Source: Escherichia coli phage KS_S14
Strand: one strand, 5' to 3'
Sequence record: LC788706.1
Length of the DNA stretch: 64,000 nt
Part shown: piece by piece, positions 1 to 64,000 of the stretch
How the letters are laid out: each line of letters begins with the position of its first letter
Position numbering within the stretch: position 1 is the stretch's first letter
Position numbers and translations under genes: made by a program
Notes under the pieces: model-generated
The model's input: only the letters and a program-made list of their open reading frames with translations
Told to the model about the DNA's origin: nothing
Database searches by the model: none

Positions 1-170
1 CTTTTGACGGTGATCACATTCCACTAGAACAATTATCCTGTGATTACATGATATTGAAGAACTTTGACGAGACAAAGATCTCAAGCGTTTATAATCGACA
101 GAATCCATTAACGTGGAAATATAAGAAGAAAAAGAAAGGCATCAAATTCTTAAAAAATGTAGTTGCTTAG
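1..170 (+). CDS. hypothetical protein, 3' fragment (gene starts upstream of window)
   Basis: Open frame from window edge to TAG at 168-170; Lys-rich C-terminus. Confidence 0.3.
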   Translation, partial: FDGDHIPLEQLSCDYMILKNFDETKISSVYNRQNPLTWKYKKKKKGIKFLKNVVA

Positions 171-219
171 TTTCCAAAAGTTCTATATAATAATTACATA
201 AATTGAACTGGAGAAGCTA

Positions 220-411
220 ATGAAACGATTAGTTAGATTTAAGTGTTGTGGTTCTGAGCATATTTTTACACATCTTCGTGAATTTAAAATGTGTGATTGT
301 GGTAAATCAGGCTATGACGCAGGGGACGGGTTCTATACACGTACTCTAGGGAACTTCAATGATTTAGAGTTTGAAGATCTCGAAAAACAAGATAAATCGA
401 CCGTTGGCTGA
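220..411 (+). CDS. small Cys-rich protein (possible zinc ribbon)
   Basis: 63 aa ORF with GGAG RBS upstream; CC..CDC motif; 3' end overlaps tRNA-Cys. Confidence 0.45.
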   Translation: MKRLVRFKCCGSEHIFTHLREFKMCDCGKSGYDAGDGFYTRTLGNFNDLEFEDLEKQDKSTVG

Positions 412-473
412 ATGGCTTAGGCGAAGGATTGCAAATCCTTTTTATGTGAGTTCAAATCTCATGCGGTCGTCCA
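398..473 (+). tRNA. tRNA-Cys (anticodon GCA)
   Basis: Hand fold: 7-bp acceptor cgaccgt/gcggtcg, anticodon stem aagga/tcctt with loop ttGCAaa, T-arm gtgag-ttcaaat-ctcat, encoded CCA. Confidence 0.65.
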
Positions 474-492
474 ATTTTTAAGGATATAAGTA

Positions 493-1011
493 GTGCACAA
501 AAAAGTCTTTGATAATTTACTAAAGAGAGGTTTTGTTACAATCGAACCCTTCTCTATAACCACAGAACTAATACAAAGATTTATGGAAGAGTATATAAAT
601 CTTACTGGTACTAGTGGGAATATTAAAAAGAACACAAATACTTTATACGCAAGAAAACTTGCAGCACTATCATTCATAAAGTTTAAGCAAGAAAATAAAC
701 TACCTATTTCTGAAGGTTTTGTATACTGTATTAGTAATCCTGCATGGAAAAATCAGTATAAAATAGGTATGAGTCAAAATCCAAAAGAGAGATTAGCTCA
801 ATATCAGACTTATTCCCCTTATAGGGATTATAAGTTAGAGCATTGGTCTTTTTGGTTTGACAAACGAAAAGGTGAAAAACTAATTCACCAGTATTTCAAA
901 GATTTAAAAGAACATGAGTGGTTTAGTATAAATTCTAGGGATCTTAGTAAATATCTAGAACGTATTAACTCTAGTTCTGACTTATATGGTTCCTTAGCTC
1001 TAATTGGTTAG
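493..1011 (+). CDS. T5orf172-family (GIY-YIG-like) protein, putative homing-endonuclease-like
   Basis: 172 aa; block EGFVY.I.NPAW...YKIGM...ERL..YQTYSPYRDYKL...EWF shared with paralog 2766..3239. Confidence 0.6.
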   Translation: MHKKVFDNLLKRGFVTIEPFSITTELIQRFMEEYINLTGTSGNIKKNTNTLYARKLAALSFIKFKQENKLPISEGFVYCISNPAWKNQYKIGMSQNPKERLAQYQTYSPYRDYKLEHWSFWFDKRKGEKLIHQYFKDLKEHEWFSINSRDLSKYLERINSSSDLYGSLALIG

Positions 1012-1065
1012 AGCGGCATCTTGTTAAGTTGAGGGTTGCTGGTTCGAATCCAGCAGGAACCGCCA
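988..1065 (+). tRNA. tRNA, probably Asn (anticodon GTT), anticodon stem imperfect
   Basis: Acceptor ggttcct/aggaacc, T-arm gctgg-ttcgaat-ccagc, CCA encoded; anticodon loop ttGTTaa with two stem mismatches. Confidence 0.5.
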
Positions 1066-1167
1066 AATTCTGTGTAGAGTTAAGTAAACCGGTAGCCAAC
1101 CAGCTATCATTGCTGACATCGAATTCAGCCACAGATACCATTTTCATTAATAACTGAGAAAACAAGC

Positions 1168-1353
1168 ATGTCCAAGAATGTAATTGCACAGTTAGAAGTT
1201 CATCGTGATAGCACTATCAACAATATTGAAGTTGAGAAGAAATACATCGAAGAACTTAAACATGATATACTAGTAAGTCTTAATCGTCTTAATGTACGAA
1301 AAGAGTTTCTTAAAGAACTTAATGCAGCTATTGAGAAACTCAAAGCTGAATAA
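1168..1353 (+). CDS. hypothetical small coiled-coil protein
   Basis: 61 aa ORF between two tRNA genes; weak RBS. Confidence 0.35.
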   Translation: MSKNVIAQLEVHRDSTINNIEVEKKYIEELKHDILVSLNRLNVRKEFLKELNAAIEKLKAE

Positions 1354-1362
1354 ACAGATCAT

Positions 1363-1439
1363 GCGACCGGGGCTGGCTTGGTAATGGTACTCCCCTGTCA
1401 CGGGAGAGAATGTGGGTTCGAATCCCATCGGTCGCGCCA
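1363..1439 (+). tRNA. tRNA-Asp (anticodon GTC)
   Basis: Acceptor gcgaccg/cggtcgc, anticodon stem ctccc/gggag with loop ctGTCac, T-arm gtggg-ttcgaat-cccat, CCA. Confidence 0.7.
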
Positions 1440-1465
1440 AACTAAACTAGCACGAGAAATATGCT

Positions 1466-1813
1466 ATGATTAATGCTAAAGAAGAATTGTTACTTGCCCT
1501 AAAGAATACTAATTCTGAAGTTAAGTGTATTAAGATAGAATTCGGTTATTATGGGGACAAAGAAGTTTGGGTATTACCCGTAGGTTATACAGAAAAAGAT
1601 ATTGAAGATTTTCTAAATAATCTAGACTTTAAATATGATTCTGGTTTCGGCGGACAATTGCTTTATGGTAACGTATGGTTTACTGATGGAACTTGGTTAG
1701 AACGTGGTGAATATGATGGTTCTGAATGGTGGGAGTACAAGACTACACCAGCAATCCCTGAAGAATGCCGAACAATTAATGGTGAAGTAGATAATACTTT
1801 ACGATTAAACTAA
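1466..1813 (+). CDS. hypothetical protein
   Basis: 115 aa ORF, protein-like composition, no recognised motif. Confidence 0.45.
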   Translation: MINAKEELLLALKNTNSEVKCIKIEFGYYGDKEVWVLPVGYTEKDIEDFLNNLDFKYDSGFGGQLLYGNVWFTDGTWLERGEYDGSEWWEYKTTPAIPEECRTINGEVDNTLRLN

Positions 1814-1935
1814 TAAAATTTCAGTGCAGAACACGGAGCTAGCAATTCGGAAGTGCTGACTCATGATAAGCTGCCTATGTACTTGCGAAGCGGTCGTGTC
1901 CAAGACTCGGACTCTTGCACTGAAAACAATCAAAC

Positions 1936-2055
1936 ATTCTAGCGTGGTTGATGGGGAAACCAGCTTGGCGAGGGCAGAAGCTCGTTCGATTCGAGTGAAA
2001 GAATGGTTCTCGTAAGTCCGCACAAGTGATAACAGGTTCGAGTCCTGTCTAGAAT
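1936..2055 (+). ncRNA. tRNA-like structured RNA candidate with two T-arm-like hairpins
   Basis: 7-bp terminal pairing attctag/ctagaat encloses hairpins ctcg-ttcgatt-cgag and acagg-ttcgagt-cctgt; no canonical cloverleaf; lies in a 370-nt ORF-free gap. Confidence 0.3.
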
Positions 2056-2205
2056 GACACTATAAAGTTTACTTATTATGTAGGTTCCGATAGATCGGCG
2101 GGTCTATTCTGGCATTTAAGAGAGGTCTCGCAAACTTCTTTGTCAGCCGTGGGGTTCATAGCCTCCAGGTGGCCTACACAATAAGTAAATTTATTAAAAA
2201 TTCAT

Positions 2206-2234
2206 TTGCTATTCTGCTTAATTATCCGTATAAT
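2206..2234 (+). promoter_or_regulatory. sigma70-type early promoter (TTGCTA-17-TATAAT)
   Basis: Consensus -35/-10 with 17-bp spacer and AT-rich upstream. Confidence 0.6.
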
Positions 2235-2266
2235 ATATTTTATAAAGTGAAGAGAAGGAAAGCAAA

Positions 2267-2425
2267 ATGAAACACAAGATAGCTCAAGTTTTTATGGCAT
2301 TATGGTGTATGCCAATAGCTATAACAGCATTTAATCTAGATACTTTTACTATAGAAGAAAAATGTATCGGATTAGTTAGCGGCTTTAGTATGCTGGGCTT
2401 ATCTTTGTTGTGGTTGAAGAAATAA
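2267..2425 (+). CDS. small membrane protein (52 aa)
   Basis: ATG 33 nt after promoter -10 with GAAGGA RBS; hydrophobic; below ORF-track cutoff. Confidence 0.35.
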   Translation: MKHKIAQVFMALWCMPIAITAFNLDTFTIEEKCIGLVSGFSMLGLSLLWLKK

Positions 2426-2429
2426 TATT

Positions 2430-2507
2430 CTCCGTGTAGCTCAGTTTGGCCAGAGCGTTTCGTTTGGGGCGATAGGGTCGGGGGTTCAAATCCTCCCACG
2501 GAGACCA
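2430..2507 (+). tRNA. tRNA-Pro (anticodon TGG)
   Basis: Acceptor ctccgtg/cacggag, anticodon loop ttTGGgg, T-arm ggggg-ttcaaat-cctcc, CCA. Confidence 0.55.
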
Positions 2508-2513
2508 AACAAT

Positions 2514-2591
2514 TGCGGGTTAGATCTCTGGTAGAGATCGCTAGTCTCATAAGCTAGAAAGAGGTAGGTTCGATTCCTGCACCCGCTTCCA
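2514..2591 (+). tRNA. tRNA with CAT anticodon (Met or Ile2)
   Basis: Anticodon stem ctagt/gctag with loop ctCATaa, T-arm gtagg-ttcgatt-cctgc, CCA; 1-72 mismatch. Confidence 0.5.
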
Positions 2592-2611
2592 TTTTAATAG
2601 AGGATTTCGAA

Positions 2612-2776
2612 ATGAAAGTATTTCGATTAGTAGTAAGTGACAAACGGTCAGGTAAGAATACATCAAAATCCTTACTTGCCCATTATGGTAAAAATTGGGA
2701 TGAAGTAATGGCAGAGTTTAATACTAATCACCCTTACTTGAAAGTTCACTCTATTAAGGAAGTTTATGCTTATTAA
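2612..2776 (+). CDS. small hypothetical protein (54 aa)
   Basis: ATG with GAGGA RBS; stop overlaps start of next gene. Confidence 0.35.
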   Translation: MKVFRLVVSDKRSGKNTSKSLLAHYGKNWDEVMAEFNTNHPYLKVHSIKEVYAY

Positions 2777-3239
2777 CAGGGTGCTTCAAGCTCTAGATCT
2801 TCCAGAGCTCTTTACTATTACCGACCCCTTAATACATCGGTATATGGAAAAGTATAATGAAATCTCTGGTAAAAAAGGGAAACTAAAATCCTCAGAATTT
2901 AAGTTCTGTTATAGAATGGCAGCATTAAACCTCTTAAAGTACAAGAGGGAGCATAAAATCCCTATAACAGAAGGATTTGTCTATGTAATAGGTAATCCAG
3001 CATGGCCTGGACTATATAAGATAGGTATGACAGTAGATGTGAATGAAAGACTGTCTAGTTATCAAACATATTCGCCTTATCGTGATTACAAGTTATACCA
3101 TTTCAGATTCTCCTCGGACAAGAGAAGAACTGAAAAAGCATTACATAACCTTCTGAAGGACTACAAAGTATCAGGAGAATGGTTTGAAGTACCTCTGTTA
3201 GACGCCTTCAAACTATTAGTAGAAAATTTGGATTGCTAA
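2766..3239 (+). CDS. T5orf172-family (GIY-YIG-like) protein, paralog of 493..1011
   Basis: 157 aa; shares N- and C-terminal blocks with 493..1011; 3' end overlaps tRNA-Lys. Confidence 0.6.
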   Translation: MLINRVLQALDLPELFTITDPLIHRYMEKYNEISGKKGKLKSSEFKFCYRMAALNLLKYKREHKIPITEGFVYVIGNPAWPGLYKIGMTVDVNERLSSYQTYSPYRDYKLYHFRFSSDKRRTEKALHNLLKDYKVSGEWFEVPLLDAFKLLVENLDC

Positions 3240-3307
3240 CTCAACTGGATAAGAGTACCGGACCTTTAATCCGTCAGTTCTGGGTTCGAATCCCAGGCAA
3301 TCCACCA
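3230..3307 (+). tRNA. tRNA-Lys (anticodon TTT), tentative
   Basis: Acceptor ggattgc/gcaatcc, T-arm ctggg-ttcgaat-cccag, CCA; anticodon loop ccTTTaa with C at position 33. Confidence 0.5.
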
Positions 3308-3325
3308 ATTTCAAGAAAAACTCAG

Positions 3326-3354
3326 TTGCTTGATGCTTAATTTCTTGTTATAAT
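3326..3354 (+). promoter_or_regulatory. sigma70-type early promoter (TTGCTT-17-TATAAT) driving a non-coding transcript
   Basis: Consensus hexamers followed by ATAAATTGATGAGGAGAG box. Confidence 0.6.
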
Positions 3355-3361
3355 ATTTATA

Positions 3362-3592
3362 TAAATTGATGAGGAGAGATCCTCATCATAGTTCACTAAG
3401 GTATTAGCTCGACCTAGGACTGGCTGCCAAAAAGCACGATCCCTACGATTCGGGAGAAGTTCTAGATTAGTCCACTAGATTCAGCGGCAACTGAATAGTG
3501 TATTGGGTTTGCGAGATGACGCAGTTCCTTCCGCTCGAAGCGAAGGTGCTGTAGTTACGCCGAGCTAATAGCCTTAGTAAACTAAAGAATTT
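3362..3592 (+). ncRNA. promoter-driven structured RNA candidate upstream of tRNA-Ala
   Basis: Starts with perfect 7-bp hairpin gatgagg/cctcatc after the promoter; no ORF with RBS; further hairpins; ends at tRNA-Ala. Confidence 0.35.
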
Positions 3593-3671
3593 GGGGAATG
3601 GGTCTGCATGGAGTGGACACCTCGCTTGCACCGAGGACATCAGAACGGTTCGATTCCGTTATTCTCCACCA
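3593..3671 (+). tRNA. tRNA-Ala (anticodon TGC)
   Basis: Acceptor ggggaat/attctcc, anticodon stem cctcg/cgagg with loop ctTGCac, T-arm aacgg-ttcgatt-ccgtt, CCA. Confidence 0.6.
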
Positions 3672-3676
3672 AATAC

Positions 3677-3753
3677 GCGTGATTGATGGAATTGGCATAC
3701 ATACCGTCCTTAGAAGTCGGGTTTTGAGGGTTCGAATCCCTTGTCACGCACCA
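3677..3753 (+). tRNA. tRNA with TAG anticodon (Leu-type) but short variable region, atypical
   Basis: Acceptor gcgtgat/gtcacgc, T-arm gaggg-ttcgaat-ccctt, CCA; anticodon loop ctTAGaa; irregular D region. Confidence 0.45.
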
Positions 3754-3878
3754 AATTTGATGGTCAGAGTAAATTAAACCTACTATCTCGGTTGAGCTGT
3801 TTTAATGGGTTCGAATCCCAGCGAGGCGTAACTGCCTGGTGTGATAGAGGCATCATTCCACTAACATTGGAAAAACTA

Positions 3879-4109
3879 ATGAAACGAAAATTAAAAAAGT
3901 CTTATATAATTAAGATAAATAAGCTACGAAGTAGGGCAAAAGGATGGCCACTTCGAATATTAATTGCGGATAACCATACTAGATACCATGCGGAACAACG
4001 TCATTACAAACAGTGGGAGTCATACTGCCGCTCAAAAGCAGGTCGTTTAGATGGATCTTATGAGTTTCTATTTGGTAAGAAGCCTACTAGAGTAGCTTTA
4101 GGTAATTAG
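3879..4109 (+). CDS. small basic protein (76 aa)
   Basis: In-frame ATG inside ORF-track entry 3741..4109, whose upstream part is tRNA-like sequence; Lys/Arg-rich. Confidence 0.35.
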   Translation: MKRKLKKSYIIKINKLRSRAKGWPLRILIADNHTRYHAEQRHYKQWESYCRSKAGRLDGSYEFLFGKKPTRVALGN

Positions 4110-4114
4110 TACTT

Positions 4115-4205
4115 GGAAGAGCAAATCGAATTGGCGACGAAAACCGCTTGGAAAGTGGCTGACTGGTAAAACGGCTTGAGAGTTCAAATCTCTCCTCTTC
4201 CGCCA
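4115..4205 (+). tRNA. tRNA-Ser (anticodon GGA), class II
   Basis: Acceptor ggaagag/ctcttcc, anticodon loop ttGGAaa, long variable arm, T-arm gagag-ttcaaat-ctctc, CCA. Confidence 0.55.
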
Positions 4206-4217
4206 AACAATTTATAT

Positions 4218-4312
4218 GGTAGGTCAATCCAACGGCTGGCGCTGGACTCCGACTTGAAATCGGTTGATCGTAGTGATACGGTGTAAGGGTTCGATCCCCT
4301 TACCTACCTCCA
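4218..4312 (+). tRNA. tRNA-Ser (anticodon TGA), class II
   Basis: Acceptor ggtaggt/acctacc, anticodon loop ctTGAaa, long variable arm, T-arm aaggg-ttcgatc-ccctt, CCA. Confidence 0.55.
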
Positions 4313-4315
4313 AAT

Positions 4316-4451
4316 CTTGGAATATGCCGGAATTGGTAGACGGGACTGCCGAATAGGTTTACTAGGAACATCCACTCCTAGAAATATACCTTAAAAGCGG
4401 TTGAGTTAAATGGTCTAACTCATGAAGGTTCAAGCCCTTCTATTCCTTGAT
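4316..4451 (+). ncRNA. unresolved tRNA-like element (possibly class II tRNA with insertion)
   Basis: Leu-like D-loop gaattggtagac, hairpins ctagg/cctag and gagtta/taactc, perfect T-arm gaagg-ttcaagc-ccttc, no CCA; cloverleaf not resolved by hand. Confidence 0.3.
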
Positions 4452-4562
4452 ACATCAATGGCTCAAAGTGTAACGGTGCTATTTGATGCTCTTGGAAAGA
4501 CTTTCCCGACATGCGTTCGGGGGTAAGCTTCTGAGGCTAGAATAGAAGAGTTTCTGAGAGCC

Positions 4563-4682
4563 GCCACAATTGAAAATTCGTACTCGTCTTGAGCTGCGTG
4601 CAATAGGAGATAACTTGATTAGTATTCTAGAACATGCTAATTGAGGATGGTTTCGCTAACCCTGCGAGTTTTCAATTGTGGC
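4563..4682 (+). ncRNA. long-range stem structure (14-bp perfect inverted repeat) abutting tRNA-His
   Basis: gccacaattgaaaa at 4563-4576 pairs with ttttcaattgtggc at 4669-4682, enclosing about 90 nt; 3' arm overlaps tRNA-His 5' end. Confidence 0.3.
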
Positions 4683-4754
4683 TATATCATAATTGGTTAA
4701 TGATCCTGATTGTGAATCAGGCCTATGTGGATTCGAATTCCACTAGCCACCCCC
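4678..4754 (+). tRNA. tRNA-His (anticodon GTG)
   Basis: Acceptor gtggcta/tagccac, anticodon stem cctga/tcagg with loop ttGTGaa, T-arm gtgga-ttcgaat-tccac. Confidence 0.65.
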
Positions 4755-4780
4755 AAATTAACTTAAATAGGAAATAAAAT

Positions 4781-4981
4781 ATGGCTGATTTCTGCAAACA
4801 ATGCTCCATTGATATGTGGGGTAGAGATACTGGCGACTTATCTGGTCTGATTACAGAAGCCGAAGTCAAAGAAGGTTATGGTGCAGTTGTGGTTTGCGAA
4901 GGATGCGGAGTCATTCGAGTAGATCATGAAGGTAAGCGCCTTGAAGAACCTGAGCCAACCGCAATGGTTCCTGTAGAGTGA
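4781..4981 (+). CDS. small CxxC protein (zinc-ribbon-like)
   Basis: 66 aa; CKQC and CEGCG motifs; RBS present. Confidence 0.45.
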   Translation: MADFCKQCSIDMWGRDTGDLSGLITEAEVKEGYGAVVVCEGCGVIRVDHEGKRLEEPEPTAMVPVE

Positions 4982-4982
4982 A

Positions 4983-5564
4983 ATGAAATTAGAGAATTTT
5001 AAAGTAATCCCAGAATATCCAGAATACTTAATCTCTCCATATGGAGAGGTTTACTCTACTAAGAGTAATAAACTACTTACACATCATTTAGGCAGTGCAG
5101 GATACCCGTTTGTAACGTTCTATGAACAGGGTAAGAATGTTTCTGTTGTATTGCATAGATTATTGGCTAGAGTATTTAAAGATTTACCTTCGCTAGAATC
5201 TGAACTAGAGGTGGATCACAAAGATAGGAATAAATTGAACTTTACCCTAGATAATCTAGTTGTCATGACCAAGGAAGATCACAGAGTAAAAACTACACTT
5301 GAAAGAGGGCATACAGTAGGTGGTAGTAAATGTCCTTATTGTAATAAACAAATAAATTCTTCATCTAAAACTTGTTTTGATTGTAAACCTAAGAGTAGCC
5401 CTGATATTACAGCAGAGCAAATAGAATATTGGGTAATAAACTATTCATGGGTTAAAGCATCAAAAGAGCTGGGACTATCTGATAATGGTCTACGTAAACG
5501 TTATAAATCCTTAACAGGTAAAGATCCAAAAAGTATTAAGAAGAAGGTTAGCCAAGTCGGTTAA
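4983..5564 (+). CDS. HNH homing endonuclease
   Basis: 193 aa; EVDHKDRNKLNFTLDNL HNH motif and C-terminal CxxC..CxxC; 3' end overlaps tRNA-Gln. Confidence 0.65.
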   Translation: MKLENFKVIPEYPEYLISPYGEVYSTKSNKLLTHHLGSAGYPFVTFYEQGKNVSVVLHRLLARVFKDLPSLESELEVDHKDRNKLNFTLDNLVVMTKEDHRVKTTLERGHTVGGSKCPYCNKQINSSSKTCFDCKPKSSPDITAEQIEYWVINYSWVKASKELGLSDNGLRKRYKSLTGKDPKSIKKKVSQVG

Positions 5565-5617
5565 GGCTGGGGTCTCTGAAATCCTGATCAGTGGTTCGAA
5601 TCCACTACCTTCTGCCA
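5542..5617 (+). tRNA. tRNA-Gln (anticodon CTG)
   Basis: Acceptor agaaggt/accttct, anticodon loop ctCTGaa, T-arm agtgg-ttcgaat-ccact, CCA. Confidence 0.55.
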
Positions 5618-5623
5618 AACAAT

Positions 5624-5701
5624 TGGGGATTAGCTTAGCTTGGCCTAAAGCTTCGGCCTTTGAAGTCGAGATCATTGGTTCAAATCCAATATCCCCTGCC
5701 A
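5624..5701 (+). tRNA. tRNA-Gln (anticodon TTG)
   Basis: Anticodon stem tcggc/gtcga with loop ctTTGaa, T-arm attgg-ttcaaat-ccaat, CCA; 1-72 mismatch. Confidence 0.55.
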
Positions 5702-5708
5702 AATAATC

Positions 5709-5784
5709 GCGGTTAAGCACACGGGTTGTGCCGCAGGCCTTCCAAGCCTCGCTGAGTAGGGTTCGATTCCCTCTAGCCGCTCCA
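5709..5784 (+). tRNA. tRNA-Gly (anticodon TCC)
   Basis: Acceptor gcggtta/tagccgc, D-stem gcac/gtgc, anticodon loop ctTCCaa, CCA. Confidence 0.6.
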
Positions 5785-5800
5785 ACTTTAAGGAAACACT

Positions 5801-6022
5801 ATGCACGTTTTTGAGTTTCGTAATAAGAGTACTGATAAGCGAGTTATCATTATTGGAGAAACATATCGAGCATATGAACAAACTGACGGCTCTGTTATCT
5901 TGAATGATGAGAAAGGAGGTTTTAGCTTTTATCCAGAAGAAACGTATGAAGAATTTCGTACTAAGTTTCTTTTACCAGACTGGCTAGCAGTAGCCGAGCA
6001 ACGAGAATCCGAAGATGGCTGA
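5801..6022 (+). CDS. hypothetical protein
   Basis: 73 aa ORF with AAGGAAA RBS. Confidence 0.5.
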   Translation: MHVFEFRNKSTDKRVIIIGETYRAYEQTDGSVILNDEKGGFSFYPEETYEEFRTKFLLPDWLAVAEQRESEDG

Positions 6023-6179
6023 TAACCTAAAATTAAAGGTTGACAAACAAAAGAAATACGTTGAGATTGAATTAGGCGAAGAACGCTTAAAGCTAACTTT
6101 CGAGTTTCTTCAGCAGTTGGCAATGACAGTAATGTCAGATAAATCCCCTGTATTTGAAAAAGAAATTCCGTTGAAATAA
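6015..6179 (+). CDS. small hypothetical protein (54 aa)
   Basis: ATG overlaps stop of upstream gene; below ORF-track cutoff. Confidence 0.35.
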   Translation: MADNLKLKVDKQKKYVEIELGEERLKLTFEFLQQLAMTVMSDKSPVFEKEIPLK

Positions 6180-6189
6180 CGGGTTTATT

Positions 6190-6264
6190 GCTCCTAAAGC
6201 ATTGCTGGTGATGCAGTTGCCTTGTAAGCATCTGAACCGGGTTCGATTCCTGGTGGGAGCACCA
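6190..6264 (+). tRNA. tRNA-Thr (anticodon TGT)
   Basis: Acceptor gctccta/tgggagc, D-stem gcat/atgc, anticodon loop ctTGTaa, T-arm ccggg-ttcgatt-cctgg, CCA. Confidence 0.6.
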
Positions 6265-6279
6265 AATTTAAAAATTCAT

Positions 6280-6308
6280 TTGCTTTCTCTCTTATTTATT
6301 GCTATAAT
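6280..6308 (+). promoter_or_regulatory. sigma70-type early promoter (TTGCTT-17-TATAAT)
   Basis: Consensus hexamers; downstream ATAAATTAATGAGAGG box then RBS and ATG at 6339. Confidence 0.6.
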
Positions 6309-6338
6309 ATTTATATAAATTAATGAGAGGGAAACCAA

Positions 6339-6629
6339 ATGAAACGTTATCTTTCTGTAGTATTCCAAACTGGTGGCCAAAGGTACACCTATGAATTTCC
6401 ATCTTCTTGGAAAATCAAAGAGGGTGATCAAGTAGTAGTGCTAACACCGCGTGAAGGATATAAAGTAGTAACGGTTAAACAAGTATTTCCAAAAGATCAT
6501 GAACCAGCTAAAGGCATCCGCTATAAGATGATTCATGGTGTGGTTCGTCAAGTACCACGAACTGAGGTAGAAGTAGATAAGGCTGGAGAAACTAAATTCC
6601 ATTATACTTCTTACTTAGACAGTGTGTGA
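6339..6629 (+). CDS. hypothetical protein
   Basis: 96 aa ORF immediately after consensus promoter. Confidence 0.5.
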   Translation: MKRYLSVVFQTGGQRYTYEFPSSWKIKEGDQVVVLTPREGYKVVTVKQVFPKDHEPAKGIRYKMIHGVVRQVPRTEVEVDKAGETKFHYTSYLDSV

Positions 6630-6644
6630 TGTAAATATTTTAAT

Positions 6645-6721
6645 GCTTCGGTAGCTTAGCGATCTAAAGCACTCGGCTGATAACCGAGAGATCGGGGGTT
6701 TAAATCCCTCCCGGAGTACCA
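6645..6721 (+). tRNA. tRNA-Ile (anticodon GAT)
   Basis: Acceptor gcttcgg/ccggagt, anticodon stem ctcgg/ccgag with loop ctGATaa, T-arm ggggg-tttaaat-ccctc, CCA. Confidence 0.65.
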
Positions 6722-6818
6722 AATTTAGGAATTAAGACTATGCGTCCAGGAAAGTTTAAAAAAAGCTAATTGGTCTAAAGAGTATAAAGAATACTTACTT
6801 AGTCTAGTAAAACATAAC

Positions 6819-6894
6819 AGTTAGTTGGCAGAGTGGTTATGCACCTCCTTCATACGGAGCGACTACAGTGGTTCAAATCCACTACTAACTACCA
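6819..6894 (+). tRNA. tRNA with CAT anticodon (Met or Ile2)
   Basis: Acceptor agttagt/actaact, anticodon stem ctcc/ggag with loop ttCATac, T-arm agtgg-ttcaaat-ccact, CCA. Confidence 0.55.
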
Positions 6895-6931
6895 TTAAAA
6901 TAGCTAGAGATAGCTAAATTTAGGAGCAGCT

Positions 6932-7126
6932 ATGTTAACAATTAAAATAATGTCAGCCAAGAATGGTGAACATATCCATACGGGCAAAAGCGTAAGCTTT
7001 AATCCTAGAAATAAGAGATTGGCTATAGTTGGAGTAGATCAAGCCATCTTTTTAAAAGAAGATGAAGTAGCATACGTCATGAACCAAACTGGTAAGACAG
7101 TTTCCGTATACTATGGAAAAGTATAA
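6932..7126 (+). CDS. hypothetical protein
   Basis: 64 aa ORF with AGGAG RBS. Confidence 0.45.
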   Translation: MLTIKIMSAKNGEHIHTGKSVSFNPRNKRLAIVGVDQAIFLKEDEVAYVMNQTGKTVSVYYGKV

Positions 7127-7168
7127 AGAATAAAGAGCTGAGCCAAATTCTAACATCGGGGAGATCTA

Positions 7169-7537
7169 ATGAAAGCATATCAAAATCTTAAATCTGGCGT
7201 AATTAACCTTGTTCATGAAAATCAGATTATTCAGCTATATTCCGACAACGGTGAACTTAAACAGAAAGTTCTAGTTGAAGATCTAGAAGGTATCACACCA
7301 CAATTCGATCCTGAAGCCTTCCGTGAAGTTAAGGTGGAAGTCGCCCCTCAAATCGAAGGTGGTCAGCACCTAAATGTCAATGTGTTAAGCCGTGATCAGC
7401 TTTTGGATGCGCAGAAACATCCTGAAAAATACCCTCAATTAACTATCCGTGTTTCAGGGTACGCTGTGCGTTTTAACGCACTGACGCGTGAACAGCAGAA
7501 CGACGTTATTAGTCGTACATTTACTCAGGCGATGTAA
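7169..7537 (+). CDS. grcA: autonomous glycyl-radical cofactor (GrcA/YfiD-like) protein
   Basis: 122 aa; C-terminus [10 protein letters not shown]...[23 protein letters not shown] matches the glycyl-radical signature RVSGYAV of GrcA. Confidence 0.7.
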
Positions 7538-7618
7538 TGGGGCTTGGATACGGTTTCTACGAACTACGTAAGGTAGTCGAGCAAACTCCATTTATCTCCC
7601 AAGTTTTAGGAGAAATGT

Positions 7619-7933
7619 GTGGATCGAGCATTAAGACGTCATCACCGGCAACGTGTAAAGAACAACCGCAAGAAGTATTGGACAGTCTTCCCACATGAAG
7701 AAAGCCCTAAACGGTTAGGTATTATCACTACTACTCCTTGTATCTGTTCTTGTTGGATGTGCGGGAATCCTCGCAAATACTTTAAGAATAGTAAAGCAGG
7801 GATGAAAACCTCGGAGATTAGGAAAATGGAAGCAATGATTACGGATATTTCAAATGATGAATTTGATGGCTTTGTAGGATTCGGAGAAGGAATTAGCTCA
7901 GGCTGTTTCGAAGATGTACGCCCCGATTTGTAA
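7619..7933 (+). CDS. hypothetical Cys-rich protein
   Basis: 104 aa ORF, probable GTG start; followed by terminator. Confidence 0.4.
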   Translation: MDRALRRHHRQRVKNNRKKYWTVFPHEESPKRLGIITTTPCICSCWMCGNPRKYFKNSKAGMKTSEIRKMEAMITDISNDEFDGFVGFGEGISSGCFEDVRPDL

Positions 7934-7944
7934 TTAATAACAAA

Positions 7945-7978
7945 CCCCAGCTATTGAATAGGTAGTCTGGGGTTTTTC
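7945..7978 (+). terminator. rho-independent terminator
   Basis: Stem ccccag...ctgggg followed by T5 run. Confidence 0.6.
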
Positions 7979-8054
7979 TGTATACAGGTAGATAATTTAT
8001 GTATAATAAAATTCATCCACATTAGGTTAATTTAAAAAACTTAATGGAGGTAAT

Positions 8055-8402
8055 ATGAGCCGTACTTATCGTAAACAATCTGGTGATCAGTGGTGGAAGT
8101 CTAAAGAACAATTCTCTCAAGAATATTCTTTCATCAAAGAAAATGGCTACTGGATTCGTGTTATTTATGCCAAATCTTGGGACGACATCAAAAAAGAAAT
8201 GAAGGAAGCAACCATTCGTAATGAGAAAAAGGATGGTTATAACTGGAATTCTGTTAGTAAGAATGTTAAGTGGCATTCTAATAAAATGGTTCGTCAAGGG
8301 AATCGTCAAGAACTCCACCGCGTGATGAAAGATCCAGAAAATTACGACTATAATCGCGATCATGACATGCGTAAGCGTGGATTATGGTGGTGCTACGACT
8401 AA
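8055..8402 (+). CDS. hypothetical protein
   Basis: 115 aa ORF with GGAGG RBS. Confidence 0.5.
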   Translation: MSRTYRKQSGDQWWKSKEQFSQEYSFIKENGYWIRVIYAKSWDDIKKEMKEATIRNEKKDGYNWNSVSKNVKWHSNKMVRQGNRQELHRVMKDPENYDYNRDHDMRKRGLWWCYD

Positions 8403-8419
8403 TTTCTGAAATAATTCAT

Positions 8420-8448
8420 TTGCTAAACCTCTCTTTTCTTGTTATAAT
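8420..8448 (+). promoter_or_regulatory. sigma70-type early promoter (TTGCTA-17-TATAAT)
   Basis: Consensus hexamers with downstream ATAAATTGATGGGAGAGG box. Confidence 0.6.
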
Positions 8449-8478
8449 ATATTTATAAATTGATGGGAGAGGTTTGAA

Positions 8479-8760
8479 ATGAAAACTCGTCTAGACTGTG
8501 CTATCCACGTTGTCGAGCATAGTGTTGTTGGAACCTGTATGTCTTACCATGAGGCAGGTCGCTTAATTAAAGAACGTGTGGCAGATGTATGTGGATTGAA
8601 GATTACTGCTGAGGAAGCTGATGATCTTTTAGGCCAAGCACTTGAGAAAACCGAAATATTCCTCTGTGATTCTTGTTCTTGGTGGTGTGAAGCTCACGAA
8701 CATTCCTTCAATGATTATGATGTATGCCGTGACTGTAATGAGGAAGATACTGATGAATAA
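8479..8760 (+). CDS. hypothetical acidic Cys-rich protein
   Basis: 93 aa ORF after promoter; CDSCSWWC...CRDC motifs. Confidence 0.5.
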   Translation: MKTRLDCAIHVVEHSVVGTCMSYHEAGRLIKERVADVCGLKITAEEADDLLGQALEKTEIFLCDSCSWWCEAHEHSFNDYDVCRDCNEEDTDE

Positions 8761-9052
8761 GTTTATTATTGCATTGATGGTTTCGGCAGTTAGTTTCGGT
8801 TCTCTAGCATCTACCAAAGTTTTTATGAAAAATGGCAATGTTAAAGTACAACAGAACGGCATTATTACCGAGTATGGTAAAGTTCGTGATGTTAAGGAAC
8901 GTAACGGCAAAGTAGAAATATATACTAATAAAAACTTCTCTACTCCGGCTGTTACTGTTAGCAAACGTGGTGGGATAACTACTCAACGTACTAATAGCTC
9001 TAGTTCTTTTACTTGTCGTTATGATTGCGACTTTGAAGGTGAAGATGAATAA
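8753..9052 (+). CDS. secreted or periplasmic protein with N-terminal signal peptide
   Basis: ATG overlapping upstream stop; N-terminus MNKFIIALMVSAVSFGSLAST is signal-peptide-like. Confidence 0.45.
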   Translation: MNKFIIALMVSAVSFGSLASTKVFMKNGNVKVQQNGIITEYGKVRDVKERNGKVEIYTNKNFSTPAVTVSKRGGITTQRTNSSSSFTCRYDCDFEGEDE

Positions 9053-9440
9053 TTTAGACCCTAGAATTAAATTTGCAATTACAGAAATCCAAGATCAAAT
9101 TGATGAGGACTTCACTGTTTGGTCAAGGTCTGGTAATGGAGAATATTGCCAGCTTTATAGCATGAAAATGGGTATCTCAATTGAGCTTAATATCAACTCT
9201 GAAGGTAGAGTAGAAGCCCAACCTATGTTTAGTATTCCAGGCTTCTCTGGATTTGTTGCAGGTATGAAATTGTGTCTACCAAATAACCATCTTCATCGAG
9301 TTATTTGTCAACTAGAGACTATTAAACACTTCTTACCAGAAGATAACATTAATGACCACTACCATGAAGTAGTAGCAGCTCATATGATGAAAGAATGCAA
9401 ACGTCGGAGAGAAGAACGTGAAAAAGCTAAACATCAATAG
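9045..9440 (+). CDS. hypothetical protein
   Basis: In-frame ATG with GAAGGTGAAG RBS inside ORF-track entry 9021..9440. Confidence 0.45.
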   Translation: MNNLDPRIKFAITEIQDQIDEDFTVWSRSGNGEYCQLYSMKMGISIELNINSEGRVEAQPMFSIPGFSGFVAGMKLCLPNNHLHRVICQLETIKHFLPEDNINDHYHEVVAAHMMKECKRRREEREKAKHQ

Positions 9441-9714
9441 CACAGTGCAGATTCCAGCAACTAAGGATATTTTAACATTCCTACGTAGTGAAAACACTCA
9501 GTTTTGGCACGACTATATTCAGGAAAATAAAAATAATCCAGATATAGTGGCTTTTGCCAAAACCCGTATTGGGGAATACAAAGATCCAGAAATTAAAGAT
9601 GGCATGATTACTATGCAGTTATGGATAGCTATGAAAACATTTGGACCTACTATGAGTTTAGGATTTGCCCCTCTGTTTACTGATATTCTAATTAAGGAAA
9701 AGGATCTGAAATGA
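9418..9714 (+). CDS. hypothetical protein
   Basis: 98 aa ORF, overlapping-start arrangement. Confidence 0.4.
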   Translation: MKKLNINSTVQIPATKDILTFLRSENTQFWHDYIQENKNNPDIVAFAKTRIGEYKDPEIKDGMITMQLWIAMKTFGPTMSLGFAPLFTDILIKEKDLK

Positions 9715-9995
9715 TTATCTCTCCATTTGCTCTTTGGTTCGTCATTGGGTCTATAGTTGCTATTTACAGCTTGATTGATGATCTGTATATCTCTAAGAAC
9801 AAAGATGTACTTTTATATGTTATACATAAAACACGTCCACTAGATCTAGCACCTCTTGACGATAAAACACTATTAAGATGTGGTATGTCTGTGCTATTTA
9901 TTATGGATATTCTGCTAGGACCAGCATCTGTGTTTTTCTTTTATAGAAAAACTCGTAATATGAAAAAATTTAAAGCTGAAATGCAGAATACCTAA
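9711..9995 (+). CDS. small membrane protein
   Basis: 94 aa; two hydrophobic segments. Confidence 0.45.
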   Translation: MIISPFALWFVIGSIVAIYSLIDDLYISKNKDVLLYVIHKTRPLDLAPLDDKTLLRCGMSVLFIMDILLGPASVFFFYRKTRNMKKFKAEMQNT

Positions 9996-10105
9996 AGAAC
10001 TCGCGTAGGACCGAGTTGCGTCACCTGCAACTGTTACGGATAAGGGGCACGACTCCCTTAGTGCGGTAAGTGGTGAGGTGGCTGCTAGCCCTAACTGGAG
10101 ATAAT

Positions 10106-10450
10106 ATGACTATATTACTAATTCTTGTTACAACTTGGTTTTTAATTGGTGCTGGGTATGCAGTAGCTGTACTTAGACATTTGGACGAATATTCTGCTGA
10201 ATGGTTCATCAAATACCTTCGTATCGACAACAAGGAACATGAATTTAAAGATGAAAAGCAGAAAAAGGCAGTAGAGAAAATGACAGCCAAAGAATGTTTA
10301 TTCTACATGCGTATTATAGGATTCTTTGGGTTATTAATTGCTGGCCCAATTGGTTCTACTATTGCTCCGTACAAAGAAACAGTTGCCGACATCAAATTAT
10401 GGAGAAATGCAGGGGTACTACGCAAAGCTAGAGAAACTAATATTACATAA
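10106..10450 (+). CDS. membrane protein
   Basis: ATG with GGAG RBS; hydrophobic helices. Confidence 0.45.
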   Translation: MTILLILVTTWFLIGAGYAVAVLRHLDEYSAEWFIKYLRIDNKEHEFKDEKQKKAVEKMTAKECLFYMRIIGFFGLLIAGPIGSTIAPYKETVADIKLWRNAGVLRKARETNIT

Positions 10451-10495
10451 GATTGACACTAAGTCAACTTACTAGCAAAAGCAAATAATGACAAA

Positions 10496-10529
10496 GCCCA
10501 GCCTGCACTTTTGCGACTGGGCTATTTTT
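10496..10529 (+). terminator. rho-independent terminator
   Basis: Stem gcccag...ctgggc followed by TATTTTT. Confidence 0.55.
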
Positions 10530-10544
10530 GTAATAAAATTTTAG

Positions 10545-10573
10545 TTGCATAGATGCCCAAACTTTTGTATAAT
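10545..10573 (+). promoter_or_regulatory. sigma70-type promoter (TTGCAT-17-TATAAT)
   Basis: Hexamers with 17-bp spacer upstream of ORF 10605. Confidence 0.5.
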
Positions 10574-10604
10574 ATACTCATAGATTGAGGCAATAGGATT
10601 AAAT

Positions 10605-11303
10605 ATGAGAATCATTTCTAAATTCGCAGATGTGTATGATTTGCAGAACAGTTTGTTTGATCCCGATCGTGTTTGGGAGCGTAAAACTGAAGAGTTACTA
10701 GTTAAGGTAACTGATGATGCAGAAAAGAACATTGTGCATACTCGCCAAGTATTTCGTGAGGGTTCACTATCTTTCCGTGGTGACTTCGAATACTTCGTAA
10801 ACCCACTGTTTATTGCAGGTGAAGTTTACTGGCTACACGAGCTGTACTGCTGGCACCCAGCATTTAGTTTCAAAACGTTCAACCTCGACACTATGTTCGA
10901 TAAAATGGAAGAGATGGGATTGCATGCTCGCTCCTACTTAATGGATAAGAGTCGTGGAGATGTTCGTGAAACAATGCGTGATTTGCTCGTTGAAGCAAAA
11001 CCTAAAGCAGAACGTATCTTGTCCGAACTGCGTGTACCGATTGCATATGTGAAAGGTATTAAGAAGAACGATAACGATGATGTTCGTAACTTCGTGATTC
11101 AGACTAACATTCGTTTCCATCAGTCAGGTATTCCGTGGCAGGAAATTGAAAGTAACTTATACCGTTTACACCAAGTTCTTGAACAGTATATCTTCGGTGT
11201 ACTGGGAACTGGTGAGCCTGATATGATTAAAGTATCAGATAAAGACAGGTTAGCAGCACATGGATTTGATACAAAAACTTCTTTCAGGAATATGGCAAGG
11301 TAA
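10605..11303 (+). CDS. hypothetical protein
   Basis: 232 aa ORF after promoter; no recognised motif. Confidence 0.55.
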   Translation: MRIISKFADVYDLQNSLFDPDRVWERKTEELLVKVTDDAEKNIVHTRQVFREGSLSFRGDFEYFVNPLFIAGEVYWLHELYCWHPAFSFKTFNLDTMFDKMEEMGLHARSYLMDKSRGDVRETMRDLLVEAKPKAERILSELRVPIAYVKGIKKNDNDDVRNFVIQTNIRFHQSGIPWQEIESNLYRLHQVLEQYIFGVLGTGEPDMIKVSDKDRLAAHGFDTKTSFRNMAR

Positions 11304-11709
11304 GTGGTATATCCTGGGAGCAGGTCTAGCGATAGGCATCGGATTCGGTGCTTATCACTTAGTTAATAAGGTTGAGACTCTAGCAGGTGATCTTGCAGTA
11401 GCTACTAAAAAGATCTCTTCTCTAGAAACCTCCCTTAATAATGTGAGGGCTGAGAGTGAACTTCGTGAGACTCGAATGAATCAGTATTTCACAATGAATA
11501 ATGTTTCGCAAGCAGATCTAGACAAGAAAATTAATCAGCTTGATAAAGCACTTAGTCGTCAAGATATTATAGCTGCAAAGCCTGGATTGGTTACATTAAT
11601 TGCTAAAAAGCAGAGTAAGGAGTTCGAGGAAAGATTAGCATGTTTAACTGGAAACTTGGAATACTGCTCGCAGCCGCAATCACAATCACAGGCTGTGCAC
11701 AAGAAATAA
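11260..11709 (+). CDS. i-spanin-like protein (N-terminal TM helix plus coiled coil)
   Basis: 149 aa; hydrophobic N-terminus then long helical region; 3' end overlaps lipoprotein gene. Confidence 0.4.
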   Translation: MDLIQKLLSGIWQGKWYILGAGLAIGIGFGAYHLVNKVETLAGDLAVATKKISSLETSLNNVRAESELRETRMNQYFTMNNVSQADLDKKINQLDKALSRQDIIAAKPGLVTLIAKKQSKEFEERLACLTGNLEYCSQPQSQSQAVHKK

Positions 11710-11993
11710 AGCCAGAACCTACCCATGAACTACCAACAGCTCATGTGGACTGGCCTAAAGAACTTCAACCTTGTAGCTTTGATTTCAAATTTGAAAAGAA
11801 ATTAGCTACAAACGGTGAAGATGACGTAGTAGTAGTCGTACCATATAAAGATTGGAATATGTTGGCAAAATGCCGCGAGGCAGAATATTCATATATCTCA
11901 CGACTGACAAGTATGGTTTGCTTCTACCGCCAAGATTTGCAAGAAAAACGTTGTTTAGTATATTATCCACCAATTAACAATAGGAAAGATTAA
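11640..11993 (+). CDS. lipoprotein (o-spanin-like), overlapped with upstream gene
   Basis: 117 aa; signal peptide with lipobox ITGC; starts 70 nt inside previous ORF in another frame. Confidence 0.45.
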   Translation: MFNWKLGILLAAAITITGCAQEIKPEPTHELPTAHVDWPKELQPCSFDFKFEKKLATNGEDDVVVVVPYKDWNMLAKCREAEYSYISRLTSMVCFYRQDLQEKRCLVYYPPINNRKD

Positions 11994-12745
11994 TGTCAGT
12001 ATTAGTCGGTTTACATGGCGGGGCAGGTGCAGGAAAAGATACCGTTGCAAAATTAATTATCGATTGGTGTAACGACACGTATCCAATGTATTTAGCCCGT
12101 CGTTATAGTTTTGCTAAGCCCGTTTATGAACTTGCATCCGTAATCCTCGGTGTAACTCCAGAGTTTCTAGGAGAGCGCAGGGGGAAAGAGATTGACCAAT
12201 GGTTTACGGTCACACAATCTCAATTGGAGCGAGCTAGAGACGTATGGTTTAAATACGGTATCGATAAGTTTGAAGACTTCTCGTACGTTTGGCCGATTTT
12301 TGAGGAAAAATATCTTAATCCTCAACAACTTATCTCAGAGAATAAAGAAGACGGACTTTATAGTTTATTTATTTCTCCAAGAAAAATGTTACAGCTCGTA
12401 GGGACAGAGCTAGGAAGGCAGCTGGTGCATGAACGCATTTGGCTCATAATTCTGGAGCAATCCATCGCTAAAGACGACCCAGATGTCGCCGTAATAACAG
12501 ATGTTAGATTCCCCAATGAAGGAGAGCTACTCAGAGAAACAAACCATTTAGATATGGATTCTTTGATAGTAAATGTAGTACCAGCTAAGCAGAAGTTCAC
12601 TATTAAATCAGATCATCCATCTGAAAGTGGTATTCCTGCAAAATATATTACTCACGAATTAGTTAATAAATTCGATGGTATCAATAACCTTAAACTAGAA
12701 GTTTATAACTTCTGTGACTTAGAGCTAGAACCACTAGTTGGATAA
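11993..12745 (+). CDS. P-loop kinase, probable deoxynucleoside monophosphate kinase
   Basis: 250 aa; Walker A GGAGAGKDT near N-terminus; size as recalled for T5 dNMP kinase. Confidence 0.5.
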   Translation: MSVLVGLHGGAGAGKDTVAKLIIDWCNDTYPMYLARRYSFAKPVYELASVILGVTPEFLGERRGKEIDQWFTVTQSQLERARDVWFKYGIDKFEDFSYVWPIFEEKYLNPQQLISENKEDGLYSLFISPRKMLQLVGTELGRQLVHERIWLIILEQSIAKDDPDVAVITDVRFPNEGELLRETNHLDMDSLIVNVVPAKQKFTIKSDHPSESGIPAKYITHELVNKFDGINNLKLEVYNFCDLELEPLVG

Positions 12746-12757
12746 TCAAGGATCGCT

Positions 12758-13357
12758 ATGACTAATAAAAAAGAAGAAAAGACTAACCTGTTTCACTCCA
12801 TTCGCCAATCTAATGAGTATACCTTTTTCTTTGATGAAGAACTCGGTCCGCCGGATGAATACCGTGATTTATCAATGGTACTTATGCAAGCAAATGAGGA
12901 CGACGAAATTAATCTGATGATTAATGGTCCAGGTGGTTATGTTGATACTGCTGCACAGTTATCTAACTTAATTGCTAATTGCCGTGGAACAGTTATAGGA
13001 CATCTGGTTGGTCCTAGTGCTTCTGCTTACTGCACAATTTTCCTATCCTGTCATGGATGGGTAGTACATCCACATGCTACGCTAATGGGACACACGTTCT
13101 CTGGCGGATTCTGTGAGAAAGGTCAAGAAATCAAGAAAGCCTATGAATCTTACAACAAGTTCGTAGAAGATATGATGCTAGATGTCTACTATCCGTTCTT
13201 CTCAATAGATGAAATAGACGAGATGGTAAAAGACAACAAAAATATCTATCTAGATAGCAAGGAAATTCATAAGCGTATTGAAATCTTGGCGAAATATAGA
13301 TCTGAGCAATATAATAAAATGCAGTTAACTCAATCTGAGAAGCACAACGAAGAGTAA
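12758..13357 (+). CDS. ClpP-like serine protease (S14 family)
   Basis: 199 aa; INGPGG, GPSASAY and GHTFSGG motifs resemble ClpP. Confidence 0.55.
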   Translation: MTNKKEEKTNLFHSIRQSNEYTFFFDEELGPPDEYRDLSMVLMQANEDDEINLMINGPGGYVDTAAQLSNLIANCRGTVIGHLVGPSASAYCTIFLSCHGWVVHPHATLMGHTFSGGFCEKGQEIKKAYESYNKFVEDMMLDVYYPFFSIDEIDEMVKDNKNIYLDSKEIHKRIEILAKYRSEQYNKMQLTQSEKHNEE

Positions 13358-13367
13358 GTAATTTTAA

Positions 13368-13397
13368 GCCAGGGTTAAGTACCCTGGCTTTTCTTTT
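13368..13397 (+). terminator. rho-independent terminator
   Basis: Stem agccaggg...ccctggct followed by T-rich run. Confidence 0.6.
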
Positions 13398-13459
13398 ATC
13401 TAAAATTCTTCTTGACAACGACATAATTTTATGCTCCAAGTGTAACATTTAAAAACCCA

Positions 13460-13488
13460 TTGAAATTTTCCTCCAAAATTAGTATAAT
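13460..13488 (+). promoter_or_regulatory. sigma70-type promoter (TTGAAA-17-TATAAT)
   Basis: Hexamers with 17-bp spacer; GAGGAGG RBS follows. Confidence 0.5.
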
Positions 13489-13513
13489 GGTACTGGTTAG
13501 AGGAGGTTACAAA

Positions 13514-14170
13514 TTGGAAAAGTTCTTACAATTATTAACAGTACTGCTCCAAGAAGCGAAAGACCCAGCATCGCTTCTTAAACGTCTGCTAACTATCTTA
13601 GTTGCTGTCATTATTTTCTTATTTGTTAGTAATACTAGTGAAGTAATGTCATTCTTAAAGACTTTTTCCACGTCTGCAGTTTTACAGGATTTACAAACCC
13701 AGAGGATAGATAACTTCCCTAATGTGGCGAGGGAAAAGAGCATGGTTCTCTTCTCTCAGACGGGTGCAGATGCTGTTTTTGTAGTCAAGTATAAACCAGA
13801 TGCTATCAATGATTATTCCAATATTATTGCATGGGAAAGTAATGCGCAATTAGATAGGGCTGACTTGGCCGATAAAGCGGTAAATAAAACGTCTGAATTA
13901 TACAGACGTCATTTAGAGGGCTTTAACTACGCATCGGATTTAAGTGTAAGAGTAAATAAATATATGGGGTTAAATATACCTGCGTTTAAAAACGTTACTT
14001 TTAATTACATATACACTTGTCCATACTTCAATCTAAAAAATATCTATGCTGGGTACATTGGTATTGCTTGGAAAGATAATCCGGTAGATACAGCTGATTC
14101 TGAACAGTTCAAGGAATATTTAGCAAAGCTCTGTTCCCCACAACAGAGATCTTTAGGTAGGTCAATATGA
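13514..14170 (+). CDS. holin candidate (membrane-anchored, 218 aa from TTG start)
   Basis: TTG 7 nt after GAGGAGG RBS; ORF-track ATG at 13460 lies upstream of the -10 so cannot be the start; TM helix; directly upstream of endolysin. Confidence 0.45.
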   Translation: MEKFLQLLTVLLQEAKDPASLLKRLLTILVAVIIFLFVSNTSEVMSFLKTFSTSAVLQDLQTQRIDNFPNVAREKSMVLFSQTGADAVFVVKYKPDAINDYSNIIAWESNAQLDRADLADKAVNKTSELYRRHLEGFNYASDLSVRVNKYMGLNIPAFKNVTFNYIYTCPYFNLKNIYAGYIGIAWKDNPVDTADSEQFKEYLAKLCSPQQRSLGRSI

Positions 14171-14580
14171 GTTTTAAATTTGGTAAAAATAGCGAAAAAC
14201 AATTAGCTACCGTTAAGCCCGAGCTACAAAAAGTAGCTCGTAGGGCTTTAGAATTATCTCCGTATGATTTCACAATCGTGCAAGGTATTCGTACAGTAGC
14301 ACAAAGTGCCCAGAACATTGCTAATGGTACTTCATTTCTAAAAGATCCTAGTAAAAGCAAACATATTACTGGGGATGCTATTGATTTTGCTCCATATATT
14401 AATGGCAAAATTGATTGGAATGACTTAGAAGCATTTTGGGCAGTTAAAAAGGCTTTTGAACAAGCTGGTAAAGAACTAGGCATTAAACTTCGTTTTGGTG
14501 CTGATTGGAATGCTTCGGGAGACTATCACGATGAAATAAAACGTGGTACCTATGATGGCGGTCATGTAGAACTAGTTTAA
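14167..14580 (+). CDS. endolysin, L-alanyl-D-glutamate peptidase type
   Basis: 137 aa; length and position after holin as recalled for T5 endolysin; start overlaps holin stop. Confidence 0.55.
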   Translation: MSFKFGKNSEKQLATVKPELQKVARRALELSPYDFTIVQGIRTVAQSAQNIANGTSFLKDPSKSKHITGDAIDFAPYINGKIDWNDLEAFWAVKKAFEQAGKELGIKLRFGADWNASGDYHDEIKRGTYDGGHVELV

Positions 14581-14657
14581 TTAATAACTTAGGCGGGAAT
14601 ATTCCCGCCTTTTTAGGCAAAGGGGGCTTTAATAATTTTTGAAGATAGGAGAAAGCC

Positions 14658-15074
14658 ATGTTTGCAGAACTATTCACTATGATGCTGCTAGGTATCTGGA
14701 AAATAAGTCTAGTAGTATTCGTTTTAATGATAGTCTTTACTATCCTTGCATTAACTACCCGAAATAGCTTATTAATAAAGGTTATTCACGGACTAGAGTA
14801 TATAATTATGGGTTCATTCGGCGTTTGTAAATGCAATTGCCATAGAGATACGAAATATTGTTGGTTATGGATGGAACTAGAGAATCCTATATCCATAGCT
14901 TTAGCTGTTTCATTCGGTATGATTCTTATGGCCCTTACTCTAGCATTGATACCTTTGATGTTAGCTGGGGGAGTTACAGCGTATTTCATCCTTTTCTCCC
15001 CGATACTTATGTACTCAATTTACCCAATAACTATGTATCTAGTTAGGAAAAGATTTATACATGCAGTAGATTAA
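14658..15074 (+). CDS. multi-pass membrane protein
   Basis: 138 aa, several hydrophobic helices. Confidence 0.45.
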   Translation: MFAELFTMMLLGIWKISLVVFVLMIVFTILALTTRNSLLIKVIHGLEYIIMGSFGVCKCNCHRDTKYCWLWMELENPISIALAVSFGMILMALTLALIPLMLAGGVTAYFILFSPILMYSIYPITMYLVRKRFIHAVD

Positions 15075-15087
15075 GATAAAAAAGTAG

Positions 15088-15116
15088 TTGACTTTTAGCC
15101 CTAGTTATTATATAAT
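15088..15116 (+). promoter_or_regulatory. sigma70-type early promoter (TTGACT-17-TATAAT)
   Basis: Consensus hexamers; downstream ACATAAATTAG box. Confidence 0.55.
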
Positions 15117-15149
15117 ATATACATAAATTAGTTAAGAGAGGTATATATT

Positions 15150-15581
15150 ATGTCTGATCGTTTCTACACTCAAATGGCGGAACATTTTCGTATACCACAT
15201 TACGAGCTAAACATTGCACTCCGTGATCATGACTCTCCTGAGTACAAAAAGCTCGAAAAGAAAGCGGAAAAATCTATTGATACAAAGGTAGGTGCATCTA
15301 TGTCTAAGGGCAAAAAGTTAACTCGTCTTGATCTTAATAAAATTTTAACTGAACTTTTGGGTACGGATATTGAAGGTGCTAAATTACCACTTCTTGTACT
15401 AGAGACTATGATTAAAAAGGTCAAAAATAAAGAATATAAGAAGGTAGAAGTCCCGGAAGGCAGATTAAAGGCTCCTTATCAGGAAGCATTAACCGAGTGT
15501 TTGGGTGTAAATCTTGATCTGAGCACCGCAACCGTAAAAACTATGAAAAACTTCTTAGAGGCCATTAATAACTATGAGTAA
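15150..15581 (+). CDS. hypothetical protein
   Basis: 143 aa ORF after promoter. Confidence 0.5.
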   Translation: MSDRFYTQMAEHFRIPHYELNIALRDHDSPEYKKLEKKAEKSIDTKVGASMSKGKKLTRLDLNKILTELLGTDIEGAKLPLLVLETMIKKVKNKEYKKVEVPEGRLKAPYQEALTECLGVNLDLSTATVKTMKNFLEAINNYE

Positions 15582-15864
15582 ATTAGTATATCTATTGAAA
15601 GGTTCTACTTGTAACCCGTGTAAACTTTTCGAACCTGTGTTTGATAAAGTAGTCAATGACTATAATTTGGAAATCCATAAAGAGACTGATAATACAGAAT
15701 TAATGCAGAAATTTGGTGTACGCCAAGTTCCCGTAGTAGTTCTGGCGGATCGCTTACCTAATGGTCGAGTAGAAGCTAATCATATTTTGATTGGACGTCA
15801 GCTTCGTAAAGAAACTATGCACGAAGCTATTAAAAATTTCCTGGATGATAATCCAGAGGATTAA
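15574..15864 (+). CDS. thioredoxin/glutaredoxin-like protein
   Basis: 96 aa; CNPC redox motif near N-terminus. Confidence 0.5.
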   Translation: MSKLVYLLKGSTCNPCKLFEPVFDKVVNDYNLEIHKETDNTELMQKFGVRQVPVVVLADRLPNGRVEANHILIGRQLRKETMHEAIKNFLDDNPED

Positions 15865-15871
15865 TAAACCA

Positions 15872-15900
15872 AGCCTGATCTTAGCGGATCAGGCTTTTAT
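15872..15900 (+). terminator. rho-independent terminator
   Basis: Stem agcctgatc...gatcaggct followed by TTTTAT. Confidence 0.6.
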
Positions 15901-15904
15901 TTTA

Positions 15905-15934
15905 CTTGCTTTTTGCTAAAAATTTTGGTATAAT
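15905..15934 (+). promoter_or_regulatory. sigma70-type early promoter (TTGCTT-18-TATAAT)
   Basis: Hexamers plus ATAAATTGATGAGAAGG downstream box. Confidence 0.55.
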
Positions 15935-15991
15935 ACTTATATAAATTGATGAGAAGGCTATCTACGCACTACAAGAAATAGGAGTATTCCA

Positions 15992-16369
15992 ATGAACTAT
16001 GCATACCTTATTATTAATAATAACGTAGTTTGTGGTACTCGCGCTGTTGAGATGGGTATTACAGAAGAAAAGTATAAGTCACTTCCAGAAAAAGAACAAC
16101 AATATTATGTTGAAGAAGCTGCTTGGGAGTATGCTGAGGTTTATCCCGAAGAACGTGAAGATCGTCTTACTCTTGTTGTGTCTCTGGGTTTGGTTGGCTG
16201 TGATACCGAAGTTGATACAGACTTAGGGACTTTGGAGGAGTGGGAAGAGTTAGATATCTCAGCTAAAAACTCCTTAATCCGTGAAGCCTTTTGGGAAGCT
16301 GTAGATTGCCACGTAGTATTTGAGCCTAATGATGAAGAGGCTGAAAAACATACTAACCATTGGAGATAA
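15992..16369 (+). CDS. hypothetical acidic protein
   Basis: 125 aa ORF after promoter. Confidence 0.5.
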   Translation: MNYAYLIINNNVVCGTRAVEMGITEEKYKSLPEKEQQYYVEEAAWEYAEVYPEEREDRLTLVVSLGLVGCDTEVDTDLGTLEEWEELDISAKNSLIREAFWEAVDCHVVFEPNDEEAEKHTNHWR

Positions 16370-16373
16370 TTAA

Positions 16374-16619
16374 ATGTTAGCAGAGCAAGCAAAACATTTA
16401 GCTAGAGTTAATAGAGCTGCTCTTCTCAAGAGCAGAAAGAAACCGTATAGATACGTTAAAAGACGGATTATATCTTCTGTAGAATGTGGTGGTTCTTATG
16501 TGCAGTTTAACCGTGACGAAATTAGCTATGAAGCTATAAAATCCCTCTATAAAGAGGGTTATACTCTAAAACTATCAAATAATTATGGTACAACTATTTT
16601 AAATGTTATTTGGGAATAA
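16374..16619 (+). CDS. hypothetical protein
   Basis: 81 aa ORF. Confidence 0.4.
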   Translation: MLAEQAKHLARVNRAALLKSRKKPYRYVKRRIISSVECGGSYVQFNRDEISYEAIKSLYKEGYTLKLSNNYGTTILNVIWE

Positions 16620-16621
16620 TT

Positions 16622-17485
16622 ATGAAAAAAGAATTTAATGTACATAAAACACTAGTAGTACCTGATGATGTTAACTTATTCTTTGTTGGCGATATTCATG
16701 GATGCAACGATTTGCTAGAAGATGCGTTGAAATTAGCTGGATATAACGGCAAGAAAGATTGCGTTGTATGTGTAGGGGATTTAATTGACCGAGGCACGCA
16801 GAATCTACAAGTTCTAGCTAAATTCCTGTATAACCCACGCTTTATCAGTGTCCGTGGAAACCACGACCAGTTTATGATTGTGGGAGATTGGGCTAATTGG
16901 ATGTATAACGGTGGTATGTGGGCTATGAATGAACTAGATGCAGATACCATTAAAAATATTGCCGAAGACATGGCTGAAAAAATGCCAGTATTCCTAACTG
17001 TGCTGCATCGTGGCAAGAAATATGGTGTTGTTCATGGTGGTGTACCTTTTACGTACAAAGAATGTGGTAACGAAGTAGAAACCCCAGTATGGGGTAACCT
17101 TATTGCACAAGTAGAAGCAGCTAAGGAAGACCCACATGACCATCCTGGATACCATGTTGAACCATACTTATGGGATCGAGATGTAATTCAAGAAATAGGT
17201 TTCCATTTGTCCAAAAATGGTGAGGAACACTCGTATTTCCAGCGTTATGCAGGATTTAAAGAGAAATACATGGTAGAAGTACCTCCAGTTAGTGGAGTAG
17301 ACTTTGTGTTTCACGGACATACTGGAGTACCTTACCCTATTTTATACCAGAATCGTGTTTACCTAGATACTGGCGGTGTTTTCAACGGGCAGTTGACGGT
17401 TGCGCAGGTTAACGATGAAACTGGCAAAATCACCACATTTACCACAGATAAAAATGATAGCTGCGGTGTACAGAGGATCCTTTAA
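16622..17485 (+). CDS. Ser/Thr protein phosphatase (calcineurin-like)
   Basis: Motifs GDIHGC, GDLIDRG, RGNHD; start moved to ATG at 16622. Confidence 0.7.
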   Translation: MKKEFNVHKTLVVPDDVNLFFVGDIHGCNDLLEDALKLAGYNGKKDCVVCVGDLIDRGTQNLQVLAKFLYNPRFISVRGNHDQFMIVGDWANWMYNGGMWAMNELDADTIKNIAEDMAEKMPVFLTVLHRGKKYGVVHGGVPFTYKECGNEVETPVWGNLIAQVEAAKEDPHDHPGYHVEPYLWDRDVIQEIGFHLSKNGEEHSYFQRYAGFKEKYMVEVPPVSGVDFVFHGHTGVPYPILYQNRVYLDTGGVFNGQLTVAQVNDETGKITTFTTDKNDSCGVQRIL

Positions 17486-17781
17486 TGAATGATAGAATGA
17501 AAGAAGTACAAGAAGAATTACGAGCAATGCGTATTGATGCCCTTCGTTGGAGGGCATTAGTTAATGCTTTCGTCAAAGGAGATACCGGAGTAATATATTC
17601 TGGAATAGCAGTCAATTTTTGTTTTAATTCTCCTGCTGAAATAGAAATAGAAACAAGGCTTACTACCTATCTTAATGAGGTAGACCTTAAGGAAGGAGAG
17701 ATTCCCGAGGAGTTTAAAACTAGAGTATTAACTACCTGGGTTGATAATTTATACAAAAAAGGAGTAAGTGATGAAGGTTAA
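17485..17781 (+). CDS. hypothetical protein
   Basis: 98 aa ORF. Confidence 0.45.
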   Translation: MNDRMKEVQEELRAMRIDALRWRALVNAFVKGDTGVIYSGIAVNFCFNSPAEIEIETRLTTYLNEVDLKEGEIPEEFKTRVLTTWVDNLYKKGVSDEG

Positions 17782-18361
17782 ATTCTGGTCAGACTTGCAC
17801 TTAGACCACCCTGGAGCACTACGTTTCCGTCCGTGGTTTAAGAACATGAAAGAGCACGATGAGTATATTCTAGATACTTTGTCCAAGCATATTGGTAAAC
17901 GAACAAAACTTATTTTGCTAGGAGATATTGCAGTAGGTCGTGAAGGTCTGGCCAAATTAAAGTCGGTTATCCACAATGTCCCTAATCAACTCATTATGGG
18001 TAATCATGATGCGGAGCGTCAAGGGCTGAGTATTAGGGACTTAGCGGAAGTTTATGACGATATTCAAGCTCTAGGCAAACAGACTGGAGGTGGCAAAAAG
18101 TTTTGGCTATCTCACTGCCCTTTGCATCCCAATGAACTTCGTGGCAAACTAAATATTCACGGACATGTACATACTACTTCCCTACGTGATCCACGTTATA
18201 TTAATGTCTCATTTGAAATGAGTAAAACTCCAATTCCGCTAGAGGATATTGTGTCTGGTAAGTTTACTAGTTATGATAGAGTAGTTAATTGTACTACCGG
18301 CGAAGTATTACAAATAGGGGAAGATGTAGCTGCTGTATTACGTGGCGATATAAATGTATAA
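17771..18361 (+). CDS. calcineurin-like metallophosphoesterase
   Basis: Motifs DLHLDHPG, GDIAVG, GNHD, GHVHT. Confidence 0.6.
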   Translation: MKVKFWSDLHLDHPGALRFRPWFKNMKEHDEYILDTLSKHIGKRTKLILLGDIAVGREGLAKLKSVIHNVPNQLIMGNHDAERQGLSIRDLAEVYDDIQALGKQTGGGKKFWLSHCPLHPNELRGKLNIHGHVHTTSLRDPRYINVSFEMSKTPIPLEDIVSGKFTSYDRVVNCTTGEVLQIGEDVAAVLRGDINV

Positions 18362-18468
18362 GTATATAGCCGAGGCTATTATTAAACGAATCATACAAGC
18401 AGTAGCAATACTTATAATCATTTGTACTGCTATTGGCACAGGATTAGGCATTTTAATTGAAAGTTTTA

Positions 18469-18498
18469 TTTGCTAAAATGCTTAAGTTTCTGTATAAT
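18469..18498 (+). promoter_or_regulatory. sigma70-type early promoter (TTGCTA-18-TATAAT)
   Basis: Hexamers plus ATAAATTGATGAGAAGG box. Confidence 0.55.
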
Positions 18499-18528
18499 TA
18501 CTTTATAAATTGATGAGAAGGAATCAAA

Positions 18529-18960
18529 ATGAACAAAGTTGATAAAGCTCTAGTTTTCGCAGCAGCAGATAAGTTTGAACAAGTTAAGGCAACTTTCCGA
18601 ACCTTGTTCCAGTCTTACGTTCAGGATAAGTCTAATCCTATCTCTGAACGTTTGATGGTCTGGGAATGTCATGCTTGCAATGCCCTATTAATTGCGGATT
18701 ATCGTAGTGATATAGATAAAGATCTTTGTGAAATCCTTATCCCCGAGGAAGCAGAACGTTATCAGTTAATATCTTTCCAAGATTTGGCGGAGCATATCAT
18801 TCCTGATGATCTTTGGGATAAATACTATGGTGATCCTGAAGATGAAGGAATGACTCCAGAAGCCTGTATTGAGCTGATCTGCAAAGATCATCCTGAAATT
18901 GCAGAGAAATTTGAAAAAGTTTTTGCTTCTGAGTTCTCCGGCGTTGTTAACGATTGGTAA
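18529..18960 (+). CDS. hypothetical protein
   Basis: 143 aa ORF after promoter. Confidence 0.5.
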   Translation: MNKVDKALVFAAADKFEQVKATFRTLFQSYVQDKSNPISERLMVWECHACNALLIADYRSDIDKDLCEILIPEEAERYQLISFQDLAEHIIPDDLWDKYYGDPEDEGMTPEACIELICKDHPEIAEKFEKVFASEFSGVVNDW

Positions 18961-18977
18961 GTAATTAAAAAATTCAG

Positions 18978-19006
18978 TTGCTTTAAGCCTTAAAATTCTG
19001 TATAAT
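18978..19006 (+). promoter_or_regulatory. sigma70-type early promoter (TTGCTT-17-TATAAT)
   Basis: Consensus hexamers plus ATAAATTAATGAGAGAGG box. Confidence 0.6.
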
Positions 19007-19038
19007 AAGTTCATAAATTAATGAGAGAGGAAATTCTA

Positions 19039-19290
19039 ATGGAAAACATGACTAAAAACGAAATGGCTAACGTTCTGGCAATTCTCCTCGACATGCAGGG
19101 TTTTGAAGGACAGCTCATGAAGATGTCTATTCCGGCGATGAAAAAGATGTATGATTCTCTGAATAAGAATGCTATGGCGTTCAACCTTGCAAAACAGGAA
19201 GCTCGTTTTGCTAAAGAGCATCAAGCGACTGCCGAACGTCGTGCAGCATCTTTTGAGCGTGAAGTTAAGCAACTGAAAGGTAAGAAATAA
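19039..19290 (+). CDS. hypothetical protein
   Basis: ORF-track start 19021 lies inside the promoter downstream box; ATG at 19039 follows an RBS. Confidence 0.45.
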   Translation: MENMTKNEMANVLAILLDMQGFEGQLMKMSIPAMKKMYDSLNKNAMAFNLAKQEARFAKEHQATAERRAASFEREVKQLKGKK

Positions 19291-19312
19291 GGACTAAGGG
19301 AGTATATAATTA

Positions 19313-19594
19313 ATGTTGATTGAAATTCTCATTGGATTGCTAGTGCTTATGACACTAGTAGCTATAGGTGGGATTATTGGTATTGTAAGCATGCGAAAAA
19401 ATATAGAGAGTATGCTTACTACTAATAGTGGACTTCACTGCCGCTTAATAGAACAAGAACAAGATATTGAACTAGCACAAAGACGCTCAGATATTCTAAA
19501 AGAAAAACTAAACAATATTGAAGCAATAGCTGGGAATACAAAATTACCTAATAAAGTGATGCGTGCTCAGATAATTACGGAGATTAAAAAATGA
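19313..19594 (+). CDS. small membrane protein
   Basis: 93 aa with N-terminal hydrophobic helix. Confidence 0.4.
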   Translation: MLIEILIGLLVLMTLVAIGGIIGIVSMRKNIESMLTTNSGLHCRLIEQEQDIELAQRRSDILKEKLNNIEAIAGNTKLPNKVMRAQIITEIKK

Positions 19595-19836
19595 TGATGT
19601 TTATTCTAGCGTTTTATTTGATTGTGGTTGGTGTACTGGTTACCAAGTACCACACATGGACGCCAAAGAATGTTGTTAAGGTAGCTTTATTTGTTATTCC
19701 AGTTCCACTTATTATCTTTTCTATGTTACTGGTGATGTTAATCGGTAAAGTAACAAAAACAGATGTTAAGCGCATTGCTGACGAATTGCAACAGTCCTGT
19801 GATATGGTAGAGGATATTCTTAAAGATGAAGCTTAA
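19591..19836 (+). CDS. small membrane protein
   Basis: 81 aa, two hydrophobic helices. Confidence 0.4.
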   Translation: MMMFILAFYLIVVGVLVTKYHTWTPKNVVKVALFVIPVPLIIFSMLLVMLIGKVTKTDVKRIADELQQSCDMVEDILKDEA

Positions 19837-20152
19837 TTTTAATGAATTAAATACCTTACATGAGATATTACAGTTTGTGAACAATAATATTAGTATTCCA
19901 GATGATACACTAGAAGTTCTCACGGTAATCGAGAAAAAGGTAGGAATTGAGATTGAGGACTCCTGGAAACCGCTTTCTGTATTAACACCTCTTAATATGA
20001 AAGTGATAGTTAAAAATATCGATACTGGTGAAGAATGTAAGATGATTCGTAAAGAACTAGCTGATAGTTATTCACCAAAGTCTGTAGTAATGTATCATGA
20101 TGACACACCTAAGGTTCTACAGACAGCTAATTATGTATGGCGTCTCCCATGA
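19826..20152 (+). CDS. hypothetical protein
   Basis: 108 aa ORF. Confidence 0.45.
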   Translation: MKLNFNELNTLHEILQFVNNNISIPDDTLEVLTVIEKKVGIEIEDSWKPLSVLTPLNMKVIVKNIDTGEECKMIRKELADSYSPKSVVMYHDDTPKVLQTANYVWRLP

Positions 20153-20251
20153 TTGATTTAGTACCAATTACTGCGGGGATAATAGCACTATTAGTGCTCG
20201 CAGTTTTCATTATTGTGGAGCAGGCCAAAGTAATAAGGAGACTTAAAAACA

Positions 20252-20452
20252 ATGATAAAACGTCTTGTTTATCAAGCACCAAAGATTGTAACTGAGTATT
20301 TTATATTACTGCCTCAGATTGTATTTCTAACAGCACTATTTAATATACTTTTTCAACATCTAGGAATAACTGAAAATATCTTCTACACTTCTGGACTACT
20401 TCCTTTTATGTATGAAGGCATTATCACGGCAATTAACGGAGTTCGTAAATGA
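20252..20452 (+). CDS. small hydrophobic protein
   Basis: 66 aa ORF. Confidence 0.35.
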   Translation: MIKRLVYQAPKIVTEYFILLPQIVFLTALFNILFQHLGITENIFYTSGLLPFMYEGIITAINGVRK

Positions 20453-20910
20453 CAGCACTACAACAACTACAGAATTACTGGTTTGATAACCAATTTAACG
20501 ATCTTTTCATCCAGTTGTTTGTCGAAACGAACGGACGCTTCAACTACCGATTCTTTAATAAGTTTCATGAAACAAAGTTCTCGCATACAGAAATTAATGC
20601 AGCGATCCAAGACCTAACTGGTTCTAAAGTAATTCAATATCGCGAAGTAGACTTTACACCAGATTGTTTTGGATTTGAGTTGTTTAAGAAAGCATATAAA
20701 TTTGGTAAGTTTGAAGATGCTCGTCAATGGGTTCACGATTTTTGGTATAACACCGATATTGTTCCTAGTCGCGTGCTGATTCTTAACTGGATTGCTAAGC
20801 AACATCCACCTAAAACGCAATCATCCTTCTTACCGACTGACACAGGAAACCTCTACCATGACAGAAAAGAAAAATCCATTATTGGAGCAGATGAAGGAGT
20901 GGGAGAGTAA
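20449..20910 (+). CDS. hypothetical protein
   Basis: 153 aa ORF. Confidence 0.45.
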   Translation: MTALQQLQNYWFDNQFNDLFIQLFVETNGRFNYRFFNKFHETKFSHTEINAAIQDLTGSKVIQYREVDFTPDCFGFELFKKAYKFGKFEDARQWVHDFWYNTDIVPSRVLILNWIAKQHPPKTQSSFLPTDTGNLYHDRKEKSIIGADEGVGE

Positions 20911-21229
20911 TATTGAAACTGGTCTAATAGACGGTGAAGATATTGTCAACTCCATGCTAGAAGTAACAGTAGATAATATTAATCCTATTTTGGCCAAAGA
21001 AACCTCCGATCTTATAGGACTCTCTAGCACATTTGATTCTTTAGCTAAATTAGCCTTAGATGACGAAGAGATAACCAAAGAAGATCTCGCCTCAGCTATG
21101 AATATGGCTATTAACGCTTACATTGGTAAACGTACCGATGAACTTGGTAAACAGATCAATAAGCGTGATACTACGCTAGGTCTTATGGAAACGGCCACTA
21201 TGTTACGAAGTGGTAAACAACTTCATTAA
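20858..21229 (+). CDS. hypothetical acidic protein
   Basis: In-frame ATG inside ORF-track entry 20792..21229; start uncertain. Confidence 0.4.
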   Translation: MTEKKNPLLEQMKEWESNIETGLIDGEDIVNSMLEVTVDNINPILAKETSDLIGLSSTFDSLAKLALDDEEITKEDLASAMNMAINAYIGKRTDELGKQINKRDTTLGLMETATMLRSGKQLH

Positions 21230-21236
21230 TTCTAGA

Positions 21237-21265
21237 GGCCAGGACTTAATTGTTCTGGCCTTTTG
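21237..21265 (+). terminator. rho-independent terminator
   Basis: Stem ggccag...ctggcc followed by TTTT. Confidence 0.6.
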
Positions 21266-21288
21266 AGTACATATAAAAGGAGACTATA

Positions 21289-21522
21289 GTGGAAATTGTA
21301 TTAGTTATTCTTGCAATAGCACTATTATTCGCAATCAGCGTATCTATTAAAAAGACTCATGATCTTAATAGGACTATAGATGATAACAGAAAACTACGTG
21401 GTGAAAAGGCTAGGCTTAACCTACAACATGAAGCTCTGAAGTTATTTGTAGTTCAGGGCAATAGAAACCATACTCCTGAAGACTTTATTAAACAGCTTAA
21501 AAAGCACTTAGGGCTCAAATAA
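21289..21522 (+). CDS. small membrane protein
   Basis: 77 aa with N-terminal TM helix. Confidence 0.4.
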   Translation: MEIVLVILAIALLFAISVSIKKTHDLNRTIDDNRKLRGEKARLNLQHEALKLFVVQGNRNHTPEDFIKQLKKHLGLK

Positions 21523-21707
21523 TGGAAACTCTTTTTCTTTTAATGCTCGTAGGTTCTCTGTTACTAATACTAGCACTTCTACTAATCTGCAATATTCTTA
21601 ATAATAAGAATCTAGAGCTAAAGTGTGAGAACCAAATCCTTAACCGTGAACTTAAACAATATAATCTAGCAGCCCATAAACTGTTAGACAAACTGGAGAA
21701 TAAATAA
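21522..21707 (+). CDS. small membrane protein
   Basis: 61 aa, hydrophobic N-terminus. Confidence 0.35.
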   Translation: METLFLLMLVGSLLLILALLLICNILNNKNLELKCENQILNRELKQYNLAAHKLLDKLENK

Positions 21708-22309
21708 TGACTTTTAATGCGCAACAATCTATTCAAGTAGTGCCAGATCATGAACTGAACACATGGGATTATAGCTTTAAAGATTTAACCGCTACTGTAC
21801 AATTTAAATCTATGAAGCTAACATTTGCACACACTGACCTTAGAGCATGTAAAGGTCTTGAGGATAAGCTCGAAGATGCTCGCAAGATTTTTGGTAAGGC
21901 TCGCATCCCAGCTGATAATCTAATTAACGCATTAATCGATGCAGGGTACAAACTTGTGAAGACTGAGGTGAACCGCCCTAGTACTCCAGTGACTATTAGA
22001 GATCCGTGGCAGTCAGGGACAATCGCAATGCTGAATAAATCATCGGATTTGCACAATGTTCCTTGTGGGGGTGTGATAAGTAGTACGCAGTCATATAAGT
22101 TTGGGGAAGATTACGGCCCTTCTGTACAGTTGAAACATACTCAAGAAGCTTTTGAATCTGATATGCGAAGCGTAGCACCTGCGGATGCTGAAGGTTTTAG
22201 AAGTCCCATCTATGTTACTCACTTTAATAATCTTAGGCCTGGGAGTATAAATGATGCTATCCTTGAAGCGTTGGGAGCTGCTATTAATGAAGATAAGAGG
22301 AGTAATTAA
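21707..22309 (+). CDS. hypothetical protein
   Basis: 200 aa ORF. Confidence 0.5.
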   Translation: MTFNAQQSIQVVPDHELNTWDYSFKDLTATVQFKSMKLTFAHTDLRACKGLEDKLEDARKIFGKARIPADNLINALIDAGYKLVKTEVNRPSTPVTIRDPWQSGTIAMLNKSSDLHNVPCGGVISSTQSYKFGEDYGPSVQLKHTQEAFESDMRSVAPADAEGFRSPIYVTHFNNLRPGSINDAILEALGAAINEDKRSN

Positions 22310-23034
22310 TGAGTATAAAAAAGAATTTAGCAGAGATTATTAAGTTAGCTAGAGCTTGTAATGGAAAATGTGTTTCTCAGCTTAATGAACTAGAAGCACA
22401 TGCAGTAGCATTTTGTGCAGAGTTTTATCCTGCATACCTTAATGCTAGTGGGCAACCTAAATATAATAAGGATGCCGAAGAAGTTACGTTAGCTCCTTCA
22501 TATATTAGCTTGCGTCGTTTAATTCAAACCGTTGATCCTACTATTAAAGGATTCTCAGCAGATTCATTCCACGTCTTTGCAGATAAAGAACTCCCGTATT
22601 TTAAAGAAGGAAATGCAAAGTCATGTTTAGAATGTTATCCTAATATACTGATGATTCCTCAAAAGCAATGTAAATACGATCATCTTCCTAGACTTACAAA
22701 GAAAGTAGCACCACCTTATTCTTCTCTATCTGAATTAAAGCTAGGAATTGTATCTACACTTGCGCAGATTCATCTAAGTATAGTTGACGACTCAACAACA
22801 TCTAACCCTATTCTAGATGCTGCTCACTTTGAAATTTTACGTGATCCTGAACAAGCTAGAAAAGTTGCTAAGTCTGTTAAGTTTGATATATCAACAATTC
22901 TTGACACTAAACAAGAAACTAGACCTAGAGGAAGTGTAGATTATTCTGCGCTAAATTCCGAGTCATCTTACTTAGCAACATTCCTTTTCATGGCGTCAAA
23001 AGGGGTTATTCTAAAGGTTAATAAAGATGGATGA
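22309..23034 (+). CDS. hypothetical protein
   Basis: 241 aa ORF. Confidence 0.5.
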   Translation: MSIKKNLAEIIKLARACNGKCVSQLNELEAHAVAFCAEFYPAYLNASGQPKYNKDAEEVTLAPSYISLRRLIQTVDPTIKGFSADSFHVFADKELPYFKEGNAKSCLECYPNILMIPQKQCKYDHLPRLTKKVAPPYSSLSELKLGIVSTLAQIHLSIVDDSTTSNPILDAAHFEILRDPEQARKVAKSVKFDISTILDTKQETRPRGSVDYSALNSESSYLATFLFMASKGVILKVNKDG

Positions 23035-23755
23035 TTTACGTGCTGAAATTAATAAAAAGTTACGAGAGGAAGCCCGGAGGTTTCCTCTTAAAAACTTTTT
23101 GAAGTCAAATGGCTCTACTAATATAACGAAGATTAGGCAACTTCACCCTGACTTCCAACAAGAGGCCTTAAACCTTATCTTTATTAGGAAAGCTTTAAAA
23201 GTCCAGAAAGAAGAGTATGGGTATGAAAGAGTTAATTATAAGACAGCCAATCAGTTAGTAGAGATATGGTGCTATAAACATAAAGGATACTTTATGCAAA
23301 CTGCTAGATCTCACCTAGATGGGCACGGTTGTTTACAATGTGCTAGGGAAAGCAACCTAAATACACCTATCGAGAAACCGGAGGTAGAAGAAGATGTTCA
23401 GTCCCCCACATATCTCTATATCTTCTCTAATAAAGATCAGTCTAGGAAGAAATTAAAGACAAAGATTGGGGTTTCTAGAGAGCCACATCAAAGGTTTAAG
23501 AATCTAGAGTATGATAAATTGCGTGTGCCGGGTTTTGAAGATATGGAAGTATTTGGTATCTACCAGTATAAGAAAGGATCGAAAGAACTCGCTTACAAAA
23601 TAGAACACCAAGCACATAAATTTTTCGAGAATAAATTTGCTAACCATTATAAATTCGATGGAGCAAAAGAGATATTCAACATTAAAGCTGTAGAGGCAGA
23701 AGAATATCTATTAAGTCAAGGTTGCATAAAAATTTACCCAACTCCAAACTCATGA
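23027..23755 (+). CDS. zinc-ribbon plus T5orf172/GIY-YIG-like domain protein
   Basis: 242 aa; HxGxxxxxHLDGHGCLQC zinc-ribbon-like element and C-terminal YLYIF...KIGVS...EIF block. Confidence 0.5.
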   Translation: MDDLRAEINKKLREEARRFPLKNFLKSNGSTNITKIRQLHPDFQQEALNLIFIRKALKVQKEEYGYERVNYKTANQLVEIWCYKHKGYFMQTARSHLDGHGCLQCARESNLNTPIEKPEVEEDVQSPTYLYIFSNKDQSRKKLKTKIGVSREPHQRFKNLEYDKLRVPGFEDMEVFGIYQYKKGSKELAYKIEHQAHKFFENKFANHYKFDGAKEIFNIKAVEAEEYLLSQGCIKIYPTPNS

Positions 23756-23782
23756 CAAAAATTTAAAAGTAACGAAATCTGC

Positions 23783-23813
23783 TTGACATTCGTGAGAATA
23801 ATGTGTTATAATA
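23783..23813 (+). promoter_or_regulatory. sigma70-type promoter (TTGACA-19-TATAAT) facing the non-coding repeat field
   Basis: Perfect hexamers; no ORF for about 1.7 kb downstream. Confidence 0.45.
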
Positions 23814-24175
23814 ATCTCATAGATTAAAAACATCAACTTGTTTTTACCTCTAGGCCGTAGATTTACATCATTCCTCGTAGGAAAACACTTGATGACGGTT
23901 CTGTTCGCAGGTTCTCGTCAATTGTTCTTCCACACCGAGACTTAGGAGGATGTATCAAATCGCACGCGCCTAGAGGGGCTAACTCTCATGAAATGGGGGT
24001 ATATTAACTTTTAAATAACTGATAAATATTTAAAGGCAATATCTGTGTTCAAGATGATACACTTGTTGCCGCCCATCTGCTAGGATGGCACAACACTTTC
24101 TTCTAGACTCCTAAGTTTTTATGAAAACTCTAGTCAACTCAGGTGGTTTTCATGTTCCTAGAAACTTCAGCAATA

Positions 24176-24213
24176 GGCGGTTTAATACAGGGCGGTTATG
24201 GGGAGGGCGGTTA
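24176..24213. repeat. three direct copies of GGCGGTT(A/T)
   Basis: aggcggttt, gggcggtta, gggcggtta within 38 bp. Confidence 0.5.
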
Positions 24214-24256
24214 TTTCTAGGAGACATTTTTTGAAAACACATTTCCAGAAATTACT

Positions 24257-24856
24257 GTCGGATTTGCACACTGACATAGGTTTAAAAACTGGTCGGATTT
24301 GCACAATCGCCTAAGTTTTTAGGAACTCTTACTCTCCTGAAAATAGCAGCATTATTTCGGGCCGAAGGCCCGTGATTGCCTGAGTTTTTAGGGCCACAGA
24401 AATTTTCACTTGTCAAGCTATTTTGCCCCATTTTGCTAATAAAATTTTACTTTATCTGCACTTACCTCAAATTAACCCAAATCTTCTCAACTCTTCCCCA
24501 AAATCCCCGCAAATCAGGTGCTCCGCACCAAACATGCGCCCCTCTCGCAGTTCCCCCAAGTTTCTCTCGATCTCTCAACTTCTCCCCAAACCCATACAAT
24601 CACACACCATCTAATCGAAGTCACAAAAATCTTGTCGGATTCGCACAAATAAACCCATGTCGGATTTGCACATATTCTAGCTAATTCCACAGGATTCGAA
24701 CGCAGTTCGTGATTGCTGGAGTTTTTAGGAAAATTCATTGTCGGATTTGCACACTATAAAAATTTTTCGGGTCGGATTTGCACACTACCAAAAATTGTCG
24801 GATTCGCACATACACGCCCACGCGTAATCCATGGGGGCAAATGTCGGATTTGCACA
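24257..24856 (+). repeat. iteron-like array: 8 direct copies of GTCGGATT(T/C)GCACA
   Basis: Copies at 24257, 24292, 24634, 24659, 24740, 24771, 24797, 24843, same orientation, irregular spacing; several flanked by AGTTTTTAG motifs. Confidence 0.7.
24470..24600 (+). repeat. C-rich, G-poor strand-asymmetric tract
   Basis: About 130 bp with almost no G on the + strand. Confidence 0.45.
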
Positions 24857-24884
24857 AAAGCGCAGGGCAATTGCCCTGCTCGCC

Positions 24885-25070
24885 TGAATGCGAATGATAA
24901 TGAGAATAATTATCATTTAAGAAGTGGAATGCAAATGATAATTATTCTCATTTACGAAAGGGGGGTGAGAACTATTCAGGAAGTGAAACGATTCTCATTT
25001 AAAAAGTGAAATGATTATCGGTTAGACAGTGGAATGCGAATGATAATGATTCTCATTTAAGAATGGAAGT
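24885..25070. repeat. cluster of about 60-bp direct repeats each containing AATGAGAAT/ATTCTCATT palindromes
   Basis: ggaatgc(g/a)aatgataat three times; attctcattta four times; long AT-rich inverted repeats. Confidence 0.6.
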
Positions 25071-25090
25071 GAGAAACACTGTTATTTAAG

Positions 25091-25172
25091 TTATCAACAG
25101 ACTTATCAACAGCACGATTTGACTTGACAGAATCCTAGCCATTTTGAGGCGTTATTAACAGACTTATCCACA
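25091..25172 (+). promoter_or_regulatory. DnaA-box cluster
   Basis: TTATCAACA at 25091 and 25104; TTATCCACA at 25164. Confidence 0.5.
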
Positions 25173-25182
25173 GCTTATCCTA

Positions 25183-25198
25183 CTGTATATTTATACAG
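25183..25198. promoter_or_regulatory. SOS-box-like palindrome CTGTATATTTATACAG (left copy of inverted repeat)
   Basis: tactgtatatttatacagta resembles LexA consensus CTGT-N8-ACAG; partner at 28927. Confidence 0.4.
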
Positions 25199-25393
25199 TA
25201 TTCCTATGTAGTGAATAATTCTAATATAGGCCTAAAACGTCCTGAATCGCATTCTAACGCGTTTAATTTTGGTGGGGATACTAAAACAAGGGCAAAATTG
25301 GAGGAGGCTTGAAAATTAGTTAGCACGCTAACGATCACACAAGGCGACACGTAACACCCTAATCATTAGCAGGCTAACCATCGCGGGCGCGGT

Positions 25394-25416
25394 CAAATGA
25401 GAATGATTCTCATTTG
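25394..25416. repeat. 23-bp perfect palindrome CAAATGAGAATGATTCTCATTTG
   Basis: Perfect dyad; same core as the 24885-25070 repeats. Confidence 0.55.
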
Positions 25417-25566
25417 AAAATTGGGGGCACTCCCTGATAGTTGCGCCCCTTGATTATTATAGTAGTGGGCAACCGTTACGCTTTGCCCACTCCCCCCACT
25501 CATCTTGATGCCTAGACTTGCGACGGCGTACTAAAAACCGTTTATACCAGTGATTAAACCATCGTT

Positions 25567-25770
25567 TCATAAATCCTCCTCCGGTAGTCGGTGCGTGATC
25601 TTTTCCTCCTCTCCGTAGGAATCGACCAAATGTTGGTAGTAACCATCGTGATCATAAATCACTTTATCATACTCGCCACGCTCGACCGCTTGCCGGTTTT
25701 CCGGCGTATCGGGCACGTAAAAAACATCAACCATTGTACTAATTTTGGTTACAACAATTTTATTGCTCAT
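25567..25770 (-). CDS. hypothetical protein
   Basis: Start moved to second ATG with AGGGG RBS; last gene of minus-strand block. Confidence 0.4.
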   Translation of the reverse strand: MSNKIVVTKISTMVDVFYVPDTPENRQAVERGEYDKVIYDHDGYYQHLVDSYGEEEKITHRLPEEDL

Positions 25771-25870
25771 AATAACCCCTAGTAAATATATTTTTGCCAA
25801 TAGTGGCAAACGTTATCGCCACCAGCGGAATCATTTGCAGCCTCAACATTACCAGCGAAAATATATAATC

Positions 25871-26215
25871 TCATTGCGCCACCTTTCGAAACGCTGTTTC
25901 AATACTATCCGCAGTGGATTGAATATACGCTCCTTTCATTATCAGGCGCTCGGTACATACCTTACGGAAGATATTAATAAAATCATCTTCATTTTCTGCA
26001 ATTAATGCTTCACCCATAACCTGAACGTCGCAAGATGCAAAGGTCAAAAATTGAAACGCTAGTTCACGGGCAACGACCGCATTGATTTTATAATGCGCCT
26101 TGCCCTCATAAATATTAACAACGCCCTTGTAAGCTGGGGAAAGCTGATTTAAGTAATTTGCTAACAATGCAGGACGGCAATTAGCAACAAAACGATTGCC
26201 CTCATAAATAACCAT
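25871..26215 (-). CDS. hypothetical protein
   Basis: 114 aa ORF in minus-strand operon. Confidence 0.45.
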   Translation of the reverse strand: MVIYEGNRFVANCRPALLANYLNQLSPAYKGVVNIYEGKAHYKINAVVARELAFQFLTFASCDVQVMGEALIAENEDDFINIFRKVCTERLIMKGAYIQSTADSIETAFRKVAQ

Positions 26216-26338
26216 TTGACAGCCTCCCGATTAGATAGCCAGATAAAAGCATAAAAATCCCCAATGAAATGGGGTCATTTTTAAATAAGGTGGCGGTAAA
26301 ACCGCCAACCATTGCAAGGATAATAATGGTAACGCTTT

Positions 26339-26551
26339 TCATAGTACCCCACGAAACGCAGCGTAAAAGGTGGCAAAGTATTTAACCGTTTCAGCGATCA
26401 CGTTGCCGCGCTTATCAAATTTTTTCTCAGTAACACGAAAGGCATTTTTGTTACGTGCTACATATTCGATTTTACAATCTTCACGCTCGAACGTGTTAAC
26501 ATCCACCAGCTTAAAGCCTTTCGAACGTGCAAGGGAAACGTTACGAATCAT
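26339..26551 (-). CDS. hypothetical protein
   Basis: 70 aa ORF. Confidence 0.4.
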   Translation of the reverse strand: MIRNVSLARSKGFKLVDVNTFEREDCKIEYVARNKNAFRVTEKKFDKRGNVIAETVKYFATFYAAFRGVL

Positions 26552-26752
26552 TTTTATTCTCCTTTACCAGTCATGCAGCCCAGCAGATAAGAAAAAACGG
26601 CAATGCCAGCGCCGATAATAACAGCGTGAACGCCGAAAGCTATTGCAAATAACGATAAGATAGCGCCCAAGATACCCGCCAGAATAGCTCGAAAAATAAC
26701 CATTTGTAATACTCCCCTAGTTATCGGGGGATATAATATCCCCCGTTATTAA

Positions 26753-27016
26753 TTACATTAAAACAATTTTTGCAGCTTGTTTTTTGGTGCAATGTTCCGC
26801 CTTCAGGGTATCCAGCAAAAAGCCAGCCGTTTGCTGATCGATTTTATCGGCGTTATACAATTCTTGGATGGTGTTATAAGTTTTAGCAATGCCGTATTCT
26901 TGCACCATTTCGTGAATAATAACGCGGTTAGATACCCAGCCTTGAGCGGTGAACAGATGACTAGCAGAAGAATAAGCAACCATTTTAAGCCTCCAAATTT
27001 TTGGGAAAATTTTCAA
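26753..27016 (-). CDS. hypothetical protein
   Basis: 87 aa ORF. Confidence 0.4.
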   Translation of the reverse strand: MKIFPKIWRLKMVAYSSASHLFTAQGWVSNRVIIHEMVQEYGIAKTYNTIQELYNADKIDQQTAGFLLDTLKAEHCTKKQAAKIVLM

Positions 27017-27089
27017 CCGTCCTTAAACGGTGTAAAGGCATTATAACAAAAAAGGCCACCAATTATGGCGACCTTTACAAAACTTTACA

Positions 27090-27584
27090 TTAAACTACTT
27101 GTAATGTTTCAATATTGAAACATCGTTTCAATTCGTCATGCAAAACAGCATATTCCTCCCATCGGGTACTATCAGGAATATAAACAAGCTGTTTTAATCG
27201 GTTTGCATATATTACCGCTTTGTTATCGACTATCTCGACGCCACCATATTTAATAATTAATTTCATGACGGAATTAATAGGATCACCGCCGTTTACATAT
27301 GTGCCGGATTTACTTAGTTGATAATGATAAAGGCTTGCATATACGTTTTCATTCTCATACCATTCACCAGTTTCTTCGTCTTCGTAACCATCGCTACCAA
27401 AACGAGAAGCATTATCAATAGCCATTTCATGAGCGAAAGCGTCCAGATCCGTACCAGCAGGAACAAAATATTCCTCGGTGTTCCCTTCCCCGCAATAGCC
27501 AGTATGACAATCAACTAAAATGATCATATCATGTTTAGCCGTGCTCACTTCCCCTAGTGAGAAGCCGTATTTTTCTTCAGCCAT
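27090..27584 (-). CDS. hypothetical acidic protein
   Basis: 164 aa ORF with GGAGG RBS. Confidence 0.5.
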   Translation of the reverse strand: MAEEKYGFSLGEVSTAKHDMIILVDCHTGYCGEGNTEEYFVPAGTDLDAFAHEMAIDNASRFGSDGYEDEETGEWYENENVYASLYHYQLSKSGTYVNGGDPINSVMKLIIKYGGVEIVDNKAVIYANRLKQLVYIPDSTRWEEYAVLHDELKRCFNIETLQVV

Positions 27585-27649
27585 TAGTTAGCCTCCTATT
27601 AGTTAACAAGGGAATAGTAAAGTGGGGAAACAATCCCCACTAAATATTA

Positions 27650-28660
27650 TTACTCGCTTTCGATGTTAGTGGTGAAAGTAGAAATATCGATACCTTTTAC
27701 CATTTCATCAATCATTTCAGCGATGTTAAAACTTTGCACCATTTCCAGCATTGCCGCTTCCATAGCTGCGCCTGCTACCGCTTTCGCTTTCTGGTTATTC
27801 GGGGCGTACTGGTCAACCGCTACGCTCAGCAGGTTAGCAATAACTACCCGACCAATCGGCGTATCAATATAACCTTTGATCATGAATGGTGCTTTTTTAG
27901 CCGCTACTTTCGTAATTTGAGTTAATGCAATTTTGCCAGCTTCCAGTTTTGCAGCATTTACAACAGCGGATTTATTAGCGGCAACGATATTAGCGATCTT
28001 GGTCATGGTATTATTTCCTTTGTTTTCAGTAGTTTGAGTGTTAACGCTTTGAGTGTTAGAATTTACAGCATGTTTTTCCGTGTTGTCAATAGGCTGATCT
28101 TCCTCCTTCCAGAAAGAAAAGCCCGCGCTTTCAATATCCCCATCATATACATAAGGGTACACTTCCGACGGTAACAAAAAATTACCATCGCCATCAAAAG
28201 CCATTATAGCGGTATATTGAGACCCGTCGTTATCCGGCTTATGCCATCCAGCAGGTAAATACTTCCAGATAACATCTAAAAATCCCTCAATGCTAGAAAG
28301 TCCATTTATCAGATCAAGTCCAATAAGCTCAAAACCATTTATATTAAATGATTGACGGCCTGAATTGCTATGATATGCAACAATATTATTGCCCTGCGCA
28401 ATAATAAAATCGGCATCCGGCCCCGCTCCCCTACCTGTAAAGATATGGCAATCACGGTTATATAAAACAAGCGTTGCCCCTTGCTTATATAGTGGTAGAA
28501 AACTATCTATATCATAAGCGTCATAATCATCAAAAAAGTTTTGATGAATAGTTTCAGCCTTGTTAATAAAATGTTTAATGCTGGTTGACTTGCTACCATC
28601 CAGCAGGTTGCGCAATGCACCTTTTAAGACGGTTGCGTTATCTGGTTTATACAGCCTCAT
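27650..28660 (-). CDS. hypothetical protein (first gene of minus-strand block)
   Basis: 336 aa ORF with GAGGAGG RBS; Ala/Lys-rich C-terminal helical region. Confidence 0.55.
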   Translation of the reverse strand: MRLYKPDNATVLKGALRNLLDGSKSTSIKHFINKAETIHQNFFDDYDAYDIDSFLPLYKQGATLVLYNRDCHIFTGRGAGPDADFIIAQGNNIVAYHSNSGRQSFNINGFELIGLDLINGLSSIEGFLDVIWKYLPAGWHKPDNDGSQYTAIMAFDGDGNFLLPSEVYPYVYDGDIESAGFSFWKEEDQPIDNTEKHAVNSNTQSVNTQTTENKGNNTMTKIANIVAANKSAVVNAAKLEAGKIALTQITKVAAKKAPFMIKGYIDTPIGRVVIANLLSVAVDQYAPNNQKAKAVAGAAMEAAMLEMVQSFNIAEMIDEMVKGIDISTFTTNIESE

Positions 28661-28926
28661 TTGTTCGGCCTCCTCGTTAATCGGTGAGTGAATGATAAAG
28701 GTAATTTTCTAGCATAGGCAAATATTATTTTACCTTTTTATTTTCCTTGCCTAGCGTCTAATTTTATGCTAACCGCGCAGCGGTGTAATAAAGAGCAAAA
28801 CACGGCGAAGCCACCAGGCCGCAGCATTGAGGCTTTACTTTACTATTACCTTGCAGCGTTTAGCTCGTTAGAATGCGATTTAGGCCGCTTAAAATTGATT
28901 GCAGTTGTTAACACTACCTTTTTACC

Positions 28927-28966
28927 CTGTATATTTATACAGTGGAATAACCTGTGGATAAGTCTG
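28927..28966. repeat. right copy of about 40-bp inverted repeat with SOS-box-like palindrome and DnaA box
   Basis: Reverse complement of 28927-28966 matches 25159-25198 at about 34 of 40 positions. Confidence 0.55.
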
Positions 28967-29361
28967 TGCAAAAGTCCTTATATCGCCGCCTATCGTGTCA
29001 AGTTATTTCGTGCTGTGGATAACGTTGTGGATAACCTAAATGATAGTGCTTCTCACTTAGCTAGATGATTTCTTATAGTTATTATTTCTCATTAATTTAT
29101 ATGTATATTATATATCATGAAATAGTTAGTTAGCTAATGAGATTTTTCGTGATTAATAGTCTGCTAATAGTTTACTCGGTTACAGTCCACCAGCATGATT
29201 ATCATCCTAGCAATTATTATCCTGCTATCTTTCCGATGCATACTAACAAATAAAAGTCAATTAATTTATTTCATAAAATAAGTAGTTATCCACTGGAAAA
29301 TAAAAGTCAAGTGGATAACTAGGAAAATTTCATTTTTGCTTTTGGGGATAAGTTATCAACA
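28953..29361. promoter_or_regulatory. DnaA-box cluster in divergent control region
   Basis: TGTGGATAA at 28953, 29024, 29036; TTATCCAC at 29286; GTGGATAAC at 29311; TTATCAACA at 29353. Confidence 0.5.
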
Positions 29362-29766
29362 AGGCTAGAATGCACCTAAAACGCCCTAGAACGCGATGAA
29401 AGTTTTAGCCATGCCATTGCATTGCCTACCCTCGTTTATCGCTACCACGAGCTTTTTAGTTTTTGTCAAGTAGGGCAAGGCAAATATAAATGAAAAAATT
29501 ACTTGCCAACCTGCTGGGTTTTATGGTATTCGCGCGCCCGTTTCTTTTAATTTTAGGCCGTCGCCGCACGCCGTCCGGTGAGTTTTTGTCTTTACATTTC
29601 TTTACAAAAATAAGGTTGCGCCATTTTCGGGAATCCCCTATTATTTATCTCGTAGGGCGGCAATGACGAACTACACGGCGGGAAGTTTACCGCCACGCTC
29701 TTTAAAAATTGGGTACATCTTAAAGCCTATCGGCGGTAAACTTATACATTATAAGGAATCGACGAT

Positions 29767-29970
29767 ATGAAACAAACTTTATTGATCACTGGCAAGCCTA
29801 TTAAGGCACTAGATAGCAAAACAAAAAAATTGTTGACAGTAGCGCAAAGATCGGTAAAATACCGATTCACGCAGTACAAGAAAGGCCGCCAGCAAGGTTT
29901 AGAAATGATCTGGCGAAATATTATGATTGACTTGAAAGAAAATCATAAAAAACTGCAAAAAATTGTTTGA
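29767..29970 (+). CDS. hypothetical basic protein
   Basis: 67 aa; first ORF of + strand pre-early-like operon. Confidence 0.4.
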   Translation: MKQTLLITGKPIKALDSKTKKLLTVAQRSVKYRFTQYKKGRQQGLEMIWRNIMIDLKENHKKLQKIV

Positions 29971-30136
29971 CAATCTAGCCGATAGGTTTTAAGATGTACT
30001 CAGTTCGATAAGAGCGATAACTTGATAAAATTTGACGGTCGGTGCTTACCATAATGCATCCCGCCCCCTAACTGGGATATAGCGGCCTACGTGGAGTTCT
30101 TTAAATTGGTTAAACTGGCGAGCGGATTGTTACTTA

Positions 30137-30164
30137 TTACCTGCTAGTATTTTCTAGCAGGTAA
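30137..30164 (+). promoter_or_regulatory. intercistronic palindrome ttacctgctag/ctagcaggtaa
   Basis: 11-bp perfect arms with 6-nt AT loop between genes. Confidence 0.4.
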
Positions 30165-30200
30165 TGCGGAACAATCCCCAAATAACTAGGAGTTTATATT

Positions 30201-30452
30201 ATGCAAAACGTTATTACCGCGCCTAAAATTGGTCAATCCGTCTTTATTCCTTTCGTTACTAAAACGGATGAATTAACCGGAAAAGCCGAACGCATTAAAG
30301 GTGCGGCGCTTATGCCGTTCGATACAATCGACGCGGTATACGCTGAAACGGAACGCAGTAACAACGGCAAACCAGTTTTTAGCGTTCGCGTTAAATCCGG
30401 TGACGTTGTAAAGGTTGTTCAACGCAACGAAAAATGGGAAGCTGTTTTGTAA
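30201..30452 (+). CDS. hypothetical protein
   Basis: 83 aa ORF with AGGAG RBS. Confidence 0.45.
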   Translation: MQNVITAPKIGQSVFIPFVTKTDELTGKAERIKGAALMPFDTIDAVYAETERSNNGKPVFSVRVKSGDVVKVVQRNEKWEAVL

Positions 30453-30466
30453 TTTAGTGTTAACTT

Positions 30467-30494
30467 TATATTCCCCTGAAATATGGGGAATATA
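30467..30494 (+). promoter_or_regulatory. intercistronic palindrome tatattcccc/ggggaatata
   Basis: 10-bp perfect arms, 8-nt loop. Confidence 0.4.
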
Positions 30495-30553
30495 ACGATT
30501 AACATTAAGTTAATCATTAAATCCCTTAAATTAAACTAATAGGAGTTTTTACC

Positions 30554-30961
30554 ATGACTAACGCAAAAACCGCAAAATTCGCATGGAATGAAGAAAACAC
30601 TCAGAAAGCTGTTACCATGTATCAGCAGTTAATCAATGAAAACGGTTTAGATTTCGCAAATAGCGACGGTCTGAAAGAGATTGCGAAAGCAGTAGGCGCG
30701 GCCTCCCCCGTGTCAGTTCGCTCAAAATTGACCAGCGCGAAAGCATATCAAAAAAGCGATAAGCCGCGCAAAGTAGGCGGCGGTAGCTCTGTGCGTAAAG
30801 CTCATTATGTACGCGTTATCGCTAAACATGCTATTGATTCCGGCATTATCAAAGACGCCGACGATCTGGCAAGTCTGGAAAGTGCAAAACTTGAAACGCT
30901 GGACGCAGTAGCGCAACTGTTAGGCGTTGCCGATGAAGTAAAACAAGCCGCAGGCGAATAA
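30554..30961 (+). CDS. pre-early protein, possibly A2-like
   Basis: 135 aa; immediately upstream of the A1-like gene; assignment by position and size only. Confidence 0.35.
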   Translation: MTNAKTAKFAWNEENTQKAVTMYQQLINENGLDFANSDGLKEIAKAVGAASPVSVRSKLTSAKAYQKSDKPRKVGGGSSVRKAHYVRVIAKHAIDSGIIKDADDLASLESAKLETLDAVAQLLGVADEVKQAAGE

Positions 30962-30962
30962 T

Positions 30963-31006
30963 AGTTATATCTTGCCCCCTTTTAGTGAGGGGGCAATAAT
31001 ATAACT
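30963..31006 (+). promoter_or_regulatory. intercistronic GC-cored palindrome
   Basis: ttatatcttgccccc...gggggcaataatataa imperfect inverted repeat. Confidence 0.4.
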
Positions 31007-31051
31007 GTTTAGCGATAGTTATTTTCTTCCCTTAAATCAGGAGTTTTAAAA

Positions 31052-31249
31052 ATGGTTTTCTTCCCTACTGAATCATTAATTCTAGGCTTGTTTATTATGG
31101 CGGCCTCGTTATTGTTCGCTTATTTTCAAAATGATTTAGACTCATATTATTTTAAGCGTAAGTCTAAATTGGCAAAGCGTTTAGGTCTGATTTGTTTTAT
31201 TGCCGCCGTTGCTTGTGGTGTTAGTTCTAGCCTGATGCCTTTAAATTAA
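31052..31249 (+). CDS. small membrane protein
   Basis: 65 aa, two hydrophobic helices. Confidence 0.4.
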   Translation: MVFFPTESLILGLFIMAASLLFAYFQNDLDSYYFKRKSKLAKRLGLICFIAAVACGVSSSLMPLN

Positions 31250-31260
31250 TGTTGCAAATT

Positions 31261-31286
31261 ATAACGCCTATTATTCGAGGCGTTAT
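31261..31286 (+). promoter_or_regulatory. intercistronic palindrome ataacgcct/aggcgttat
   Basis: 9-bp arms, 8-nt loop. Confidence 0.4.
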
Positions 31287-31339
31287 ATTTGGCAATATTG
31301 CCGTTATTAATCTAATCCCTTTAATGGAGTTTTATTACT

Positions 31340-33010
31340 ATGATTATTTCCGCAGAAAAACAAACCGTTATCCTGAAAATGGCCGCTGACTTTAATTTCT
31401 ATGGTAAACGTCTGCGCGCTACTAAACTGGAAGTCTGCGACGATATATCAAAAGCGGTCTACGATACTACTAAACACTCCACCGCTATCTGCGACTGGCT
31501 GGAAGCAAATAAACCAGCTAAACCGAAAGCTGCAAAAGTAGCAAAAGCCATTAAAAACGATGAGCGCCCAGAAGCGGCGGGAATTGTTTCTAGTACGGTT
31601 GAGCAATGGGAAGTAAAACAGGGTAAACGCTTTATTATTACGTCGATTCAGAATAATACTTTCCCGCATAAAAACTTTTTGTCCTCGCTTGAACAATACG
31701 CTAAATATATCGGCGCTGATTTGCTTGTTTCTAAGTATATTTATAATAAAAACGGCTTCCAGAATGGAGAAGGTGCAGACGGTATCAAATACGATCCCGC
31801 ATTTGATAAATATATTTGCAGCAAAAACGTGTTTTTAAATAACCGCCGCTTTGCTTTCATGGCTGAAATTAATGTTTTGCCCACCGCAGATTATCCGCTT
31901 TCAGGATTCGCAGAAACTGCAACGGCTTTAAATATTGAAGGGCTGGCAATTGGTCATGCTAAAATTACCGCCGAAAGCGTGCCAGCTCTCAAAGGTGAGG
32001 TAGTGCGCCGCATGTATTCAACCGGAACGGCGACGTTAAAAAACTATATCCAGCAAAAAGCAGGGCAAAAAGCCGAGGCGCTGCATAACTTCGGCGCGCT
32101 GATTGTTGAGTTCGACGAGGACGGGGAATTTTTTGTTCGCCAGCTTGAAACAATGGATGAAAGCGGGGTGTTTTATGATCTGAACGTTTGCGCTACTCCT
32201 GCCGGATGTTATGAAACATCGGGACATGTTTTAGGCTTGCAATATGGCGACATCCACGCAGAAAAATTAGATGAGGAGTGCGCCGCCGCATCTTGGGGGC
32301 ATGGTGACACCTACGGGCTTGTGGATATTCTTAAACCAAAATATCAATTCGTCCATGACGTGCATGATTTTACATCACGCAACCATCACAACCGCGCATC
32401 CGGTGTATTCCTAGCAAAACAATACGCCGCCGGACGTGATAAGGTATTAGATGATCTTATCGATACGGGGCGCGTATTGGAATCAATGGAGCGCGATTTT
32501 TCTCAAACGATCATCGTAGAATCAAACCATGATTTAGCTTTATCCCGTTGGCTGGATGATCGTAACGCCAACATTAAAGACGACCCTGCAAACGCGGAAC
32601 TATATCACCGCCTGAATGCCGCTATTTACGCCGCAATCGGTGAGCATGATGAAACGTTTAACGTGCTTGATTATGCGCTGCGCAAAGTTGCAGGTTGTGA
32701 GTTTAACGCCATTTTCCTAACGACTGACCAGTCTTTCAAGATTGCAGGCATTGAATGCGGCGTACACGGTCACAATGGCATTAACGGCAGCCGTGGCAAT
32801 CCTAAACAATTTAAGAAATTGGGCAAGTTAAACACGGGGCATACGCATACCGCCAGCATTTACGGCGGTGTATATACCGCTGGCGTGACTGGTAGTCTGG
32901 ACATGGGTTACAACGTTGGCGCGTCTAGCTGGACTCAAACGCATATTATTACCTATGCAAACGGTCAACGCACTTTGATTGACTTTAAGAATGGTAAATT
33001 CTTTGCGTAA
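31340..33010 (+). CDS. A1: A1-like pre-early protein, calcineurin-like metallophosphoesterase (putative nuclease)
   Basis: 556 aa, the size recalled for T5 A1; motifs GDIHAEK, HDVHD, ESNHD, GHNGINGSRGN, GHTHT. Confidence 0.6.
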   Translation: MIISAEKQTVILKMAADFNFYGKRLRATKLEVCDDISKAVYDTTKHSTAICDWLEANKPAKPKAAKVAKAIKNDERPEAAGIVSSTVEQWEVKQGKRFIITSIQNNTFPHKNFLSSLEQYAKYIGADLLVSKYIYNKNGFQNGEGADGIKYDPAFDKYICSKNVFLNNRRFAFMAEINVLPTADYPLSGFAETATALNIEGLAIGHAKITAESVPALKGEVVRRMYSTGTATLKNYIQQKAGQKAEALHNFGALIVEFDEDGEFFVRQLETMDESGVFYDLNVCATPAGCYETSGHVLGLQYGDIHAEKLDEECAAASWGHGDTYGLVDILKPKYQFVHDVHDFTSRNHHNRASGVFLAKQYAAGRDKVLDDLIDTGRVLESMERDFSQTIIVESNHDLALSRWLDDRNANIKDDPANAELYHRLNAAIYAAIGEHDETFNVLDYALRKVAGCEFNAIFLTTDQSFKIAGIECGVHGHNGINGSRGNPKQFKKLGKLNTGHTHTASIYGGVYTAGVTGSLDMGYNVGASSWTQTHIITYANGQRTLIDFKNGKFFA

Positions 33011-33024
33011 TTAAATTATTCCCC

Positions 33025-33048
33025 TAGCGGCTTGAAATATAGCCGCTA
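33025..33048 (+). promoter_or_regulatory. intercistronic palindrome tagcggct/agccgcta
   Basis: 8-bp arms, 8-nt loop tgaaatat. Confidence 0.4.
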
Positions 33049-33064
33049 TTACAGGAGTCAAAAA

Positions 33065-33322
33065 ATGAAAGTTATTCTACCCAAAACACTAGACGAAAAA
33101 GCATTTATTTCCCCCGATGAAATGGAATCAAATAAAGTTTACAGCTTCGGGCCTATCCTAGCCGTCAAAACTGATACGGATGGCATTATTTCCATTGATT
33201 ATCGTGATAATGATGTTGTTCCTTTTGATGACGATAGCGCTTTTTATGAGTGGTTAAGCGATAATAATTTACCCGTAAATGGTGAATTAACGCCGTATCA
33301 AATGCAGATTATTATCAAATAA
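33065..33322 (+). CDS. hypothetical protein
   Basis: Start at second ATG with AGGAG RBS. Confidence 0.4.
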   Translation: MKVILPKTLDEKAFISPDEMESNKVYSFGPILAVKTDTDGIISIDYRDNDVVPFDDDSAFYEWLSDNNLPVNGELTPYQMQIIIK

Positions 33323-33360
33323 TTTAAATCCTTTATTAAACTAACTGGAGTTTTATAAAT

Positions 33361-33753
33361 ATGAAAAAGCAAAATATTCCATTCGATCGCGCTCAGTCTT
33401 CTATTGTTCTGGTTTATTCTAATGGTGAACGTTACCACGTCGAGGCGGGGCACGTTATTGATGATCTATTAGATTTCAATGACGCTTTACAGGTTACTAC
33501 CTTTGCCTATACGCAAGGCCGCGCAAGTAGTTACATTAAGGCCGCAGGCGTTTATGTTGATACGGTGAAACAAGAAACGATTATCATCGACGCCGTAAAA
33601 TCCGGTCTAGCCTTTGCGGTTGTCGCGCCTTGCCCCGCTTGCCTTGATGATCAATTGATTTCTGCAAAAGTATATACTTGTGCTGGGATTCGTTCCCATG
33701 TATCAGGTGAGGATGTTAGTTTTATTGCCGATGCGTTGGCTTATGGTCTTTAA
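33361..33753 (+). CDS. hypothetical protein
   Basis: 130 aa ORF with GGAG RBS. Confidence 0.45.
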   Translation: MKKQNIPFDRAQSSIVLVYSNGERYHVEAGHVIDDLLDFNDALQVTTFAYTQGRASSYIKAAGVYVDTVKQETIIIDAVKSGLAFAVVAPCPACLDDQLISAKVYTCAGIRSHVSGEDVSFIADALAYGL

Positions 33754-33766
33754 TAGTTGATTTATT

Positions 33767-33793
33767 ATTGCCCGCTGATAAATAGCGGGCAAT
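33767..33793 (+). promoter_or_regulatory. intercistronic palindrome attgcccgct/agcgggcaat
   Basis: 10-bp arms, 7-nt loop. Confidence 0.4.
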
Positions 33794-33832
33794 GCTGGAT
33801 AAACTAAATCCCTTTAATGGAGAACGTAACAA

Positions 33833-34567
33833 ATGAATAAAGCTATTATGAATATTTCCCGCAGCTTCCCGCATATTTCCCGCGTCATGATTTGGGATTT
33901 AGACGGCACTATCATTAATTCTTTCCACCGCGTAGCGCCTTGCTTTGATAGCGAGGGCAATTTAGATTTAAATAAGTATAAAAATGAAGCGTGTAAACAT
34001 CATTTAATAATGCAGGATACATTATTACCATTAGTTGAATACATGCGCCAGTGCATGAACGACGCAAATACTTTAAACATTATTTGTACCGCTCGACTAA
34101 TGAGCAAGTCGGACTATTATTATTTGCGTAAACAAGGGTTGCGCGGTCGTGGGGATAGTAATATCCGCGTTTTTTCCCGTGATACACTACACAAATATTT
34201 TGAGGCTGATAAAGTTAGCGAGATATACCACAGTAAGGACGCAGTTTATAAATCTTATTATTTTGAATTATTTAAACAGTTATATCCGAACGCTGATTTT
34301 ACAATGATTGATGATCATAAAGGTGTATTATCAGCGGCGGCATCATACGGATTTAAAACGCTGGACGCGCAAGCCGTTAACGATATTCTATCAATCGGCG
34401 TGGCATTAATAGGTGAAACCTTTATTGATGAATCCCTCGATGATGATAATGATTATCAATTCCTAGCCGACCGTTTAAAATTATGTTGGGAAGGTATGAC
34501 CGAGGAAGAACGCGCAGAATATAGTTGCAGCCCGCAACAATATATTGAGAAATTAAAAGTTGCGTAA
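33833..34567 (+). CDS. dmp: HAD-superfamily 5'-deoxyribonucleotidase (Dmp-like)
   Basis: 244 aa; N-terminal IWDLDGTI (DxDGT HAD motif); size recalled for T5 Dmp. Confidence 0.55.
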   Translation: MNKAIMNISRSFPHISRVMIWDLDGTIINSFHRVAPCFDSEGNLDLNKYKNEACKHHLIMQDTLLPLVEYMRQCMNDANTLNIICTARLMSKSDYYYLRKQGLRGRGDSNIRVFSRDTLHKYFEADKVSEIYHSKDAVYKSYYFELFKQLYPNADFTMIDDHKGVLSAAASYGFKTLDAQAVNDILSIGVALIGETFIDESLDDDNDYQFLADRLKLCWEGMTEEERAEYSCSPQQYIEKLKVA

Positions 34568-34584
34568 TAATTAAAGTTGAAACT

Positions 34585-34621
34585 GTTTCATCCTGTAATT
34601 AAAATGGTTGCAGGATGAAAC
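34585..34621 (+). promoter_or_regulatory. palindrome gtttcatcctg/caggatgaaac after last operon gene
   Basis: 11-bp arms; possible bidirectional terminator between convergent units. Confidence 0.4.
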
Positions 34622-34731
34622 AATTACCCTGCTAATAGTAACGGGAGTGGCGGTTAGCAGACTAAGTATTCTCCCCCAACCCACTGGGCACACCTCCATG
34701 TGTAATCTTATGAAATTTGGCAAAAGTCAAA

Positions 34732-34977
34732 TTAGCGCATAGAAGGGTCATCAAACCTGTATTCTGGTCTGAACTCACGGAATCTCTTCCGCGACGCCCG
34801 AGATCCATCCGACCACTCCCGCTCAAACTCCGCACGTTTCTCGTCAAACTTCCGCTCCCTTTCCGCAATCTCCCTCGTCACTCCCGCAATATATTTACGA
34901 TGCTTATTGATTGCCGCAGTCGTCCCGAAAACTCCCGCGAGTATCCCGATAATAAAAGCAATTATAATACTAAACAT
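34732..34977 (-). CDS. small membrane protein with charged C-terminal tail
   Basis: 81 aa; N-terminal TM helix; last gene of overlapping minus-strand cluster. Confidence 0.4.
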   Translation of the reverse strand: MFSIIIAFIIGILAGVFGTTAAINKHRKYIAGVTREIAERERKFDEKRAEFEREWSDGSRASRKRFREFRPEYRFDDPSMR

Positions 34978-35164
34978 CTAATTCCCTCTCAATTTGCAGA
35001 ATACGAGTGCTATCACAACGTTGCAGTAGTACTAGCTTTTCTAGAATAACTTGTTGTTGTTTCACTTGGGCTTCTAGAGTTTTTAGGCGGAGATACACGA
35101 CACGAGAGACAATAAGGATTACCCAGACTAATATTACTATTAGTGTAACTGCCACTTCCATCAT
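34970..35164 (-). CDS. small membrane protein with coiled-coil tail
   Basis: 64 aa; start overlaps upstream stop. Confidence 0.35.
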   Translation of the reverse strand: MMEVAVTLIVILVWVILIVSRVVYLRLKTLEAQVKQQQVILEKLVLLQRCDSTRILQIERELDV

Positions 35165-35267
35165 TTACGTTTCTCCGACAGTAGGGTTTCAATTCTAGCT
35201 AAGTGATTATCTAAAATACATTGACCAATAATCACAACCCCCAGTAGTGCAATAATTACCCATTCCA
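35160..35267 (-). CDS. very small membrane protein (35 aa)
   Basis: ATG overlapping stop of upstream ORF; hydrophobic; hand-found. Confidence 0.25.
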
Positions 35268-35395
35268 TTATATCCACCCCGCCATAGCTGCTAACCAAAA
35301 ACCTACGAAAATAAAGAATAGGATAGTTCCGAACCCAAAACTATTTATCCAACTCTCATACACCTCTCCGCGTCTATTCTTTCTTTTGTTTGACA
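35267..35395 (-). CDS. small membrane protein (42 aa)
   Basis: ATG with AGGAG RBS; basic N-terminus then hydrophobic helix; hand-found. Confidence 0.3.
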
Positions 35396-35572
35396 TATCT
35401 TTCATGCTCCTATAAGTGTGGTATTTGAAATATTCTATAACTTGTGCACAACCAACCGTGCCTATGAACTCCTAGAAGGACTTCTACTTTTCTTATATAG
35501 TGTTTTCTGCCAGTATACCGTCCAAGAAATAAAAAATTTAGTTTACTTGGATGTCTTTTTGTTTTATACTAA

Positions 35573-35839
35573 TTACAGGTAATTAGATTGCTCTAGTTTA
35601 AATTTACAATCACCGTATTTAAGGTCAAACTGACTGAGATCCCACCACCCAAACTTAGTACGGAGCTGTACTACTGGAAAGCGATCTCCCTTAATACGAA
35701 CTTTTTGAACCTTGAGGCCGTAATGTTCCTCTCCCGCACCACCAAAAGATTTTACAAATCCCATACAAAATGGTTTGGGGGCAGGTGCACAACCAGATAA
35801 CATAACTGTGGCAACTAGTGCAATCACAAACTTTTTCAT
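35573..35839 (-). CDS. lipoprotein, Llp-like (possible receptor-blocking lytic-conversion protein)
   Basis: 88 aa; signal peptide with lipobox LSGC; divergent from receptor-binding-protein candidate. Confidence 0.45.
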   Translation of the reverse strand: MKKFVIALVATVMLSGCAPAPKPFCMGFVKSFGGAGEEHYGLKVQKVRIKGDRFPVVQLRTKFGWWDLSQFDLKYGDCKFKLEQSNYL

Positions 35840-35924
35840 ATTTATCTCTCCATTTCTAATTTATGAATCTATTATAGCAAAATAGAGAGATGAAAGCAAA
35901 TACATTTTTATAATAGGAGATTAT

Positions 35925-37682
35925 ATGGGTTTTTTCGCTGGAAAGTATAGCGATGGTAAGACCGTACTATCTTTAAATACTGAATCTGGTGGTGACATTA
36001 ATCGTCACTATAGTCCAAGTAATAATAGTATTTTTCATAGTGATATGCCATTTGTTCTAGTTGATGGTACTTATGAGGCAGGATTAGGTGATGCCGGGAA
36101 TGGGTTTTTCGTATGTCAGATGCCTCCTGATATAGTAAATATTAAATCTAATGATCCTGGTAGAGTTATACTAACTGCTATTGAGATTAATGGTACTCAC
36201 AGAGCTTTTCTTAATGGTACTCAGAGTAAAGTTGGTCAAACTATAGTTGCCACTCAAGCAGACCCCTTTAGATCTTTTGCTAGTGTTTCTCAAACCAGTG
36301 GATTTGCATTTGGTAATAGTCTAGCATCTGGAACTTATAATTATAACCCATCGATAGGGCACGAAGAATCTATTTCTAGGAGTGGTACAGGTGGTACTAC
36401 GTTACATAGTACCTACCATGGGATAGTTAGGCCTGGTGCGGGAGCTCCTGTAGGTGTTACTGTTGCAGAAGCCTTTGCACAGTTAGGTTTTCCTACTAAT
36501 AGTAGCACAGTACCTGTAGATGGGAATAACCCGTATTATTGGGATCCTGGATGGATGTCGCCTCTAGGAGCAGCACATAGAGGGCATGATTGGTTTTATG
36601 TTTGCAACTCTAATATACGTGGATACGGTGGGGTTAGACAAGGGCTCCCAGGTAATGTAAATACTATGTACCACGACGGTGGGAACAGATTTGTTTGTAG
36701 GGGATCTACTACTAATTTAGCTAACCAGTCGGGTGACTCTACAATACTACAGGATTGGTATAATATAACCCCTACTAAGGTTATTTGGTATGTTCTTAAT
36801 TTAAGGTACTCTAATGGTGGAATGAGTATTTCAGGCAACCCCTTTACTGGTTCTGATATTCTTATATCTCCTTCTAATTTCATAATTAAAGGGGTAAGTC
36901 TCCCTAATACCGGGTATAAATTTATAAATCAGAATGCTTTTGGTAACCTAGGTTACCGTCCTGATATGGAGTATATAGGAAATAACGCAGCGTATACCGG
37001 GGTTTTTGGGGATACCACGGCAAGGTGTGAACTTGTAGGGTCTAGTAATGGAGGATTATGGTCTCCTGTAGACTATGGTGGAGCTAAATCCCAAATTAGC
37101 ATTTACAAATTCGGAGCTGGTAAGCAATGGTATGTAAACTCTAGGGATAATACTATCGGTAATGAACACGGGGTTGTTTGGGGACCATCAGCAGTTCCAT
37201 TACGACTTTTTGGTGGAAATGTAGGTAGCTCTTACATGGGGGATGATATTACTCCCAGCTACCCGGGAACAGGGGATAGATACGTTGGTTTATCAACTAT
37301 TGGGCTAGGTATACCGGGTGGCAATGCTACAGTAATTCTTACCACTGAAGTTATATCAGGTAACCTTAACTGTGCAGGTGTTCCTGCTAATACATGGAAT
37401 AACGGTGTGTTTCAAGTGCAAGGAAGAAGAGCATATAGCTATAGTAATGGAGATGCAATATTCCACCAGATTTTAACATTACCAGTAGGGTATTTAGTAC
37501 CTTTTCATACTACATCTGCTTTTAGATACACACCTAACAATGCCCTAAGTAGAAATAGTTTTATATACACTGCTAAAAATCTGGGGAATGGAAATGTAGA
37601 GTTAGGGGTAGTTATGCACGTAAGTTTAGGTAGTGCAGTTTTCCTACCGAGATTAAGAGTAACAGTTCAACGCCTTACCTAA
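35925..37682 (+). CDS. receptor-binding tail protein candidate (pb5/Oad-like)
   Basis: 585 aa; Gly/Asn/Ser-rich; adjacent to lipoprotein and terminal-repeat-like region; N-terminus MGFFAGK resembles recalled pb5 start. Confidence 0.45.
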
Positions 37683-37692
37683 AGGAGGAAAT

Positions 37693-38175
37693 ATGGCAAA
37701 TGATGTATTAGTACCAGATCTTATGTCCCCTGAAGGGATGGATGTAATTGAAGCATATTTACAGTGTGGCAGCGATGTGCCTTCTGCCGCACGTAGTCTT
37801 GGGATGTCCGAAATTGCTTTTCGAGATATTATGAATCGTAGTGAAGTTAAGAACTACTTAAATGATATTTTTATGGAGAGTGGTTTCCGTAACAGAGATC
37901 GTTTATTTGGTGTTCTGGATGAAGTTATCAAGCGTAAACTAGAGGAACTAGAAGAAACTGGCATGGGTTCTGACCAAGATATTATGGATATTCTCTGGAA
38001 AGCACATAAAATGAAAATGGAAGAAATGAAAATGATGGTAGAACTGGAGAAAGTGAAGGCAGCAGCCCGTACTCCAGCTAACCAGACCAACATCCAGAAT
38101 AATATTATTGCTGGAGCTGGGGATCAAAACTACATGGACTTAATTACTTCCCTAGCTACTGGAGGTAAGAAGTAA
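37693..38175 (+). CDS. terminase small subunit candidate
   Basis: 160 aa directly upstream of large terminase; HTH-like N-terminus. Confidence 0.5.
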
Positions 38176-39491
38176 TGGAAGTATCAAGACCTTACGTTAA
38201 TACAGTAGATGTTATTGATTTCGGAATAGATAAACGTTTCTTTCGTCTACCTGTTTCGGGAATACTAGCACAAGAAGGTATTACACCTAATGGTCCTCAA
38301 ATAGCGATTATTAATGCTCTAGAGGATCCTAGACATCGTTTTGTAACGGCGTGTGTATCACGCCGTGTAGGTAAATCCTTCATCGCATATACTCTTGGGT
38401 TCCTAAAATTGCTGGAACCTAATGTGAAGGTGTTAGTAGTTGCTCCTAACTATTCACTGGCCAACATCGGATGGTCTCAGATTCGTGGTCTTATTAAAAA
38501 ATATGGCCTACAAACTGAACGTGAGAACGCTAAAGATAAGGAAATTGAGTTAGCTAATGGTTCTCTGTTTAAACTAGCTTCCGCTGCTCAGGCTGACTCC
38601 GCAGTTGGACGTTCATATGATTTTATCATCTTTGACGAGGCGGCAATTTCCGATGTGGGTGGTGATGCCTTCAGGGTTCAGCTGCGTCCTACTCTAGATA
38701 AACCTAATTCTAAGGCTCTATTTATTTCCACACCTCGTGGAGGTAACTGGTTTAAAGAGTTTTACGCCTACGGATTTGATGATACGTTGCCTAACTGGGT
38801 ATCTATTCATGGTACATATCGTGATAACCCTCGTGCTGACCTGAATGATATAGAAGAAGCACGTCGTACGGTTAGTAAAAACTACTTCCGCCAGGAATAT
38901 GAAGCTGACTTCTCTGTATTTGAAGGTCAGATTTTTGATACTTTCAATGCTATTGACCATGTTAAAGACCTTAAGGGTATGCGTCATTTCTTTAAAGATG
39001 ATGAAGCATTCGAAACGTTGCTTGGTATCGACGTTGGTTATCGTGATCCTACAGCAGTTCTTACTATTAAGTATCATTACGATACGGATACTTACTATGT
39101 ATTAGAAGAGTATCAGCAGGCGGAGAAAACTACAGCTCAGCATGCTGCTTACATTCAGCACTGTATAGATCGTTATAAAGTTGATCGTATTTTTGTTGAC
39201 TCCGCGGCAGCTCAGTTCCGTCAAGACTTAGCTTATGAGCATGAAATTGCATCAGCTCCAGCTAAAAAATCTGTCCTAGATGGCCTAGCATGCCTGCAAG
39301 CACTGTTCCAACAGGGTAAGATTATTGTAGATGCCTCATGCTCCTCCTTAATTCATGCACTGCAGAACTATAAGTGGGACTTCCAAGAAGGTGAAGAGAA
39401 ATTATCACGTGAAAAACCACGTCATGATGCTAATTCTCACCTTTGTGATGCGCTGCGCTATGGAATTTACTCTATTTCCCGTGGTAAATAA
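38175..39491 (+). CDS. terminase large subunit
   Basis: 438 aa; Walker A-like RRVGKS, Walker B-like DFIIFDEAA, C-terminal nuclease-like region. Confidence 0.75.
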   Translation: MEVSRPYVNTVDVIDFGIDKRFFRLPVSGILAQEGITPNGPQIAIINALEDPRHRFVTACVSRRVGKSFIAYTLGFLKLLEPNVKVLVVAPNYSLANIGWSQIRGLIKKYGLQTERENAKDKEIELANGSLFKLASAAQADSAVGRSYDFIIFDEAAISDVGGDAFRVQLRPTLDKPNSKALFISTPRGGNWFKEFYAYGFDDTLPNWVSIHGTYRDNPRADLNDIEEARRTVSKNYFRQEYEADFSVFEGQIFDTFNAIDHVKDLKGMRHFFKDDEAFETLLGIDVGYRDPTAVLTIKYHYDTDTYYVLEEYQQAEKTTAQHAAYIQHCIDRYKVDRIFVDSAAAQFRQDLAYEHEIASAPAKKSVLDGLACLQALFQQGKIIVDASCSSLIHALQNYKWDFQEGEEKLSREKPRHDANSHLCDALRYGIYSISRGK

Positions 39492-39662
39492 ATAAATATA
39501 GGATGGGATACTACTCAGTTGGTATCCCATTCCTGTATTTTAAAATCCCCTTTACAAATTCGATACGATTATGTATACTATATTCATTGATCGGGAGAAC
39601 TTCTCCCATAATAGAACGTAAACAAGAAAAATTAATGCTCTACATGGGGTGTAGGAGATTCT

Positions 39663-40337
39663 ATGGGTCGACAAAAGCTAACAATAAAAGATATAAATAT
39701 TAGATTAGCTGATCGTGGAATCCAAATTGTCGGTGAGTATGTAAACCAACGTACAAAAACAGTATTTAAATGCCAGAGAGCACATGTTTGGGAAGCAACA
39801 CCACATTCTATACTCCATATGGGGAGAGGTTGTCCACACTGCTCCAATAATACAATATCGTTAGATGAAGTTAATAACAGAATATCTAATATAGGGTATA
39901 CTCTGTTAAGCAGCTATACTAATGCTAAAACAAAACTACATCTACGCTGCAATAATGGTCATGACTGTTTAATTACCTTAGATGGATTGACTCAAGGTAA
40001 GAGATGTCCTTATTGTTCTCTTAAGTGGGAGAATGGCGGATTCCTCTATATCATGTCCTCCTCTAGTGGTACTAAAGTAGGCATAAGCTTATACCCTGAG
40101 AAACGGCTGAATGAAGTTAAAAGAGAATCTGGATTTTCTGACCTATACTTGTTCACCATGTATCATCTGCCAGATAGAGAGACTGCTTTAGATTTAGAAA
40201 AGGAAGTTCACAGAGAATATTATAATAAAAACTGTGGGTTTTCTAATTTTACAGGAAGCACGGAATTTTTTAATGTTGCTCCTGAGGATATAGTAATCTT
40301 TCTAAGTAGCTTTGGATTGGAGGATTATGGCCACTAA
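39663..40337 (+). CDS. zinc-ribbon plus T5orf172/GIY-YIG-like homing-endonuclease-like protein
   Basis: 224 aa; two GxGCPxC ribbon repeats and C-terminal GGFLYIM...KVGIS...EFF block; sits between terminase and portal. Confidence 0.5.
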   Translation: MGRQKLTIKDINIRLADRGIQIVGEYVNQRTKTVFKCQRAHVWEATPHSILHMGRGCPHCSNNTISLDEVNNRISNIGYTLLSSYTNAKTKLHLRCNNGHDCLITLDGLTQGKRCPYCSLKWENGGFLYIMSSSSGTKVGISLYPEKRLNEVKRESGFSDLYLFTMYHLPDRETALDLEKEVHREYYNKNCGFSNFTGSTEFFNVAPEDIVIFLSSFGLEDYGH

Positions 40338-40764
40338 TACTAAGTACAAACGTGATGCCATTTCCATAATGAGGGATGGTATAAAATCTAGGTATAGTAA
40401 GGATGGTTGCTGTGCTATATGTGGTAGTAGTGAAGACCTAGAACTTCACCATTATCATACTATATCTCAGCTAATAAAAAAATTTGCTAAAGAACTCCAG
40501 CTGGATTTCACTGATGAGAATATCGTCCTTTCAAATAGGGAAGCATTCTACAAGAAATATGAGCATGAGTTAGTTAGGGACGTGGTAACATTGTGCCAGC
40601 ACCATCACCAATTATTACATAAGGTTTACACAAAAGAACCTCCTTTATTTTCTGCTAATAAGCAAAAAGCGTGGGTTCAAAAGCAGAAAGACAAATTACA
40701 GAATCCTCAAGAAAAGACACAAGTCAAGACTGAAACAAAATCAGGATTCGCAAGGTTCTTATAA
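40312..40764 (+). CDS. HNH endonuclease
   Basis: 150 aa; CCAICGSSEDLELHHYH and CQHHHQLLH motifs. Confidence 0.6.
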   Translation: MDWRIMATNTKYKRDAISIMRDGIKSRYSKDGCCAICGSSEDLELHHYHTISQLIKKFAKELQLDFTDENIVLSNREAFYKKYEHELVRDVVTLCQHHHQLLHKVYTKEPPLFSANKQKAWVQKQKDKLQNPQEKTQVKTETKSGFARFL

Positions 40765-41981
40765 TGGGTTTTAAAAGCTGGATTACTGAAAAGCTAAATC
40801 CGGGTCAACGTATTATAAGAGACATGGAACCAGTTAGTCATCGCACTAACCGTAAGCCTTTTACCACTGGACAAGCCTATAGCAAGATTGAGATTCTCAA
40901 TCGAACTGCCAATATGGTTATAGATAGTGCGGCGGAGTGTTCTTATACTGTCGGAGATAAATATAATATTGTTACGTACGCTAATGGCGTCAAAACAAAG
41001 ACTCTAGACACTCTCTTAAATGTACGACCTAATCCATTCATGGATATAAGTACATTCCGTAGACTTGTAGTCACTGACCTACTTTTTGAAGGTTGTGCAT
41101 ACATCTATTGGGATGGCACATCGCTTTACCATGTCCCGGCTGCTCTTATGCAGGTCGAGGCAGATGCCAATAAGTTTATCAAAAAATTTACATTTAATAA
41201 TCAGATAGACTATCGCGTAGATGAGATTATCTTTATAAAGGATAACAGTTACGTGTGTGGCACAAATTCTCAAATTTCTGGACAATCTCGTGTTGCTACT
41301 GTTATTGATTCTCTTGAAAAGCGTTCTAAGATGCTTAACTTTAAAGAGAAATTCTTAGATAACGGAACCGTGATTGGTCTTATTCTTGAGACGGATGAAA
41401 TCCTGAACAAGAAATTGCGTGAGCGTAAACAAGAAGAATTACAACTCGATTATAATCCTAGTACGGGTCAGTCTTCTGTCCTGATTCTAGATGGTGGTAT
41501 GAAAGCTAAACCGTACTCCCAAATATCCTCTTTTAAAGATCTAGACTTTAAGGAAGACATCGAAGGATTTAATAAATCTATTTGTCTAGCCTTTGGAGTT
41601 CCGCAAGTACTGCTTGATGGTGGTAATAATGCGAATATTCGACCAAACATCGAATTGTTCTATTATATGACTATCATTCCTATGCTGAACAAACTGACTA
41701 GTTCTCTTACTTTCTTTTTTGGTTATAAGATTACCCCTAATACTAAGGAGGTAGCTGCATTAACACCAGATAAAGAAGCTGAGGCTAAACATTTAACCTC
41801 ATTGGTTAATAATGGTATTATGACTGGTAACGAAGCTCGTTTAGAGCTGAACCTTGAACCTTTAGATGATGAGCAGATGGATAGGATTCGTATTCCTGCT
41901 AACGTTGCTGGTTCTGCAACAGGTGTATCTGGTCAAGAAGGTGGTAGACCTCAAGGTTCCACCGAGGGAGATAAAGAATGA
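40764..41981 (+). CDS. portal protein
   Basis: 405 aa, next structural gene after terminase and upstream of protease; size near recalled T5 portal. Confidence 0.6.
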   Translation: MGFKSWITEKLNPGQRIIRDMEPVSHRTNRKPFTTGQAYSKIEILNRTANMVIDSAAECSYTVGDKYNIVTYANGVKTKTLDTLLNVRPNPFMDISTFRRLVVTDLLFEGCAYIYWDGTSLYHVPAALMQVEADANKFIKKFTFNNQIDYRVDEIIFIKDNSYVCGTNSQISGQSRVATVIDSLEKRSKMLNFKEKFLDNGTVIGLILETDEILNKKLRERKQEELQLDYNPSTGQSSVLILDGGMKAKPYSQISSFKDLDFKEDIEGFNKSICLAFGVPQVLLDGGNNANIRPNIELFYYMTIIPMLNKLTSSLTFFFGYKITPNTKEVAALTPDKEAEAKHLTSLVNNGIMTGNEARLELNLEPLDDEQMDRIRIPANVAGSATGVSGQEGGRPQGSTEGDKE

Positions 41982-42472
41982 TTGATTATAATGGTCTAAA
42001 GACCATTTTTGGTGAAAAACTGCCAGAATCTCATATCTTCTTTGCTACGGTTGCTGCGCATAAATATGTTCCTAGCTATGCTTTTCTGCGTAGAGAACTA
42101 GGGCTTTCATCTGCGCATACTAACCGTAAAGTATGGAAGAAATTTGTAGAGGCTTATGGTAAAGCAGTTCCTCCTGCTCCACCGGCCCCACCGTTAACTC
42201 TTTCTAAAGATTTAACTGCTAGCATGTCAGTTGAAGAGGGAGCAGCATTAACACTTTCTGTTACTGCAACTGGTGGTACTGGTCCATATACTTATGCATG
42301 GACTAAAGATGGTTCTCCTATTCCGGATGCTTCAGGAGCTACCTATACTAAGCCTACAGCAGCAGCTGAGGATGCCGGCTCTTATAAAGTAACTGTAACA
42401 GATAGTAAGCAAGTAAGTAAGGACTCTACTACATGTGCTGTGACAGTTAATCCTACTGTTCCTGGAGGCTAA
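41978..42472 (+). CDS. capsid decoration protein with Ig-like domain (pb10-like)
   Basis: 164 aa; proline-rich linker then Ig-like C-terminal region. Confidence 0.5.
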   Translation: MIDYNGLKTIFGEKLPESHIFFATVAAHKYVPSYAFLRRELGLSSAHTNRKVWKKFVEAYGKAVPPAPPAPPLTLSKDLTASMSVEEGAALTLSVTATGGTGPYTYAWTKDGSPIPDASGATYTKPTAAAEDAGSYKVTVTDSKQVSKDSTTCAVTVNPTVPGG

Positions 42473-42475
42473 TAA

Positions 42476-43108
42476 ATGACACAAGCTGCTATTGACTATA
42501 ACAAGTTAAAATCAGCACCCGTTCATTTAGATGCTTATATTAAATCTATTGATAGCGAATCCAAAGAAGGTGTTGTAAAAATCCGTGGATTCGCTAATAC
42601 AATTAGTAAAGATCGCGCTGGTGATGTAATTCCTGCTTCTGCGTGGAAAACGTCTAATGCACTTACTAACTACATGAAAAACCCGATTATTCTTTTCGGA
42701 CACGATCATCGTCGTCCAATCGGTAAGTGTATTGATCTTAATCCTACTGAAATGGGTCTCGAAATCGAATGCGAGATCTATGAAAGTTCTGACCCGGCTA
42801 TCTTTTCACTAATTAAAAACGGTGTACTGAAAACTTTTAGTATCGGATTCCGCTGCCTAGATGCAGAGTGGGATGAAGCTACTGATATATTTATTATTAA
42901 AGATTTAGAACTATACGAAGTCTCGGTAGTTTCTGTACCTTGTAATCAGGACTCAACATTCAATCTCGCTAAGAGCATGAATGGTCATGATTATACTGAA
43001 TGGCGTAAATCTTTTACTGCAATAAGTTCTAAAGCTGTCCCAGCTCAAGAACGTAATCTTTCTGAACTAGAAAAACTTGCGATAGCTTTAGGCTACGTTA
43101 AAGAATAA
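42476..43108 (+). CDS. prohead protease
   Basis: 210 aa between decoration and capsid genes; FGHDH motif. Confidence 0.55.
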   Translation: MTQAAIDYNKLKSAPVHLDAYIKSIDSESKEGVVKIRGFANTISKDRAGDVIPASAWKTSNALTNYMKNPIILFGHDHRRPIGKCIDLNPTEMGLEIECEIYESSDPAIFSLIKNGVLKTFSIGFRCLDAEWDEATDIFIIKDLELYEVSVVSVPCNQDSTFNLAKSMNGHDYTEWRKSFTAISSKAVPAQERNLSELEKLAIALGYVKE

Positions 43109-43125
43109 CGGAGAATTATTTAAAA

Positions 43126-44502
43126 ATGACTATTGATATTAATAAGCTGAAAGAAGAACTTGGTCTGGGTGATCTGGCTAAATCTCTGGAAGGTCTGACC
43201 GCTGCTCAGAAAGCTGCCGAAGCTGAACGTATGCGCAAAGAGCAGGAAGAAAAAGAACTGGCTCGTATGAATGATCTGGTTTCTAAAGCAGTTGGTGAAG
43301 ATCGTCAGAAGCTAGAAGAAGCTCTGGAACTGGTTAAATCCCTGGATGAAAAATCTAAAAAGAGCGCAGAACTGTTTGCACAGACTGTAGAAAAACAGCA
43401 GGAAACTATTATTGGTCTTCAGGACGAAATCAAATCTCTACTGGCAGCTCGTGAAGGACGTTCCTTCGTCGGTGATAGCGTAGCTAAAGCACTGTATGGT
43501 ACTCAGGAAGCTTTCGAAGATGAAGTTGAAAAACTAGTTCTGCTATCTTATGTAATGGAAAAAGGCGTATTCGAAACTGAACATGGTCAGAATCACCTTA
43601 AAGCTGTAAACACCTCTTCTTCAGTTCAGGTTTCTAATGAAAACTATGAAACTATTTTCTCCCAGCGTATCATTCGTGATCTGCAGAAAGAGCTGGTAGT
43701 TGGTGCACTGTTCGAAGAATTGCCGATGTCTAGTAAGATTCTTACTATGCTAGTTGAACCAGATGCTGGTAAAGCTACTTGGGTTGCTGCTTCTACTTAT
43801 GGTACTGATGCAACTACTGGTGAAGAAGTTAAAGGTGCTCTGACTGAAATTCATTTCAGTACTTACAAATTAGCTGCTAAGTCCTTCATTACTGATGAAA
43901 CTGAAGAAGATGCAATCTTCTCTCTGCTGCCTCTGCTGCGTAAACGCCTGATTGAAGCACACGCTGTTTCTATCGAAGAAGCTTTCATGACTGGTGATGG
44001 TTCTGGTAAGCCGAAAGGTCTGCTGACCCTTGCTAGCGAAGATAGTGCTAAGGTTGTTACCGAGGCTAAAGCTGATGGTTCTGTATTAGTAACTGCTAAA
44101 ACTATTTCTAAACTGCGTCGTAAACTGGGCCGTCATGGTCTGAAACTTAGCAAACTAGTACTGATCGTATCTATGGATGCTTATTACGATCTGCTGGAAG
44201 ATGAAGAATGGCAGGATGTTGCACAGGTTGGTAACGATGCTGTTAAACTGCAAGGTCAGGTTGGTCGTATTTATGGTCTGCCAGTTGTAGTTTCTGAATA
44301 CTTCCCTGCTAAAGCTGCTTCCGCAGAATTCGCAGTTATCGTTTATAAAGATAACTTTGTAATGCCGCGTCAGCGTGCTGTTACTGTTGAACGTGAGCGC
44401 CAAGCTGGTAAACAGCGTGACGCGTACTACGTTACCCAGCGTGTTAACCTGCAACGTTACTTTAATAACGGCGTTGTATCCGGTACTTACGCTGCATCTT
44501 AA
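43126..44502 (+). CDS. major capsid protein precursor
   Basis: 458 aa; coiled-coil N-terminal scaffold-like domain; HK97-like position; highly expressed codon style. Confidence 0.7.
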   Translation: MTIDINKLKEELGLGDLAKSLEGLTAAQKAAEAERMRKEQEEKELARMNDLVSKAVGEDRQKLEEALELVKSLDEKSKKSAELFAQTVEKQQETIIGLQDEIKSLLAAREGRSFVGDSVAKALYGTQEAFEDEVEKLVLLSYVMEKGVFETEHGQNHLKAVNTSSSVQVSNENYETIFSQRIIRDLQKELVVGALFEELPMSSKILTMLVEPDAGKATWVAASTYGTDATTGEEVKGALTEIHFSTYKLAAKSFITDETEEDAIFSLLPLLRKRLIEAHAVSIEEAFMTGDGSGKPKGLLTLASEDSAKVVTEAKADGSVLVTAKTISKLRRKLGRHGLKLSKLVLIVSMDAYYDLLEDEEWQDVAQVGNDAVKLQGQVGRIYGLPVVVSEYFPAKAASAEFAVIVYKDNFVMPRQRAVTVERERQAGKQRDAYYVTQRVNLQRYFNNGVVSGTYAAS

Positions 44503-44523
44503 TACAGGCTTTTCAGCCGATAA

Positions 44524-44548
44524 GGAGAGCTTCGGCTCTCCTTTTTTA
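44524..44548 (+). terminator. rho-independent terminator after capsid gene
   Basis: Stem ggagagc-ttcg-gctctcc followed by T6. Confidence 0.7.
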
Positions 44549-44561
44549 TTGGGAAAAATAA
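44547..44561 (+). promoter_or_regulatory. conserved late-region motif TATTGGGAAAAATAAA abutting start codon
   Basis: One of three near-identical copies, each directly after a terminator. Confidence 0.3.
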
Positions 44562-45074
44562 ATGCAAATCATCACAGCCGAAGATTATAGATTATATGGT
44601 GGTTTAAAACGACCTGAATTAGAATCTGGTGTAGAAATGATGATTACTGCTGCCAATGCGCTGATTACGAGCCTTCTAGGCATGGATGATGCTGATGCGG
44701 TAGACCAGTTAATCAATACAAAACCTACACGTAGGAAATATTTTCTGAGCTCACCATCTGCTACCTCCGTAACTAAAGTGACGATTAACGATAAGGAGAT
44801 TGACCCAGAGCAGTATAAGCTATACTCTGATGGTATTATCCTTCTCAAATTTAATCCTCCAGAAGGTTATATGGATGTAGCATATACACAAGGTGGATTC
44901 AATCCAATACCTGAAGATCTCAAACTTGCAGCATGTATGTTAGTAGATCATTGGCACAAACAAGATTACCGCCAAGCTAAAACAATTGGTGGAGAAACAG
45001 TTACTTTTAATAATACTAAGTCTGGTATTCCAGAGCATATTCGTACTATTATTGAAGTTTACAGGAGAGTATAA
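44562..45074 (+). CDS. head completion or adaptor protein candidate
   Basis: 170 aa immediately downstream of capsid gene. Confidence 0.4.
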   Translation: MQIITAEDYRLYGGLKRPELESGVEMMITAANALITSLLGMDDADAVDQLINTKPTRRKYFLSSPSATSVTKVTINDKEIDPEQYKLYSDGIILLKFNPPEGYMDVAYTQGGFNPIPEDLKLAACMLVDHWHKQDYRQAKTIGGETVTFNNTKSGIPEHIRTIIEVYRRV

Positions 45075-45841
45075 TGTCTCTTTCTGATTTAGCTACACAA
45101 ATTATCAAGGAGCAATTAGATACTGCGGGACGTTCCGAGAATAATAAGAATACCGTTGTATATTCTGTTGAAACAGGACTGAAAGATCCTACTAGAGATG
45201 GTACTGTTGCTCAGGTATCTTTTAAATTCTCAAAACCTGTATCCCAAGACCTCCTTAATGTTAGGACCGCTTCTATTCTAAAAGCAGTTTCTTCTAGCTT
45301 AGATCTAACAGGAGACTTAGGTGCTTTAGAAAGTCTTATTCAAGCAACCTCTGGTAAAAAATCCTCTGTAGGTAAAAAACGTTCTACTGGTAGAGTTCAA
45401 GTAAACTTTGGAGACCCTAGAGACGTAGAAGATGGATATTCTGGTGCAGTAACAGGTGCTTCAGGACGTTTTGTATCTAATAGCAATATGAAGGTTATTC
45501 TGGAGTTGGTTGCTAAAGAATACTTAATAAAGGATATGAAAAAAGCAGGAGCTCCACTTAAATTTAGAACAGGTCGTTTTGCAAATTCTCTAAAAGTTAA
45601 AGATGTTATGCTTAGAGATACTGGAACTAGCAAAGGTGCTCCTGAATTAAATGTTACATATAATTATATGGTACGTCCATATTCAGTATTTAACCCCGCA
45701 GTGTCTACATATCGAAGATTATCATTACGACCATATCCAGGTGCTAGAAACCCCCAAAAATTAATTGGAGAGGCGATAGCTAAAGCTGCAAGAGACCTAA
45801 TTCACTCCAGATACAAAATTAAGGTTAATCAAGGAACCTAA
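45074..45841 (+). CDS. hypothetical structural protein
   Basis: 255 aa in head-tail joining region. Confidence 0.45.
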   Translation: MSLSDLATQIIKEQLDTAGRSENNKNTVVYSVETGLKDPTRDGTVAQVSFKFSKPVSQDLLNVRTASILKAVSSSLDLTGDLGALESLIQATSGKKSSVGKKRSTGRVQVNFGDPRDVEDGYSGAVTGASGRFVSNSNMKVILELVAKEYLIKDMKKAGAPLKFRTGRFANSLKVKDVMLRDTGTSKGAPELNVTYNYMVRPYSVFNPAVSTYRRLSLRPYPGARNPQKLIGEAIAKAARDLIHSRYKIKVNQGT

Positions 45842-45844
45842 TAA

Positions 45845-46330
45845 ATGGATCACAGAACAAGTATAGCACAAGCTCTGGTTGATCGAATAGCCAAACAAAT
45901 GGATGGCTCTCAACCAGATGAATATTTTAATAACTTGTATGGAAACGTCTCACGTCAAACTTATAAGTTTGAGGAGATACGAGAGTTTCCTTATGTTGCA
46001 GTTCATATCGGAACTGAAACTGGGCAATATCTTCCCTCAGGTCAACAGTGGATGTTTTTAGAACTTCCTATCCTGGTGTATGATAAAGAGAAAACAGACA
46101 TTCAAGAGCAACTTGAAAAACTCGTAGCGGATATAAAAACCGTTATTGACACAGGTGGAAATTTAGAATATACTGTTAGTAAACCTAATGGATCGACCTT
46201 CCCATGTGAGGCGACTGATATGAGCATTACATCAGTTAGTACAGATGAGGGTCTACTGGCCCCATATGGTTTAGCAGAAATAAATGTAACAGTGAGGTAT
46301 CAGCCTCCACGTAGGTCACTTCGCAGATAA
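45845..46330 (+). CDS. tail completion protein candidate
   Basis: 161 aa upstream of tail tube gene. Confidence 0.4.
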   Translation: MDHRTSIAQALVDRIAKQMDGSQPDEYFNNLYGNVSRQTYKFEEIREFPYVAVHIGTETGQYLPSGQQWMFLELPILVYDKEKTDIQEQLEKLVADIKTVIDTGGNLEYTVSKPNGSTFPCEATDMSITSVSTDEGLLAPYGLAEINVTVRYQPPRRSLRR

Positions 46331-46356
46331 GTTACAGATTAGGAGAAAATAATTAA

Positions 46357-47754
46357 ATGTCTTTACAACTATTACGTAATACTCGAATCTTCGTGTCTAC
46401 GGTTAAGACTGGTCACAACAAGACCAACACGCAAGAGATTCTAGTTCAGGATGATATTTCTTGGGGTCAGGACAGTAACTCAACAGATATTACTGTTAAC
46501 GAAGCTGGTCCGCGTCCTACTCGTGGTTCTAAACGATTTAACGATTCCTTAAACGCAGCTGAGTGGAGTTTTTCTACTTATATCCTGCCATATATCAATA
46601 AAGATGATCAGAAGCAAATCGTTCCTGACTATATGTTATGGCATGCACTTTCTAGTGGTAAAGCTATTAACTTAGGAGGTAATACAGGAGCACACAATAA
46701 CGAAGCTAACTTCATGGTTAACTTCAAAGATAACTCCTATCATGAGTTAGCAATGTTACATATTTATATTCTGACTGATAAAGCATGGAGTTATATCGAT
46801 TCCTGTCAGATTAACCAGGCAGAAGTTAACGTTGATATTGAGGATATTGGTCGTGTAACTTGGTCCGGTAATGGTAATCAGCTTATTCCTCTGGATGAGC
46901 AACCATTTGACCCAGATGAGTTAGGTATTGATGATGAAACTTATATGACTATCCAGGGTTCTTATATTAAGAACAAACTAACGATCTTGAAGATCAAGGA
47001 TATGGATACCAATAAGTCTTATGACATACCTATTACTGGTGGTACTTTCACTATTAATAACAACATCACGTACCTAACCCCGAATATTATGTCTCGTGTT
47101 AATATTCCGATCGGTTCATTTACTGGCGCATTTGAACTAACTGGTTCATTAACTGCTTATCTGAATGATAAATCTCTTGGTTCTATGGAGCTATACAAAG
47201 ATCTTATCAAGACTCTGAAGGTAGTTAACCGCTTCGAAATTGCTCTAGTACTTGGTGGTGAATACGATGAAGAACGTCCTGCGGCTATTCTGGTAGCTAA
47301 ACAAGCACACGTTAATATTCCTACTATTGAAACTGATGATGTACTTGGTACTTCAGTAGAGTTTAAAGCTATTCCATCTGATCTGGATGCTGGTGATGAA
47401 GGTTACTTAGGCTTCTCTAGTAAATATACCAAAACAACTATTAATAACTTGATTGTTAATGGTGATGGTGCTACTAATGCTGTAACCGCAATTACTGTTA
47501 AATCTGCTGGTGATGCTACTACAGTAAATAACTCGGCTACTCTTCAAATGAGTGTTGAAGTTACTCCTTCTTCCGCAAAGAATAAGGAAGTTACTTGGGC
47601 TATCACTGCCGGTGATGCAGCTACAATTGATCCAGAATCTGGCCTATTAACTGCGGACACCACTAAAACTGGTGAAGTAACTGTAGAAGCTACTGCTAAA
47701 GATGGTTCTGGAGTTAAAGGTACTAAACAGATTACTGTAACAGCAGGTGGCTAA
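46357..47754 (+). CDS. major tail tube protein with C-terminal Ig-like domain (pb6-like)
   Basis: 465 aa; C-terminal Big_2-like stretch; position before tape measure. Confidence 0.6.
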   Translation: MSLQLLRNTRIFVSTVKTGHNKTNTQEILVQDDISWGQDSNSTDITVNEAGPRPTRGSKRFNDSLNAAEWSFSTYILPYINKDDQKQIVPDYMLWHALSSGKAINLGGNTGAHNNEANFMVNFKDNSYHELAMLHIYILTDKAWSYIDSCQINQAEVNVDIEDIGRVTWSGNGNQLIPLDEQPFDPDELGIDDETYMTIQGSYIKNKLTILKIKDMDTNKSYDIPITGGTFTINNNITYLTPNIMSRVNIPIGSFTGAFELTGSLTAYLNDKSLGSMELYKDLIKTLKVVNRFEIALVLGGEYDEERPAAILVAKQAHVNIPTIETDDVLGTSVEFKAIPSDLDAGDEGYLGFSSKYTKTTINNLIVNGDGATNAVTAITVKSAGDATTVNNSATLQMSVEVTPSSAKNKEVTWAITAGDAATIDPESGLLTADTTKTGEVTVEATAKDGSGVKGTKQITVTAGG

Positions 47755-47758
47755 TTAA

Positions 47759-48658
47759 ATGTACTACTCTCTAATGAGAGAGTCAAAAGTTATAGTTGAG
47801 TATGATGGTAGGGCATTTCATTTTGATGCCCTATCAAACTATGATATACAGACTTCCTACGAGGAATTCAAGACTCTTCGTAGGACTGTTCATCGTAGAA
47901 CTAACTATGCAGACTCTATTATAAATGCTCAAACCCCTTCTTCTATCTCTCTAGCAGTAAATTTTAGTAATACTCTTACTGAAGCTAACTTCTTTGAATG
48001 GTTAGGTTTTGATAGAAAAGGTAATACTTTCTTACTCCCATTATATAGTAATAATATTGAACCTATTATGTTCAATATCTATATAGTAAACAAAGATAAT
48101 AACTGTGTATATTTTGAAAACTGTTATGTATCTACAGTAGATTTTTCTTTAGATAAGAATATACCAATTCTTAATATTGGTATTGAGTCTGGGAAATTCT
48201 CAGAAGTATCTACCTATAGAGAAGCAGCTTCTATTATACAGGGTGAAGTAATGTCTTACAGCCCAGTAATAGCTTCTACTAATGGCAGCATCTTACCCGG
48301 TCTTATCTCTGCTTCCTTATCTTTCCAACAGCAGTGCTCCTGGAGAGAGGATAAGAGTGTTTTTGATATAAATAAAATTTATAATAATAAAAGAGCCTAT
48401 GTAACTGAAATGAATGCTTCGGCAACCATTTCTCTATACTACTTAAAACGTTTTGCAGGAGATATGGTTTACAATATCGAACCGGAGACAGATGTACCTT
48501 TAAATATAAGAAATAATAATATTTCTATAGATTTTCCTTCAGCACGTATTACAAAACGCCTAGAGTTCTCAGATGTGTATAGAGTTGAGTGGGATGTTAT
48601 ACCTACTGCTTCTTCAGACCCAGTGAGAATAGATTTCTTTGGAGAAATTAAAAAATGA
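47759..48658 (+). CDS. hypothetical tail-associated protein
   Basis: 299 aa between tail tube and tape measure. Confidence 0.45.
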   Translation: MYYSLMRESKVIVEYDGRAFHFDALSNYDIQTSYEEFKTLRRTVHRRTNYADSIINAQTPSSISLAVNFSNTLTEANFFEWLGFDRKGNTFLLPLYSNNIEPIMFNIYIVNKDNNCVYFENCYVSTVDFSLDKNIPILNIGIESGKFSEVSTYREAASIIQGEVMSYSPVIASTNGSILPGLISASLSFQQQCSWREDKSVFDINKIYNNKRAYVTEMNASATISLYYLKRFAGDMVYNIEPETDVPLNIRNNNISIDFPSARITKRLEFSDVYRVEWDVIPTASSDPVRIDFFGEIKK

Positions 48659-49059
48659 TTAATTTAAAAGATATTACTCTTGATACTCGTACTATTACTC
48701 TTTCCTACCCAGGTATGCCGAATTTTAAACTAGAACTTAACTATATGTCTCGTGCTACCTCTAAACGTGTTATTTCTTCTGCTAAACGTGATGAATGGGT
48801 TAATGGTACGCTGATACAAGTACAGGATGATGATAAGTTTATTGAAGCCTTTGTTGATGCAGCTATTAAAGGCTGGACTGGCTTAACTGTTGGTGACGTT
48901 GAAAAACTGATGCTGATTGAAACTGATGCTGATCCTGAAACTGAAGTTCCTTTTAGCCGCGACAATGCTGTAATGCTTATGCAGAACTCTGCTGCGTTTG
49001 ATTCTTGGATCAACCAGACAGTGTTCCACTTAGACACTTTTCGTAGCCCAAAAGCGTAA
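48655..49059 (+). CDS. hypothetical tail-associated protein
   Basis: 134 aa. Confidence 0.45.
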   Translation: MINLKDITLDTRTITLSYPGMPNFKLELNYMSRATSKRVISSAKRDEWVNGTLIQVQDDDKFIEAFVDAAIKGWTGLTVGDVEKLMLIETDADPETEVPFSRDNAVMLMQNSAAFDSWINQTVFHLDTFRSPKA

Positions 49060-49120
49060 AGAACTCCTAGATGCTGTTGCTGATTTTGCAGATAAGTGTA
49101 TTAAAAGCTCAGCATCTAAA

Positions 49121-49489
49121 ATGACTAAACAACAATATTTAATACTTTGTGAATCAATGGGTATAGAGCCTGATCCTAAGGCCATACCTGTTGAACTTGA
49201 AGACTTTCCACCTATTGTAGCTACTAGTATGAATATTTATAATAGTCTAATTGACTGTTTCATACCTGGTGACTTCCCTATCTTTATAGGTAAAGACAAA
49301 GCTGCTCTAGGTGTTTTATTTGATATTTATGGGATTACTGATCCTATAGAAAAAGAATTTGTTCTACACATTATCAATATATTTGATGCTAAAGCTGTAG
49401 ATGCTGCACGTAAACGTGCTGAGAAGCATAAACCGCAAAACGGAAGGATTCCTAACGTTAAGCCACATGCTAGATCTCGTGCACGGTAA
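49121..49489 (+). CDS. tail assembly chaperone candidate
   Basis: 122 aa immediately upstream of tape measure. Confidence 0.4.
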   Translation: MTKQQYLILCESMGIEPDPKAIPVELEDFPPIVATSMNIYNSLIDCFIPGDFPIFIGKDKAALGVLFDIYGITDPIEKEFVLHIINIFDAKAVDAARKRAEKHKPQNGRIPNVKPHARSRAR

Positions 49490-49524
49490 AAGTTTCCTCC
49501 AATGGGCGTTCCACGATGAGGCTT

Positions 49525-49557
49525 GGCTCTGGGTGATTTGCCCAGAGCCTTTTTTTA
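49525..49557 (+). terminator. rho-independent terminator
   Basis: Stem ggctctggg...cccagagcc followed by T7. Confidence 0.7.
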
Positions 49558-49572
49558 TTGGGAAAAATAAAA
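49556..49572 (+). promoter_or_regulatory. conserved late-region motif TATTGGGAAAAATAAAA
   Basis: Second copy, directly before tape measure start. Confidence 0.3.
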
Positions 49573-49573
49573 C

Positions 49574-52500
49574 ATGACTGATAAGCTAATACGAGAATTA
49601 CTAATAGACGTTAAACAGAAGGGGGCAACTCGTACTGCAAAGTCTATTGAAAACGTATCTGATGCGTTGGAAAATGCTGCTGCTGCTTCCGAACTGACAA
49701 ATGAGCAGTTAGGTAAAATGCCCAAAACTCTTTATTCCATTGAGAGGGCAGCAGACAGAGCAGCAAAAAGTCTTACTAAAATGCAAGCTAGTAGGGGTAT
49801 GGCTGGTATCACCAAATCTATTAATGATATTGGTGATAAACTAGATTACCTAGCTATCCAACTTATTGAAGTAACAGATAAACTAGAAATTGGATTCGAT
49901 GGAGTTTCTAGATCTGTTAAAACAATGGGCAATGATGTTGCAGCTGCAACAGAGAAAGTTCAAGATAGGTTATACGATACTAATAGAGTTTTAGGCGGTA
50001 CAACCAGAGGTTTTAATGATACTGCTGGTGCCGCTGGTAGAGCGTCTAGAGCCATTGGTAATACTTCTGGTTCAGCACGTGGTGCAACTCGTGATTTTGC
50101 AGCAATGGCTAAGATAGGTGGTAGTTTACCTATTATGTACGCAGCTCTTGCTTCCAACATCTTCGTTTTGCAATCAGCATTTGAACAACTTAAACTAGGT
50201 GATCAGCTAAATCGTTTAGAAAAATTTGGTGTTATAGTAGGTACTCAGACAGGTACTCCTGTTCAGACCCTTGCTAGATCACTACAAGAAGCTGCTGGAT
50301 ATGCTATTTCTTTTGAGGAAGCAATGAGACAGGCATCTTCAGCATCAGCTTATGGGTTTGATGCCGAACAACTTAATAAATTTGGTTTAGTAGCTCGTCG
50401 TGCGGCTGCTGTTCTTGGCGTTGATATGACTGATGCACTTAACCGTGTAATTAAGGGCGTATCTAAACAAGAAATCGAACTTCTGGATGAACTTGGTGTC
50501 ACCATTCGTCTTAATGACGCATACGCTGATTATGTTAAACAGTTAAATGCTGCAAACACAGGTATAACATATAATGTTAATAGTCTTACCACTTTCCAGA
50601 AGCAACAAGCATACGCTAATGCGGTAATTGCTGAATCTACTAAGCGTTTTGGCTACCTAGATGAAGTACTACGTGCAACTCCATGGGAGCAATTTGCTGC
50701 TAATGCAGATGCTGCACTAAGAAAAATACAACAAGCTGCTGCTAAGTATTTAGGGCCAGTAATTGATGCTATCAACACAGTATTTTATACATCTCAGGCT
50801 TCTATATCTGCTGAGGCAGCTAGGGCCCAAGAAAAAACTAATAGACAGATAGACCCTACCAACGTTGGTGCTGTTGCTTTAAGTTTAGCTGCATCTGAAG
50901 AAGGCTATAATAAAGCTCTAGATATGTATAAGGAATCTCTTGATAAGCGTAATAAGCTAAAATCTGAGTTCGATAAACGAATGGAACAAGCAGATTTCTA
51001 TACAAAACTAGCTATACGTCAAGTTGGTGAAGGTATTCCTATTGGTCTTGCAGCAGCAGGTGCCTCGGAGGCCAATAAGCAATTTGTAGCAGAAACTGCA
51101 GCTATGGGTCTACAAGTAACTAGACTTGGTAAGGAAGTAGAGGATTCTACAGAGAACCTCAATGCTTGGAAATCAGCGTATCAAGCTGCCGGGGCTGCTG
51201 CTGCAAAGGCTAGTCCAGAGTTTCAGAAGCAAATTAATCTACAGAGAGATACTACTGATCCTGGTGCTGTATATGATTTTAACTCTACTGTATTAAAAGG
51301 ACTAACTGAGCAGCAGAAAGCATACAATCAGACTAAGAAAACTGCTAGTGACTTAGCTAATGATATACAGAACGTTGCTCAGAATACAGATACTGCTGCT
51401 AAAACTAGTGCTACTTTAGCAGATGCTATAAAAAACATAGAATCTCTATCTCTAGGTACTGGTAAGAGTGCTGATGAATACGTTAAAAATCTTAACCTAG
51501 GCTATAATACTCTGTCTGAAATGAAAACTGCGTCTCAGGCCTTATCTGAGTACGTTAAACTAACTGGTAATGAGACTAAGAACCAGTTAGCAGTTCAACA
51601 GAAGATAGCTGACGTATACAACCAAACTAAAGATAAAGAAAAAGCACAGGAAGCTGGTAGGCGTTTAGAACTCCAACAGTTAGAAGAGCAAGAAGCTGCT
51701 TTACGCCGTGTACTTCAAACTAATCAGGGAAATAAAGCTGTTGAGAAAGAAATTGAAAAAATTCAGCTGGAGAAACTTAAACTTACTAATCAGGGTATGG
51801 AGGCTCAGAAGAAGGTTAAGGATTATACAGATAAAATCCTGGGTGTAGATCGTGAGATAGCTCTCTTAAATAACCGTACTATGACAGATACTCAGTATCG
51901 TCTAGCACAGTTAAATCTTGAATTGACCATTGAAAAGGAAAAGTACGAATGGTATACAAAACAAGCTGATAAACAGAAAGAGGCTGAACAGTCTAGACGT
52001 GCTCAAGCCCAAATTGAACGTGAAATCTGGAAATTCCGCCAAGATCAGATTGCTTCAATGGCTGCTGGTAGAGAGGAAGAACAGCAAAGACAATTTACTG
52101 CTAAACCACTAATGGGAAATGCGGAGCGCTTACAGGAACAGCTAAAATTATATGAAGACTTAAAGCAGAAAACATTAGGTAATGCTGCGGCACAAGCGGA
52201 GTATAATAAAAAGATAGCTGAAACTAGGGCACAACTAGCAGGTTTAAGGGCACAGAGAAATGCGGAGATGCAAGCTTCTGTTGGATCTTCTTTAGGTGCT
52301 GTGTATACTCCTACAACTGGACTATCTGGAGAAGATAAAGATTTTGCTGATATGGGAAATAGAATGGCTTCTTATGATCAGGCAATTTCTAAACTATCTG
52401 AGTTAAATTCCGAAGCAACTGCTGTAGCTCAAAGCATGGGTAATTTAACCAATGCTATGATTCAGTTCTCTATGGGGTCTTTAGACACTACTTCCACGAT

Positions 52501-53254
52501 CGCAGCAGGTATGCAGACTGTAGCCTCTATGATTCAATATAGTACTAGTCAACAGGTTAGTGCGATTGATCAGGCTATTGCAGCAGAGCAGAAACGAGAT
52601 GGTAAATCAGAAGCATCTAAAGCTAAGTTGAAGAAGTTGGAAGCTGAAAAGCTGAAGATTCAACAAGACGCAGCTAAGAAGCAGATTATCATCCAAACTG
52701 CAGTAGCTGTAATGCAGGCAGCCACCGCTGTTCCATATCCGTTCTCTATTCCACTAATGGTTGCGGCAGGTTTGGCGGGTGCCTTAGCTCTTGCTCAAGC
52801 ATCTTCTGCTTCTAGTATGTCAAGTATTGCTGATTCGGGAGCTGATACAACTAGTTACTTAACCTTAGGAGAGCGTCAGAAGAATATAGATGTGTCTATG
52901 TCTGCTAATGCAGGTGAACTATCTTATATTCGTGGAGATAAAGGCATAGGCGGTGCTAACTCTTTCGTTCCTCGCGCTGAGGGTGGTAATATGTACCCTG
53001 GGGTTAGCTATCAAATGGGTGAGCATGGTACAGAAGTAGTTACCCCTATGGTTCCTATGAAAGCTACACCTAATGATGAGCTAAAAACCTCATCTAACTC
53101 AACTTCAGGAAGACCTATCATCTTGAATATTAGTGCTATGGATGCTGCAAGTTTCAGAGAGTTTGCTTCTAGTAATAGTAGTGCTCTAAGAGACGCAGTA
53201 GAATTAGCTCTGAATGAGAACGGTGCTAGTTTGAAAACATTAGGAAATTCTTAA
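49574..53254 (+). CDS. tail tape measure protein (pb2-like)
   Basis: 1226 aa; Ala/Gln-rich coiled coil, C-terminal hydrophobic segment; size close to recalled T5 pb2. Confidence 0.75.
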   Translation: MTDKLIRELLIDVKQKGATRTAKSIENVSDALENAAAASELTNEQLGKMPKTLYSIERAADRAAKSLTKMQASRGMAGITKSINDIGDKLDYLAIQLIEVTDKLEIGFDGVSRSVKTMGNDVAAATEKVQDRLYDTNRVLGGTTRGFNDTAGAAGRASRAIGNTSGSARGATRDFAAMAKIGGSLPIMYAALASNIFVLQSAFEQLKLGDQLNRLEKFGVIVGTQTGTPVQTLARSLQEAAGYAISFEEAMRQASSASAYGFDAEQLNKFGLVARRAAAVLGVDMTDALNRVIKGVSKQEIELLDELGVTIRLNDAYADYVKQLNAANTGITYNVNSLTTFQKQQAYANAVIAESTKRFGYLDEVLRATPWEQFAANADAALRKIQQAAAKYLGPVIDAINTVFYTSQASISAEAARAQEKTNRQIDPTNVGAVALSLAASEEGYNKALDMYKESLDKRNKLKSEFDKRMEQADFYTKLAIRQVGEGIPIGLAAAGASEANKQFVAETAAMGLQVTRLGKEVEDSTENLNAWKSAYQAAGAAAAKASPEFQKQINLQRDTTDPGAVYDFNSTVLKGLTEQQKAYNQTKKTASDLANDIQNVAQNTDTAAKTSATLADAIKNIESLSLGTGKSADEYVKNLNLGYNTLSEMKTASQALSEYVKLTGNETKNQLAVQQKIADVYNQTKDKEKAQEAGRRLELQQLEEQEAALRRVLQTNQGNKAVEKEIEKIQLEKLKLTNQGMEAQKKVKDYTDKILGVDREIALLNNRTMTDTQYRLAQLNLELTIEKEKYEWYTKQADKQKEAEQSRRAQAQIEREIWKFRQDQIASMAAGREEEQQRQFTAKPLMGNAERLQEQLKLYEDLKQKTLGNAAAQAEYNKKIAETRAQLAGLRAQRNAEMQASVGSSLGAVYTPTTGLSGEDKDFADMGNRMASYDQAISKLSELNSEATAVAQSMGNLTNAMIQFSMGSLDTTSTIAAGMQTVASMIQYSTSQQVSAIDQAIAAEQKRDGKSEASKAKLKKLEAEKLKIQQDAAKKQIIIQTAVAVMQAATAVPYPFSIPLMVAAGLAGALALAQASSASSMSSIADSGADTTSYLTLGERQKNIDVSMSANAGELSYIRGDKGIGGANSFVPRAEGGNMYPGVSYQMGEHGTEVVTPMVPMKATPNDELKTSSNSTSGRPIILNISAMDAASFREFASSNSSALRDAVELALNENGASLKTLGNS

Positions 53255-53261
53255 AACTGGA

Positions 53262-53285
53262 GGAGGACTTTGAGTCCTCCTTTTC
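53262..53285 (+). terminator. rho-independent terminator after tape measure
   Basis: Stem ggaggac-tttga-gtcctcc followed by TTTT. Confidence 0.65.
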
Positions 53286-53286
53286 T

Positions 53287-53303
53287 TTATGGAAAAATAA
53301 AAA
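53287..53303 (+). promoter_or_regulatory. conserved late-region motif TTATGGAAAAATAAAAA
   Basis: Third copy, again directly after a terminator. Confidence 0.3.
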
Positions 53304-53307
53304 TTTC

Positions 53308-53336
53308 TTGATAAAATTTTCTAATACTATTATAAT
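53308..53336 (+). promoter_or_regulatory. sigma70-type promoter (TTGATA-17-TATAAT) inside late tail cluster
   Basis: Consensus hexamers, then GAGGAG RBS and ATG at 53364. Confidence 0.45.
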
Positions 53337-53363
53337 ATTGTTATTAAAGAGGAGAAATTAACT

Positions 53364-53978
53364 ATGAGATTACCAGACCCATACACGAATCCAGAACTTT
53401 CAGGCTTAGGATTCGAAAGTGTTAACCTGATTGATAATGACCCAGTAATTCGTGATGAGTTACCAAATGGTAAAGTTAACGAAGTTAAGGTATCTGCTCA
53501 ATACTGGGGTATAAATATTTCTTATCCAGAATTATTTCCAGATGAATATAGTGTTCTAGATGCATTTATTCTAGAATACAAAAGGACTGGTGGTTATATA
53601 GATGTTATATTACCACAATACGAAGCTTTTAGAGTTAGAGGTAATACTAGCCTAGTAAATATACCTGCTGGACAGAAGGGTTCTAATATAACTATGGATA
53701 CAAAAGGACTTCTCACAGGTATTCCAAAACCAGGGGATCTATTTAAGCTATCTAACCATCCAAAAGTATATAAAATAACATCATTCAATAAATCAGGCAA
53801 TACGTGGTCTATAAACTTATACCCTGATTTATTTATAACTACTACTGGGGCTGAGAAACCAGTGTTTAACGGAATACTATTTAGAACAAAACTCATGAAT
53901 GGTGATGCTTTCGGATCTACATTAAATAATAACGGAACATATTCCGGCATCTCATTAAATTTACGGGAAAGTTTATGA
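53364..53978 (+). CDS. distal tail protein (pb9-like)
   Basis: 204 aa immediately after tape measure; length matches recalled T5 pb9. Confidence 0.55.
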   Translation: MRLPDPYTNPELSGLGFESVNLIDNDPVIRDELPNGKVNEVKVSAQYWGINISYPELFPDEYSVLDAFILEYKRTGGYIDVILPQYEAFRVRGNTSLVNIPAGQKGSNITMDTKGLLTGIPKPGDLFKLSNHPKVYKITSFNKSGNTWSINLYPDLFITTTGAEKPVFNGILFRTKLMNGDAFGSTLNNNGTYSGISLNLRESL

Positions 53979-56824
53979 AGAAAATACTAGATAGTGCTAG
54001 AAACTACTTAAAAAATAATAGCAGAATAAAAACTGCTAGTCTAATTTCCCTAGAATTACCTGGCTCTACTGGTACTAGTACTGCTTTTATTTATTTAACT
54101 GATTATTTTAGAGATGTACTATATAATGGTATTTTGTACCAGGCCGGTAAGGTTAAGTCCATTAGCACACATAAACAAAATAGAGATTTATCTATTGGCA
54201 GTCTATCTTTTACTATTACGGGTACAGCGCAGGATGAAGTACTGAAATTAGTGCAGAATGGTGTGTCCTTTTTAGATAGAATAGTAACAATCCACCAAGC
54301 AATTATTACAGAGGATGGTTCTATTTTACCTGTAGACCCAGACACAAATGGCCCTTTATTATACTTTAGAGGGAGAATTACCGGTGGGGGTATTAAGGAC
54401 AACATTAGTACTTCTGGGGTTGGAACCTCCACAATTACTTGGAATTGTTCTAACCAATTCTATGACTTTGATAGGGTTAACGGTAGATTTACTGATGATG
54501 CTTCTCATAGAGGGCTTGAGGTTGTAGCAGGGCAATTAGTTCCATCTAACGGGGCTAAAAGACTTGAGTACCAAGAAGATTATGGGTTCTTTCATGCTAA
54601 TAAAAGTATCTCTATTTTAGCAAAATATCAGGTACAGGAAGAGAGATACAAGCTAAAGTCTAAGAAAAAGCTATTTGGCCTATCTAGAAGCTATAGTCTT
54701 AAAAAGTATTATGAGACTGTTACTAAAGAAGTAGATATAGATTTTAACCTTGCTGCTAAGTATATACCAGTAGTTTATGGTGTACAGAAAATACCAGGAA
54801 TACCTATTTTTGCGGATACGGAACTACACAATCCTAATATAGTTTATGTAGTATACGCCTTTGCTGAAGGGGAGATAGACGGTTTTCTTGACTTTTCCTT
54901 CGGGGATAACCCTATGATTTGTATGGACTCTAATGATAGCTCTGCTAGAACCTGTTTCGGTGTTAAAAAAGTAGCAGGAGACACCATGCAAAGAATAGCA
55001 TCAGGAATATCTTCTAGTAGTCCTTCTGTGCATGGTCAGGAATATAAGTATAATGATGGTAATGGTGATATAAGGATTTGGACTTATCATGGAAAAGCTG
55101 ATCAAACGGCTTCTGAAGTATTAGTAGACATAGCGAAAGAACGTGGGTTCTACCTTCAGAATATGAATGGCAATGGACCGGAGTACTGGGATGCTAGGTA
55201 TAAACTACTAGATACTGCATACGCAGTGGTGCGCTTCACTATTAATGAAAATAGGACTGAGATTCCTGAAGTTAGTGCTGAAATTCAAGGTAAAAAAGTA
55301 AAAGTCTATCATTCTGATGGTAGAGTAACTGCTAATAGTACTAGTTTAAATGGTATTTGGCAAACACTTGACTACTTAACCTCCGATAGATACGGTGCTA
55401 ATATTACCATTGATCAGTTCCCTCTTCAGCAATTAATACAGGAAGCAGCTATTTTAGATATTATAGATGAATCCTATCAGGTATCTTGGCAGCCATATTG
55501 GAGATACGTTGGGTGGACTGATCCACTAGCAGAAAATAGACAAATAGTACAAATGAATACTATTCTGGATACATCTGAATCAGTATTTAAAAATGTGCAA
55601 GGTTTATTAGAGTCCTACGGTGGGGCTATTAACAACTTATCTGGCCAGTACAGGATTACTGTAGAAAAATACTCTAATACTCCATTAGAGATTAATTTTC
55701 TAGATACTTACGGTGATTTGGAGCTATCAGATACTACTGGTAGAAATAAATTCAACTCAGTTCAAGCATCTATCGTAGATCCAGCCCTTAGCTGGAAAAC
55801 TAATTCCATTACATTCTATAACTCCAAGTATAAGGAACAGGACAAGAACCTAGACAAAAAATTACAATTATCTTTTGCAAATATAACTAACTACTATACT
55901 GCTAGAAGTTTTGCAGACAGAGAACTTAAGAAATCTAGGTATTCTAGAACCCTCTCATTTTCTTTACCATATCAATTCATTGGTATTGAGCCTAATGATG
56001 CTATTGCATTTACATACGACCGTTACGGATGGGATAAGAAGTACTTTTTAGTAGATGAAGTCGAAAACTCTAGGGAAGGAAAGATAAATGTTACTCTACA
56101 GGAGTATGGAAAAGATGTATTCATCAACTCTGATCAAGTAGATAATAGTGGTAATGATATACCAGATATTAGTAACAACGTTCTTCCTCCTAGAGATTTT
56201 AAGTATACTCCTACACCCGGTGGCTTAGTTGGTTCTATAGGTAAAAATGGTGAGTTATCCTGGCTTCCGAGTCTAACCAATAATGTAGTTTATTACTCTA
56301 TTGTGCACTCAGGCCATGCCGAACCTTACATAGTACAACAGTTAGAGACCAATCCTAACGAACGTATGATCCAAGAAATAATTGGGGAACCAGCAGGTCT
56401 GGCTATATTTGAGATAAGAGCAGTAGATATTAATGGTAGAAGAAGTTCCCCGGTGACTCTGTCTATAGAACTTAACTCTGCTAAAAACCTTAGTGTAGTA
56501 TCTAATTTTAGGGTAACTAATACTGCTTCTGGAGATGTAACTGAGTTTGTTGGCCCAGATGTAAAACTAGCTTGGGATAGAATACCTGAAGAAGATATAA
56601 TAGAGAGTATATTTTATACACTTGAAATACACGATTCGCAAAATAGGATGTTAAGAAGTGTACGTATTGAAAATCAGTATACTTATGACTATTTATTAAC
56701 ATATAATAAGGCAGACTTTGCTCTCCAGAACAGCGGTGCTCTAGGTATAAATAGAAAATTGTATTTTCGTATTAGGGCTGAAGGGGATGATGGAGAACAG
56801 TCTGTGGAGTGGGCATCCATTTAA
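53975..56824 (+). CDS. baseplate hub / tail tip protein (pb3-like)
   Basis: 949 aa; position after distal tail protein; length matches recalled T5 pb3. Confidence 0.6.
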   Translation: MKKILDSARNYLKNNSRIKTASLISLELPGSTGTSTAFIYLTDYFRDVLYNGILYQAGKVKSISTHKQNRDLSIGSLSFTITGTAQDEVLKLVQNGVSFLDRIVTIHQAIITEDGSILPVDPDTNGPLLYFRGRITGGGIKDNISTSGVGTSTITWNCSNQFYDFDRVNGRFTDDASHRGLEVVAGQLVPSNGAKRLEYQEDYGFFHANKSISILAKYQVQEERYKLKSKKKLFGLSRSYSLKKYYETVTKEVDIDFNLAAKYIPVVYGVQKIPGIPIFADTELHNPNIVYVVYAFAEGEIDGFLDFSFGDNPMICMDSNDSSARTCFGVKKVAGDTMQRIASGISSSSPSVHGQEYKYNDGNGDIRIWTYHGKADQTASEVLVDIAKERGFYLQNMNGNGPEYWDARYKLLDTAYAVVRFTINENRTEIPEVSAEIQGKKVKVYHSDGRVTANSTSLNGIWQTLDYLTSDRYGANITIDQFPLQQLIQEAAILDIIDESYQVSWQPYWRYVGWTDPLAENRQIVQMNTILDTSESVFKNVQGLLESYGGAINNLSGQYRITVEKYSNTPLEINFLDTYGDLELSDTTGRNKFNSVQASIVDPALSWKTNSITFYNSKYKEQDKNLDKKLQLSFANITNYYTARSFADRELKKSRYSRTLSFSLPYQFIGIEPNDAIAFTYDRYGWDKKYFLVDEVENSREGKINVTLQEYGKDVFINSDQVDNSGNDIPDISNNVLPPRDFKYTPTPGGLVGSIGKNGELSWLPSLTNNVVYYSIVHSGHAEPYIVQQLETNPNERMIQEIIGEPAGLAIFEIRAVDINGRRSSPVTLSIELNSAKNLSVVSNFRVTNTASGDVTEFVGPDVKLAWDRIPEEDIIESIFYTLEIHDSQNRMLRSVRIENQYTYDYLLTYNKADFALQNSGALGINRKLYFRIRAEGDDGEQSVEWASI

Positions 56825-58881
56825 TGATTTCAAATAATGCACCAGCCAAAATGGTCTTAAATAGTATAATGACTGGATATACTTTGGCTTATGTCCAGCA
56901 CTCCATTTATACTGATTATGATGTTATTGGTAGATCTTTTTGGTTAAAAATAGGAGAAAGTATAGATAGACGTGATTACACCGGTATAGATACTTTCTTC
57001 GTAATGATTAATAATTTAACCCCCTCTACCTCCTATGAGATTCAGGGGGCTTTCTATGACTCAATTATTGACTCAGAGTTACTAGAAGCTAAGATTGGTA
57101 TCAACCTCTCTAATGAAACTAACTTTAGAACAAAGGAAAAGCCAATAATTACTGCAGCAAGATCTGAATCAGAACCCGTTGACGTTGGTGTTGGTGCTCC
57201 AATAGTTGTTGTAGAGACTGCTGGTGAGGCTAGTTACTGCACTATTGAATTAAAAAGTACTGCATCAGAAGATAGTGAATGGGTTAAATATTACATAGGA
57301 GCACTGGGACCTACTATCAAATTTGGTGGTGTTCCTGTTGGCAACTATAAGATCAGAATATCTGGTCAAGTTACTATGCCAGATGGTGTTACAGTTGACT
57401 CATCTGGCTATTATGAATATCCTAGCGTTTTCACTGTAGCTTATAATTTCGTACCACCTACTGCACCTACTAACATTGACTTTAAAGCTGCACGAATCGC
57501 AGACGGTAAGGAACGATATGATGTTAGAATAGAGTGGGACTGGGAACGTGGTGCTGGTGCTAATGTCCGTGAATTTCTGGTTACTTATATAAACTCTGAA
57601 GAATATTCTAAGACTGGCTGGGCTAAAGCTCAAAAGATAAACGTTGGTGCTGCCAGAGCCGCAACGATTATATCATTCCCATGGAAAGTTGAGCATACTT
57701 TTAAGGTATCATCAATTGCCTGGGGACCAAATAAGCAAGATATAGCAGAATCAGCTCCTGTAACGTTTATACTTAATGAAGATACTCCTCTAGACAACAG
57801 CTTTGTCAATGAGACTGGTATTGATGTTAACTATGCCTTTATTAAGGGCAGCATGAAAGATGGAGAAATCTGGAGACAGACATTCTTAATCGACGCAGCT
57901 ACTGGTGCTATTAACATTGGTCTGCTAGATGAAGAAGGAAAAGCACCTATTTCTTTTGACCCTATAAACCGTGTTGTTAACGTTGATGGTAAAGTAATTA
58001 CTAGAGATATTAATGCTGCGAACTTTATCATGACTAACTTATCTGGTAAGGATAATCCAGCAATTTACACTCAAGGTAAATCTTGGGGTGATAATAACTC
58101 CGGTATTTGGATGGGTATGGATAATACTTCTGCCAAAGCTAAACTAGACATTGGTAACGCCACACAATGGATACGTTATGATGGTGATGTGCTACGTATT
58201 TCTAGTGGAGTAGTTATTGGAACTCCTAATGGCGATGTAGATCTGGGTACTGGTATGCAAGGTAAGCAAACAGTATTTGTTTATAAGTTAGCAACATCTC
58301 TACCTGCTAAACCACTAGAACAAGATTATCCGCCTCCTGGTTGGTCAAAAACTCCACCTAACCGTACAGATATGACACAAAATATCTATACCACTACAGG
58401 TACGCTTGATCCAGTTACTAATAGGTTATTAGAGGGTACTAGCTGGTCGGATGTAGTTCAGTGGAGTGGTACTGAAGGTACTATAGGGCATGATGGACAA
58501 CGTGGTCCTGGGATGTATTCTGTAGGTATAGCAGGTTTAGGTGGTTGGGATGATGGACAAGCTAATTCCTTCTTTCAAAGTAACTTCGGTTCTCCACCAG
58601 TTAAATACGATGTATTAACTGAATTTAATAGTAATGCCCCCCAATCAGCATTTACAAGGCAATGGAATGGGTCTGGTTGGGTTAACCCTGCAATGGTTCT
58701 CCATGGAAACATGATTGTTAATGGGACGGTGACGGCAGATAAAATTGTAGCAGGAAATGCTTTCTTATCTCAGATCGGTGTTAACATCATTTATGATAGG
58801 AATGCTGCATTATCGGGAAACCCTGAGGCATACTACAAGATGAAGATAGACCTAAATAGTGGGTATATCCATATAAGGTAA
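56809..58881 (+). CDS. central tail fibre / tail tip protein (pb4-like)
   Basis: 690 aa following baseplate hub. Confidence 0.55.
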   Translation: MGIHLMISNNAPAKMVLNSIMTGYTLAYVQHSIYTDYDVIGRSFWLKIGESIDRRDYTGIDTFFVMINNLTPSTSYEIQGAFYDSIIDSELLEAKIGINLSNETNFRTKEKPIITAARSESEPVDVGVGAPIVVVETAGEASYCTIELKSTASEDSEWVKYYIGALGPTIKFGGVPVGNYKIRISGQVTMPDGVTVDSSGYYEYPSVFTVAYNFVPPTAPTNIDFKAARIADGKERYDVRIEWDWERGAGANVREFLVTYINSEEYSKTGWAKAQKINVGAARAATIISFPWKVEHTFKVSSIAWGPNKQDIAESAPVTFILNEDTPLDNSFVNETGIDVNYAFIKGSMKDGEIWRQTFLIDAATGAINIGLLDEEGKAPISFDPINRVVNVDGKVITRDINAANFIMTNLSGKDNPAIYTQGKSWGDNNSGIWMGMDNTSAKAKLDIGNATQWIRYDGDVLRISSGVVIGTPNGDVDLGTGMQGKQTVFVYKLATSLPAKPLEQDYPPPGWSKTPPNRTDMTQNIYTTTGTLDPVTNRLLEGTSWSDVVQWSGTEGTIGHDGQRGPGMYSVGIAGLGGWDDGQANSFFQSNFGSPPVKYDVLTEFNSNAPQSAFTRQWNGSGWVNPAMVLHGNMIVNGTVTADKIVAGNAFLSQIGVNIIYDRNAALSGNPEAYYKMKIDLNSGYIHIR

Positions 58882-58887
58882 TAAATA

Positions 58888-59310
58888 ATGAGTACTGAAA
58901 ATAGAGTTATAGACTTAGTAATAGATGAAAAAGTACCTTATGGTCTAATGATGCAATTCTTAGATGTTGATGATAGTACTTATCCACCTACAAATACCCC
59001 TGTTAACTTAACAGGGTATTCCCTAAGGGGTACTATAAAGGCGGGGCTTGATGAGAACGCGGAAACTTTGGCATCTTTTACTACTAAAATTATTGATGCT
59101 GCTCAAGGTGCTATAGCTATAAGTTTACCTGTAGAGGCGGTAGATAATATTGGTGAAAAAGCTACCAAAGAGAGAGATAAGTATAACCCTCGCCAACGTT
59201 TTGCAGGATACTATGATATAATTATGACACGAGATGTCATAGGATCAGCTATTAGCTCTTTTCGTATAATGGAGGGTAAAGTATTTATCAGTGATGGGGT
59301 AACTAGATAA
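58888..59310 (+). CDS. collar protein candidate (p132-like)
   Basis: 140 aa between pb4-like and fibre genes. Confidence 0.4.
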
Positions 59311-60983
59311 TGGCAATAACTACTAAGATTATTGTACAACAAATATTAAATATTGATGATACTAAAGCTACTGCTAGTAAATTTCCTAGATACACAGTAA
59401 CTCTTGGAAATTCTATTAGCTCTATTACTGCTAATGAGTTAGTATCTTCTATAGAGGCTGCTGCTAAATCTGCTGCGGCTGCAAAAGATTCTGAAATAGC
59501 TGCTAAAACCTCAGAACTTAATGCTAAGAACTCTGAACAGAAAGCTGCTATTTCTGCTACTGAAGCAGGAAAACAAGCTACTAATGCTGCTAATAGTGCT
59601 AATACTGCTAAAACTGAAGCCGATCGTTCAAAAACTGAGGCTGATAGATCAGAAGCTGCTGCTAATTCTACCCCCGACATTCAACCTCTTCCAGATGTAT
59701 GGATACCGTTTAACGATTCTCTAGATATGATCACCGGCTTTGCGCCAGGCTATAAAAAAATAACAGTCGGTGATGAGGAAATAACACTGCCCAGTGACAA
59801 GATTGTTAGCTTTACACGTGCATCAACTGCGACATATATTAATAAATCAGGTGTATTAACTGTTGCGGGGATTGATGAACCTAGATTTGAAAAGGATGGT
59901 TTGCTCATTGAGGGGCAAAGAACTAACTATCATCTTAACTCACTTACGCCATCTAAGTGGGGAGCTACAACAAGTGTAACTATAACAGAAAGTGGTGTTG
60001 ATGAGTTTGGATTTACTTATGGGCGGTTTCAAATAAAGGACGAAAAAATTGGGACAAATACGGCAATGAATATCGCTGCGATTTCAGGAGGAAGAGGTGT
60101 CGATGTTACCGGAACTGAAAAGTATGTTACAACATCATGTCGTGTAAAAAGCGATAGTGCTAATATACAATGTCGTATAAGATTTGAAAGATATGACGGA
60201 TCCGCATATTTTTATCTAGCAGATGCATATCTTAATATAACAGATATGTCCATTAGAAAAACGGGAGTAGGGGCTGCAAGAATAACCGCCCGAGCGGAGA
60301 AAGAATCTAATGGATGGATTTATTTCGAGGTTACATATCAATCTGAAGCTATTGATAATATGGTTGGCTCTCAGATCCAAATTGCTCCACCTGTTTCACC
60401 TGGCACTTATTCTGGTGGAGAGTACTTACAGGTAGCTACCCCTCAAGTTGAAGGCGGGGCGTGCGCTTCATCGTTTATTATTACAGAAGCGACTCCAGTA
60501 ACACGGGCAAGCGATATGGTCACATTACCAATAAAAAACAACCTTTACAATTTGCCGTTTACAGTACTTGTGGAAGCTCATAAAAACTGGAGTATAACGC
60601 CAAATGCAGCGCCACGTGTTTTTGATACCAGCGGTCATCAAACCGGAGCGGCTATTATTCTTGCTTTCGGATCTGCCGAAGGCGATAATGATGGTTTCCC
60701 TTATTGCGATATAGGTAAATCAAACAGAAGGGTTTACGAGAATGCAAAACTAAAAAAGATGATCATGGGAATGAGAGTAAAGAGTGATTACAATACTTGC
60801 TGTGTAAGTAATGCCAGAATATCAAGCGAAACAAAAACGGAATGGAGATACATACAATCAACGGCTACTATAAGGATTGGAGGACAAACAACTACGGGCG
60901 GACGTCATCTTTTCGGGCACGTTAGAAACTTTAGAATCTGGCATAAGGAACTAACTGATAGACAAATGAAGGAGTATGTATGA
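59310..60983 (+). CDS. tail fibre protein with Ala-rich coiled-coil N-terminus and distinct C-terminal domain
   Basis: 557 aa; N-terminal AAAKSAAAAKDSEIAAK coiled coil; C-terminal half has different composition. Confidence 0.55.
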   Translation: MAITTKIIVQQILNIDDTKATASKFPRYTVTLGNSISSITANELVSSIEAAAKSAAAAKDSEIAAKTSELNAKNSEQKAAISATEAGKQATNAANSANTAKTEADRSKTEADRSEAAANSTPDIQPLPDVWIPFNDSLDMITGFAPGYKKITVGDEEITLPSDKIVSFTRASTATYINKSGVLTVAGIDEPRFEKDGLLIEGQRTNYHLNSLTPSKWGATTSVTITESGVDEFGFTYGRFQIKDEKIGTNTAMNIAAISGGRGVDVTGTEKYVTTSCRVKSDSANIQCRIRFERYDGSAYFYLADAYLNITDMSIRKTGVGAARITARAEKESNGWIYFEVTYQSEAIDNMVGSQIQIAPPVSPGTYSGGEYLQVATPQVEGGACASSFIITEATPVTRASDMVTLPIKNNLYNLPFTVLVEAHKNWSITPNAAPRVFDTSGHQTGAAIILAFGSAEGDNDGFPYCDIGKSNRRVYENAKLKKMIMGMRVKSDYNTCCVSNARISSETKTEWRYIQSTATIRIGGQTTTGGRHLFGHVRNFRIWHKELTDRQMKEYV

Positions 60984-61258
60984 GAGATATAATCCTAAAA
61001 TTCACGGATAAATCAGCATATAAAGATTTTCTCTTAAAAATAGAGTGGGATACTAATGAAAATTTGCAAAACCAAATAATGCTTGACGAAATTGGATATA
61101 CTTATACTGAAATCTCTCCGCTAGGTGATGAGGAACCTAGATGCATCCGTAATGAAGGGTATTATATTAATGTAAGGATTCTTGATGAATCCTTTACTTA
61201 CGAATCCTTCGAGCCTTTTATAGTTCAGCTAGAACAGCCTCTTAGAGTATGGGCATAA
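60980..61258 (+). CDS. hypothetical protein, possible fibre assembly factor
   Basis: 92 aa between two fibre genes. Confidence 0.4.
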   Translation: MRDIILKFTDKSAYKDFLLKIEWDTNENLQNQIMLDEIGYTYTEISPLGDEEPRCIRNEGYYINVRILDESFTYESFEPFIVQLEQPLRVWA

Positions 61259-61267
61259 GGTTTTATA

Positions 61268-63036
61268 ATGGTAACTAAAACAGTAATTCCTACGGATATT
61301 ACAAAACTTAAAAATGAGTCACTTAATAAAAATAATAACCTGAGTGACTTAGCAGACCGTGCAGCAGCATGGCTAAATGTGCGTCCTATTGGATCTACCC
61401 CTCTTGCTGGAGATCCTGTTAGTGACTATGATGCCGCAACTAAGCGTTGGGTGGAGAACAAACTTAATACTGGCACAGTAGGACCCACAATGAATGGTGT
61501 TATGAACTACGGGGTGGGGGATTTTCATCTTCGAGATAGCCGTGCGTATATTCAACCTTATGAGGTAGTTTCTGATGGGCAGCTTCTTAACAGGGCTGAC
61601 TGGCCTGAACTTTGGGCGTATGCACAAATGGTTGGAGCTATAGATGATTCAGTTTGGTTAGCAGATGTAGGACAACGTGGGAAATATTCTACGGGAGATG
61701 GTACCACTACTTTCCGCGTCCCAGATCGTAATGGTGTGCAACTAAATTCAATCAAAGGGTTATTCGCTCGTGGTGACGGTGGGGGGATGCTGGTCAAGCT
61801 GGTTCAATATCAGAAGCTGCAGCACCCAATATTACTGGTAGTTTTCCTGGCGCTATTGCTGGTGCATATGAAGAAGCGCTTAATAGATATTCATCTAGAT
61901 TTGGTCTTATTGGGGCGATTGGTGGTGAAAACGGCTTAGGTGCCGCTCCTGGAGGTGCATCTAAATCATTCGCCGTAGTTAATCCTGATAACCAATACGG
62001 ATTTAGTTTTGATGCAAACTTAGCGGACCCTGTTTATGGGCGTTATGGAATAAAAGGTACTATTATTCCAAACAGCTTTATAGGTGTCTGGGTAATCCGT
62101 GCTTCTGGTGGGTTCGTGGCTGCAAAGACTTCGTGGAGTGTTATTAGTGGTGATGCTGTCAAACCTAATACTGGTACTACTGTTTATGGCGGGAGTGTAC
62201 TATCTGAGTATAAAGTAGGTACTAGTAGTGAGGCTGTAAGTACACTACGAGCTAAAGCTACTATTGGTGGCACCTACTCTACTGAACTACTAATAGACAA
62301 TAAATCTACCGGTAAATCGAATTCCGCCCAGCTTGTAGATAATGGGGATTTTGTAACGGATCGTTTTAAAGCTAGATTAGTTACTGGCATGGCGTGGTCT
62401 CAGACTGGCTGGGTACAAGGTACTCTTTCTCAGAACGAGGTCAATATAGGTAGTACATTTAACTTTAATAGTATATTGAGCGGTTCCCAGTCTTCTTCCG
62501 CAGGGTATAAGACATCTGCACATTTTGGATTAATTCATAATGACTTAGGCTCATTTGCAGATTCTTGTTGGCAGGTAGCGGGAGATGATGATAATAAATT
62601 TGGTGTGCGTTTAAAAATTCAGCCGAATAATAATAGTATTTATTTTTATTCTTGGTGGCCAGGTGCTTCAGCAACCTATACTTTGCAATTAAATGCTGTA
62701 TCTGATTCTCGCTTAAAGCATGATATTAAGGCTATAGACGCAACTAAGTCCATCGAGGTATTAAAAGGATTAGAATTCCAATCCTTTGTATATAATAACG
62801 ATGAAAAATCTCGTGTCCGACGTGGGGTTATTGCTCAGCAAGTAGAGACTATAGAACCACTTTATGTAAAAACTAGAAAATTTTATAATGATGACGGAAT
62901 AGAGCAGGAGCAAAAGGAATTAGATACAACTCCAATGCTTCTTGACACTATGCATGTTGTGCAAGATCTTATTAAACGGATTGAAGATCTAGAGAAAGAG
63001 CTTGAGCAATTAAAGGTACAATTAGTATCACAATAA
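61268..63036 (+). CDS. L-shaped tail fibre-like protein with C-terminal intramolecular-chaperone domain; interrupted by frameshift at G6 run 61781-61786
   Basis: Frame 2 ORF 61268..61939 and frame 1 ORF opening after TGA at 61774 join at GGGGGG; C-terminus SDSRLKHDIKAID...GVIAQQVE...LEKELEQLK resembles self-cleaving chaperone domain. Confidence 0.5.
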
Positions 63037-63037
63037 A

Positions 63038-63078
63038 AGAAAACCCCAGTGGACAAAATCCACTGGGGTTTATTATTT
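63038..63078. terminator. bidirectional rho-independent terminator between convergent genes
   Basis: Stem ccccagtgga...tccactgggg flanked by A-run upstream and T-run downstream. Confidence 0.7.
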
Positions 63079-63092
63079 ATTTTATATGTAGA

Positions 63093-63539
63093 TTACTTAC
63101 TTCCTGAACTTCCAAATCCTCCTTCTCCACGTACAGTCTCTTCTAACTCATCAACGATTTCAAAATTATGAGTTGAGTAATGTGGCAATACCACTAGCTG
63201 ACAAAGTCTCTCGAAATTCTCCAGAGTTTGCATTTCAGAACCGTAATTATAGAGGTTCATCTTAATAGTACCACGATAGTCTGAGTCGATCACCCCTGCG
63301 GTGTTTGCAATCATCAAATAGCGCTTACCTAAAGAGCTACGAGGAACCACCAAACCGAACCAACCTCGCGGAATTTCTACCGCGACACCGGTGTCAATCA
63401 TTAGGGATTTGCCTGGCGCAATAGCACGTAAATCTGCGGCAGGGTTTGTACCAAAGAATGCTCGCAGATCCATACCTGCGGCATCTTCGGAACCAATCTT
63501 AGGCATACAATCTGGATTAGTTAATTTAATTTTAATCAT
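63093..63539 (-). CDS. dut: dUTPase
   Basis: 148 aa; motifs AAGMDL, RSSLG, GVIDSDYRG and C-terminal RGEGGFGSSG. Confidence 0.85.
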   Translation of the reverse strand: MIKIKLTNPDCMPKIGSEDAAGMDLRAFFGTNPAADLRAIAPGKSLMIDTGVAVEIPRGWFGLVVPRSSLGKRYLMIANTAGVIDSDYRGTIKMNLYNYGSEMQTLENFERLCQLVVLPHYSTHNFEIVDELEETVRGEGGFGSSGSK

Positions 63540-64000
63540 TGTTCTGCAATCTCCAAAATATCTTTTGTAAACTTATCTAATACATCTTGACCTACAGCAG
63601 CAATAGCGTCCACACAGTAGGTAGGTAAATCAACTAAAATTAGGTTTCGATAAAGCAATTCTTCCGAAGCATTTAAATTCTGTATATATTTCTGTTTTCC
63701 AGGTAGTGGAAGCTGATCAATAATATCCAGAACGTTACCAAATTCACGAATAATATTATACCCGCGTTTTGCCCCAATACCTTCAACACCACGGATATTA
63801 TCCCCTAAATCACCCATAATTGCTTTCAGAGAGATAAACTGCTCTACATCGTCAACATTATGGTGCTCATACATATCACGAAGATGATATTCACGACGTG
63901 TTGTAAAAGAGAAGCGAGAAACTTTATCAGTTAATAAAGTATCCCAGTCACCATCGGTAGAAATTAGCCAAACATGATCATATAGATGCCCAATCAGCTT
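63536..64000 (-). CDS. 5'-3' flap endonuclease (D15-like), 3' portion; gene continues beyond window
   Basis: C-terminal H3TH-like region LGDNIRGVEGIGAKRG; open frame continues to window edge. Confidence 0.65.
   Translation of the reverse strand, partial: KLIGHLYDHVWLISTDGDWDTLLTDKVSRFSFTTRREYHLRDMYEHHNVDDVEQFISLKAIMGDLGDNIRGVEGIGAKRGYNIIREFGNVLDIIDQLPLPGKQKYIQNLNASEELLYRNLILVDLPTYCVDAIAAVGQDVLDKFTKDILEIAEQ

Follow-up and report, generated by a model that had tools for sequence, protein, structure and literature searches.

Genes and features of the region

The window, i.e., the whole stretch of 64,000 nucleotides of Escherichia coli phage KS_S14 (LC788706.1) that was analysed, is part of a Tequintavirus (T5-like) genome and is given in the orientation opposite to that of T5. 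Fourteen tRNA genes are located at 398-6894, early ORFs extend to 23755, and the T5 pre-early set and then the late genes follow (Table 1). This succession of early and tRNA genes, pre-early-like content and late genes had been recognized in the initial annotation and is borne out here, the pre-early genes A2, A1 and dmp being located at 30554-34567. The same annotation placed the late module directly after the pre-early content and let it open with the terminase; however, a stretch of about 1.2 kb with small early ORFs and a gene for a Cor/Llp-like lipoprotein lies in between, and the ORF at 35925 encodes a receptor-binding tail protein, terS starting only at 37693.

Read from position 34690 inwards, the genes dmp, A1 and A2 appear in this order, which marks the outer (left) end of the repeat. 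Such a position of dmp-A1-A2 at the outer left end is a criterion for the T5 terminal repeat (Davison, 10.1101/866236).

Table 1. Coordinates of the features in and around the terminal repeat of phage KS_S14 (window numbering)
Feature	Position	Strand	Basis
Unique untranslated DNA, just inside the left terminal repeat in the virion	23756-24390	.	matches T5 10220-10608 only
Repeat Region 3: array of eight direct DRD copies, TGTCGGATT(T/C)GCACA	24256-24856	+	pattern search; repeat families
Predicted virion right terminus (LTR/unique junction), TTTTTAG/GGCCACAG, cut 24390/24391	24385-24396	.	homology to record ends
T5-type long terminal repeat, 10,300 bp, one copy	24391-34690	-	alignment to T5 and MM-1 LTR and RTR
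Predicted terminal single-strand nick, A^GCGCAGGG, between 24859 and 24860	24859-24867	+	T5 nick context
IRD'-spacer-IRC' arm of the injection-stop (iss) region	25067-25213	.	147-nt inverted repeat with 28912-29058
Pre-early ORF block, rightward in T5 orientation	25567-28660	-	blastn to T5 6098-8747; PHROGs
T5.012 to T5.015 homologues (T5.015, 25871-26215)	within 25567-28660	-	blastn, PHROGs
Extra 164-aa ORF	27090-27584	-	absent from T5
T5.011 homologue, DUF7566	27650-28660	-	Pfam 6e-114
IRC-spacer-IRD arm, Repeat Region 2	28912-29058	.	147-nt inverted repeat with 25067-25213
Core pre-early operon	30201-34567	+	PHROG; blastn to T5 15-5419; order as in T5 annotation
T5.007 homologue	30201-30452	+	core pre-early operon
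A2	30554-30961	+	PHROG E-value 8.3e-52
T5.005 homologue	31052-31249	+	core pre-early operon
A1	31340-33010	+	PHROG E-value 1.5e-245
Two small ORFs	between A1 and dmp	+	core pre-early operon
dmp	33833-34567	+	PHROG E-value 2.8e-57
Predicted virion left terminus (unique/RTR junction), CCCACTGGGC(A)/CACCTCC, cut 34689 or 34690/34691	34684-34696	.	homology to record ends
Unique DNA preceding the right repeat in the virion: small ORFs and lipoprotein gene	34691-35924	-	T5 RTR-boundary alignment
Four small membrane-protein ORFs, T5.162 to T5.159 homologues	34732-35405	-	T5 alignment
Cor/Llp-like lipoprotein gene	35573-35839	-	phrog_1119, LPAM_1 lipobox
Late module start	35925-39491	+	PHROG, Pfam
Receptor-binding tail protein	35925-37682	+	phrog_4815, 2.3e-273
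Terminase small subunit (terS)	37693-38175	+	PHROG, Pfam
Terminase large subunit	38175-39491	+	PHROG, Pfam; T5-type

Single copy of the repeat and its flanks

Using blastn against T5 (AY543070), it was established that window positions 392-24390 correspond to T5 34627-10220, positions 24391-34690 to the left repeat 10219-1 and also to the right repeat 121750-111532, and positions 34691-64000 to T5 111531-80504. The whole window is reverse-colinear with T5, and the T5 coordinates jump by 101.3 kb across the single repeat copy. Within the repeat, 24393-34676 aligns blockwise to T5 10219-15 and 121748-111546 with 82-91% identity, and the repeat also aligns to both the LTR and the RTR of MM-1, at about 92%. 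In T5 orientation, the repeat is read on the minus strand from 34690, the left end of the genome, to 24391, which is both the inner end of the LTR and the right end of the genome. A second copy of any of its parts was found nowhere else within the 64,000-nt window. The terminase region is included in a segment (37666-41110) that is 96.5% identical to T5 108443-105000.

The left flank of the repeat corresponds to T5 10220-10608, with the first base past the T5 LTR (10220) aligned to position 24390, and the right flank to T5 111531-110785; the alignment of 33313-35437 with T5 112911-110785 runs unbroken over the T5 RTR boundary. The untranslated DNA at 23756-24390 was found in 462 places across 442 records, i.e., approximately one place per record, in contrast to the A1 gene (517 places in 441 records). 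Because one 10,300-bp copy bears both unique flanks, that of the inner side of the T5 left repeat and that of the inner side of the right one, the sequence has the circular form with collapsed repeats, and the initial suggestion of such an assembly is supported.

Predicted ends of the virion DNA

On the basis of homology to records with annotated ends, the virion ends are predicted at 24390/24391 (right) and at 34689 or 34690/34691 (left). At the right end, the record ends of T5, MM-1 and SIA3lw align precisely at this junction, and a blastn search with record ends placed those of SPC35 and phiR201 at 24391 and that of Stitch at 24386, within 5 nt. At the left end, T5 position 1 aligns to 34690, the repeat boundaries of MM-1 and SIA3lw to 34689, and, by blastn of record ends, position 1 of SPC35 also to 34689; for Stitch and phiR201 the alignment stops short of the last base. 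Thus, the right end at 24391 is common to five records and the left end at 34689/34690 to four, despite identities of 72-92%, and the window shows high conservation of the sequence around each of the two sites. The annotated ends of chee24, at 24597 and 34582, are outliers, shifted into the repeat by 206 nt and 107 nt relative to the boundaries predicted here. At the right end, the innermost adjoining base pair is not that of the references (GGGCCAC here, GAGCCAC there), and the length of the repeat varies from 9.6 to 10.4 kb among records.

Injection-stop region and predicted nick site

A large untranslated injection-stop region of the T5 type, with DRD repeats, an inverted repeat and paired DnaA boxes, lies at the inner end of the repeat. 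The DRD pattern has nine matches in the window, with 0.07 expected by chance, and eight of the nine are concentrated in an array that straddles the repeat boundary and ends 3 nt short of the nick. Two of these copies, at 24256 and 24291, belong to the unique DNA 23756-24390 and represent an "overrun" of Repeat Region 3. In T5, Repeat Region 3 runs 270 bp beyond the LTR, and nine DRD copies are listed (Davison).

DnaA boxes, or boxes similar to them, form two pairs with a spacing of 3 bp in the first arm of the inverted repeat (25091/25103 and 25152/25164), and in the other arm they were found at 28953, 29014 and 29026 on the minus strand. Seven of the 13 matches to TTATYMACA in the window are in the two arms, paired 3 bp apart; an eighth box there, TTTTGCACA at 28965-28973 on the minus strand, was read by eye. 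This layout of arms and DnaA boxes agrees with the description of iss by Davison.

The 60 nt around the "major DNA single-chain interruption" of T5 (9748/9749) are identical in the window at the nick motif, 469 nt from the right end of the repeat and 9,831 nt from the left one. The motif occurs twice in the window, and its other copy, at 12174, corresponds to the T5 nick 22336/7. A site-specific nick of the T5 type (5'-Pu^GCGC), lying some 0.5 kb from the inner end of the repeat, is predicted to be kept in this phage. The interval 23756-35925 proposed earlier for the physical ends and nicks does enclose both predicted ends and the nick at 24859/24860, but the repeat itself occupies only the 10,300 bp between 24391 and 34690 and not 12.2 kb.

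Origin of the one-copy arrangement

In our opinion, the segment 24391-34690 is a T5-type long direct terminal repeat, present once since the genome is written in a circular one-repeat notation (probability about 0.9). The virions of this phage probably contain two copies with exactly these ends, and the one-copy form was presumably produced by assembly. By analogy with T5, virion DNA would start at window position 34690, run leftwards to 24391, passing dmp, A1, A2 and the injection-stop region on the way, and continue through the early/tRNA region from 24390 down to 1 and through the remaining genome. It would re-enter the window at 64000 and proceed downwards via the late genes to 34691, after which the segment from 34690 to 24391 would be repeated and the molecule would end. 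An assembler unable to separate two identical copies of 10.3 kb would merge them, joining both unique flanks via one copy, with an arbitrary contig start. It has been noted that large repeats make assembly software misplace dmp, A1 and A2 (Davison, bioRxiv 10.1101/866236), and, according to the PhageTerm paper, assemblers collapse a terminal repeat, choose a random start and leave a 2x depth over the repeat, and peaks of read starts and ends are to be expected at the boundaries of such a repeat (PMC5557969).

The deposited records provide a precedent. Approximately five sixths of related GenBank records are in the one-copy form. In a sample evenly spaced among related records, nine contained two copies, all of them 117.8-123.5 kb in length, and 49 were full-length one-copy records of 101.7-115.5 kb with an arbitrary position of A1; all the sampled records of full virion length have two copies.

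The one-copy junction is also a physical structure of replicating T5 circles and concatemers, from which the second copy is thought to be regenerated by terminase-linked processing during packaging. Electron microscopy demonstrated intracellular circles of T5 DNA equal to the genome minus one repeat, and duplication of the repeat while concatemers are packaged was proposed (PMC8108384). DNA of this kind, from infected cells or a metagenome, would give the very sequence observed, the same as a collapse in silico, so the junction could have been real in the sequenced material and not a product of merging by the assembler. We consider this very unlikely, as virion DNA is the usual source in phage sequencing, assemblers routinely yield the one-copy layout and most related GenBank records have it; moreover, this origin is compatible with the identification of the repeat and would change only where the sequence came from.

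It is highly improbable that the repeats, though of the T5 type, end tens to hundreds of bases away from where the repeats of T5, MM-1 and SPC35 do. The ends given for chee24 and the right end of Stitch, the variable length of the repeat and the single substitution at the cut site of the right end could be read in this way, but the agreement of five records on one end and of four on the other despite identities of 72-92%, the high conservation of both sites and a terminase 96% identical to that of T5 argue against it. The chance that there is no terminal repeat at all, the pre-early block being truly relocated between early and late genes or the genome being permuted and packaged by a headful mechanism, seems practically negligible. 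Nothing but the gene order as such agrees with it, while the flanks coincide to the base with the inner LTR and RTR junctions of T5, the terminase is of the T5 type, and the sampled relatives of full virion length all have two copies. As for headful packaging in particular, the close relation of the terminase region to that of T5, a phage with fixed ends and direct terminal repeats, and the conservation of both T5 end sequences speak against it.

Comparison with known phages

The gene order of the repeat is the same as in T5 (AY543070 / NC_005859), namely dmp, T5.002, T5.003, A1, T5.005, A2, T5.007 ... T5.011 to T5.015, and T5 shares the untranslated injection-stop region with DRD, IRD'/IRC' inverted repeats and paired DnaA boxes, the identical nick site and both boundary sequences, at 82-91% nucleotide identity over aligned blocks. 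However, the T5 repeat measures 10,219 bp and is present twice, and it contains the HNH gene hegG, which is missing here, but not the 164-aa ORF. The T5 genes oad and llp do not align with the neighbouring receptor-binding and lipoprotein genes of the phage studied.

The closest relative, DaisyDussoix (MZ501058, BASEL Bas31; 113,532 bp), is 92.7% identical over 98% of window positions 23000-37000. Its record is also of the one-copy type, with early genes, one repeat, small ORFs, a superinfection-exclusion lipoprotein and a receptor-binding protein. DaisyDussoix is a separate isolate, approximately 7% divergent, and its record is cut immediately behind the receptor-binding gene, while that of the phage studied continues into the terminase. 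In the alignments, the physical ends of vB_EcoS_MM-1 (PV577657), vB_SalS-SIA3lw (PP094244) and SPC35 (HQ406778) coincide with the boundaries predicted here; these records are linear, 116.5-118.4 kb long and have two annotated copies, whereas the window shows the collapsed form. A junction of T7-type concatemers likewise contains one repeat copy between successive unique regions and is collapsed by assemblers (PMC5557969). Nevertheless, the T7 repeat is non-coding and only 160 bp long, whereas the T5 repeat of about 10 kb encodes pre-early genes and bears the injection-stop signal, and the mechanism of its duplication is only proposed (PMC8108384).

Implications and a promoter near the inner boundary

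The genome should be treated as linear, approximately 10.3 kb longer than the one-repeat form, with ends at window positions 34690 and 24391, and its pre-early genes should not be regarded as separating the early module from the late one in virion DNA. As every pre-early gene would be diploid there, annotation, comparisons of genome length and synteny, restriction mapping and the planning of edits are all affected. The value of the result is practical. Repeat collapse is a well-known assembly convention, already described (10.1101/866236 and PMC5557969), and no new biological feature is added.

A sigma-70 promoter with perfect boxes (TTGACA-18-TATAAT) and an extended -10 element occupies positions 23783-23812. 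The promoter is conserved in numerous relatives, but T5 lacks it. It points from unique DNA over the boundary towards the DRD array, which is untranslated, and the nick site, and no ORF follows it. Such a combination of promoter and boundary would occur in virion DNA only beside the left repeat, or else at a concatemer junction. It is tempting, although quite a long shot, to suppose that the inner boundary is more than a passive cut site and that a junction-specific non-coding transcript is formed there, or that the promoter together with the boundary-straddling DRD copies marks a site recognized by the T5 terminase or in repeat duplication.

Colinearity with T5 and the single-copy terminal repeat

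Megablast of 23000-37000 returned 508 phage records, nearly all of them Tequintavirus or Epseptimavirus (T5-like), with Escherichia phage DaisyDussoix as the top match (92.7% identity over 98% of the query). The + strand carries most long ORFs of the window, and 14 tRNA genes are located at 398-6894. When the whole window was compared by blastn with four T5 stretches (AY543070), complete reverse colinearity was found (see the table). Only the middle segment has a double match in T5, and the T5 coordinates jump by 101.3 kb across it. This feature is an ordinary single-copy representation of the T5 terminal repeat, which has already been described, and the useful output of the analysis is the refined coordinates of the repeat.

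Positions of T5-matching segments, mapped ends of related records and genes in and beside the repeat
Feature	Window position	Basis
T5 34627-10220	392-24390	blastn
T5 10219-15 and T5 121748-111546 (both)	24393-34676	blastn
T5 111531-80504	34691-64000	blastn
SPC35 ends	34689 and 24391	mapping of record ends
phiR201 right end	24391	mapping of record ends
Stitch right end	24386	mapping of record ends
chee24 ends (sole outlier)	34582 and 24597	mapping of record ends
A2	30554-30961	PHROG 8e-52
A1	31340-33010	PHROG 1.5e-245
dmp	33833-34567	PHROG 2.8e-57
Cor/Llp-like lipoprotein gene	35573-35839	
Receptor-binding tail protein, 585 aa	35925-37682	phrog_4815, 2.3e-273
Terminase small subunit	start 37693	
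Terminase large subunit	start 38175	

Limits of the repeat

The annotated repeats occupy 1-10219 (left terminal repeat, LTR) and 111532-121750 (right terminal repeat, RTR) in T5 and measure 10,407 bp in MM-1 and 9,916 bp in SIA3lw. In the multi-record alignment at the predicted right virion end, T5 and MM-1 have their physical right ends, and SIA3lw its corresponding end, in one column, window 24391 (TTTTTAG|GGCCACAGAAATTTTCAC); the LTR-inner sequences of both T5 and MM-1 continue through this column. At the predicted left end, T5 position 1 falls on 34690 and the MM-1 and SIA3lw boundaries on 34689, and the RTR-inner sequences continue past the boundary into 34691 onwards. Left of the repeat, the 635 bp of 23756-24390 have a sole T5 match, 10220-10608, from the first base past the LTR, and were found at 462 places in 442 database records versus 517 places in 441 for the A1 gene, which indicates unique DNA and not repeat. 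Based on the boundary alignments and this unique flank, the repeat corresponds to 24391-34690 (10,300 bp). The interval 23756-35925, within which the initial annotation had placed the physical ends, does contain the predicted ends, but is too wide as the extent of the repeat. No resemblance to the repeat was found elsewhere in the window, and a search of the region for a second, partial copy or long direct repeats gave none.

Relative to the boundaries common to T5, MM-1, SIA3lw and SPC35, the annotated 9,968-bp repeat of chee24 (MF431730) has its start and end displaced inwards by about 107 and 206 nt, respectively, which suggests that some of the deposited repeat limits are only approximate. 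A recognition motif common to both cut sites was rejected: when the ±100 nt around each were aligned locally, in either orientation, the scores were within the spread of shuffled sequences (16 vs 16.4 ± 2.1 and 17 vs 16.6 ± 2.3). An apparent CCACWG element, located close to each end of the repeat in the window, was dropped because T5 does not keep it in the left-end alignment. Repeat Region 3 contains three copies of a 22-nt motif, CGTGATTGCCTGAGTTTTTAGG at 24371-24392 and related copies at 24302-24323 and 24708-24729; the end of the middle copy, 24371-24392, coincides exactly with the cut predicted for the right terminus (…TTTTTAG|GG).

Origin of the one-copy form

The single-copy form of the sequence most likely arose by assembler merging of the repeats. 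A short-read assembler would be unable to resolve two identical 10-kb ends of a linear genome; the copies would merge, one copy would join the two unique flanks, and the contig start would be arbitrary. The same merging was described by the PhageTerm authors for DTR phages, with twofold depth predicted between the two termini (PMC5557969), and, according to Davison, many GenBank records of T5-like phages place dmp, A1 and A2 'in the late region' for an assembly reason (bioRxiv 10.1101/866236). The database bears out repeat collapse in assemblies: among A1-containing records sampled at even spacing, all two-copy records (n = 9) are 117.8-123.5 kb long and full-length one-copy records (n = 49) are 101.7-115.5 kb long, with A1 at arbitrary coordinates in the latter. 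The layout of the window is shared exactly by DaisyDussoix, the closest relative (113,532 bp). The one-copy junction also exists in vivo, and sequence alone cannot separate the two origins: circles of genome length minus one repeat are known from electron microscopy, and duplication of the repeat while packaging concatemers has been proposed (PMC8108384).

The observation of a circularised or collapsed terminal-repeat junction made in the initial annotation is confirmed, and its collapsed-repeat interpretation is supported by one segment matching both the LTR and RTR of T5 and by flank junctions exact to the base. The same exactness relative to T5 makes it very unlikely that the pre-early block was truly relocated or that the genome is packaged by headful. 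It is possible that the exact ends of KS_S14 differ from those predicted, in favor of which are the differently annotated ends of chee24 and Stitch and one substitution at the second base inside the right end, but the end sites are conserved and the terminase is 96.5% identical to that of T5.

Homology allows the virion layout to be predicted. The left end would be at 34690, with the genome read leftwards via dmp, A1 and A2; first-step-transfer DNA would extend roughly to the nick, 9,831 nt from the left end, and the LTR would end at 24391. Early genes and tRNAs, the rest of the genome and then the late genes (tail, head, terminase, receptor-binding protein) would follow, and after these the lipoprotein gene and small ORFs to 34691. 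A second occurrence of the repeat would close the genome, ending at 24391.

Injection-stop region and nick sites

An untranslated injection-stop region at the inner end of the repeat has been described for 25 T5-like phages (bioRxiv 10.1101/866236), and the inner end of the window's repeat is a region of this type. Eight direct copies of TGTCGGATT(T/C)GCACA, belonging to the direct repeats of Repeat Region 3 (DRD), are present at 24256-24856 versus 0.07 expected by chance. Two of the eight are outside the repeat; likewise, Repeat Region 3 of T5 overruns the LTR by 270 bp. An inverted repeat of 147 nt (25067-25213 pairs with 28912-29058) was also found, together with pairs of DnaA or DnaA-like boxes 3 bp apart (25091/25103, 25152/25164 and 29014/29026) and one more box at 28953.

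The annotated 'major DNA single-chain interruption' of T5 (9748/9749) corresponds to a predicted nick at 24859|24860 on the + strand, in a 60-nt context identical to T5 (CACAAAA^GCGCAGGGC). The nick motif AGCGCAGGG occurs in the window only twice, at 24859 and 12174. The second motif (A^GCGCAGGG, 12174-12182, + strand) is inside a dnk homologue (11993-12745) and is the homologue of the major T5 nick at 22336/22337 in dnk. Nothing usable about the T5 nicking enzyme was found in the literature, and no known RNA families of Rfam were detected in 22000-38000 at E ≤ 0.1.

AT-rich palindromic units of the injection-stop region (24896-24914, 24932-24953, 25037-25058 and 25394-25416) resemble the E. 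coli Fur box, and 24899-24918 pairs with 24933-24952 as a perfect 20-nt inverted repeat. GATAATGAGAATAATTATC (24896-24914) has 2 mismatches to the 19-mer Fur consensus GATAATGATAATCATTATC; the related units are weaker matches with at least 5 mismatches, and the remaining matches in the window fall in the dmp coding sequence. A Fur-box reading is not claimed; no mention of Fur was found in the Davison preprint.

Pre-early genes and flanking genes

The pre-early content guessed for the interval was found there as A2, A1, dmp and, on the opposite strand to these, homologues of T5.011 to T5.015. The late module does come after the pre-early genes, but not in direct contact with them and not with terminase as its first gene: about 1.2 kb of small genes, comprising four small membrane-protein ORFs homologous to T5.162 to T5.159 and the Cor/Llp-like lipoprotein gene on the − strand, separates the repeat from the ORF at 35925, which encodes the receptor-binding tail protein. 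In the stretch 35438-37665, the lipoprotein and receptor-binding genes match MM-1, SIA3lw and DaisyDussoix and have no DNA-level alignment to T5 llp and oad, which implies that the receptor module of KS_S14 would differ from the FhuA-specific module of T5.

The repeat includes an extra 164-aa ORF (27090-27584, − strand; phrog_6741), also present in MM-1, SIA3lw and DaisyDussoix; the T5 repeat differs from the window in content there and at 29058-29256. Adjoining the repeat boundary, 22309-24047 is missing from T5 and encodes a 241-aa ORF and a 242-aa ORF (23027-23755), the latter with a T5orf172/homing-endonuclease-like domain (PF10544 at 4e-6, phrog_681 at 1e-22). This stretch resembles an insertion of a mobile endonuclease, located where the early region adjoins the LTR.

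Directly past the last early ORF, a perfect sigma-70 promoter (23783-23812, + strand; TTGACA, an 18-nt spacer with TG, TATAAT; 12/12) is oriented to read over the repeat boundary and into the DRD repeats, which are untranslated; downstream of the promoter, no plausible ORF was found. T5 is without the promoter region, its alignment beginning only at window 24048, and the 635 bp around the promoter are at least 80% covered in 118 related records.

Follow-up and report, generated by a model that had tools for sequence, protein, structure and literature searches.

The left terminal repeat of phage T5 carries named inverted repeats and an annotated 'palindrome D'; the annotation of these elements used here is that of GenBank AY587007, which we take to be the work of Wang et al. 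2005. The DnaA boxes of the repeats have also been published, and the 1987 paper cited for them by Davison is, we believe, that of Heusterspreute et al. A comparison of 25 phages (Davison 2020, bioRxiv 10.1101/866236) described 131-bp repeats with eight DnaA boxes in pairs, a constant spacer and a variable distance between the arms, and included the DnaA* pair. In the searchable literature, palindrome D figures as a palindrome without explanation or as a candidate for cleavage, not as a LexA box (Davison 2020). The terms 'LexA' and 'SOS' have no occurrence in Davison 2020, and our search of this literature found no paper linking the T5 repeats with LexA. The inverted repeats, the DnaA boxes, palindrome D and the injection-stop region are already known, named T5 features; beyond the searchable literature are the LexA-grade palindrome, its pairing with DnaA boxes in all lineages examined, and the variable, sometimes inverted, gene block between the arms.

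The repeats of KS_S14 and their T5 counterparts

The window analysed here, 64 kb of Escherichia coli phage KS_S14 (LC788706.1), comes from a T5-like phage (Tequintavirus) in reverse orientation, and matched 474 T5-like phage records. The left terminal repeat occupies 24.4-34.7 kb of the window. Positions 24500-29500 correspond to left-terminal-repeat positions of about 5.2-10.4 kb on the opposite strand of T5-like records, and T5 10101-10180 maps to 24429-24350, with the terminal-repeat boundary near 24391. In T5, the major nick-1 site at 7.9% of the genome marks the end of the first-step-transfer (FST) DNA. Its homologue in KS_S14 sits about 200 bp beyond IRC', which places the distal arm about 200 bp to the inside of the 7.9% nick and shear point.

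The original prediction, made from this sequence, had described inverted repeats of about 40 bp, matching at roughly 34 of 40 positions, in a strictly lytic phage with pre-early genes. The last two points hold, the phage being T5-like and the block lying in its pre-early operon, and the repeats are real: of the 40 positions in 25159-25198, 35 match the reverse complement of 28927-28966. Among the five mismatches, two fall on the central dinucleotide of a palindrome, which reads CTGTATATTTATACAG on the plus strand in both copies. The 40-nt arms exist, but the repeat is larger than first described, comprising ungapped arms of 147 nt (25067-25213 and 28912-29058, 73% complementary) and a second, inner pair, I2, of 32 nt (81% complementary). 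Gapped alignment of the arms gave 104/135 identities (E = 6e-18); arm-to-arm identity was 73-77%, and the longest uninterrupted inverted match was about 16-17 nt.

Both 40-nt arms are annotated T5 inverted repeats, IRD' and IRD, and form the inner parts of the published repeats of about 131 bp, IRD'-spacer-IRC' and IRC-spacer-IRD, of FST DNA. The distal arm (IRD'-spacer-IRC') lies in 'Repeat Region 3', adjoining the injection-stop point, and the proximal arm (IRC-spacer-IRD) in 'Repeat Region 2'; together they bracket the dispensable, variable right-hand pre-early operon. The coordinates are collected in Table 1. This is the same element as in T5, with sequences 94-100% identical, the same left-terminal-repeat position, DnaA-box pairs and 51-nt spacer, the same flanked genes (011-017), and no structural difference in the element. 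An HNH-endonuclease insertion beside the proximal arm is a T5 feature, absent from KS_S14 and from most relatives.

Table 1. Features of the repeat-flanked region of KS_S14, in window coordinates
Feature	Position	Strand	Basis
Major nick-1 site homologue	24848..24875		T5 9653-9680 maps at 100%
IRC', outer part of distal arm	25068..25106		97% identical to T5 IRC' 9424-9462
Distal spacer, 51 nt	25107..25157		alignment of 56 arms
IRD', left arm of the original prediction	25158..25198		95% identical to T5 IRD' 9332-9372
Distal LexA-operator-like palindrome TACTGTATATTTATACAGTA	25181..25200		100% identical to T5 palindrome D (palD) 9330-9349
Inner motif of distal arm (AAACGTCCTGAATCGCATTCTAACGCGTTTAA)	25235..25266		inverted-repeat pair I2
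Variable right-hand pre-early operon, eight ORFs	25567..28660	-	homologous to T5 genes 011-017
70-aa homologue of T5 ORF015, Ung-dependent nickase	26339-26551	-	PMC8201957 for T5.015
164-aa ORF	27090-27584	-	block ORF
336-aa DUF7566 protein	27650-28660	-	block ORF
Promoter P11, TTGCCT-18-TATCAT	28692..28721	-	consensus scan; 100% identical to T5 annotated promoter T5P4
Inner motif of proximal arm, partner of 25235-25266	28859..28890		pair I2
Proximal LexA-operator-like palindrome CCCTGTATATTTATACAGTG	28925..28944		weight-matrix score 20.9 bits
IRD, right arm of the original prediction	28927..28967		100% (41/41) identical to T5 IRD 6112-6152
Proximal spacer, 51 nt	28968..29018		arm alignment
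IRC, outer part of proximal arm	29019..29057		94% identical to T5 IRC

Comparison of the motifs shows each arm to be a fixed array of predicted protein-binding motifs, not a plain duplication. Read from the outside inwards, these are a DnaA-box pair, the 51-nt spacer and its invariant TTGACA, a tandem of three DnaA-like boxes, a near-consensus LexA operator abutting them and a conserved inner motif. In the distal arm, IRC' contains a pair of DnaA boxes with one mismatch each (TTATCAACA; 25092-25100 and 25104-25112), of which the second extends 6 nt past the annotated repeat, and the spacer TTGACA at 25124-25129 is invariant across relatives in the alignment of 56 arms. IRD' contains three tandem DnaA-like 9-mers in the same orientation, at 25152-25160 (TTATTAACA), 25164-25172 (TTATCCACA) and 25175-25183 (TTATCCTAC), the third overlapping the LexA-like box. 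In the proximal arm, IRC contains two perfect DnaA boxes on the minus strand (29014-29022 and 29026-29034), the first beginning 5 nt ahead of the annotated repeat; the spacer has an invariant TGTCAA at 28996-29001, which is TTGACA on the minus strand; and the tandem boxes of IRD, also on the minus strand, are TTTTGCACA at 28973-28965, just outside the annotated repeat, TTATCCACA at 28961-28953 and TTATTCCAC at 28950-28942. The perfect DnaA box TTATCCACA is present once in each reported 40-nt arm, on the plus strand at 25164-25172 and the minus strand at 28953-28961. Five perfect DnaA boxes occur in the window against 0.65 expected, and four of the five lie within the arms. Motifs related to the inner motif (CTAAAACGC...GCATTCTAAGCG) come after the LexA-like box in My1, Stubb, Roth37 and AG74.

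The consensuses of the two arm types agree in the motifs (IRC 85%, IRD 83%, LexA box 90%, inner motif 75%) and little outside them (spacer 57%, gap 38%), although within each arm type conservation among phages is 83-98% (95% for the distal-type spacer). This pattern points to selection on the motifs.

The gene block between the arms

The arms had been predicted to flank six or more minus-strand genes, and eight minus-strand ORFs were found. In T5, several of these genes (011, 013 and 015) are toxic if expressed alone. The block is driven from a promoter which, judging from its name, is the P11 seen by primer extension in infected cells (PMC7472727).

A comparison of synteny in relatives, proposed with the original prediction, showed that the block is not invariant. 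Its length between the boxes is 1.6-3.9 kb in T5-type genomes and varies by gene gain and loss, while the arms are fixed. The 38 T5-type loci sampled, from about 28 genomes, all had one orientation. Compared with the T5-types and Stubb, the homologues of the 336-aa and 164-aa genes are reversed, in order as well as in orientation, between the arms of Klebsiella phages (L040, L041, L045) and of Pectobacterium phage My1 (L043). T5 tolerates a deletion from hegG to 017 that presumably includes Repeat Region 2: the mutant is viable but forms smaller plaques. Vibrio phage AG74 lacks the proximal box, and in Stubb the proximal arm is reduced while the distal arm persists (Davison 2020).

A LexA-like palindrome beside DnaA boxes

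LexA-like sites were scored with a position weight matrix derived from an informally compiled set of 25 E. coli LexA operators. The distal box scored 25.6 bits and the proximal box 20.9 bits; the next best position in the window scored 12.3 bits, and the 95th percentile of the maximum score over 200 shuffles was 17.6 bits. The score of the distal box exceeds that of every one of the 25 genuine operators in this set, and its palindrome (TACTGTATATTTATACAGTA) has one mismatch to the canonical TACTG(TA)5CAGTA. The two arm boxes are the only top-quality LexA-like sites in the 64 kb. The 64 kb contains the pattern CTGT-N8-ACAG three times (0.66 expected); the copy outside the arms, at 14131, has a GC-rich centre. 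The earlier calls of a DnaA box and an SOS-box-like core in each arm therefore hold. The core is the annotated palindrome D of T5, which we predict to be an almost perfect LexA site with family-wide conservation.

The palindrome is conserved in all lineages examined, and T5-type genomes keep the proximal box, occasionally as a TTGT or CTGG variant. Close relatives differ freely in the orientation of the central AA/TT dinucleotide, which suggests that the box is recognised symmetrically. Every Demerecviridae lineage examined has the box adjacent to DnaA boxes, even the Vibrio and Proteus phages, with A1 proteins only 31-42% identical. In the non-coding FST DNA of Klebsiella phage Roth37, Pectobacterium phage My1, Proteus phage Stubb (A1 identity 42%) and Vibrio phages AG74 (31%) and 234P1 (34%), two or three sites per phage score 19 bits or more and adjoin DnaA boxes; all other sites in these loci score at most 13.4 bits, except one of 17.7 bits in Stubb. 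The phage DNA-binding protein A2 falls to 41-42% identity while the box stays constant, which fits a conserved host protein as its reader. In unrelated viral contigs the same 20-mer precedes UmuD-like, DinI-like, SRAP and Tum-like genes by 17-64 nt. LexA binding does not strictly require as much invariance as the box centre (TATAwwTATA) shows, and the excess could reflect selection for maximal affinity or another, stricter binder.

Candidate functions and known systems

We hypothesize that the arms serve in cis as landing pads on the entering DNA, where pre-existing DnaA and LexA of the host would bind, and that they are linked to the injection pause; on the sequence evidence we give this reading about an even chance, and the LexA part of it is hypothetical. 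DnaA and LexA already in the host would load on the FST DNA within seconds of entry, and a nucleoprotein complex would form at the boundary of the injected segment, with a second, weaker complex on the proximal arm. During the pause that precedes A1/A2-dependent second-step transfer, the complex would keep the injected DNA in place or organise it. Placed at the inner end of the array, LexA may cap the DnaA boxes or compete with the third of them, and its presence would make the complex sensitive to the host SOS state. The boxes would not be classical operators for the block, and as a side effect their inverted arrangement would have made one or more inversions of the block possible in the course of evolution. 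According to Lanni, the injection stop reportedly occurs without phage protein synthesis, and therefore only pre-existing host or virion factors could read the signal. To our knowledge, T5 has not been reported to need recA or LexA cleavage, so any role of LexA is probably modulatory. A second, minor FST band near the proximal arm is cited by Davison 2020. Against landing pads, the proximal arm is dispensable, as seen from the viable hegG-017 deletion and from AG74, and it is not obvious how an intracellularly bound protein would stop DNA entry.

The palindrome may instead be read by a phage protein, either A2, an essential pre-early DNA-binding protein, or A1 acting as a site-specific nuclease, its likeness to a LexA box being incidental; we consider this unlikely. 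PalD is explicitly among the candidate cleavage palindromes of the 'restriction-enzyme' model, in which such palindromes are cut, releasing blocked DNA (Davison 2020). A1 and A2 are conserved in every box-carrying lineage, the invariant box centre would suit a phage-protein reader, and the predicted structure of A2, with two small helical domains and a basic linker, is compatible with DNA binding. However, the site is (nearly) identical across phages with strongly diverged A2 proteins, and phage-specific operator/protein pairs usually drift together. By analogy with the classical SOS genes that carry the same 20-mer upstream in unrelated elements, binding of host LexA would be expected regardless. 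A fold search with A2 gave no significant match (best E = 0.79) and Pfam gave no hit, so that nothing from these searches ties A2 to the palindrome D sequence; moreover, the injection stop is established to need no new phage proteins. The boxes could also be classical SOS operators, with LexA repressing a promoter that overlaps each of them (e.g. TTATCC-17-TATATT within IRD/IRD') and part of the toxic block or unannotated transcripts under SOS control. Such operators would be in keeping with box quality equal to or above that of genuine operators, with a good -10-like hexamer (TATATT) on one strand of each box, with a 10/12 promoter-like match overlapping the proximal box (TTAACA-16-TATATT, 28908-28935, plus strand) and with the toxicity of several block genes. 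We nevertheless regard them as quite improbable. About 240 bp separate the proximal box from the validated P11 downstream of it, and the distal box lies past the 3' end of the operon and its terminators. The -35 hexamer at 28908 is, from a reading of the T5 sequence, apparently not conserved there, and the region shows no significant enrichment in promoter-like hits (23 against 17.5 +/- 4 expected). The strand with TATATT flips in close relatives (about 10/30 distal arms), which a -10 element would not tolerate. In most T5-type contigs tested no ORF starts less than 250 nt from the box (in one, there is a 63-aa ORF at 158 nt), whereas in unrelated phages with the same 20-mer the gene start is 17-64 nt away.

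Very unlikely, in our estimate, is a main role of the arms as recombination substrates bounding an invertible or exchangeable cassette of accessory genes. The variable block length between fixed arms and the reversed homologues in the Klebsiella phages and My1 would fit this role, but a domain search of the block and its surroundings revealed none typical of a recombinase, invertase or transposase, perfect inverted matches between the arms are short, arm similarity is confined to the protein-binding motifs, and the distal arm persists where the proximal arm is reduced, in Stubb (per Davison) and AG74. The single orientation in the T5-type loci sampled indicates that inversion has been rare in evolution. 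A DnaA-dependent replication origin or origin-flanking structure has hardly any likelihood: the DnaA-box arrays resemble oriC in their 2-3 bp spacing, but T5 origins have been mapped near the genome centre (Davison 2020), no unwinding element was noticed on reading the arms by eye, and host DNA and replication machinery are under destruction at this stage. The original interpretation is partly supported, and none of the functions it offered, namely symmetric operators controlling the block, a programmed invertible or mobile cassette and an origin-flanking structure, is upheld as stated.

Compared with known systems, the arms share with the DnaA arrays of oriC and datA the clusters of consensus and one-mismatch 9-mers in one orientation, 2-3 bp apart. 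They differ in that no AT-rich unwinding-like repeat was noticed on reading them, and the array is on DNA entering the cell ahead of any replication genes. Invertible segments (Mu G segment, P1 C segment, Salmonella hin) likewise have inverted repeats around a multi-gene block and both block orientations, here among related phages. In contrast to these, the KS_S14 block has no site-specific recombinase, its arms are imperfect, and its orientation is fixed within each lineage. The LexA (SOS) operators of gammaproteobacteria and mobile elements (umuD, dinI, coliphage 186 tum) are of the same class as the KS_S14 boxes, with CTGT-N8-ACAG, an AT-rich centre and TA flanks. The boxes of KS_S14, however, are 'orphans' far from a promoter or gene start, and form an inverted pair around an operon, fused to DnaA-box arrays, on a strictly virulent phage.

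T5-type inverted repeats in first-step-transfer DNA

Judged by megablast matches and the mapping of T5 features, the inverted repeats are located in the first-step-transfer (FST, or 'pre-early') DNA of a Tequintavirus, the segment that T5 injects first, read here in reverse orientation. The region 24500-29500 matched 474 phage records, nearly all of them T5-like phages of Escherichia, Salmonella or Klebsiella, with 93% identity for the top matches. In records starting at the genome left end, the match falls on the opposite strand at ~5.2-10.4 kb, within the annotated left terminal repeat. Two arms, proximal and distal, lie between A2/hdi and the terminal-repeat end, the expected site of the T5-type FST inverted repeats, and the distal arm adjoins the nick and shear point at 7.9%, where the FST DNA ends. 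No Rfam match near the gathering score and no tRNA was found in 24000-30300.

Features of the arms, the intervening block and their surroundings, with T5 counterparts (AY587007 annotation)
Feature	Window position	T5 position	Relation
Terminal-repeat end	~24391		T5 feature mapped on the window
7.9% nick (nick-1 homologue)	24848-24875		T5 feature mapped on the window; ~200 bp from IRC'
Distal arm (IRC'-spacer-IRD')	25068-25198
Inverted repeat C'		9424-9462	IRC' 97% identical
Distal spacer	25107-25157
Inverted repeat D'		9332-9372	Left arm of the original prediction; IRD' 95% identical
Distal LexA-like box (palindrome D)	25181-25200	9330-9349	SOS-like core, 20/20 identical
Distal inner motif	25235-25266
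Block (minus strand)	25567-28660		Homologous to T5 genes 011-017
164-aa ORF	27090-27584
336-aa ORF	27650-28660
P11	28721-28692 (minus strand)
Proximal inner motif	28859-28890
Proximal LexA-like box	28925-28944
Proximal arm (IRD-spacer-IRC)	28927-29057
Inverted repeat D		6112-6152	Right arm of the original prediction; IRD 41/41 identical
Proximal spacer	28968-29018
Inverted repeat C		6022-6060	IRC 94% identical
DnaA-box-like inverted pair	29283-29321
Inverted repeats A/A'	29710-29734, 29978-29999
Promoter-like sites at A/A'	29833-29860, 29967-29995
A2 ORF	30554-30961		98.5% identical to T5 A2
dmp homologue	33866-34567		T5 feature mapped on the window

The original prediction described ~40-bp inverted repeats matching at about 34 of 40 positions, and the two 40-mers agree at 35. 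The repeat extends further, over an ungapped 147 nt (73% complementary), with an inner inverted pair of 32 nt (81% complementary); gapped alignment of the arms matches 104/135 positions (E = 6e-18). The observation is confirmed, and the DnaA box and SOS-box-like core called in each arm are both sound, but none of the suggested functions finds support in the form given. The window has five perfect DnaA boxes against 0.65 expected, four of them within the arms, and in each half-arm DnaA or DnaA-like boxes form a pair with a 3-bp gap.

By comparison with the AY587007 annotation and with the description by Davison (bioRxiv 10.1101/866236), the inverted repeats and their DnaA boxes are already known, as published elements of a model phage. 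Davison described 131-bp IRC-spacer-IRD and IRD'-spacer-IRC' repeats among 25 T5-like phages, with eight DnaA/DnaA-like boxes in 3-bp-spaced pairs, an inter-arm distance that varies greatly, and a constant spacer, counted there as 52 bp; both spacers are 51 nt here, as in the annotated T5 coordinates. In that account, which dates the first notice of the DnaA boxes to 1987, the injection stop signal includes both arms, and membrane-bound DnaA holds the DNA. This role of the repeats is a hypothesis even for T5.

Within the spacer, TTGACA (25124-25129; 28996-29001) is invariant across 56/56 aligned arms. With no -10 element at the 16-18 nt spacing, it looks more like a protein-binding site than like part of a promoter.

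Other repeats surround the arms. The 14-15-nt repeat GTCGGATTTGCACA, which is T5 'direct repeat D', occurs at least eight times in 24256-24863, on both sides of the terminal-repeat boundary. Nested palindromes and repeats built on AATGAGAATnATTCTCATT, corresponding to T5 palindromes E-I and direct repeat C, are found at 24886-25066 and 25394-25429; the first stretch separates the distal arm from the 7.9% nick site, and a further copy (25394-25416) is within the arm pair. Outside the proximal arm, on the side of the divergent pre-early promoters, is another inverted pair of DnaA-box-like sequences, TAGTTATCCACTGGA / TCAAGTGGATAACTA, with 9 nt between them. Two strong promoter-like sites, TTGACA-16-TAAAAT and TTGACA-17-TAAGAT, are overlapped by the T5 inverted repeats A/A'; they lie within stretches matching the annotated T5 pre-early promoters T5P2 and T5P1, which point towards hdi, A2 and A1.

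LexA-like palindromes and their conservation

The distal box, TACTGTATATTTATACAGTA, departs from the canonical TACTG(TA)5CAGTA at a single position. An approximate weight matrix built from 25 E. coli LexA operators gave it 25.6 bits, above all 25 genuine operators (12.9-23.8 bits); the proximal box, at 20.9 bits, is within their range. The next best position across 64 kb scored 12.3 bits, and the 95th percentile of the maximum score in shuffled sequence was 17.6 bits. A scan of T5 over 1-61 kb likewise gave no site above 12.3 bits other than these two boxes. CTGT-N8-ACAG occurs three times in the window (0.66 expected), the third copy having a GC-rich centre. The exact distal 20-mer also recurs in other viral contigs, at least 120 in number and mostly of 5-50 kb, where its position 17-64 nt upstream of Peptidase_S24 (UmuD-like), DinI, SRAP and Tum-like (DinI-domain) genes places it in what is, by gene content, a textbook LexA-operator context. 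On these sequence measures, palindrome D is a LexA operator sequence of the highest grade.

A 60-61-aa ORF (MVGEHFSRTQQKWACVQFIAEVSLIANCKP...), matching no Pfam family, recurs ~20 nt downstream of the identical 20-mer in many unrelated, non-T5 viral contigs of 5-50 kb (including L053, L059, L063, L064 and L070), and may encode a small phage protein under SOS control.

In the 40 IMG/VR loci that were recovered through A2, no exact CTGT-N8-ACAG site other than the two boxes occurs within 14-20 kb. Where a box is apparently absent, a one-base variant (TTGT or CTGG) is present, more often at the proximal copy. The central AA/TT flips between close relatives, as would be expected if a symmetric dimer recognises the site. 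Between the two arm types, consensus identity is 90% for the LexA box, 85% for IRC, 83% for IRD, 75% for the inner motif, 57% for the spacer and 38% for the gap, and within each arm type conservation across phages is 83-98%. This concentration of between-arm identity in discrete motifs, with each arm type conserved, points to selection on binding sites rather than recent duplication or gene conversion.

The box module persists across deep divergence. High-scoring sites of 19-25.6 bits, all in non-coding FST DNA, are found in Klebsiella Roth37 (A1 73% identical to T5; two sites), Pectobacterium My1 (66%; two), Proteus Stubb (42%; two), Vibrio 234P1 (34%; three) and Vibrio AG74 (31%; one, plus a degenerate copy), with DnaA boxes beside all except Stubb's proximal box. 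Two boxes of 234P1 have the centre TATATCCATA and keep CTGT and ACAG, a pattern of tolerated variation that is, on sequence, that of genuine LexA sites. Stubb is without IRC and IRD according to Davison (bioRxiv 10.1101/866236), and nonetheless retains the box CACTGTATATTTATACAGTA in a divergent intergenic region. The Demerecviridae hosts found are all gammaproteobacteria sharing one LexA motif.

Just inside each LexA-like box is a second conserved motif, ~CCTAAAACGyyCTAnAAnCGCATTCTAAGCG, which is partly a direct repeat of CTAAAACGC and occurs also in Pectobacterium, Proteus, Klebsiella and Vibrio relatives (My1 locus L043, ~7270-7300; loci L044, ~5940-5970, and L046, ~432-455). My1 has three extra degenerate boxes (7250, 7454 and 7785), TACTGTATATTTATACATGC and similar, with one half-site spoiled; the CTAAAACGC motif follows every one of them, which indicates local duplication of the module.

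The terms LexA and SOS occur nowhere in the Davison text (bioRxiv 10.1101/866236) and are not mentioned in a 2026 preprint on the pre-early genes (10.64898/2026.04.02.716235). Among papers retrieved for T5, Tequintavirus or T5-like with LexA, none concerned the link by title or abstract, although older T5 papers may hold an earlier mention; for Demerecviridae with SOS, the titles among the matches listed were on other topics. The family-wide, LexA-grade identity of palindrome D has apparently gone unremarked.

The gene block between the arms

Eight minus-strand ORFs lie between the arms, where six or more genes had been predicted. Among T5-type genomes, the box-to-box distance is 1.6-3.9 kb, and the 336-aa (DUF7566), 164-aa and smaller block genes are gained and lost with constant orientation. 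Klebsiella phages (L040, L041 and L045) and My1 also have homologues of the 336-aa and 164-aa genes between the arms, but with order and strand reversed relative to the T5-types and Stubb. The synteny comparison proposed earlier therefore shows variation, contrary to its refuting condition: content and length vary, and orientation differs between lineages and is fixed within each. Davison read the Klebsiella and Pectobacterium block as replaced by unrelated, oppositely transcribed ORFs (bioRxiv 10.1101/866236). Homology of the reversed 336-aa and 164-aa genes shows, at the sequence level, at least an evolutionary inversion of the block between the arms, with two or more block genes retained in these phages.

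An invertible or mobile cassette had been suggested, and flanking by inverted repeats is one trait of a site-specific invertible segment. The sole Pfam match within the block is DUF7566, with no recombinase domain; DUF7177 falls on hdi, outside the block. A programmed cassette was rejected on account of this absence and of the lineage-fixed orientation. Because no recombinase is encoded and the longest perfect inverted match between the arms is only ~16-17 nt, we interpret the inversion as probable rare homologous recombination, not a programmed switch.

The 336-aa ORF (27650-28660; locus L002, 6417-7426) matches the DUF7566 profile from end to end. The annotation of T5 strain ATCC 11303-B5 has two ORFs, 011 and 012, in the homologous region, which aligns in two overlapping pieces, so the T5 gene may be split or frameshifted. 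T5 itself lacks a match to the 164-aa ORF; homologues occur in certain other T5-type genomes and, with 35-38% identity, in the Klebsiella phages and My1, inverted together with the 336-aa gene.

The boxes are poorly placed for the suggested role as symmetric operators of the block. The site corresponding to P11, TTGCCT-18-TATCAT, lies within a stretch 100% identical to T5P4, and we equate P11 with T5P4 by name; P11 was observed by primer extension (PMC7472727). The proximal box is ~240 bp upstream of P11. The distal box is located beyond the operon's 3' end; in T5, two annotated terminators stand between it and the last block gene (AY587007). Neither box overlaps or abuts the promoter of a gene that it could control as an operator.

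Candidate roles of the arms

The single promoter-like hit overlapping a box (10/12, 28908-28935) is, by eye, apparently not conserved in T5, and the -10-like TATATT switches strand between relatives. Together with the box positions, this makes direct LexA repression of the block unlikely; a promoter at the boxes was rejected as the main explanation, and a cryptic SOS-controlled promoter is quite improbable despite the quality of the palindrome. That the arms serve only as recombination boundaries, as the inversion might suggest, is very unlikely. A replication origin is still harder to credit: the DnaA-box cluster is one trait of a DnaA-dependent origin, but T5 origins were mapped mid-genome, as cited by Davison (bioRxiv 10.1101/866236), which also tells against the origin-flanking structure first envisaged.

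A phage protein might instead read the palindrome, an unlikely alternative. Davison lists PalD among several palindromes that are possibly cleaved (bioRxiv 10.1101/866236). A2 matches no Pfam family, and no PDB entry is related to it in sequence; its confident AlphaFold model (pLDDT 86.5) gave nothing below E = 0.79 in a Foldseek search of the PDB, with the LexA N-terminal domain among the matches only at E = 4-6.

With their identity to T5 elements, motif composition, conservation pattern and non-operator position evident from sequence comparison, we give roughly even chances to the arms being a non-operator cis-element for the host factors DnaA and LexA. The arms would be putative landing pads on which pre-existing host DnaA and LexA assemble during entry of the phage DNA. 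The distal arm is ~200 bp inside the transfer-pause point, and its DnaA/LexA complex would sit near that point. A third DnaA-like 9-mer (25175-25183) overlaps the LexA 20-mer, so LexA could cap the DnaA array or compete with it. The FST stop occurs without phage protein synthesis, and the restart of transfer depends on A1 and A2. The latter requirement is restated in the 2026 preprint (10.64898/2026.04.02.716235), and an old report, as cited by Davison (bioRxiv 10.1101/866236), describes a minor band of FST DNA close to the proximal arm. Against this reading, a cytoplasmic clamp would not by itself explain arrest of DNA entry, and T5 is not known to depend on recA or LexA cleavage. A T5 mutant deleted from hegG to 017 is viable with small plaques; the deletion, whose boundaries are absent from the main text of the paper, presumably takes out the proximal arm.

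It is a more doubtful proposal that LexA and DnaA form a structural part of the injection-pause complex in T5 and all Demerecviridae, with the SOS state tuning the wait. On this proposal, a near-perfect operator would be kept at the inner edge of the DnaA array so that pre-existing LexA clamps the FST DNA, and the host SOS state, induced beforehand or through A1-driven destruction of the host chromosome, would set the wait before delivery of the other 92% of the genome. A strictly virulent phage would then be making a non-transcriptional, architectural use of LexA.

What remains of interest is the family-wide conservation of a LexA-grade palindrome D and the evolutionary inversion of the block. 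How T5 halts transfer at 8% and resumes it is a question that dates from the 1960s, and genetics has yet to define the cis-acting stop signal. If LexA does bind the family-wide box beside the DnaA boxes, a second host factor would be named.

Follow-up and report, generated by a model that had tools for sequence, protein, structure and literature searches.

A probable pre-early host-takeover gene cassette in the first-step-transfer region of the T5-like phage KS_S14

Introduction

What does the run of short minus-strand genes at positions 25,567 to 28,660 of Escherichia coli phage KS_S14 (LC788706.1) encode, and can roles in host takeover be assigned to its products? The window, i.e., the whole stretch of 64,000 nucleotides that was analyzed, belongs to a T5-like phage of the Demerecviridae, and a preliminary description of it had regarded the run as an operon of uncharacterized, pre-early-like genes with candidate host-takeover or anti-defense functions. 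The identity and synteny of the genes, the conservation of their promoter, and purifying selection on the ORFs support the reading, at a probability of roughly 85%, that the stretch is the right-hand pre-early host-takeover gene cassette of a T5-like phage, located in the terminal repeat; these features, and the domain architecture, were observed here in KS_S14. [quoted passage not shown]

Genomic Setting and Gene Content

Judged by sequence comparison, the block corresponds to the right arm of the first-step-transfer region and has orthologues of T5 genes 011, 012, 013, 014, 015, and 017; blastp and tblastn searches against the T5 terminal repeat recovered these genes in the same order (Table 1), which is also the order in 30 related loci. 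Many T5-like phages match the region at ~93% identity, and the matches lie inside their annotated (left) terminal repeats; the window holds one repeat copy only, so that the terminal duplication itself is invisible here. The genes A2, A1, and dmp, identified at 30554-34567 and followed by tail genes, adjoin the cassette, which is divergent from the A2-A1-dmp arm and stands beside repeats of the injection-stop type. The pre-early placement proposed in the preliminary description was thus correct.

All six minus-strand open reading frames (ORFs) named at the outset are present in the ORF listing, with lengths of 336, 164, 87, 70, 114, and 80 aa. The 87-aa call (26753-27016), which starts at a TTG upstream of the ATG of the gene, and the 80-aa call (25567-25809) begin too early; homology to T5.012 and T5.017 and the position of the ribosome-binding site favor internal ATGs, which give products of 76 and 67 aa. 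Two small hydrophobic ORFs that had been found by hand proved genuine, with PHROG matches, strongly hydrophobic stretches, and low dN/dS, their limits requiring a shift of a few bases. The genes assigned to 25567-28660 stand, but the left border does not: a ninth ORF (37 aa) precedes a terminator-like hairpin, and the unit therefore reaches ~150 nt farther left. This ninth ORF starts at an ATG that is preceded by GGAGGAGG and shares bases with the stop codon of the 67-aa gene; the ORF is conserved in T5 DNA and is unannotated in NC_005859. All cassette ORFs are under purifying selection (dN/dS 0.04-0.23), and every one except the 46-aa ORF has a clear Shine-Dalgarno site.

The T5 counterpart (T5.011-T5.017; NC_005859, 6495-9157) agrees with the KS_S14 cassette in how its genes are ordered and oriented with respect to A2, A1, and dmp, in the promoter, in the position of the closing terminator, and in the bracketing inverted repeats. 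The two differ in that T5.016 and the HNH gene hegG are missing from KS_S14, that T5 has only a terminator where KS_S14 has the 164-aa gene, and that KS_S14 carries the 46-aa gene between 014 and 015. Roughly one in two related loci carries the 164-aa gene, which is without a T5 counterpart, and about 13 of 30 carry the 46-aa gene, which is missing in T5. By this comparison of sequences, 011, 012, 013, 014, 015, and 017 are the core of the cassette, and the 164-aa, 46-aa, and 37-aa ORFs, 016, and hegG are accessory.

The earlier statement that the products bear no recognizable motif was nearly correct, the exceptions being DUF7566 in the 336-aa protein and a Pfam family that matches a syntenic protein of a close relative (see below). 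Scans of all ORFs against Pfam, PHROGs, NCBIfam, and PADLOC gave DUF7566 and unnamed PHROGs and nothing else, and PDB sequence searches with six proteins and with a profile of the C-terminal module of the 336-aa protein gave no match. LAMTOR2/roadblock, a weak PDB match (E 0.5), was rejected, the fold search giving it no support. Foldseek against viral models returned uncharacterized phage proteins and nothing else, and an Rfam scan of 23500-30500 detected no RNA family. In the literature, DUF7566 is mentioned in no paper found, and no further paper was found on T5.011-014 or 017.

Table 1. Features of the KS_S14 cassette and its surroundings (positions in the window; identity to T5 proteins from blastp/tblastn).
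Feature	Position	Strand	T5 orthologue (identity)	dN/dS	Remarks
Left arm of 147-nt inverted repeat	25067..25213	.			Paired DnaA boxes; IRD'spacerIRC' type
Closing hairpin and T-run of the transcription unit	25416..25449	-			Position of T5's annotated terminator (9275-9296)
37-aa very basic ORF	25457..25570	-		0.23 (4 pairs only)	pI 11.3
67-aa acidic protein	25567..25770	-	T5.017 (90%)	0.10	pI 4.6
114-aa protein	25871..26215	-	T5.015 (93%)	0.04	Predicted Ung-dependent AP-site nicking endonuclease
46-aa hydrophobic accessory peptide	26202..26342	-		0.23	Overlaps both neighbors
70-aa basic protein	26339..26551	-	T5.014 (98.6%)	0.06	pI 9.9
49-aa hydrophobic hairpin peptide	26554..26703	-	T5.013 (68%)	0.09
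76-aa protein	26753..26983	-	T5.012 (83%)	0.12	GGAGG before ATG at 26983
Intrinsic-terminator-like hairpin	27051..27076	-			Behind 164-aa gene; 11-bp stem, then TTTTGTT
164-aa acidic accessory protein	27090..27584	-			pI 4.5; net charge -17
Hairpin with weak T tail	27621..27641	-			Directly behind 336-aa gene; position of T5's annotated putative terminator
336-aa protein	27650..28660	-	T5.011 (90%)		Pfam DUF7566
Candidate nested product	27650..28020	-			118-aa C-terminal module to shared stop; AAGGA 28020-28016; in-frame ATG (Met219) 28006-28004
Candidate internal promoter in gene 011 linker codons	28060..28089	-			TTGACA, 18-nt spacer, TAAATT; putative function
Cassette sigma-70 promoter	28692..28721	-			TTGCCT, 18-nt spacer, TATCAT; A-rich stretch upstream; promoter scan
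Right arm of the same 147-nt inverted repeat	28912..29058	.			IRCspacerIRD type; three consensus DnaA boxes

Promoter, Terminators, and Bracketing Repeats

The promoter region of the cassette is a near base-for-base match to the annotated T5.011 promoter (NC_005859, 6411-6489). Since terminator-like hairpins stand behind the first two genes, those of the 336-aa and 164-aa proteins, the block is perhaps not a single operon, and the use of that term was a simplification. The stem of the closing hairpin was read by eye from the T5 alignment and annotation, the long loop being the reason why the scanner left it unflagged. The two arms of the 147-nt inverted repeat bracket the cassette; DnaA-box inverted repeats of T5-like phages have been described (bioRxiv 10.1101/866236).

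The Predicted AP-Site Nickase and a Misplaced Label

T5.015 is an Ung-dependent, toxic AP-site nickase (Mahata et al. 2021, PMC8201957), and Lys85, Lys94, and Lys111 (K85, K94, K111) are the residues that were mutated in inactive T5.015 and are needed for toxicity (PMC8201957). The 114-aa protein of KS_S14 has the same length as T5.015 and retains the three lysines, which T5.015 alone possesses among the T5 pre-early proteins; eight residues differ, and nicking and Ung binding were shown for the T5 copy. Additionally, Pfam PF26847 (Phage_T5_AP_Endonuclease) matches a 113-aa protein in the syntenic position of a closely related contig, according to precomputed newer Pfam hits. In PHROGs (PHROG 4227), RefSeq, and annotations built on them, the nickase label sits on the neighboring 70-aa gene, which is the wrong gene; the 70-aa protein was rejected as the nickase because its length leaves no room for K85, K94, and K111, and this annotation error is flagged here.

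Gene 011: A Constant Module with a Variable Partner

In the 336-aa protein, residues 1-190 form an acidic alpha/beta N-domain and residues 219-336 a helical C-domain, with a disordered, N/T-rich linker (191-218) between them. The Gly/Asp-rich and Ala/Lys-rich halves noted earlier are borne out by composition, with 10.0% D and 9.5% G in the N-domain and 18.6% A and 9.3% K in the C-domain. DUF7566 (PF24450) matches residues 2-335 with E = 6.4e-114 and 381 bits against a gathering cut-off of 27, and in most DUF7566 members the match is confined to the C-terminal third. In gene 011, the C-terminal module is near-invariant (91-98% identity), and the mosaic N-domain (33-95%) falls into discrete allele classes on this constant C-domain. 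Hundreds of phage protein clusters contain the module, solo or fused to HIRAN, SH3-like, or other domains, and the stand-alone form adjoins nucleotide-metabolism genes; the module may be a widespread and so far unstudied component of early genes in large phages. In the search for related loci, no viral contig was found for the HIRAN fusion. A virion or scaffold protein as the gene 011 product was rejected, the product being missing from the BF23 virion proteome.

The Ndd protein of T4 is a nucleoid disruption protein that is early, non-essential, and toxic to the host. T5.011 resembles it in being reported as early, non-essential, toxic, and nucleoid-disorganizing, but differs in having no detectable sequence or structural similarity to Ndd.

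Several features suggest that the C-terminal module is also made separately: an in-frame methionine that is conserved, an AAGGA motif, a site resembling a promoter, and, in the linker, a maximum of synonymous conservation. The candidate internal promoter has 10 of 12 consensus matches in the promoter scan, its -35 and TAnnnT -10 elements are retained in alleles whose N-domains are only 33-35% identical, and synonymous-codon identity peaks at 0.95-0.96 at this site in the linker. Of 139 family members of the fusion type, 126 have a methionine where the domain begins, against 9-19% for most control offsets; a control offset inside the domain likewise reached 86% Met because of a conserved structural methionine. 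The internal in-frame start and its ribosome-binding site are conserved, AAAGGAAA being invariant among T5-like alleles and the Shine-Dalgarno weak in two of five distant fusions, and the short form exists independently in 92 stand-alone homologues, which start at the Met equivalent to Met219. Synthesis of the module alone may start from a promoter and a ribosome-binding site that lie inside gene 011, concealed in the disordered linker.

Nested in-frame genes, in which an internal ATG has its own ribosome-binding site, are familiar from the phage pairs lambda C/Nu3, T7 4A/4B, and phiX174 A/A*. Gene 011 would share with these pairs the arrangement of a long and a short product with a common C-terminus, judging from its conserved Met219, the AAGGA motif, and the constraint on synonymous codons. 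The analogy is functional; sequence or fold kinship to 011 is absent, and lambda Nu3 is a virion assembly protein whereas the 011 product is pre-early. Tentatively, and at somewhat less than even odds, we propose that gene 011 is two-in-one: a hypervariable, rapidly exchanged N-domain joined to a near-invariant 118-residue helical module that is also made alone and that may tether varied effectors to one conserved nucleoid target.

Alternative Readings of the Locus

It is possible, if rather doubtful, that at least one cassette gene encodes a dedicated anti-defense factor, which shields the later-entering DNA from restriction, CRISPR, or RecBCD; the best candidates would be two acidic products, of 164 and 67 aa, and the variable 011 N-domain. 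The pre-early insensitivity of T5-like phages to restriction, CRISPR, and RecBCD has been assigned to no gene (PMC10644984; bioRxiv 10.1101/866236); the literature nowhere maps T5 restriction insensitivity to the 011-017 genes, and Davison preferred the universally conserved T5p007 of the other arm (bioRxiv 10.1101/866236). The cassette is accessory and mosaic, and N-domain allele classes on a constant C-domain form a pattern typical of an arms race. Three products are strongly acidic, like DNA mimics, but acidity alone is weak evidence, and the cassette products have no sequence or fold similarity to known anti-defense proteins (the DNA mimics Ocr, ArdA, and Gam, and other curated families). 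T5 is restriction-insensitive yet lacks the 164-aa gene, and the same core genes occur in loci of 74-78% identity, which, by their phage names, are probably restriction-sensitive Epseptimavirus relatives. The anti-retron protein Rad of T5-like phages lies outside the cassette region. The 164-aa protein, predicted to be confidently folded, has no recognizable fold among the structures searched, and it is a reasonable candidate for anti-restriction or anti-RecBCD screens.

Considerably less probable is a reading in which the DNA acts mainly in cis, the segment between the repeats being injection-stop architecture and the genes passengers of little consequence. The 147-nt inverted repeats with paired DnaA boxes bracket the cassette exactly, parts of the block are missing in natural phages, and the T5 deletion mutant is viable. 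Davison puts both repeats in the stop signal and gives their spacing as 1851 to 4258 bp, depending on the phage (bioRxiv 10.1101/866236), a variability that speaks against a length-dependent role. Moreover, every ORF is under purifying selection, very strong in 014 and 015, the strong promoter and ribosome-binding sites have been conserved, and in T5 three of the products have clear cellular effects, all of which speaks against this reading.

That the proteins are structural or replication components merely located in the terminal repeat is scarcely credible: no supporting point was found, Pfam, PHROGs, NCBIfam, and PDB gave no homology to such families (the outcome that the preliminary description had named as contrary to its proposal), the BF23 virion proteome lacks pre-early products, and the block is deletable in T5.

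Proposed Function in Host Takeover

The preferred reading, a host-takeover cassette, draws its biochemical and toxicity functions from the T5 papers. T5 genes 011, 013, and 015 are toxic and produce nucleoid or membrane phenotypes, with T5.013 overexpression leading to lysis (bioRxiv 10.64898/2026.04.02.716235); the toxicity of T5.011 to E. coli is reported in two studies (PMC8201957; bioRxiv 10.64898/2026.04.02.716235). Deletion of hegG to 017 is viable in T5, and the mutant still degrades host DNA and forms plaques, which are smaller (bioRxiv 10.64898/2026.04.02.716235). Pre-early expression has been shown for Bas33. Toxicity on overexpression is in itself no proof of a takeover role. Orthology to the tested genes 015, 011, and 013 supports the host-takeover proposal of the preliminary description; for these three genes its word "uncharacterized" is outdated, and for the remainder it holds.

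At 68-99% identity, we infer that the KS_S14 orthologues behave like the T5 proteins. The terminal repeat, roughly 8% of the genome, would enter the cell before all else, and the cassette, bracketed by the DnaA-box inverted repeats beside the injection-stop region, would be read by host RNA polymerase from its strong sigma-70 promoter, conserved with that of T5, during a pause before the remaining genome enters, as in T5. Its products would then act as accessory host-takeover effectors. The 114-aa protein is expected to bind host Ung and to nick the abasic sites that Ung makes, leading to the arrest of host replication and division, and the 336-aa protein would disturb nucleoid organization. 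The 49-aa peptide, which is 10 residues shorter than T5.013, has two predicted membrane-spanning segments and the hydropathy of a small membrane protein of the T5.013 type (GRAVY 1.75; maximum over 19 residues 2.54), and would insert into the inner membrane, as the 46-aa peptide probably does too. The 012, 014 (basic), 017 (acidic), 164-aa acidic, and 37-aa basic products would complete the set as conserved small proteins. On laboratory hosts such a cassette would be dispensable, and its composition is mosaic from phage to phage.

For the toxic gene 011, the architecture described here offers a concrete, testable idea, in which a constant module is combined with a variable domain and a probable second product. 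If gene 011 is indeed two-in-one, T5.011 would be the founding member of a new family of modular phage proteins that manipulate the host, and this reading could also explain why the native gene 011 is unclonable.

Genomic context of the cassette

A database sequence search with the stretch 25000-29500 matched 469 phage records, the best being T5-like Salmonella and Escherichia phages at ~93% identity, and at several of the matched regions the left terminal repeat is annotated. Beyond the cassette lie A2, A1 and dmp, followed by a pb5-type receptor-binding protein and the tape measure; these matches and flanking genes therefore identify the window as a T5-like genome (Demerecviridae) with one terminal-repeat copy in the assembly, reversed relative to the T5 reference. 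The repeat is flanked by late tail genes on one side and on the other by plus-strand genes, which are taken to be early because of the gene order in T5 (the scan covered one, at 23027-23755). Since this single copy lies between early-type and late tail genes, the source assembly represents, in collapsed or circularly permuted form, a genome that has long direct repeats at its ends. The preliminary description had correctly placed the minus-strand block in a pre-early-like region: it is the T5-type pre-early right-arm cassette, a type already known from T5.

Gene content and selection

Genes were mapped by comparison with the annotated T5 terminal repeat; T5.016 and the HNH gene hegG are missing from KS_S14. 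The six genes of the ORF listing were all found at their proposed coordinates, except that the ORFs listed at 87 and 80 aa are shortened to 76 and 67 aa, with internal ATG starts that are preceded by GGAGG and GGGG, respectively, and were set by T5 homology and PHROG alignments. Both small hydrophobic ORFs previously found by hand have a PHROG family match and very hydrophobic stretches. The start codon of a ninth ORF, of 37 aa, overlaps the 67-aa gene's stop as ATGA and is preceded by a GGAGGAGG site, an arrangement that couples the two translationally; the ORF ends directly before a hairpin at the position of T5's annotated terminator. Purifying selection acts on every ORF of the cassette, as judged from 30 related loci in IMG/VR in comparisons that are consistent, though not independent, because the window sequence is in every pair. 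Coordinates, PHROG matches and selection thus establish the block as real.

Features of the cassette and its flanks (dN/dS against related loci)
Feature	Window coordinates	Strand	T5 counterpart	dN/dS	Remarks
Gene 011, 336 aa	27650-28660	-	T5.011, 90% identity	0.23	
164-aa gene	27090-27584	-	none	0.15	putative terminator alone at that place in T5
Gene 012, 76 aa	26753-26983	-	T5.012, 83% identity	0.12	
Gene 013, 49 aa	26554-26703	-	T5.013, 68% identity	0.09	hydrophobic; 10 residues shorter than T5.013
Gene 014, 70 aa	26339-26551	-	T5.014, 98.6% identity	0.06	
46-aa gene	26202-26342	-	none	0.23	hydrophobic
Gene 015, 114 aa	25871-26215	-	T5.015, 93% identity	0.04	
Gene 017, 67 aa	25567-25770	-	T5.017, 90% identity	0.10	
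37-aa ORF	25457-25570	-	DNA 9154-9264, 84% conserved	0.23 (four pairs only)	very basic (pI 11.3); ORF without annotation in NC_005859
Cassette promoter	upstream of gene 011	-			TTGCCT, 18-nt spacer, TATCAT; A-rich stretch upstream
Inverted repeat arms	25067-25213 and 28912-29058				147 nt, 73% complementary; bracket whole cassette
Candidate internal promoter	28089-28060	-			linker codons of gene 011; TTGACA, 18-nt spacer, TAAATT
Met219 ATG	28006-28004	-			start of constant module; AAGGA nine bases upstream
A2	30554-30961	+			beyond cassette
A1	31340-33010	+			556 aa; beyond cassette
dmp	33833-34567	+			beyond cassette

Genes 011-015 occur in nearly all and 017 in most of the 30 loci, while the 164-aa and 46-aa genes are each found in roughly half, in clearly mosaic combinations; the high variability of this arm, with natural deletions, was described earlier by Davison (bioRxiv 10.1101/866236). 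The 164-aa family is restricted to T5-like phages (18 clusters). The protein is strongly acidic (pI 4.5, net charge -17) with a confident predicted fold (pLDDT 88), and in some homologues (P0133, P0134, P0136 and P0138; alignments A1/A2) its acidic loop YEDEETG is replaced by a 17-18-residue insertion, CPEC...C(E/P)DC, whose four cysteines look like a zinc ribbon. It may reasonably be guessed to be an inhibitor that mimics protein or DNA, against which stands the restriction insensitivity of T5, which does not carry the gene.

Transcription signals and repeats

The cassette promoter is almost base for base that annotated in T5. The 336-aa and 164-aa genes each have a terminator-like hairpin after them, the first with a weak T tail and the second strong, and the supposed operon may therefore consist of up to three units or be subject to attenuated read-through. 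DnaA boxes stand in both arms of the inverted repeat at the same 12- and 61-nt spacing; in the T5 literature the arms are known as the IRD'spacerIRC' and IRCspacerIRD elements, which Davison linked to the injection stop signal (bioRxiv 10.1101/866236). An Rfam scan found no families in the cassette region.

Outside the cassette, 24250-25430 is a repeat-dense non-coding region of injection-stop type, containing at least eight copies of GTCGGATT(T/C)GCACA as well as several palindromes of the AATGAGAAT-ATTCTCATT type, among them a perfect 20-nt pair at 24899-24952. The ~1.5 kb between the divergent pre-early arms (28700-30200), without a convincing gene, corresponds to the place of the homing endonuclease hegG in T5; further DnaA-box-like sites are clustered at 29286-29361.

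Functions of the T5 orthologues

Of the 13 pre-early and early T5 genes that Mahata et al. cloned, 008, 011 and 015 were toxic; T5.015 binds host Ung and nicks Ung-made abasic sites, whereupon replication and division stop (PMC8201957). In a 2026 preprint, Annor et al. cloned all 17 pre-early genes and found 011, 013 and 015 toxic in this arm: 011 caused uneven nucleoids and slight elongation, 013, with two membrane segments, lysis, and 015 elongated cells with trapped nucleoids, while a hegG-017 deletion was viable with normal host-DNA degradation and smaller plaques (bioRxiv 10.64898/2026.04.02.716235). The proposed host-takeover role is thus backed by tested orthologues for these three genes. 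An anti-defence role, proposed alongside it, is possible but unsupported; published work ascribes the insensitivity of T5 to restriction, CRISPR and RecBCD to an as yet unassigned gene, presumed to be pre-early (PMC10644984; bioRxiv 10.1101/866236). No homology to structural or replication proteins, which the preliminary description had named as a refutation, was found, and no cassette protein is present in the BF23 virion.

The nickase label is attached to another gene in current resources: PHROG 4227, the RefSeq T5 record and the phage Stokescottia record describe the 70-aa T5.014-type protein (T5 8086-8298) as an 'endonuclease nicking abasic sites generated by Ung'. The inactive T5.015 mutant is K85A K94A K111A (PMC8201957), and 70 residues cannot hold these positions. 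The 114-aa T5.015 is the one T5 pre-early protein that bears the three lysines, which the window copy also has, and the newer Pfam family PF26847 ('Phage_T5_AP_Endonuclease') matches the syntenic 113-aa protein of a closely related contig. Lysine positions and Pfam match together identify 25871-26215 (T5 8300-8644) as the nickase gene, rather than its 70-aa neighbour. The mislabel will spread via annotation pipelines built on PHROGs.

Modular architecture of gene 011

The 336-aa protein, which according to Annor et al. 'resists functional predictions' (bioRxiv 10.64898/2026.04.02.716235), gave a confident AlphaFold model (mean pLDDT 85; 67 diverse homologues) in which a disordered linker rich in N and T (191-218) separates an alpha/beta N-domain (1-190, pI 4.5) from a C-domain of six helices; a Foldseek search of viral models returned uncharacterised phage proteins only. 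An exhaustive HMMER search yielded 686 related clusters at 50% identity, the N-domain being covered in ~20 and the others sharing the C-terminal ~120 residues only. This C-module occurs either alone (115-135 aa) or as the C-terminal part of fusions with unrelated partners, HIRAN and SH3-like domains among them. Stand-alone modules adjoin SNF2 helicase, ThyX, dUTPase and ribonucleotide reductase genes in large uncultured phages or lie in runs of small early-type genes in a 372-kb contig. A 52-kb phage contig carries a HIRAN fusion among small genes. Of the loci with a stand-alone or fused module (L034-L037, L039 and L042), one 100-kb contig has it near TerC, TerD and NAPRTase genes.

Throughout T5-like phages, the C-domain is 91-98% identical (dN/dS 0.034), whereas the N-domain falls into identity classes of 93-95, 86, 61-68 and 33-35% (dN/dS 0.29, with higher dS); gene 011 thus joins a constant module to a swapping, fast-evolving domain. 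In some metagenomic T5-like contigs, the gene is split in the A-run of the linker or close to it, and one called protein ends in ...ENKG; in others, the C-module gene begins at the internal Met and the upstream ORF ends at the ATG (P0139, 215 aa; P0294, 118 aa; loci L040 and L041). These splits could be natural variants or low-coverage homopolymer errors.

A candidate second product

A Met is present in a 12-residue window at the domain start in 126 of 139 fusion-type members, compared with 9-19% at control offsets, bar one in-domain offset with a conserved structural Met; of the 13 others, most have one a little further upstream. In a further 92 family members, the module is preceded by little or no N-terminal sequence, and the Met219 equivalent is the first residue of the stand-alone examples inspected. 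Where residues agree among 23 T5-like alleles, the share of codons that are identical too reaches a maximum of 0.95-0.96 in the disordered linker (residues 193-210) and is mostly 0.65-0.85 elsewhere, and the -35 box, TAnnnT -10 and AAAGGAAA are retained in alleles with N-domains one-third identical and differing linker residues. The DNA is AT-rich, however, and promoter-like matches in it are frequent (23 against an expected 15), and two of five distant fusions have a weak Shine-Dalgarno site. Taken together, these sequence features give a short product from Met219 a probability of about one half.

Annor et al. could clone a synonymously recoded 011, but not the native gene (bioRxiv 10.64898/2026.04.02.716235); we infer that a toxic fragment expressed internally and without control would account for this. 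An antisense promoter-like site at 28034-28062 on the plus strand (TTGAGT, 17-nt spacer, TAGAAT, TG extension) faces the linker stretch of peak synonymous conservation.

The main remaining interest of the cassette lies in the modular, possibly two-product gene 011 and its widespread C-terminal module.
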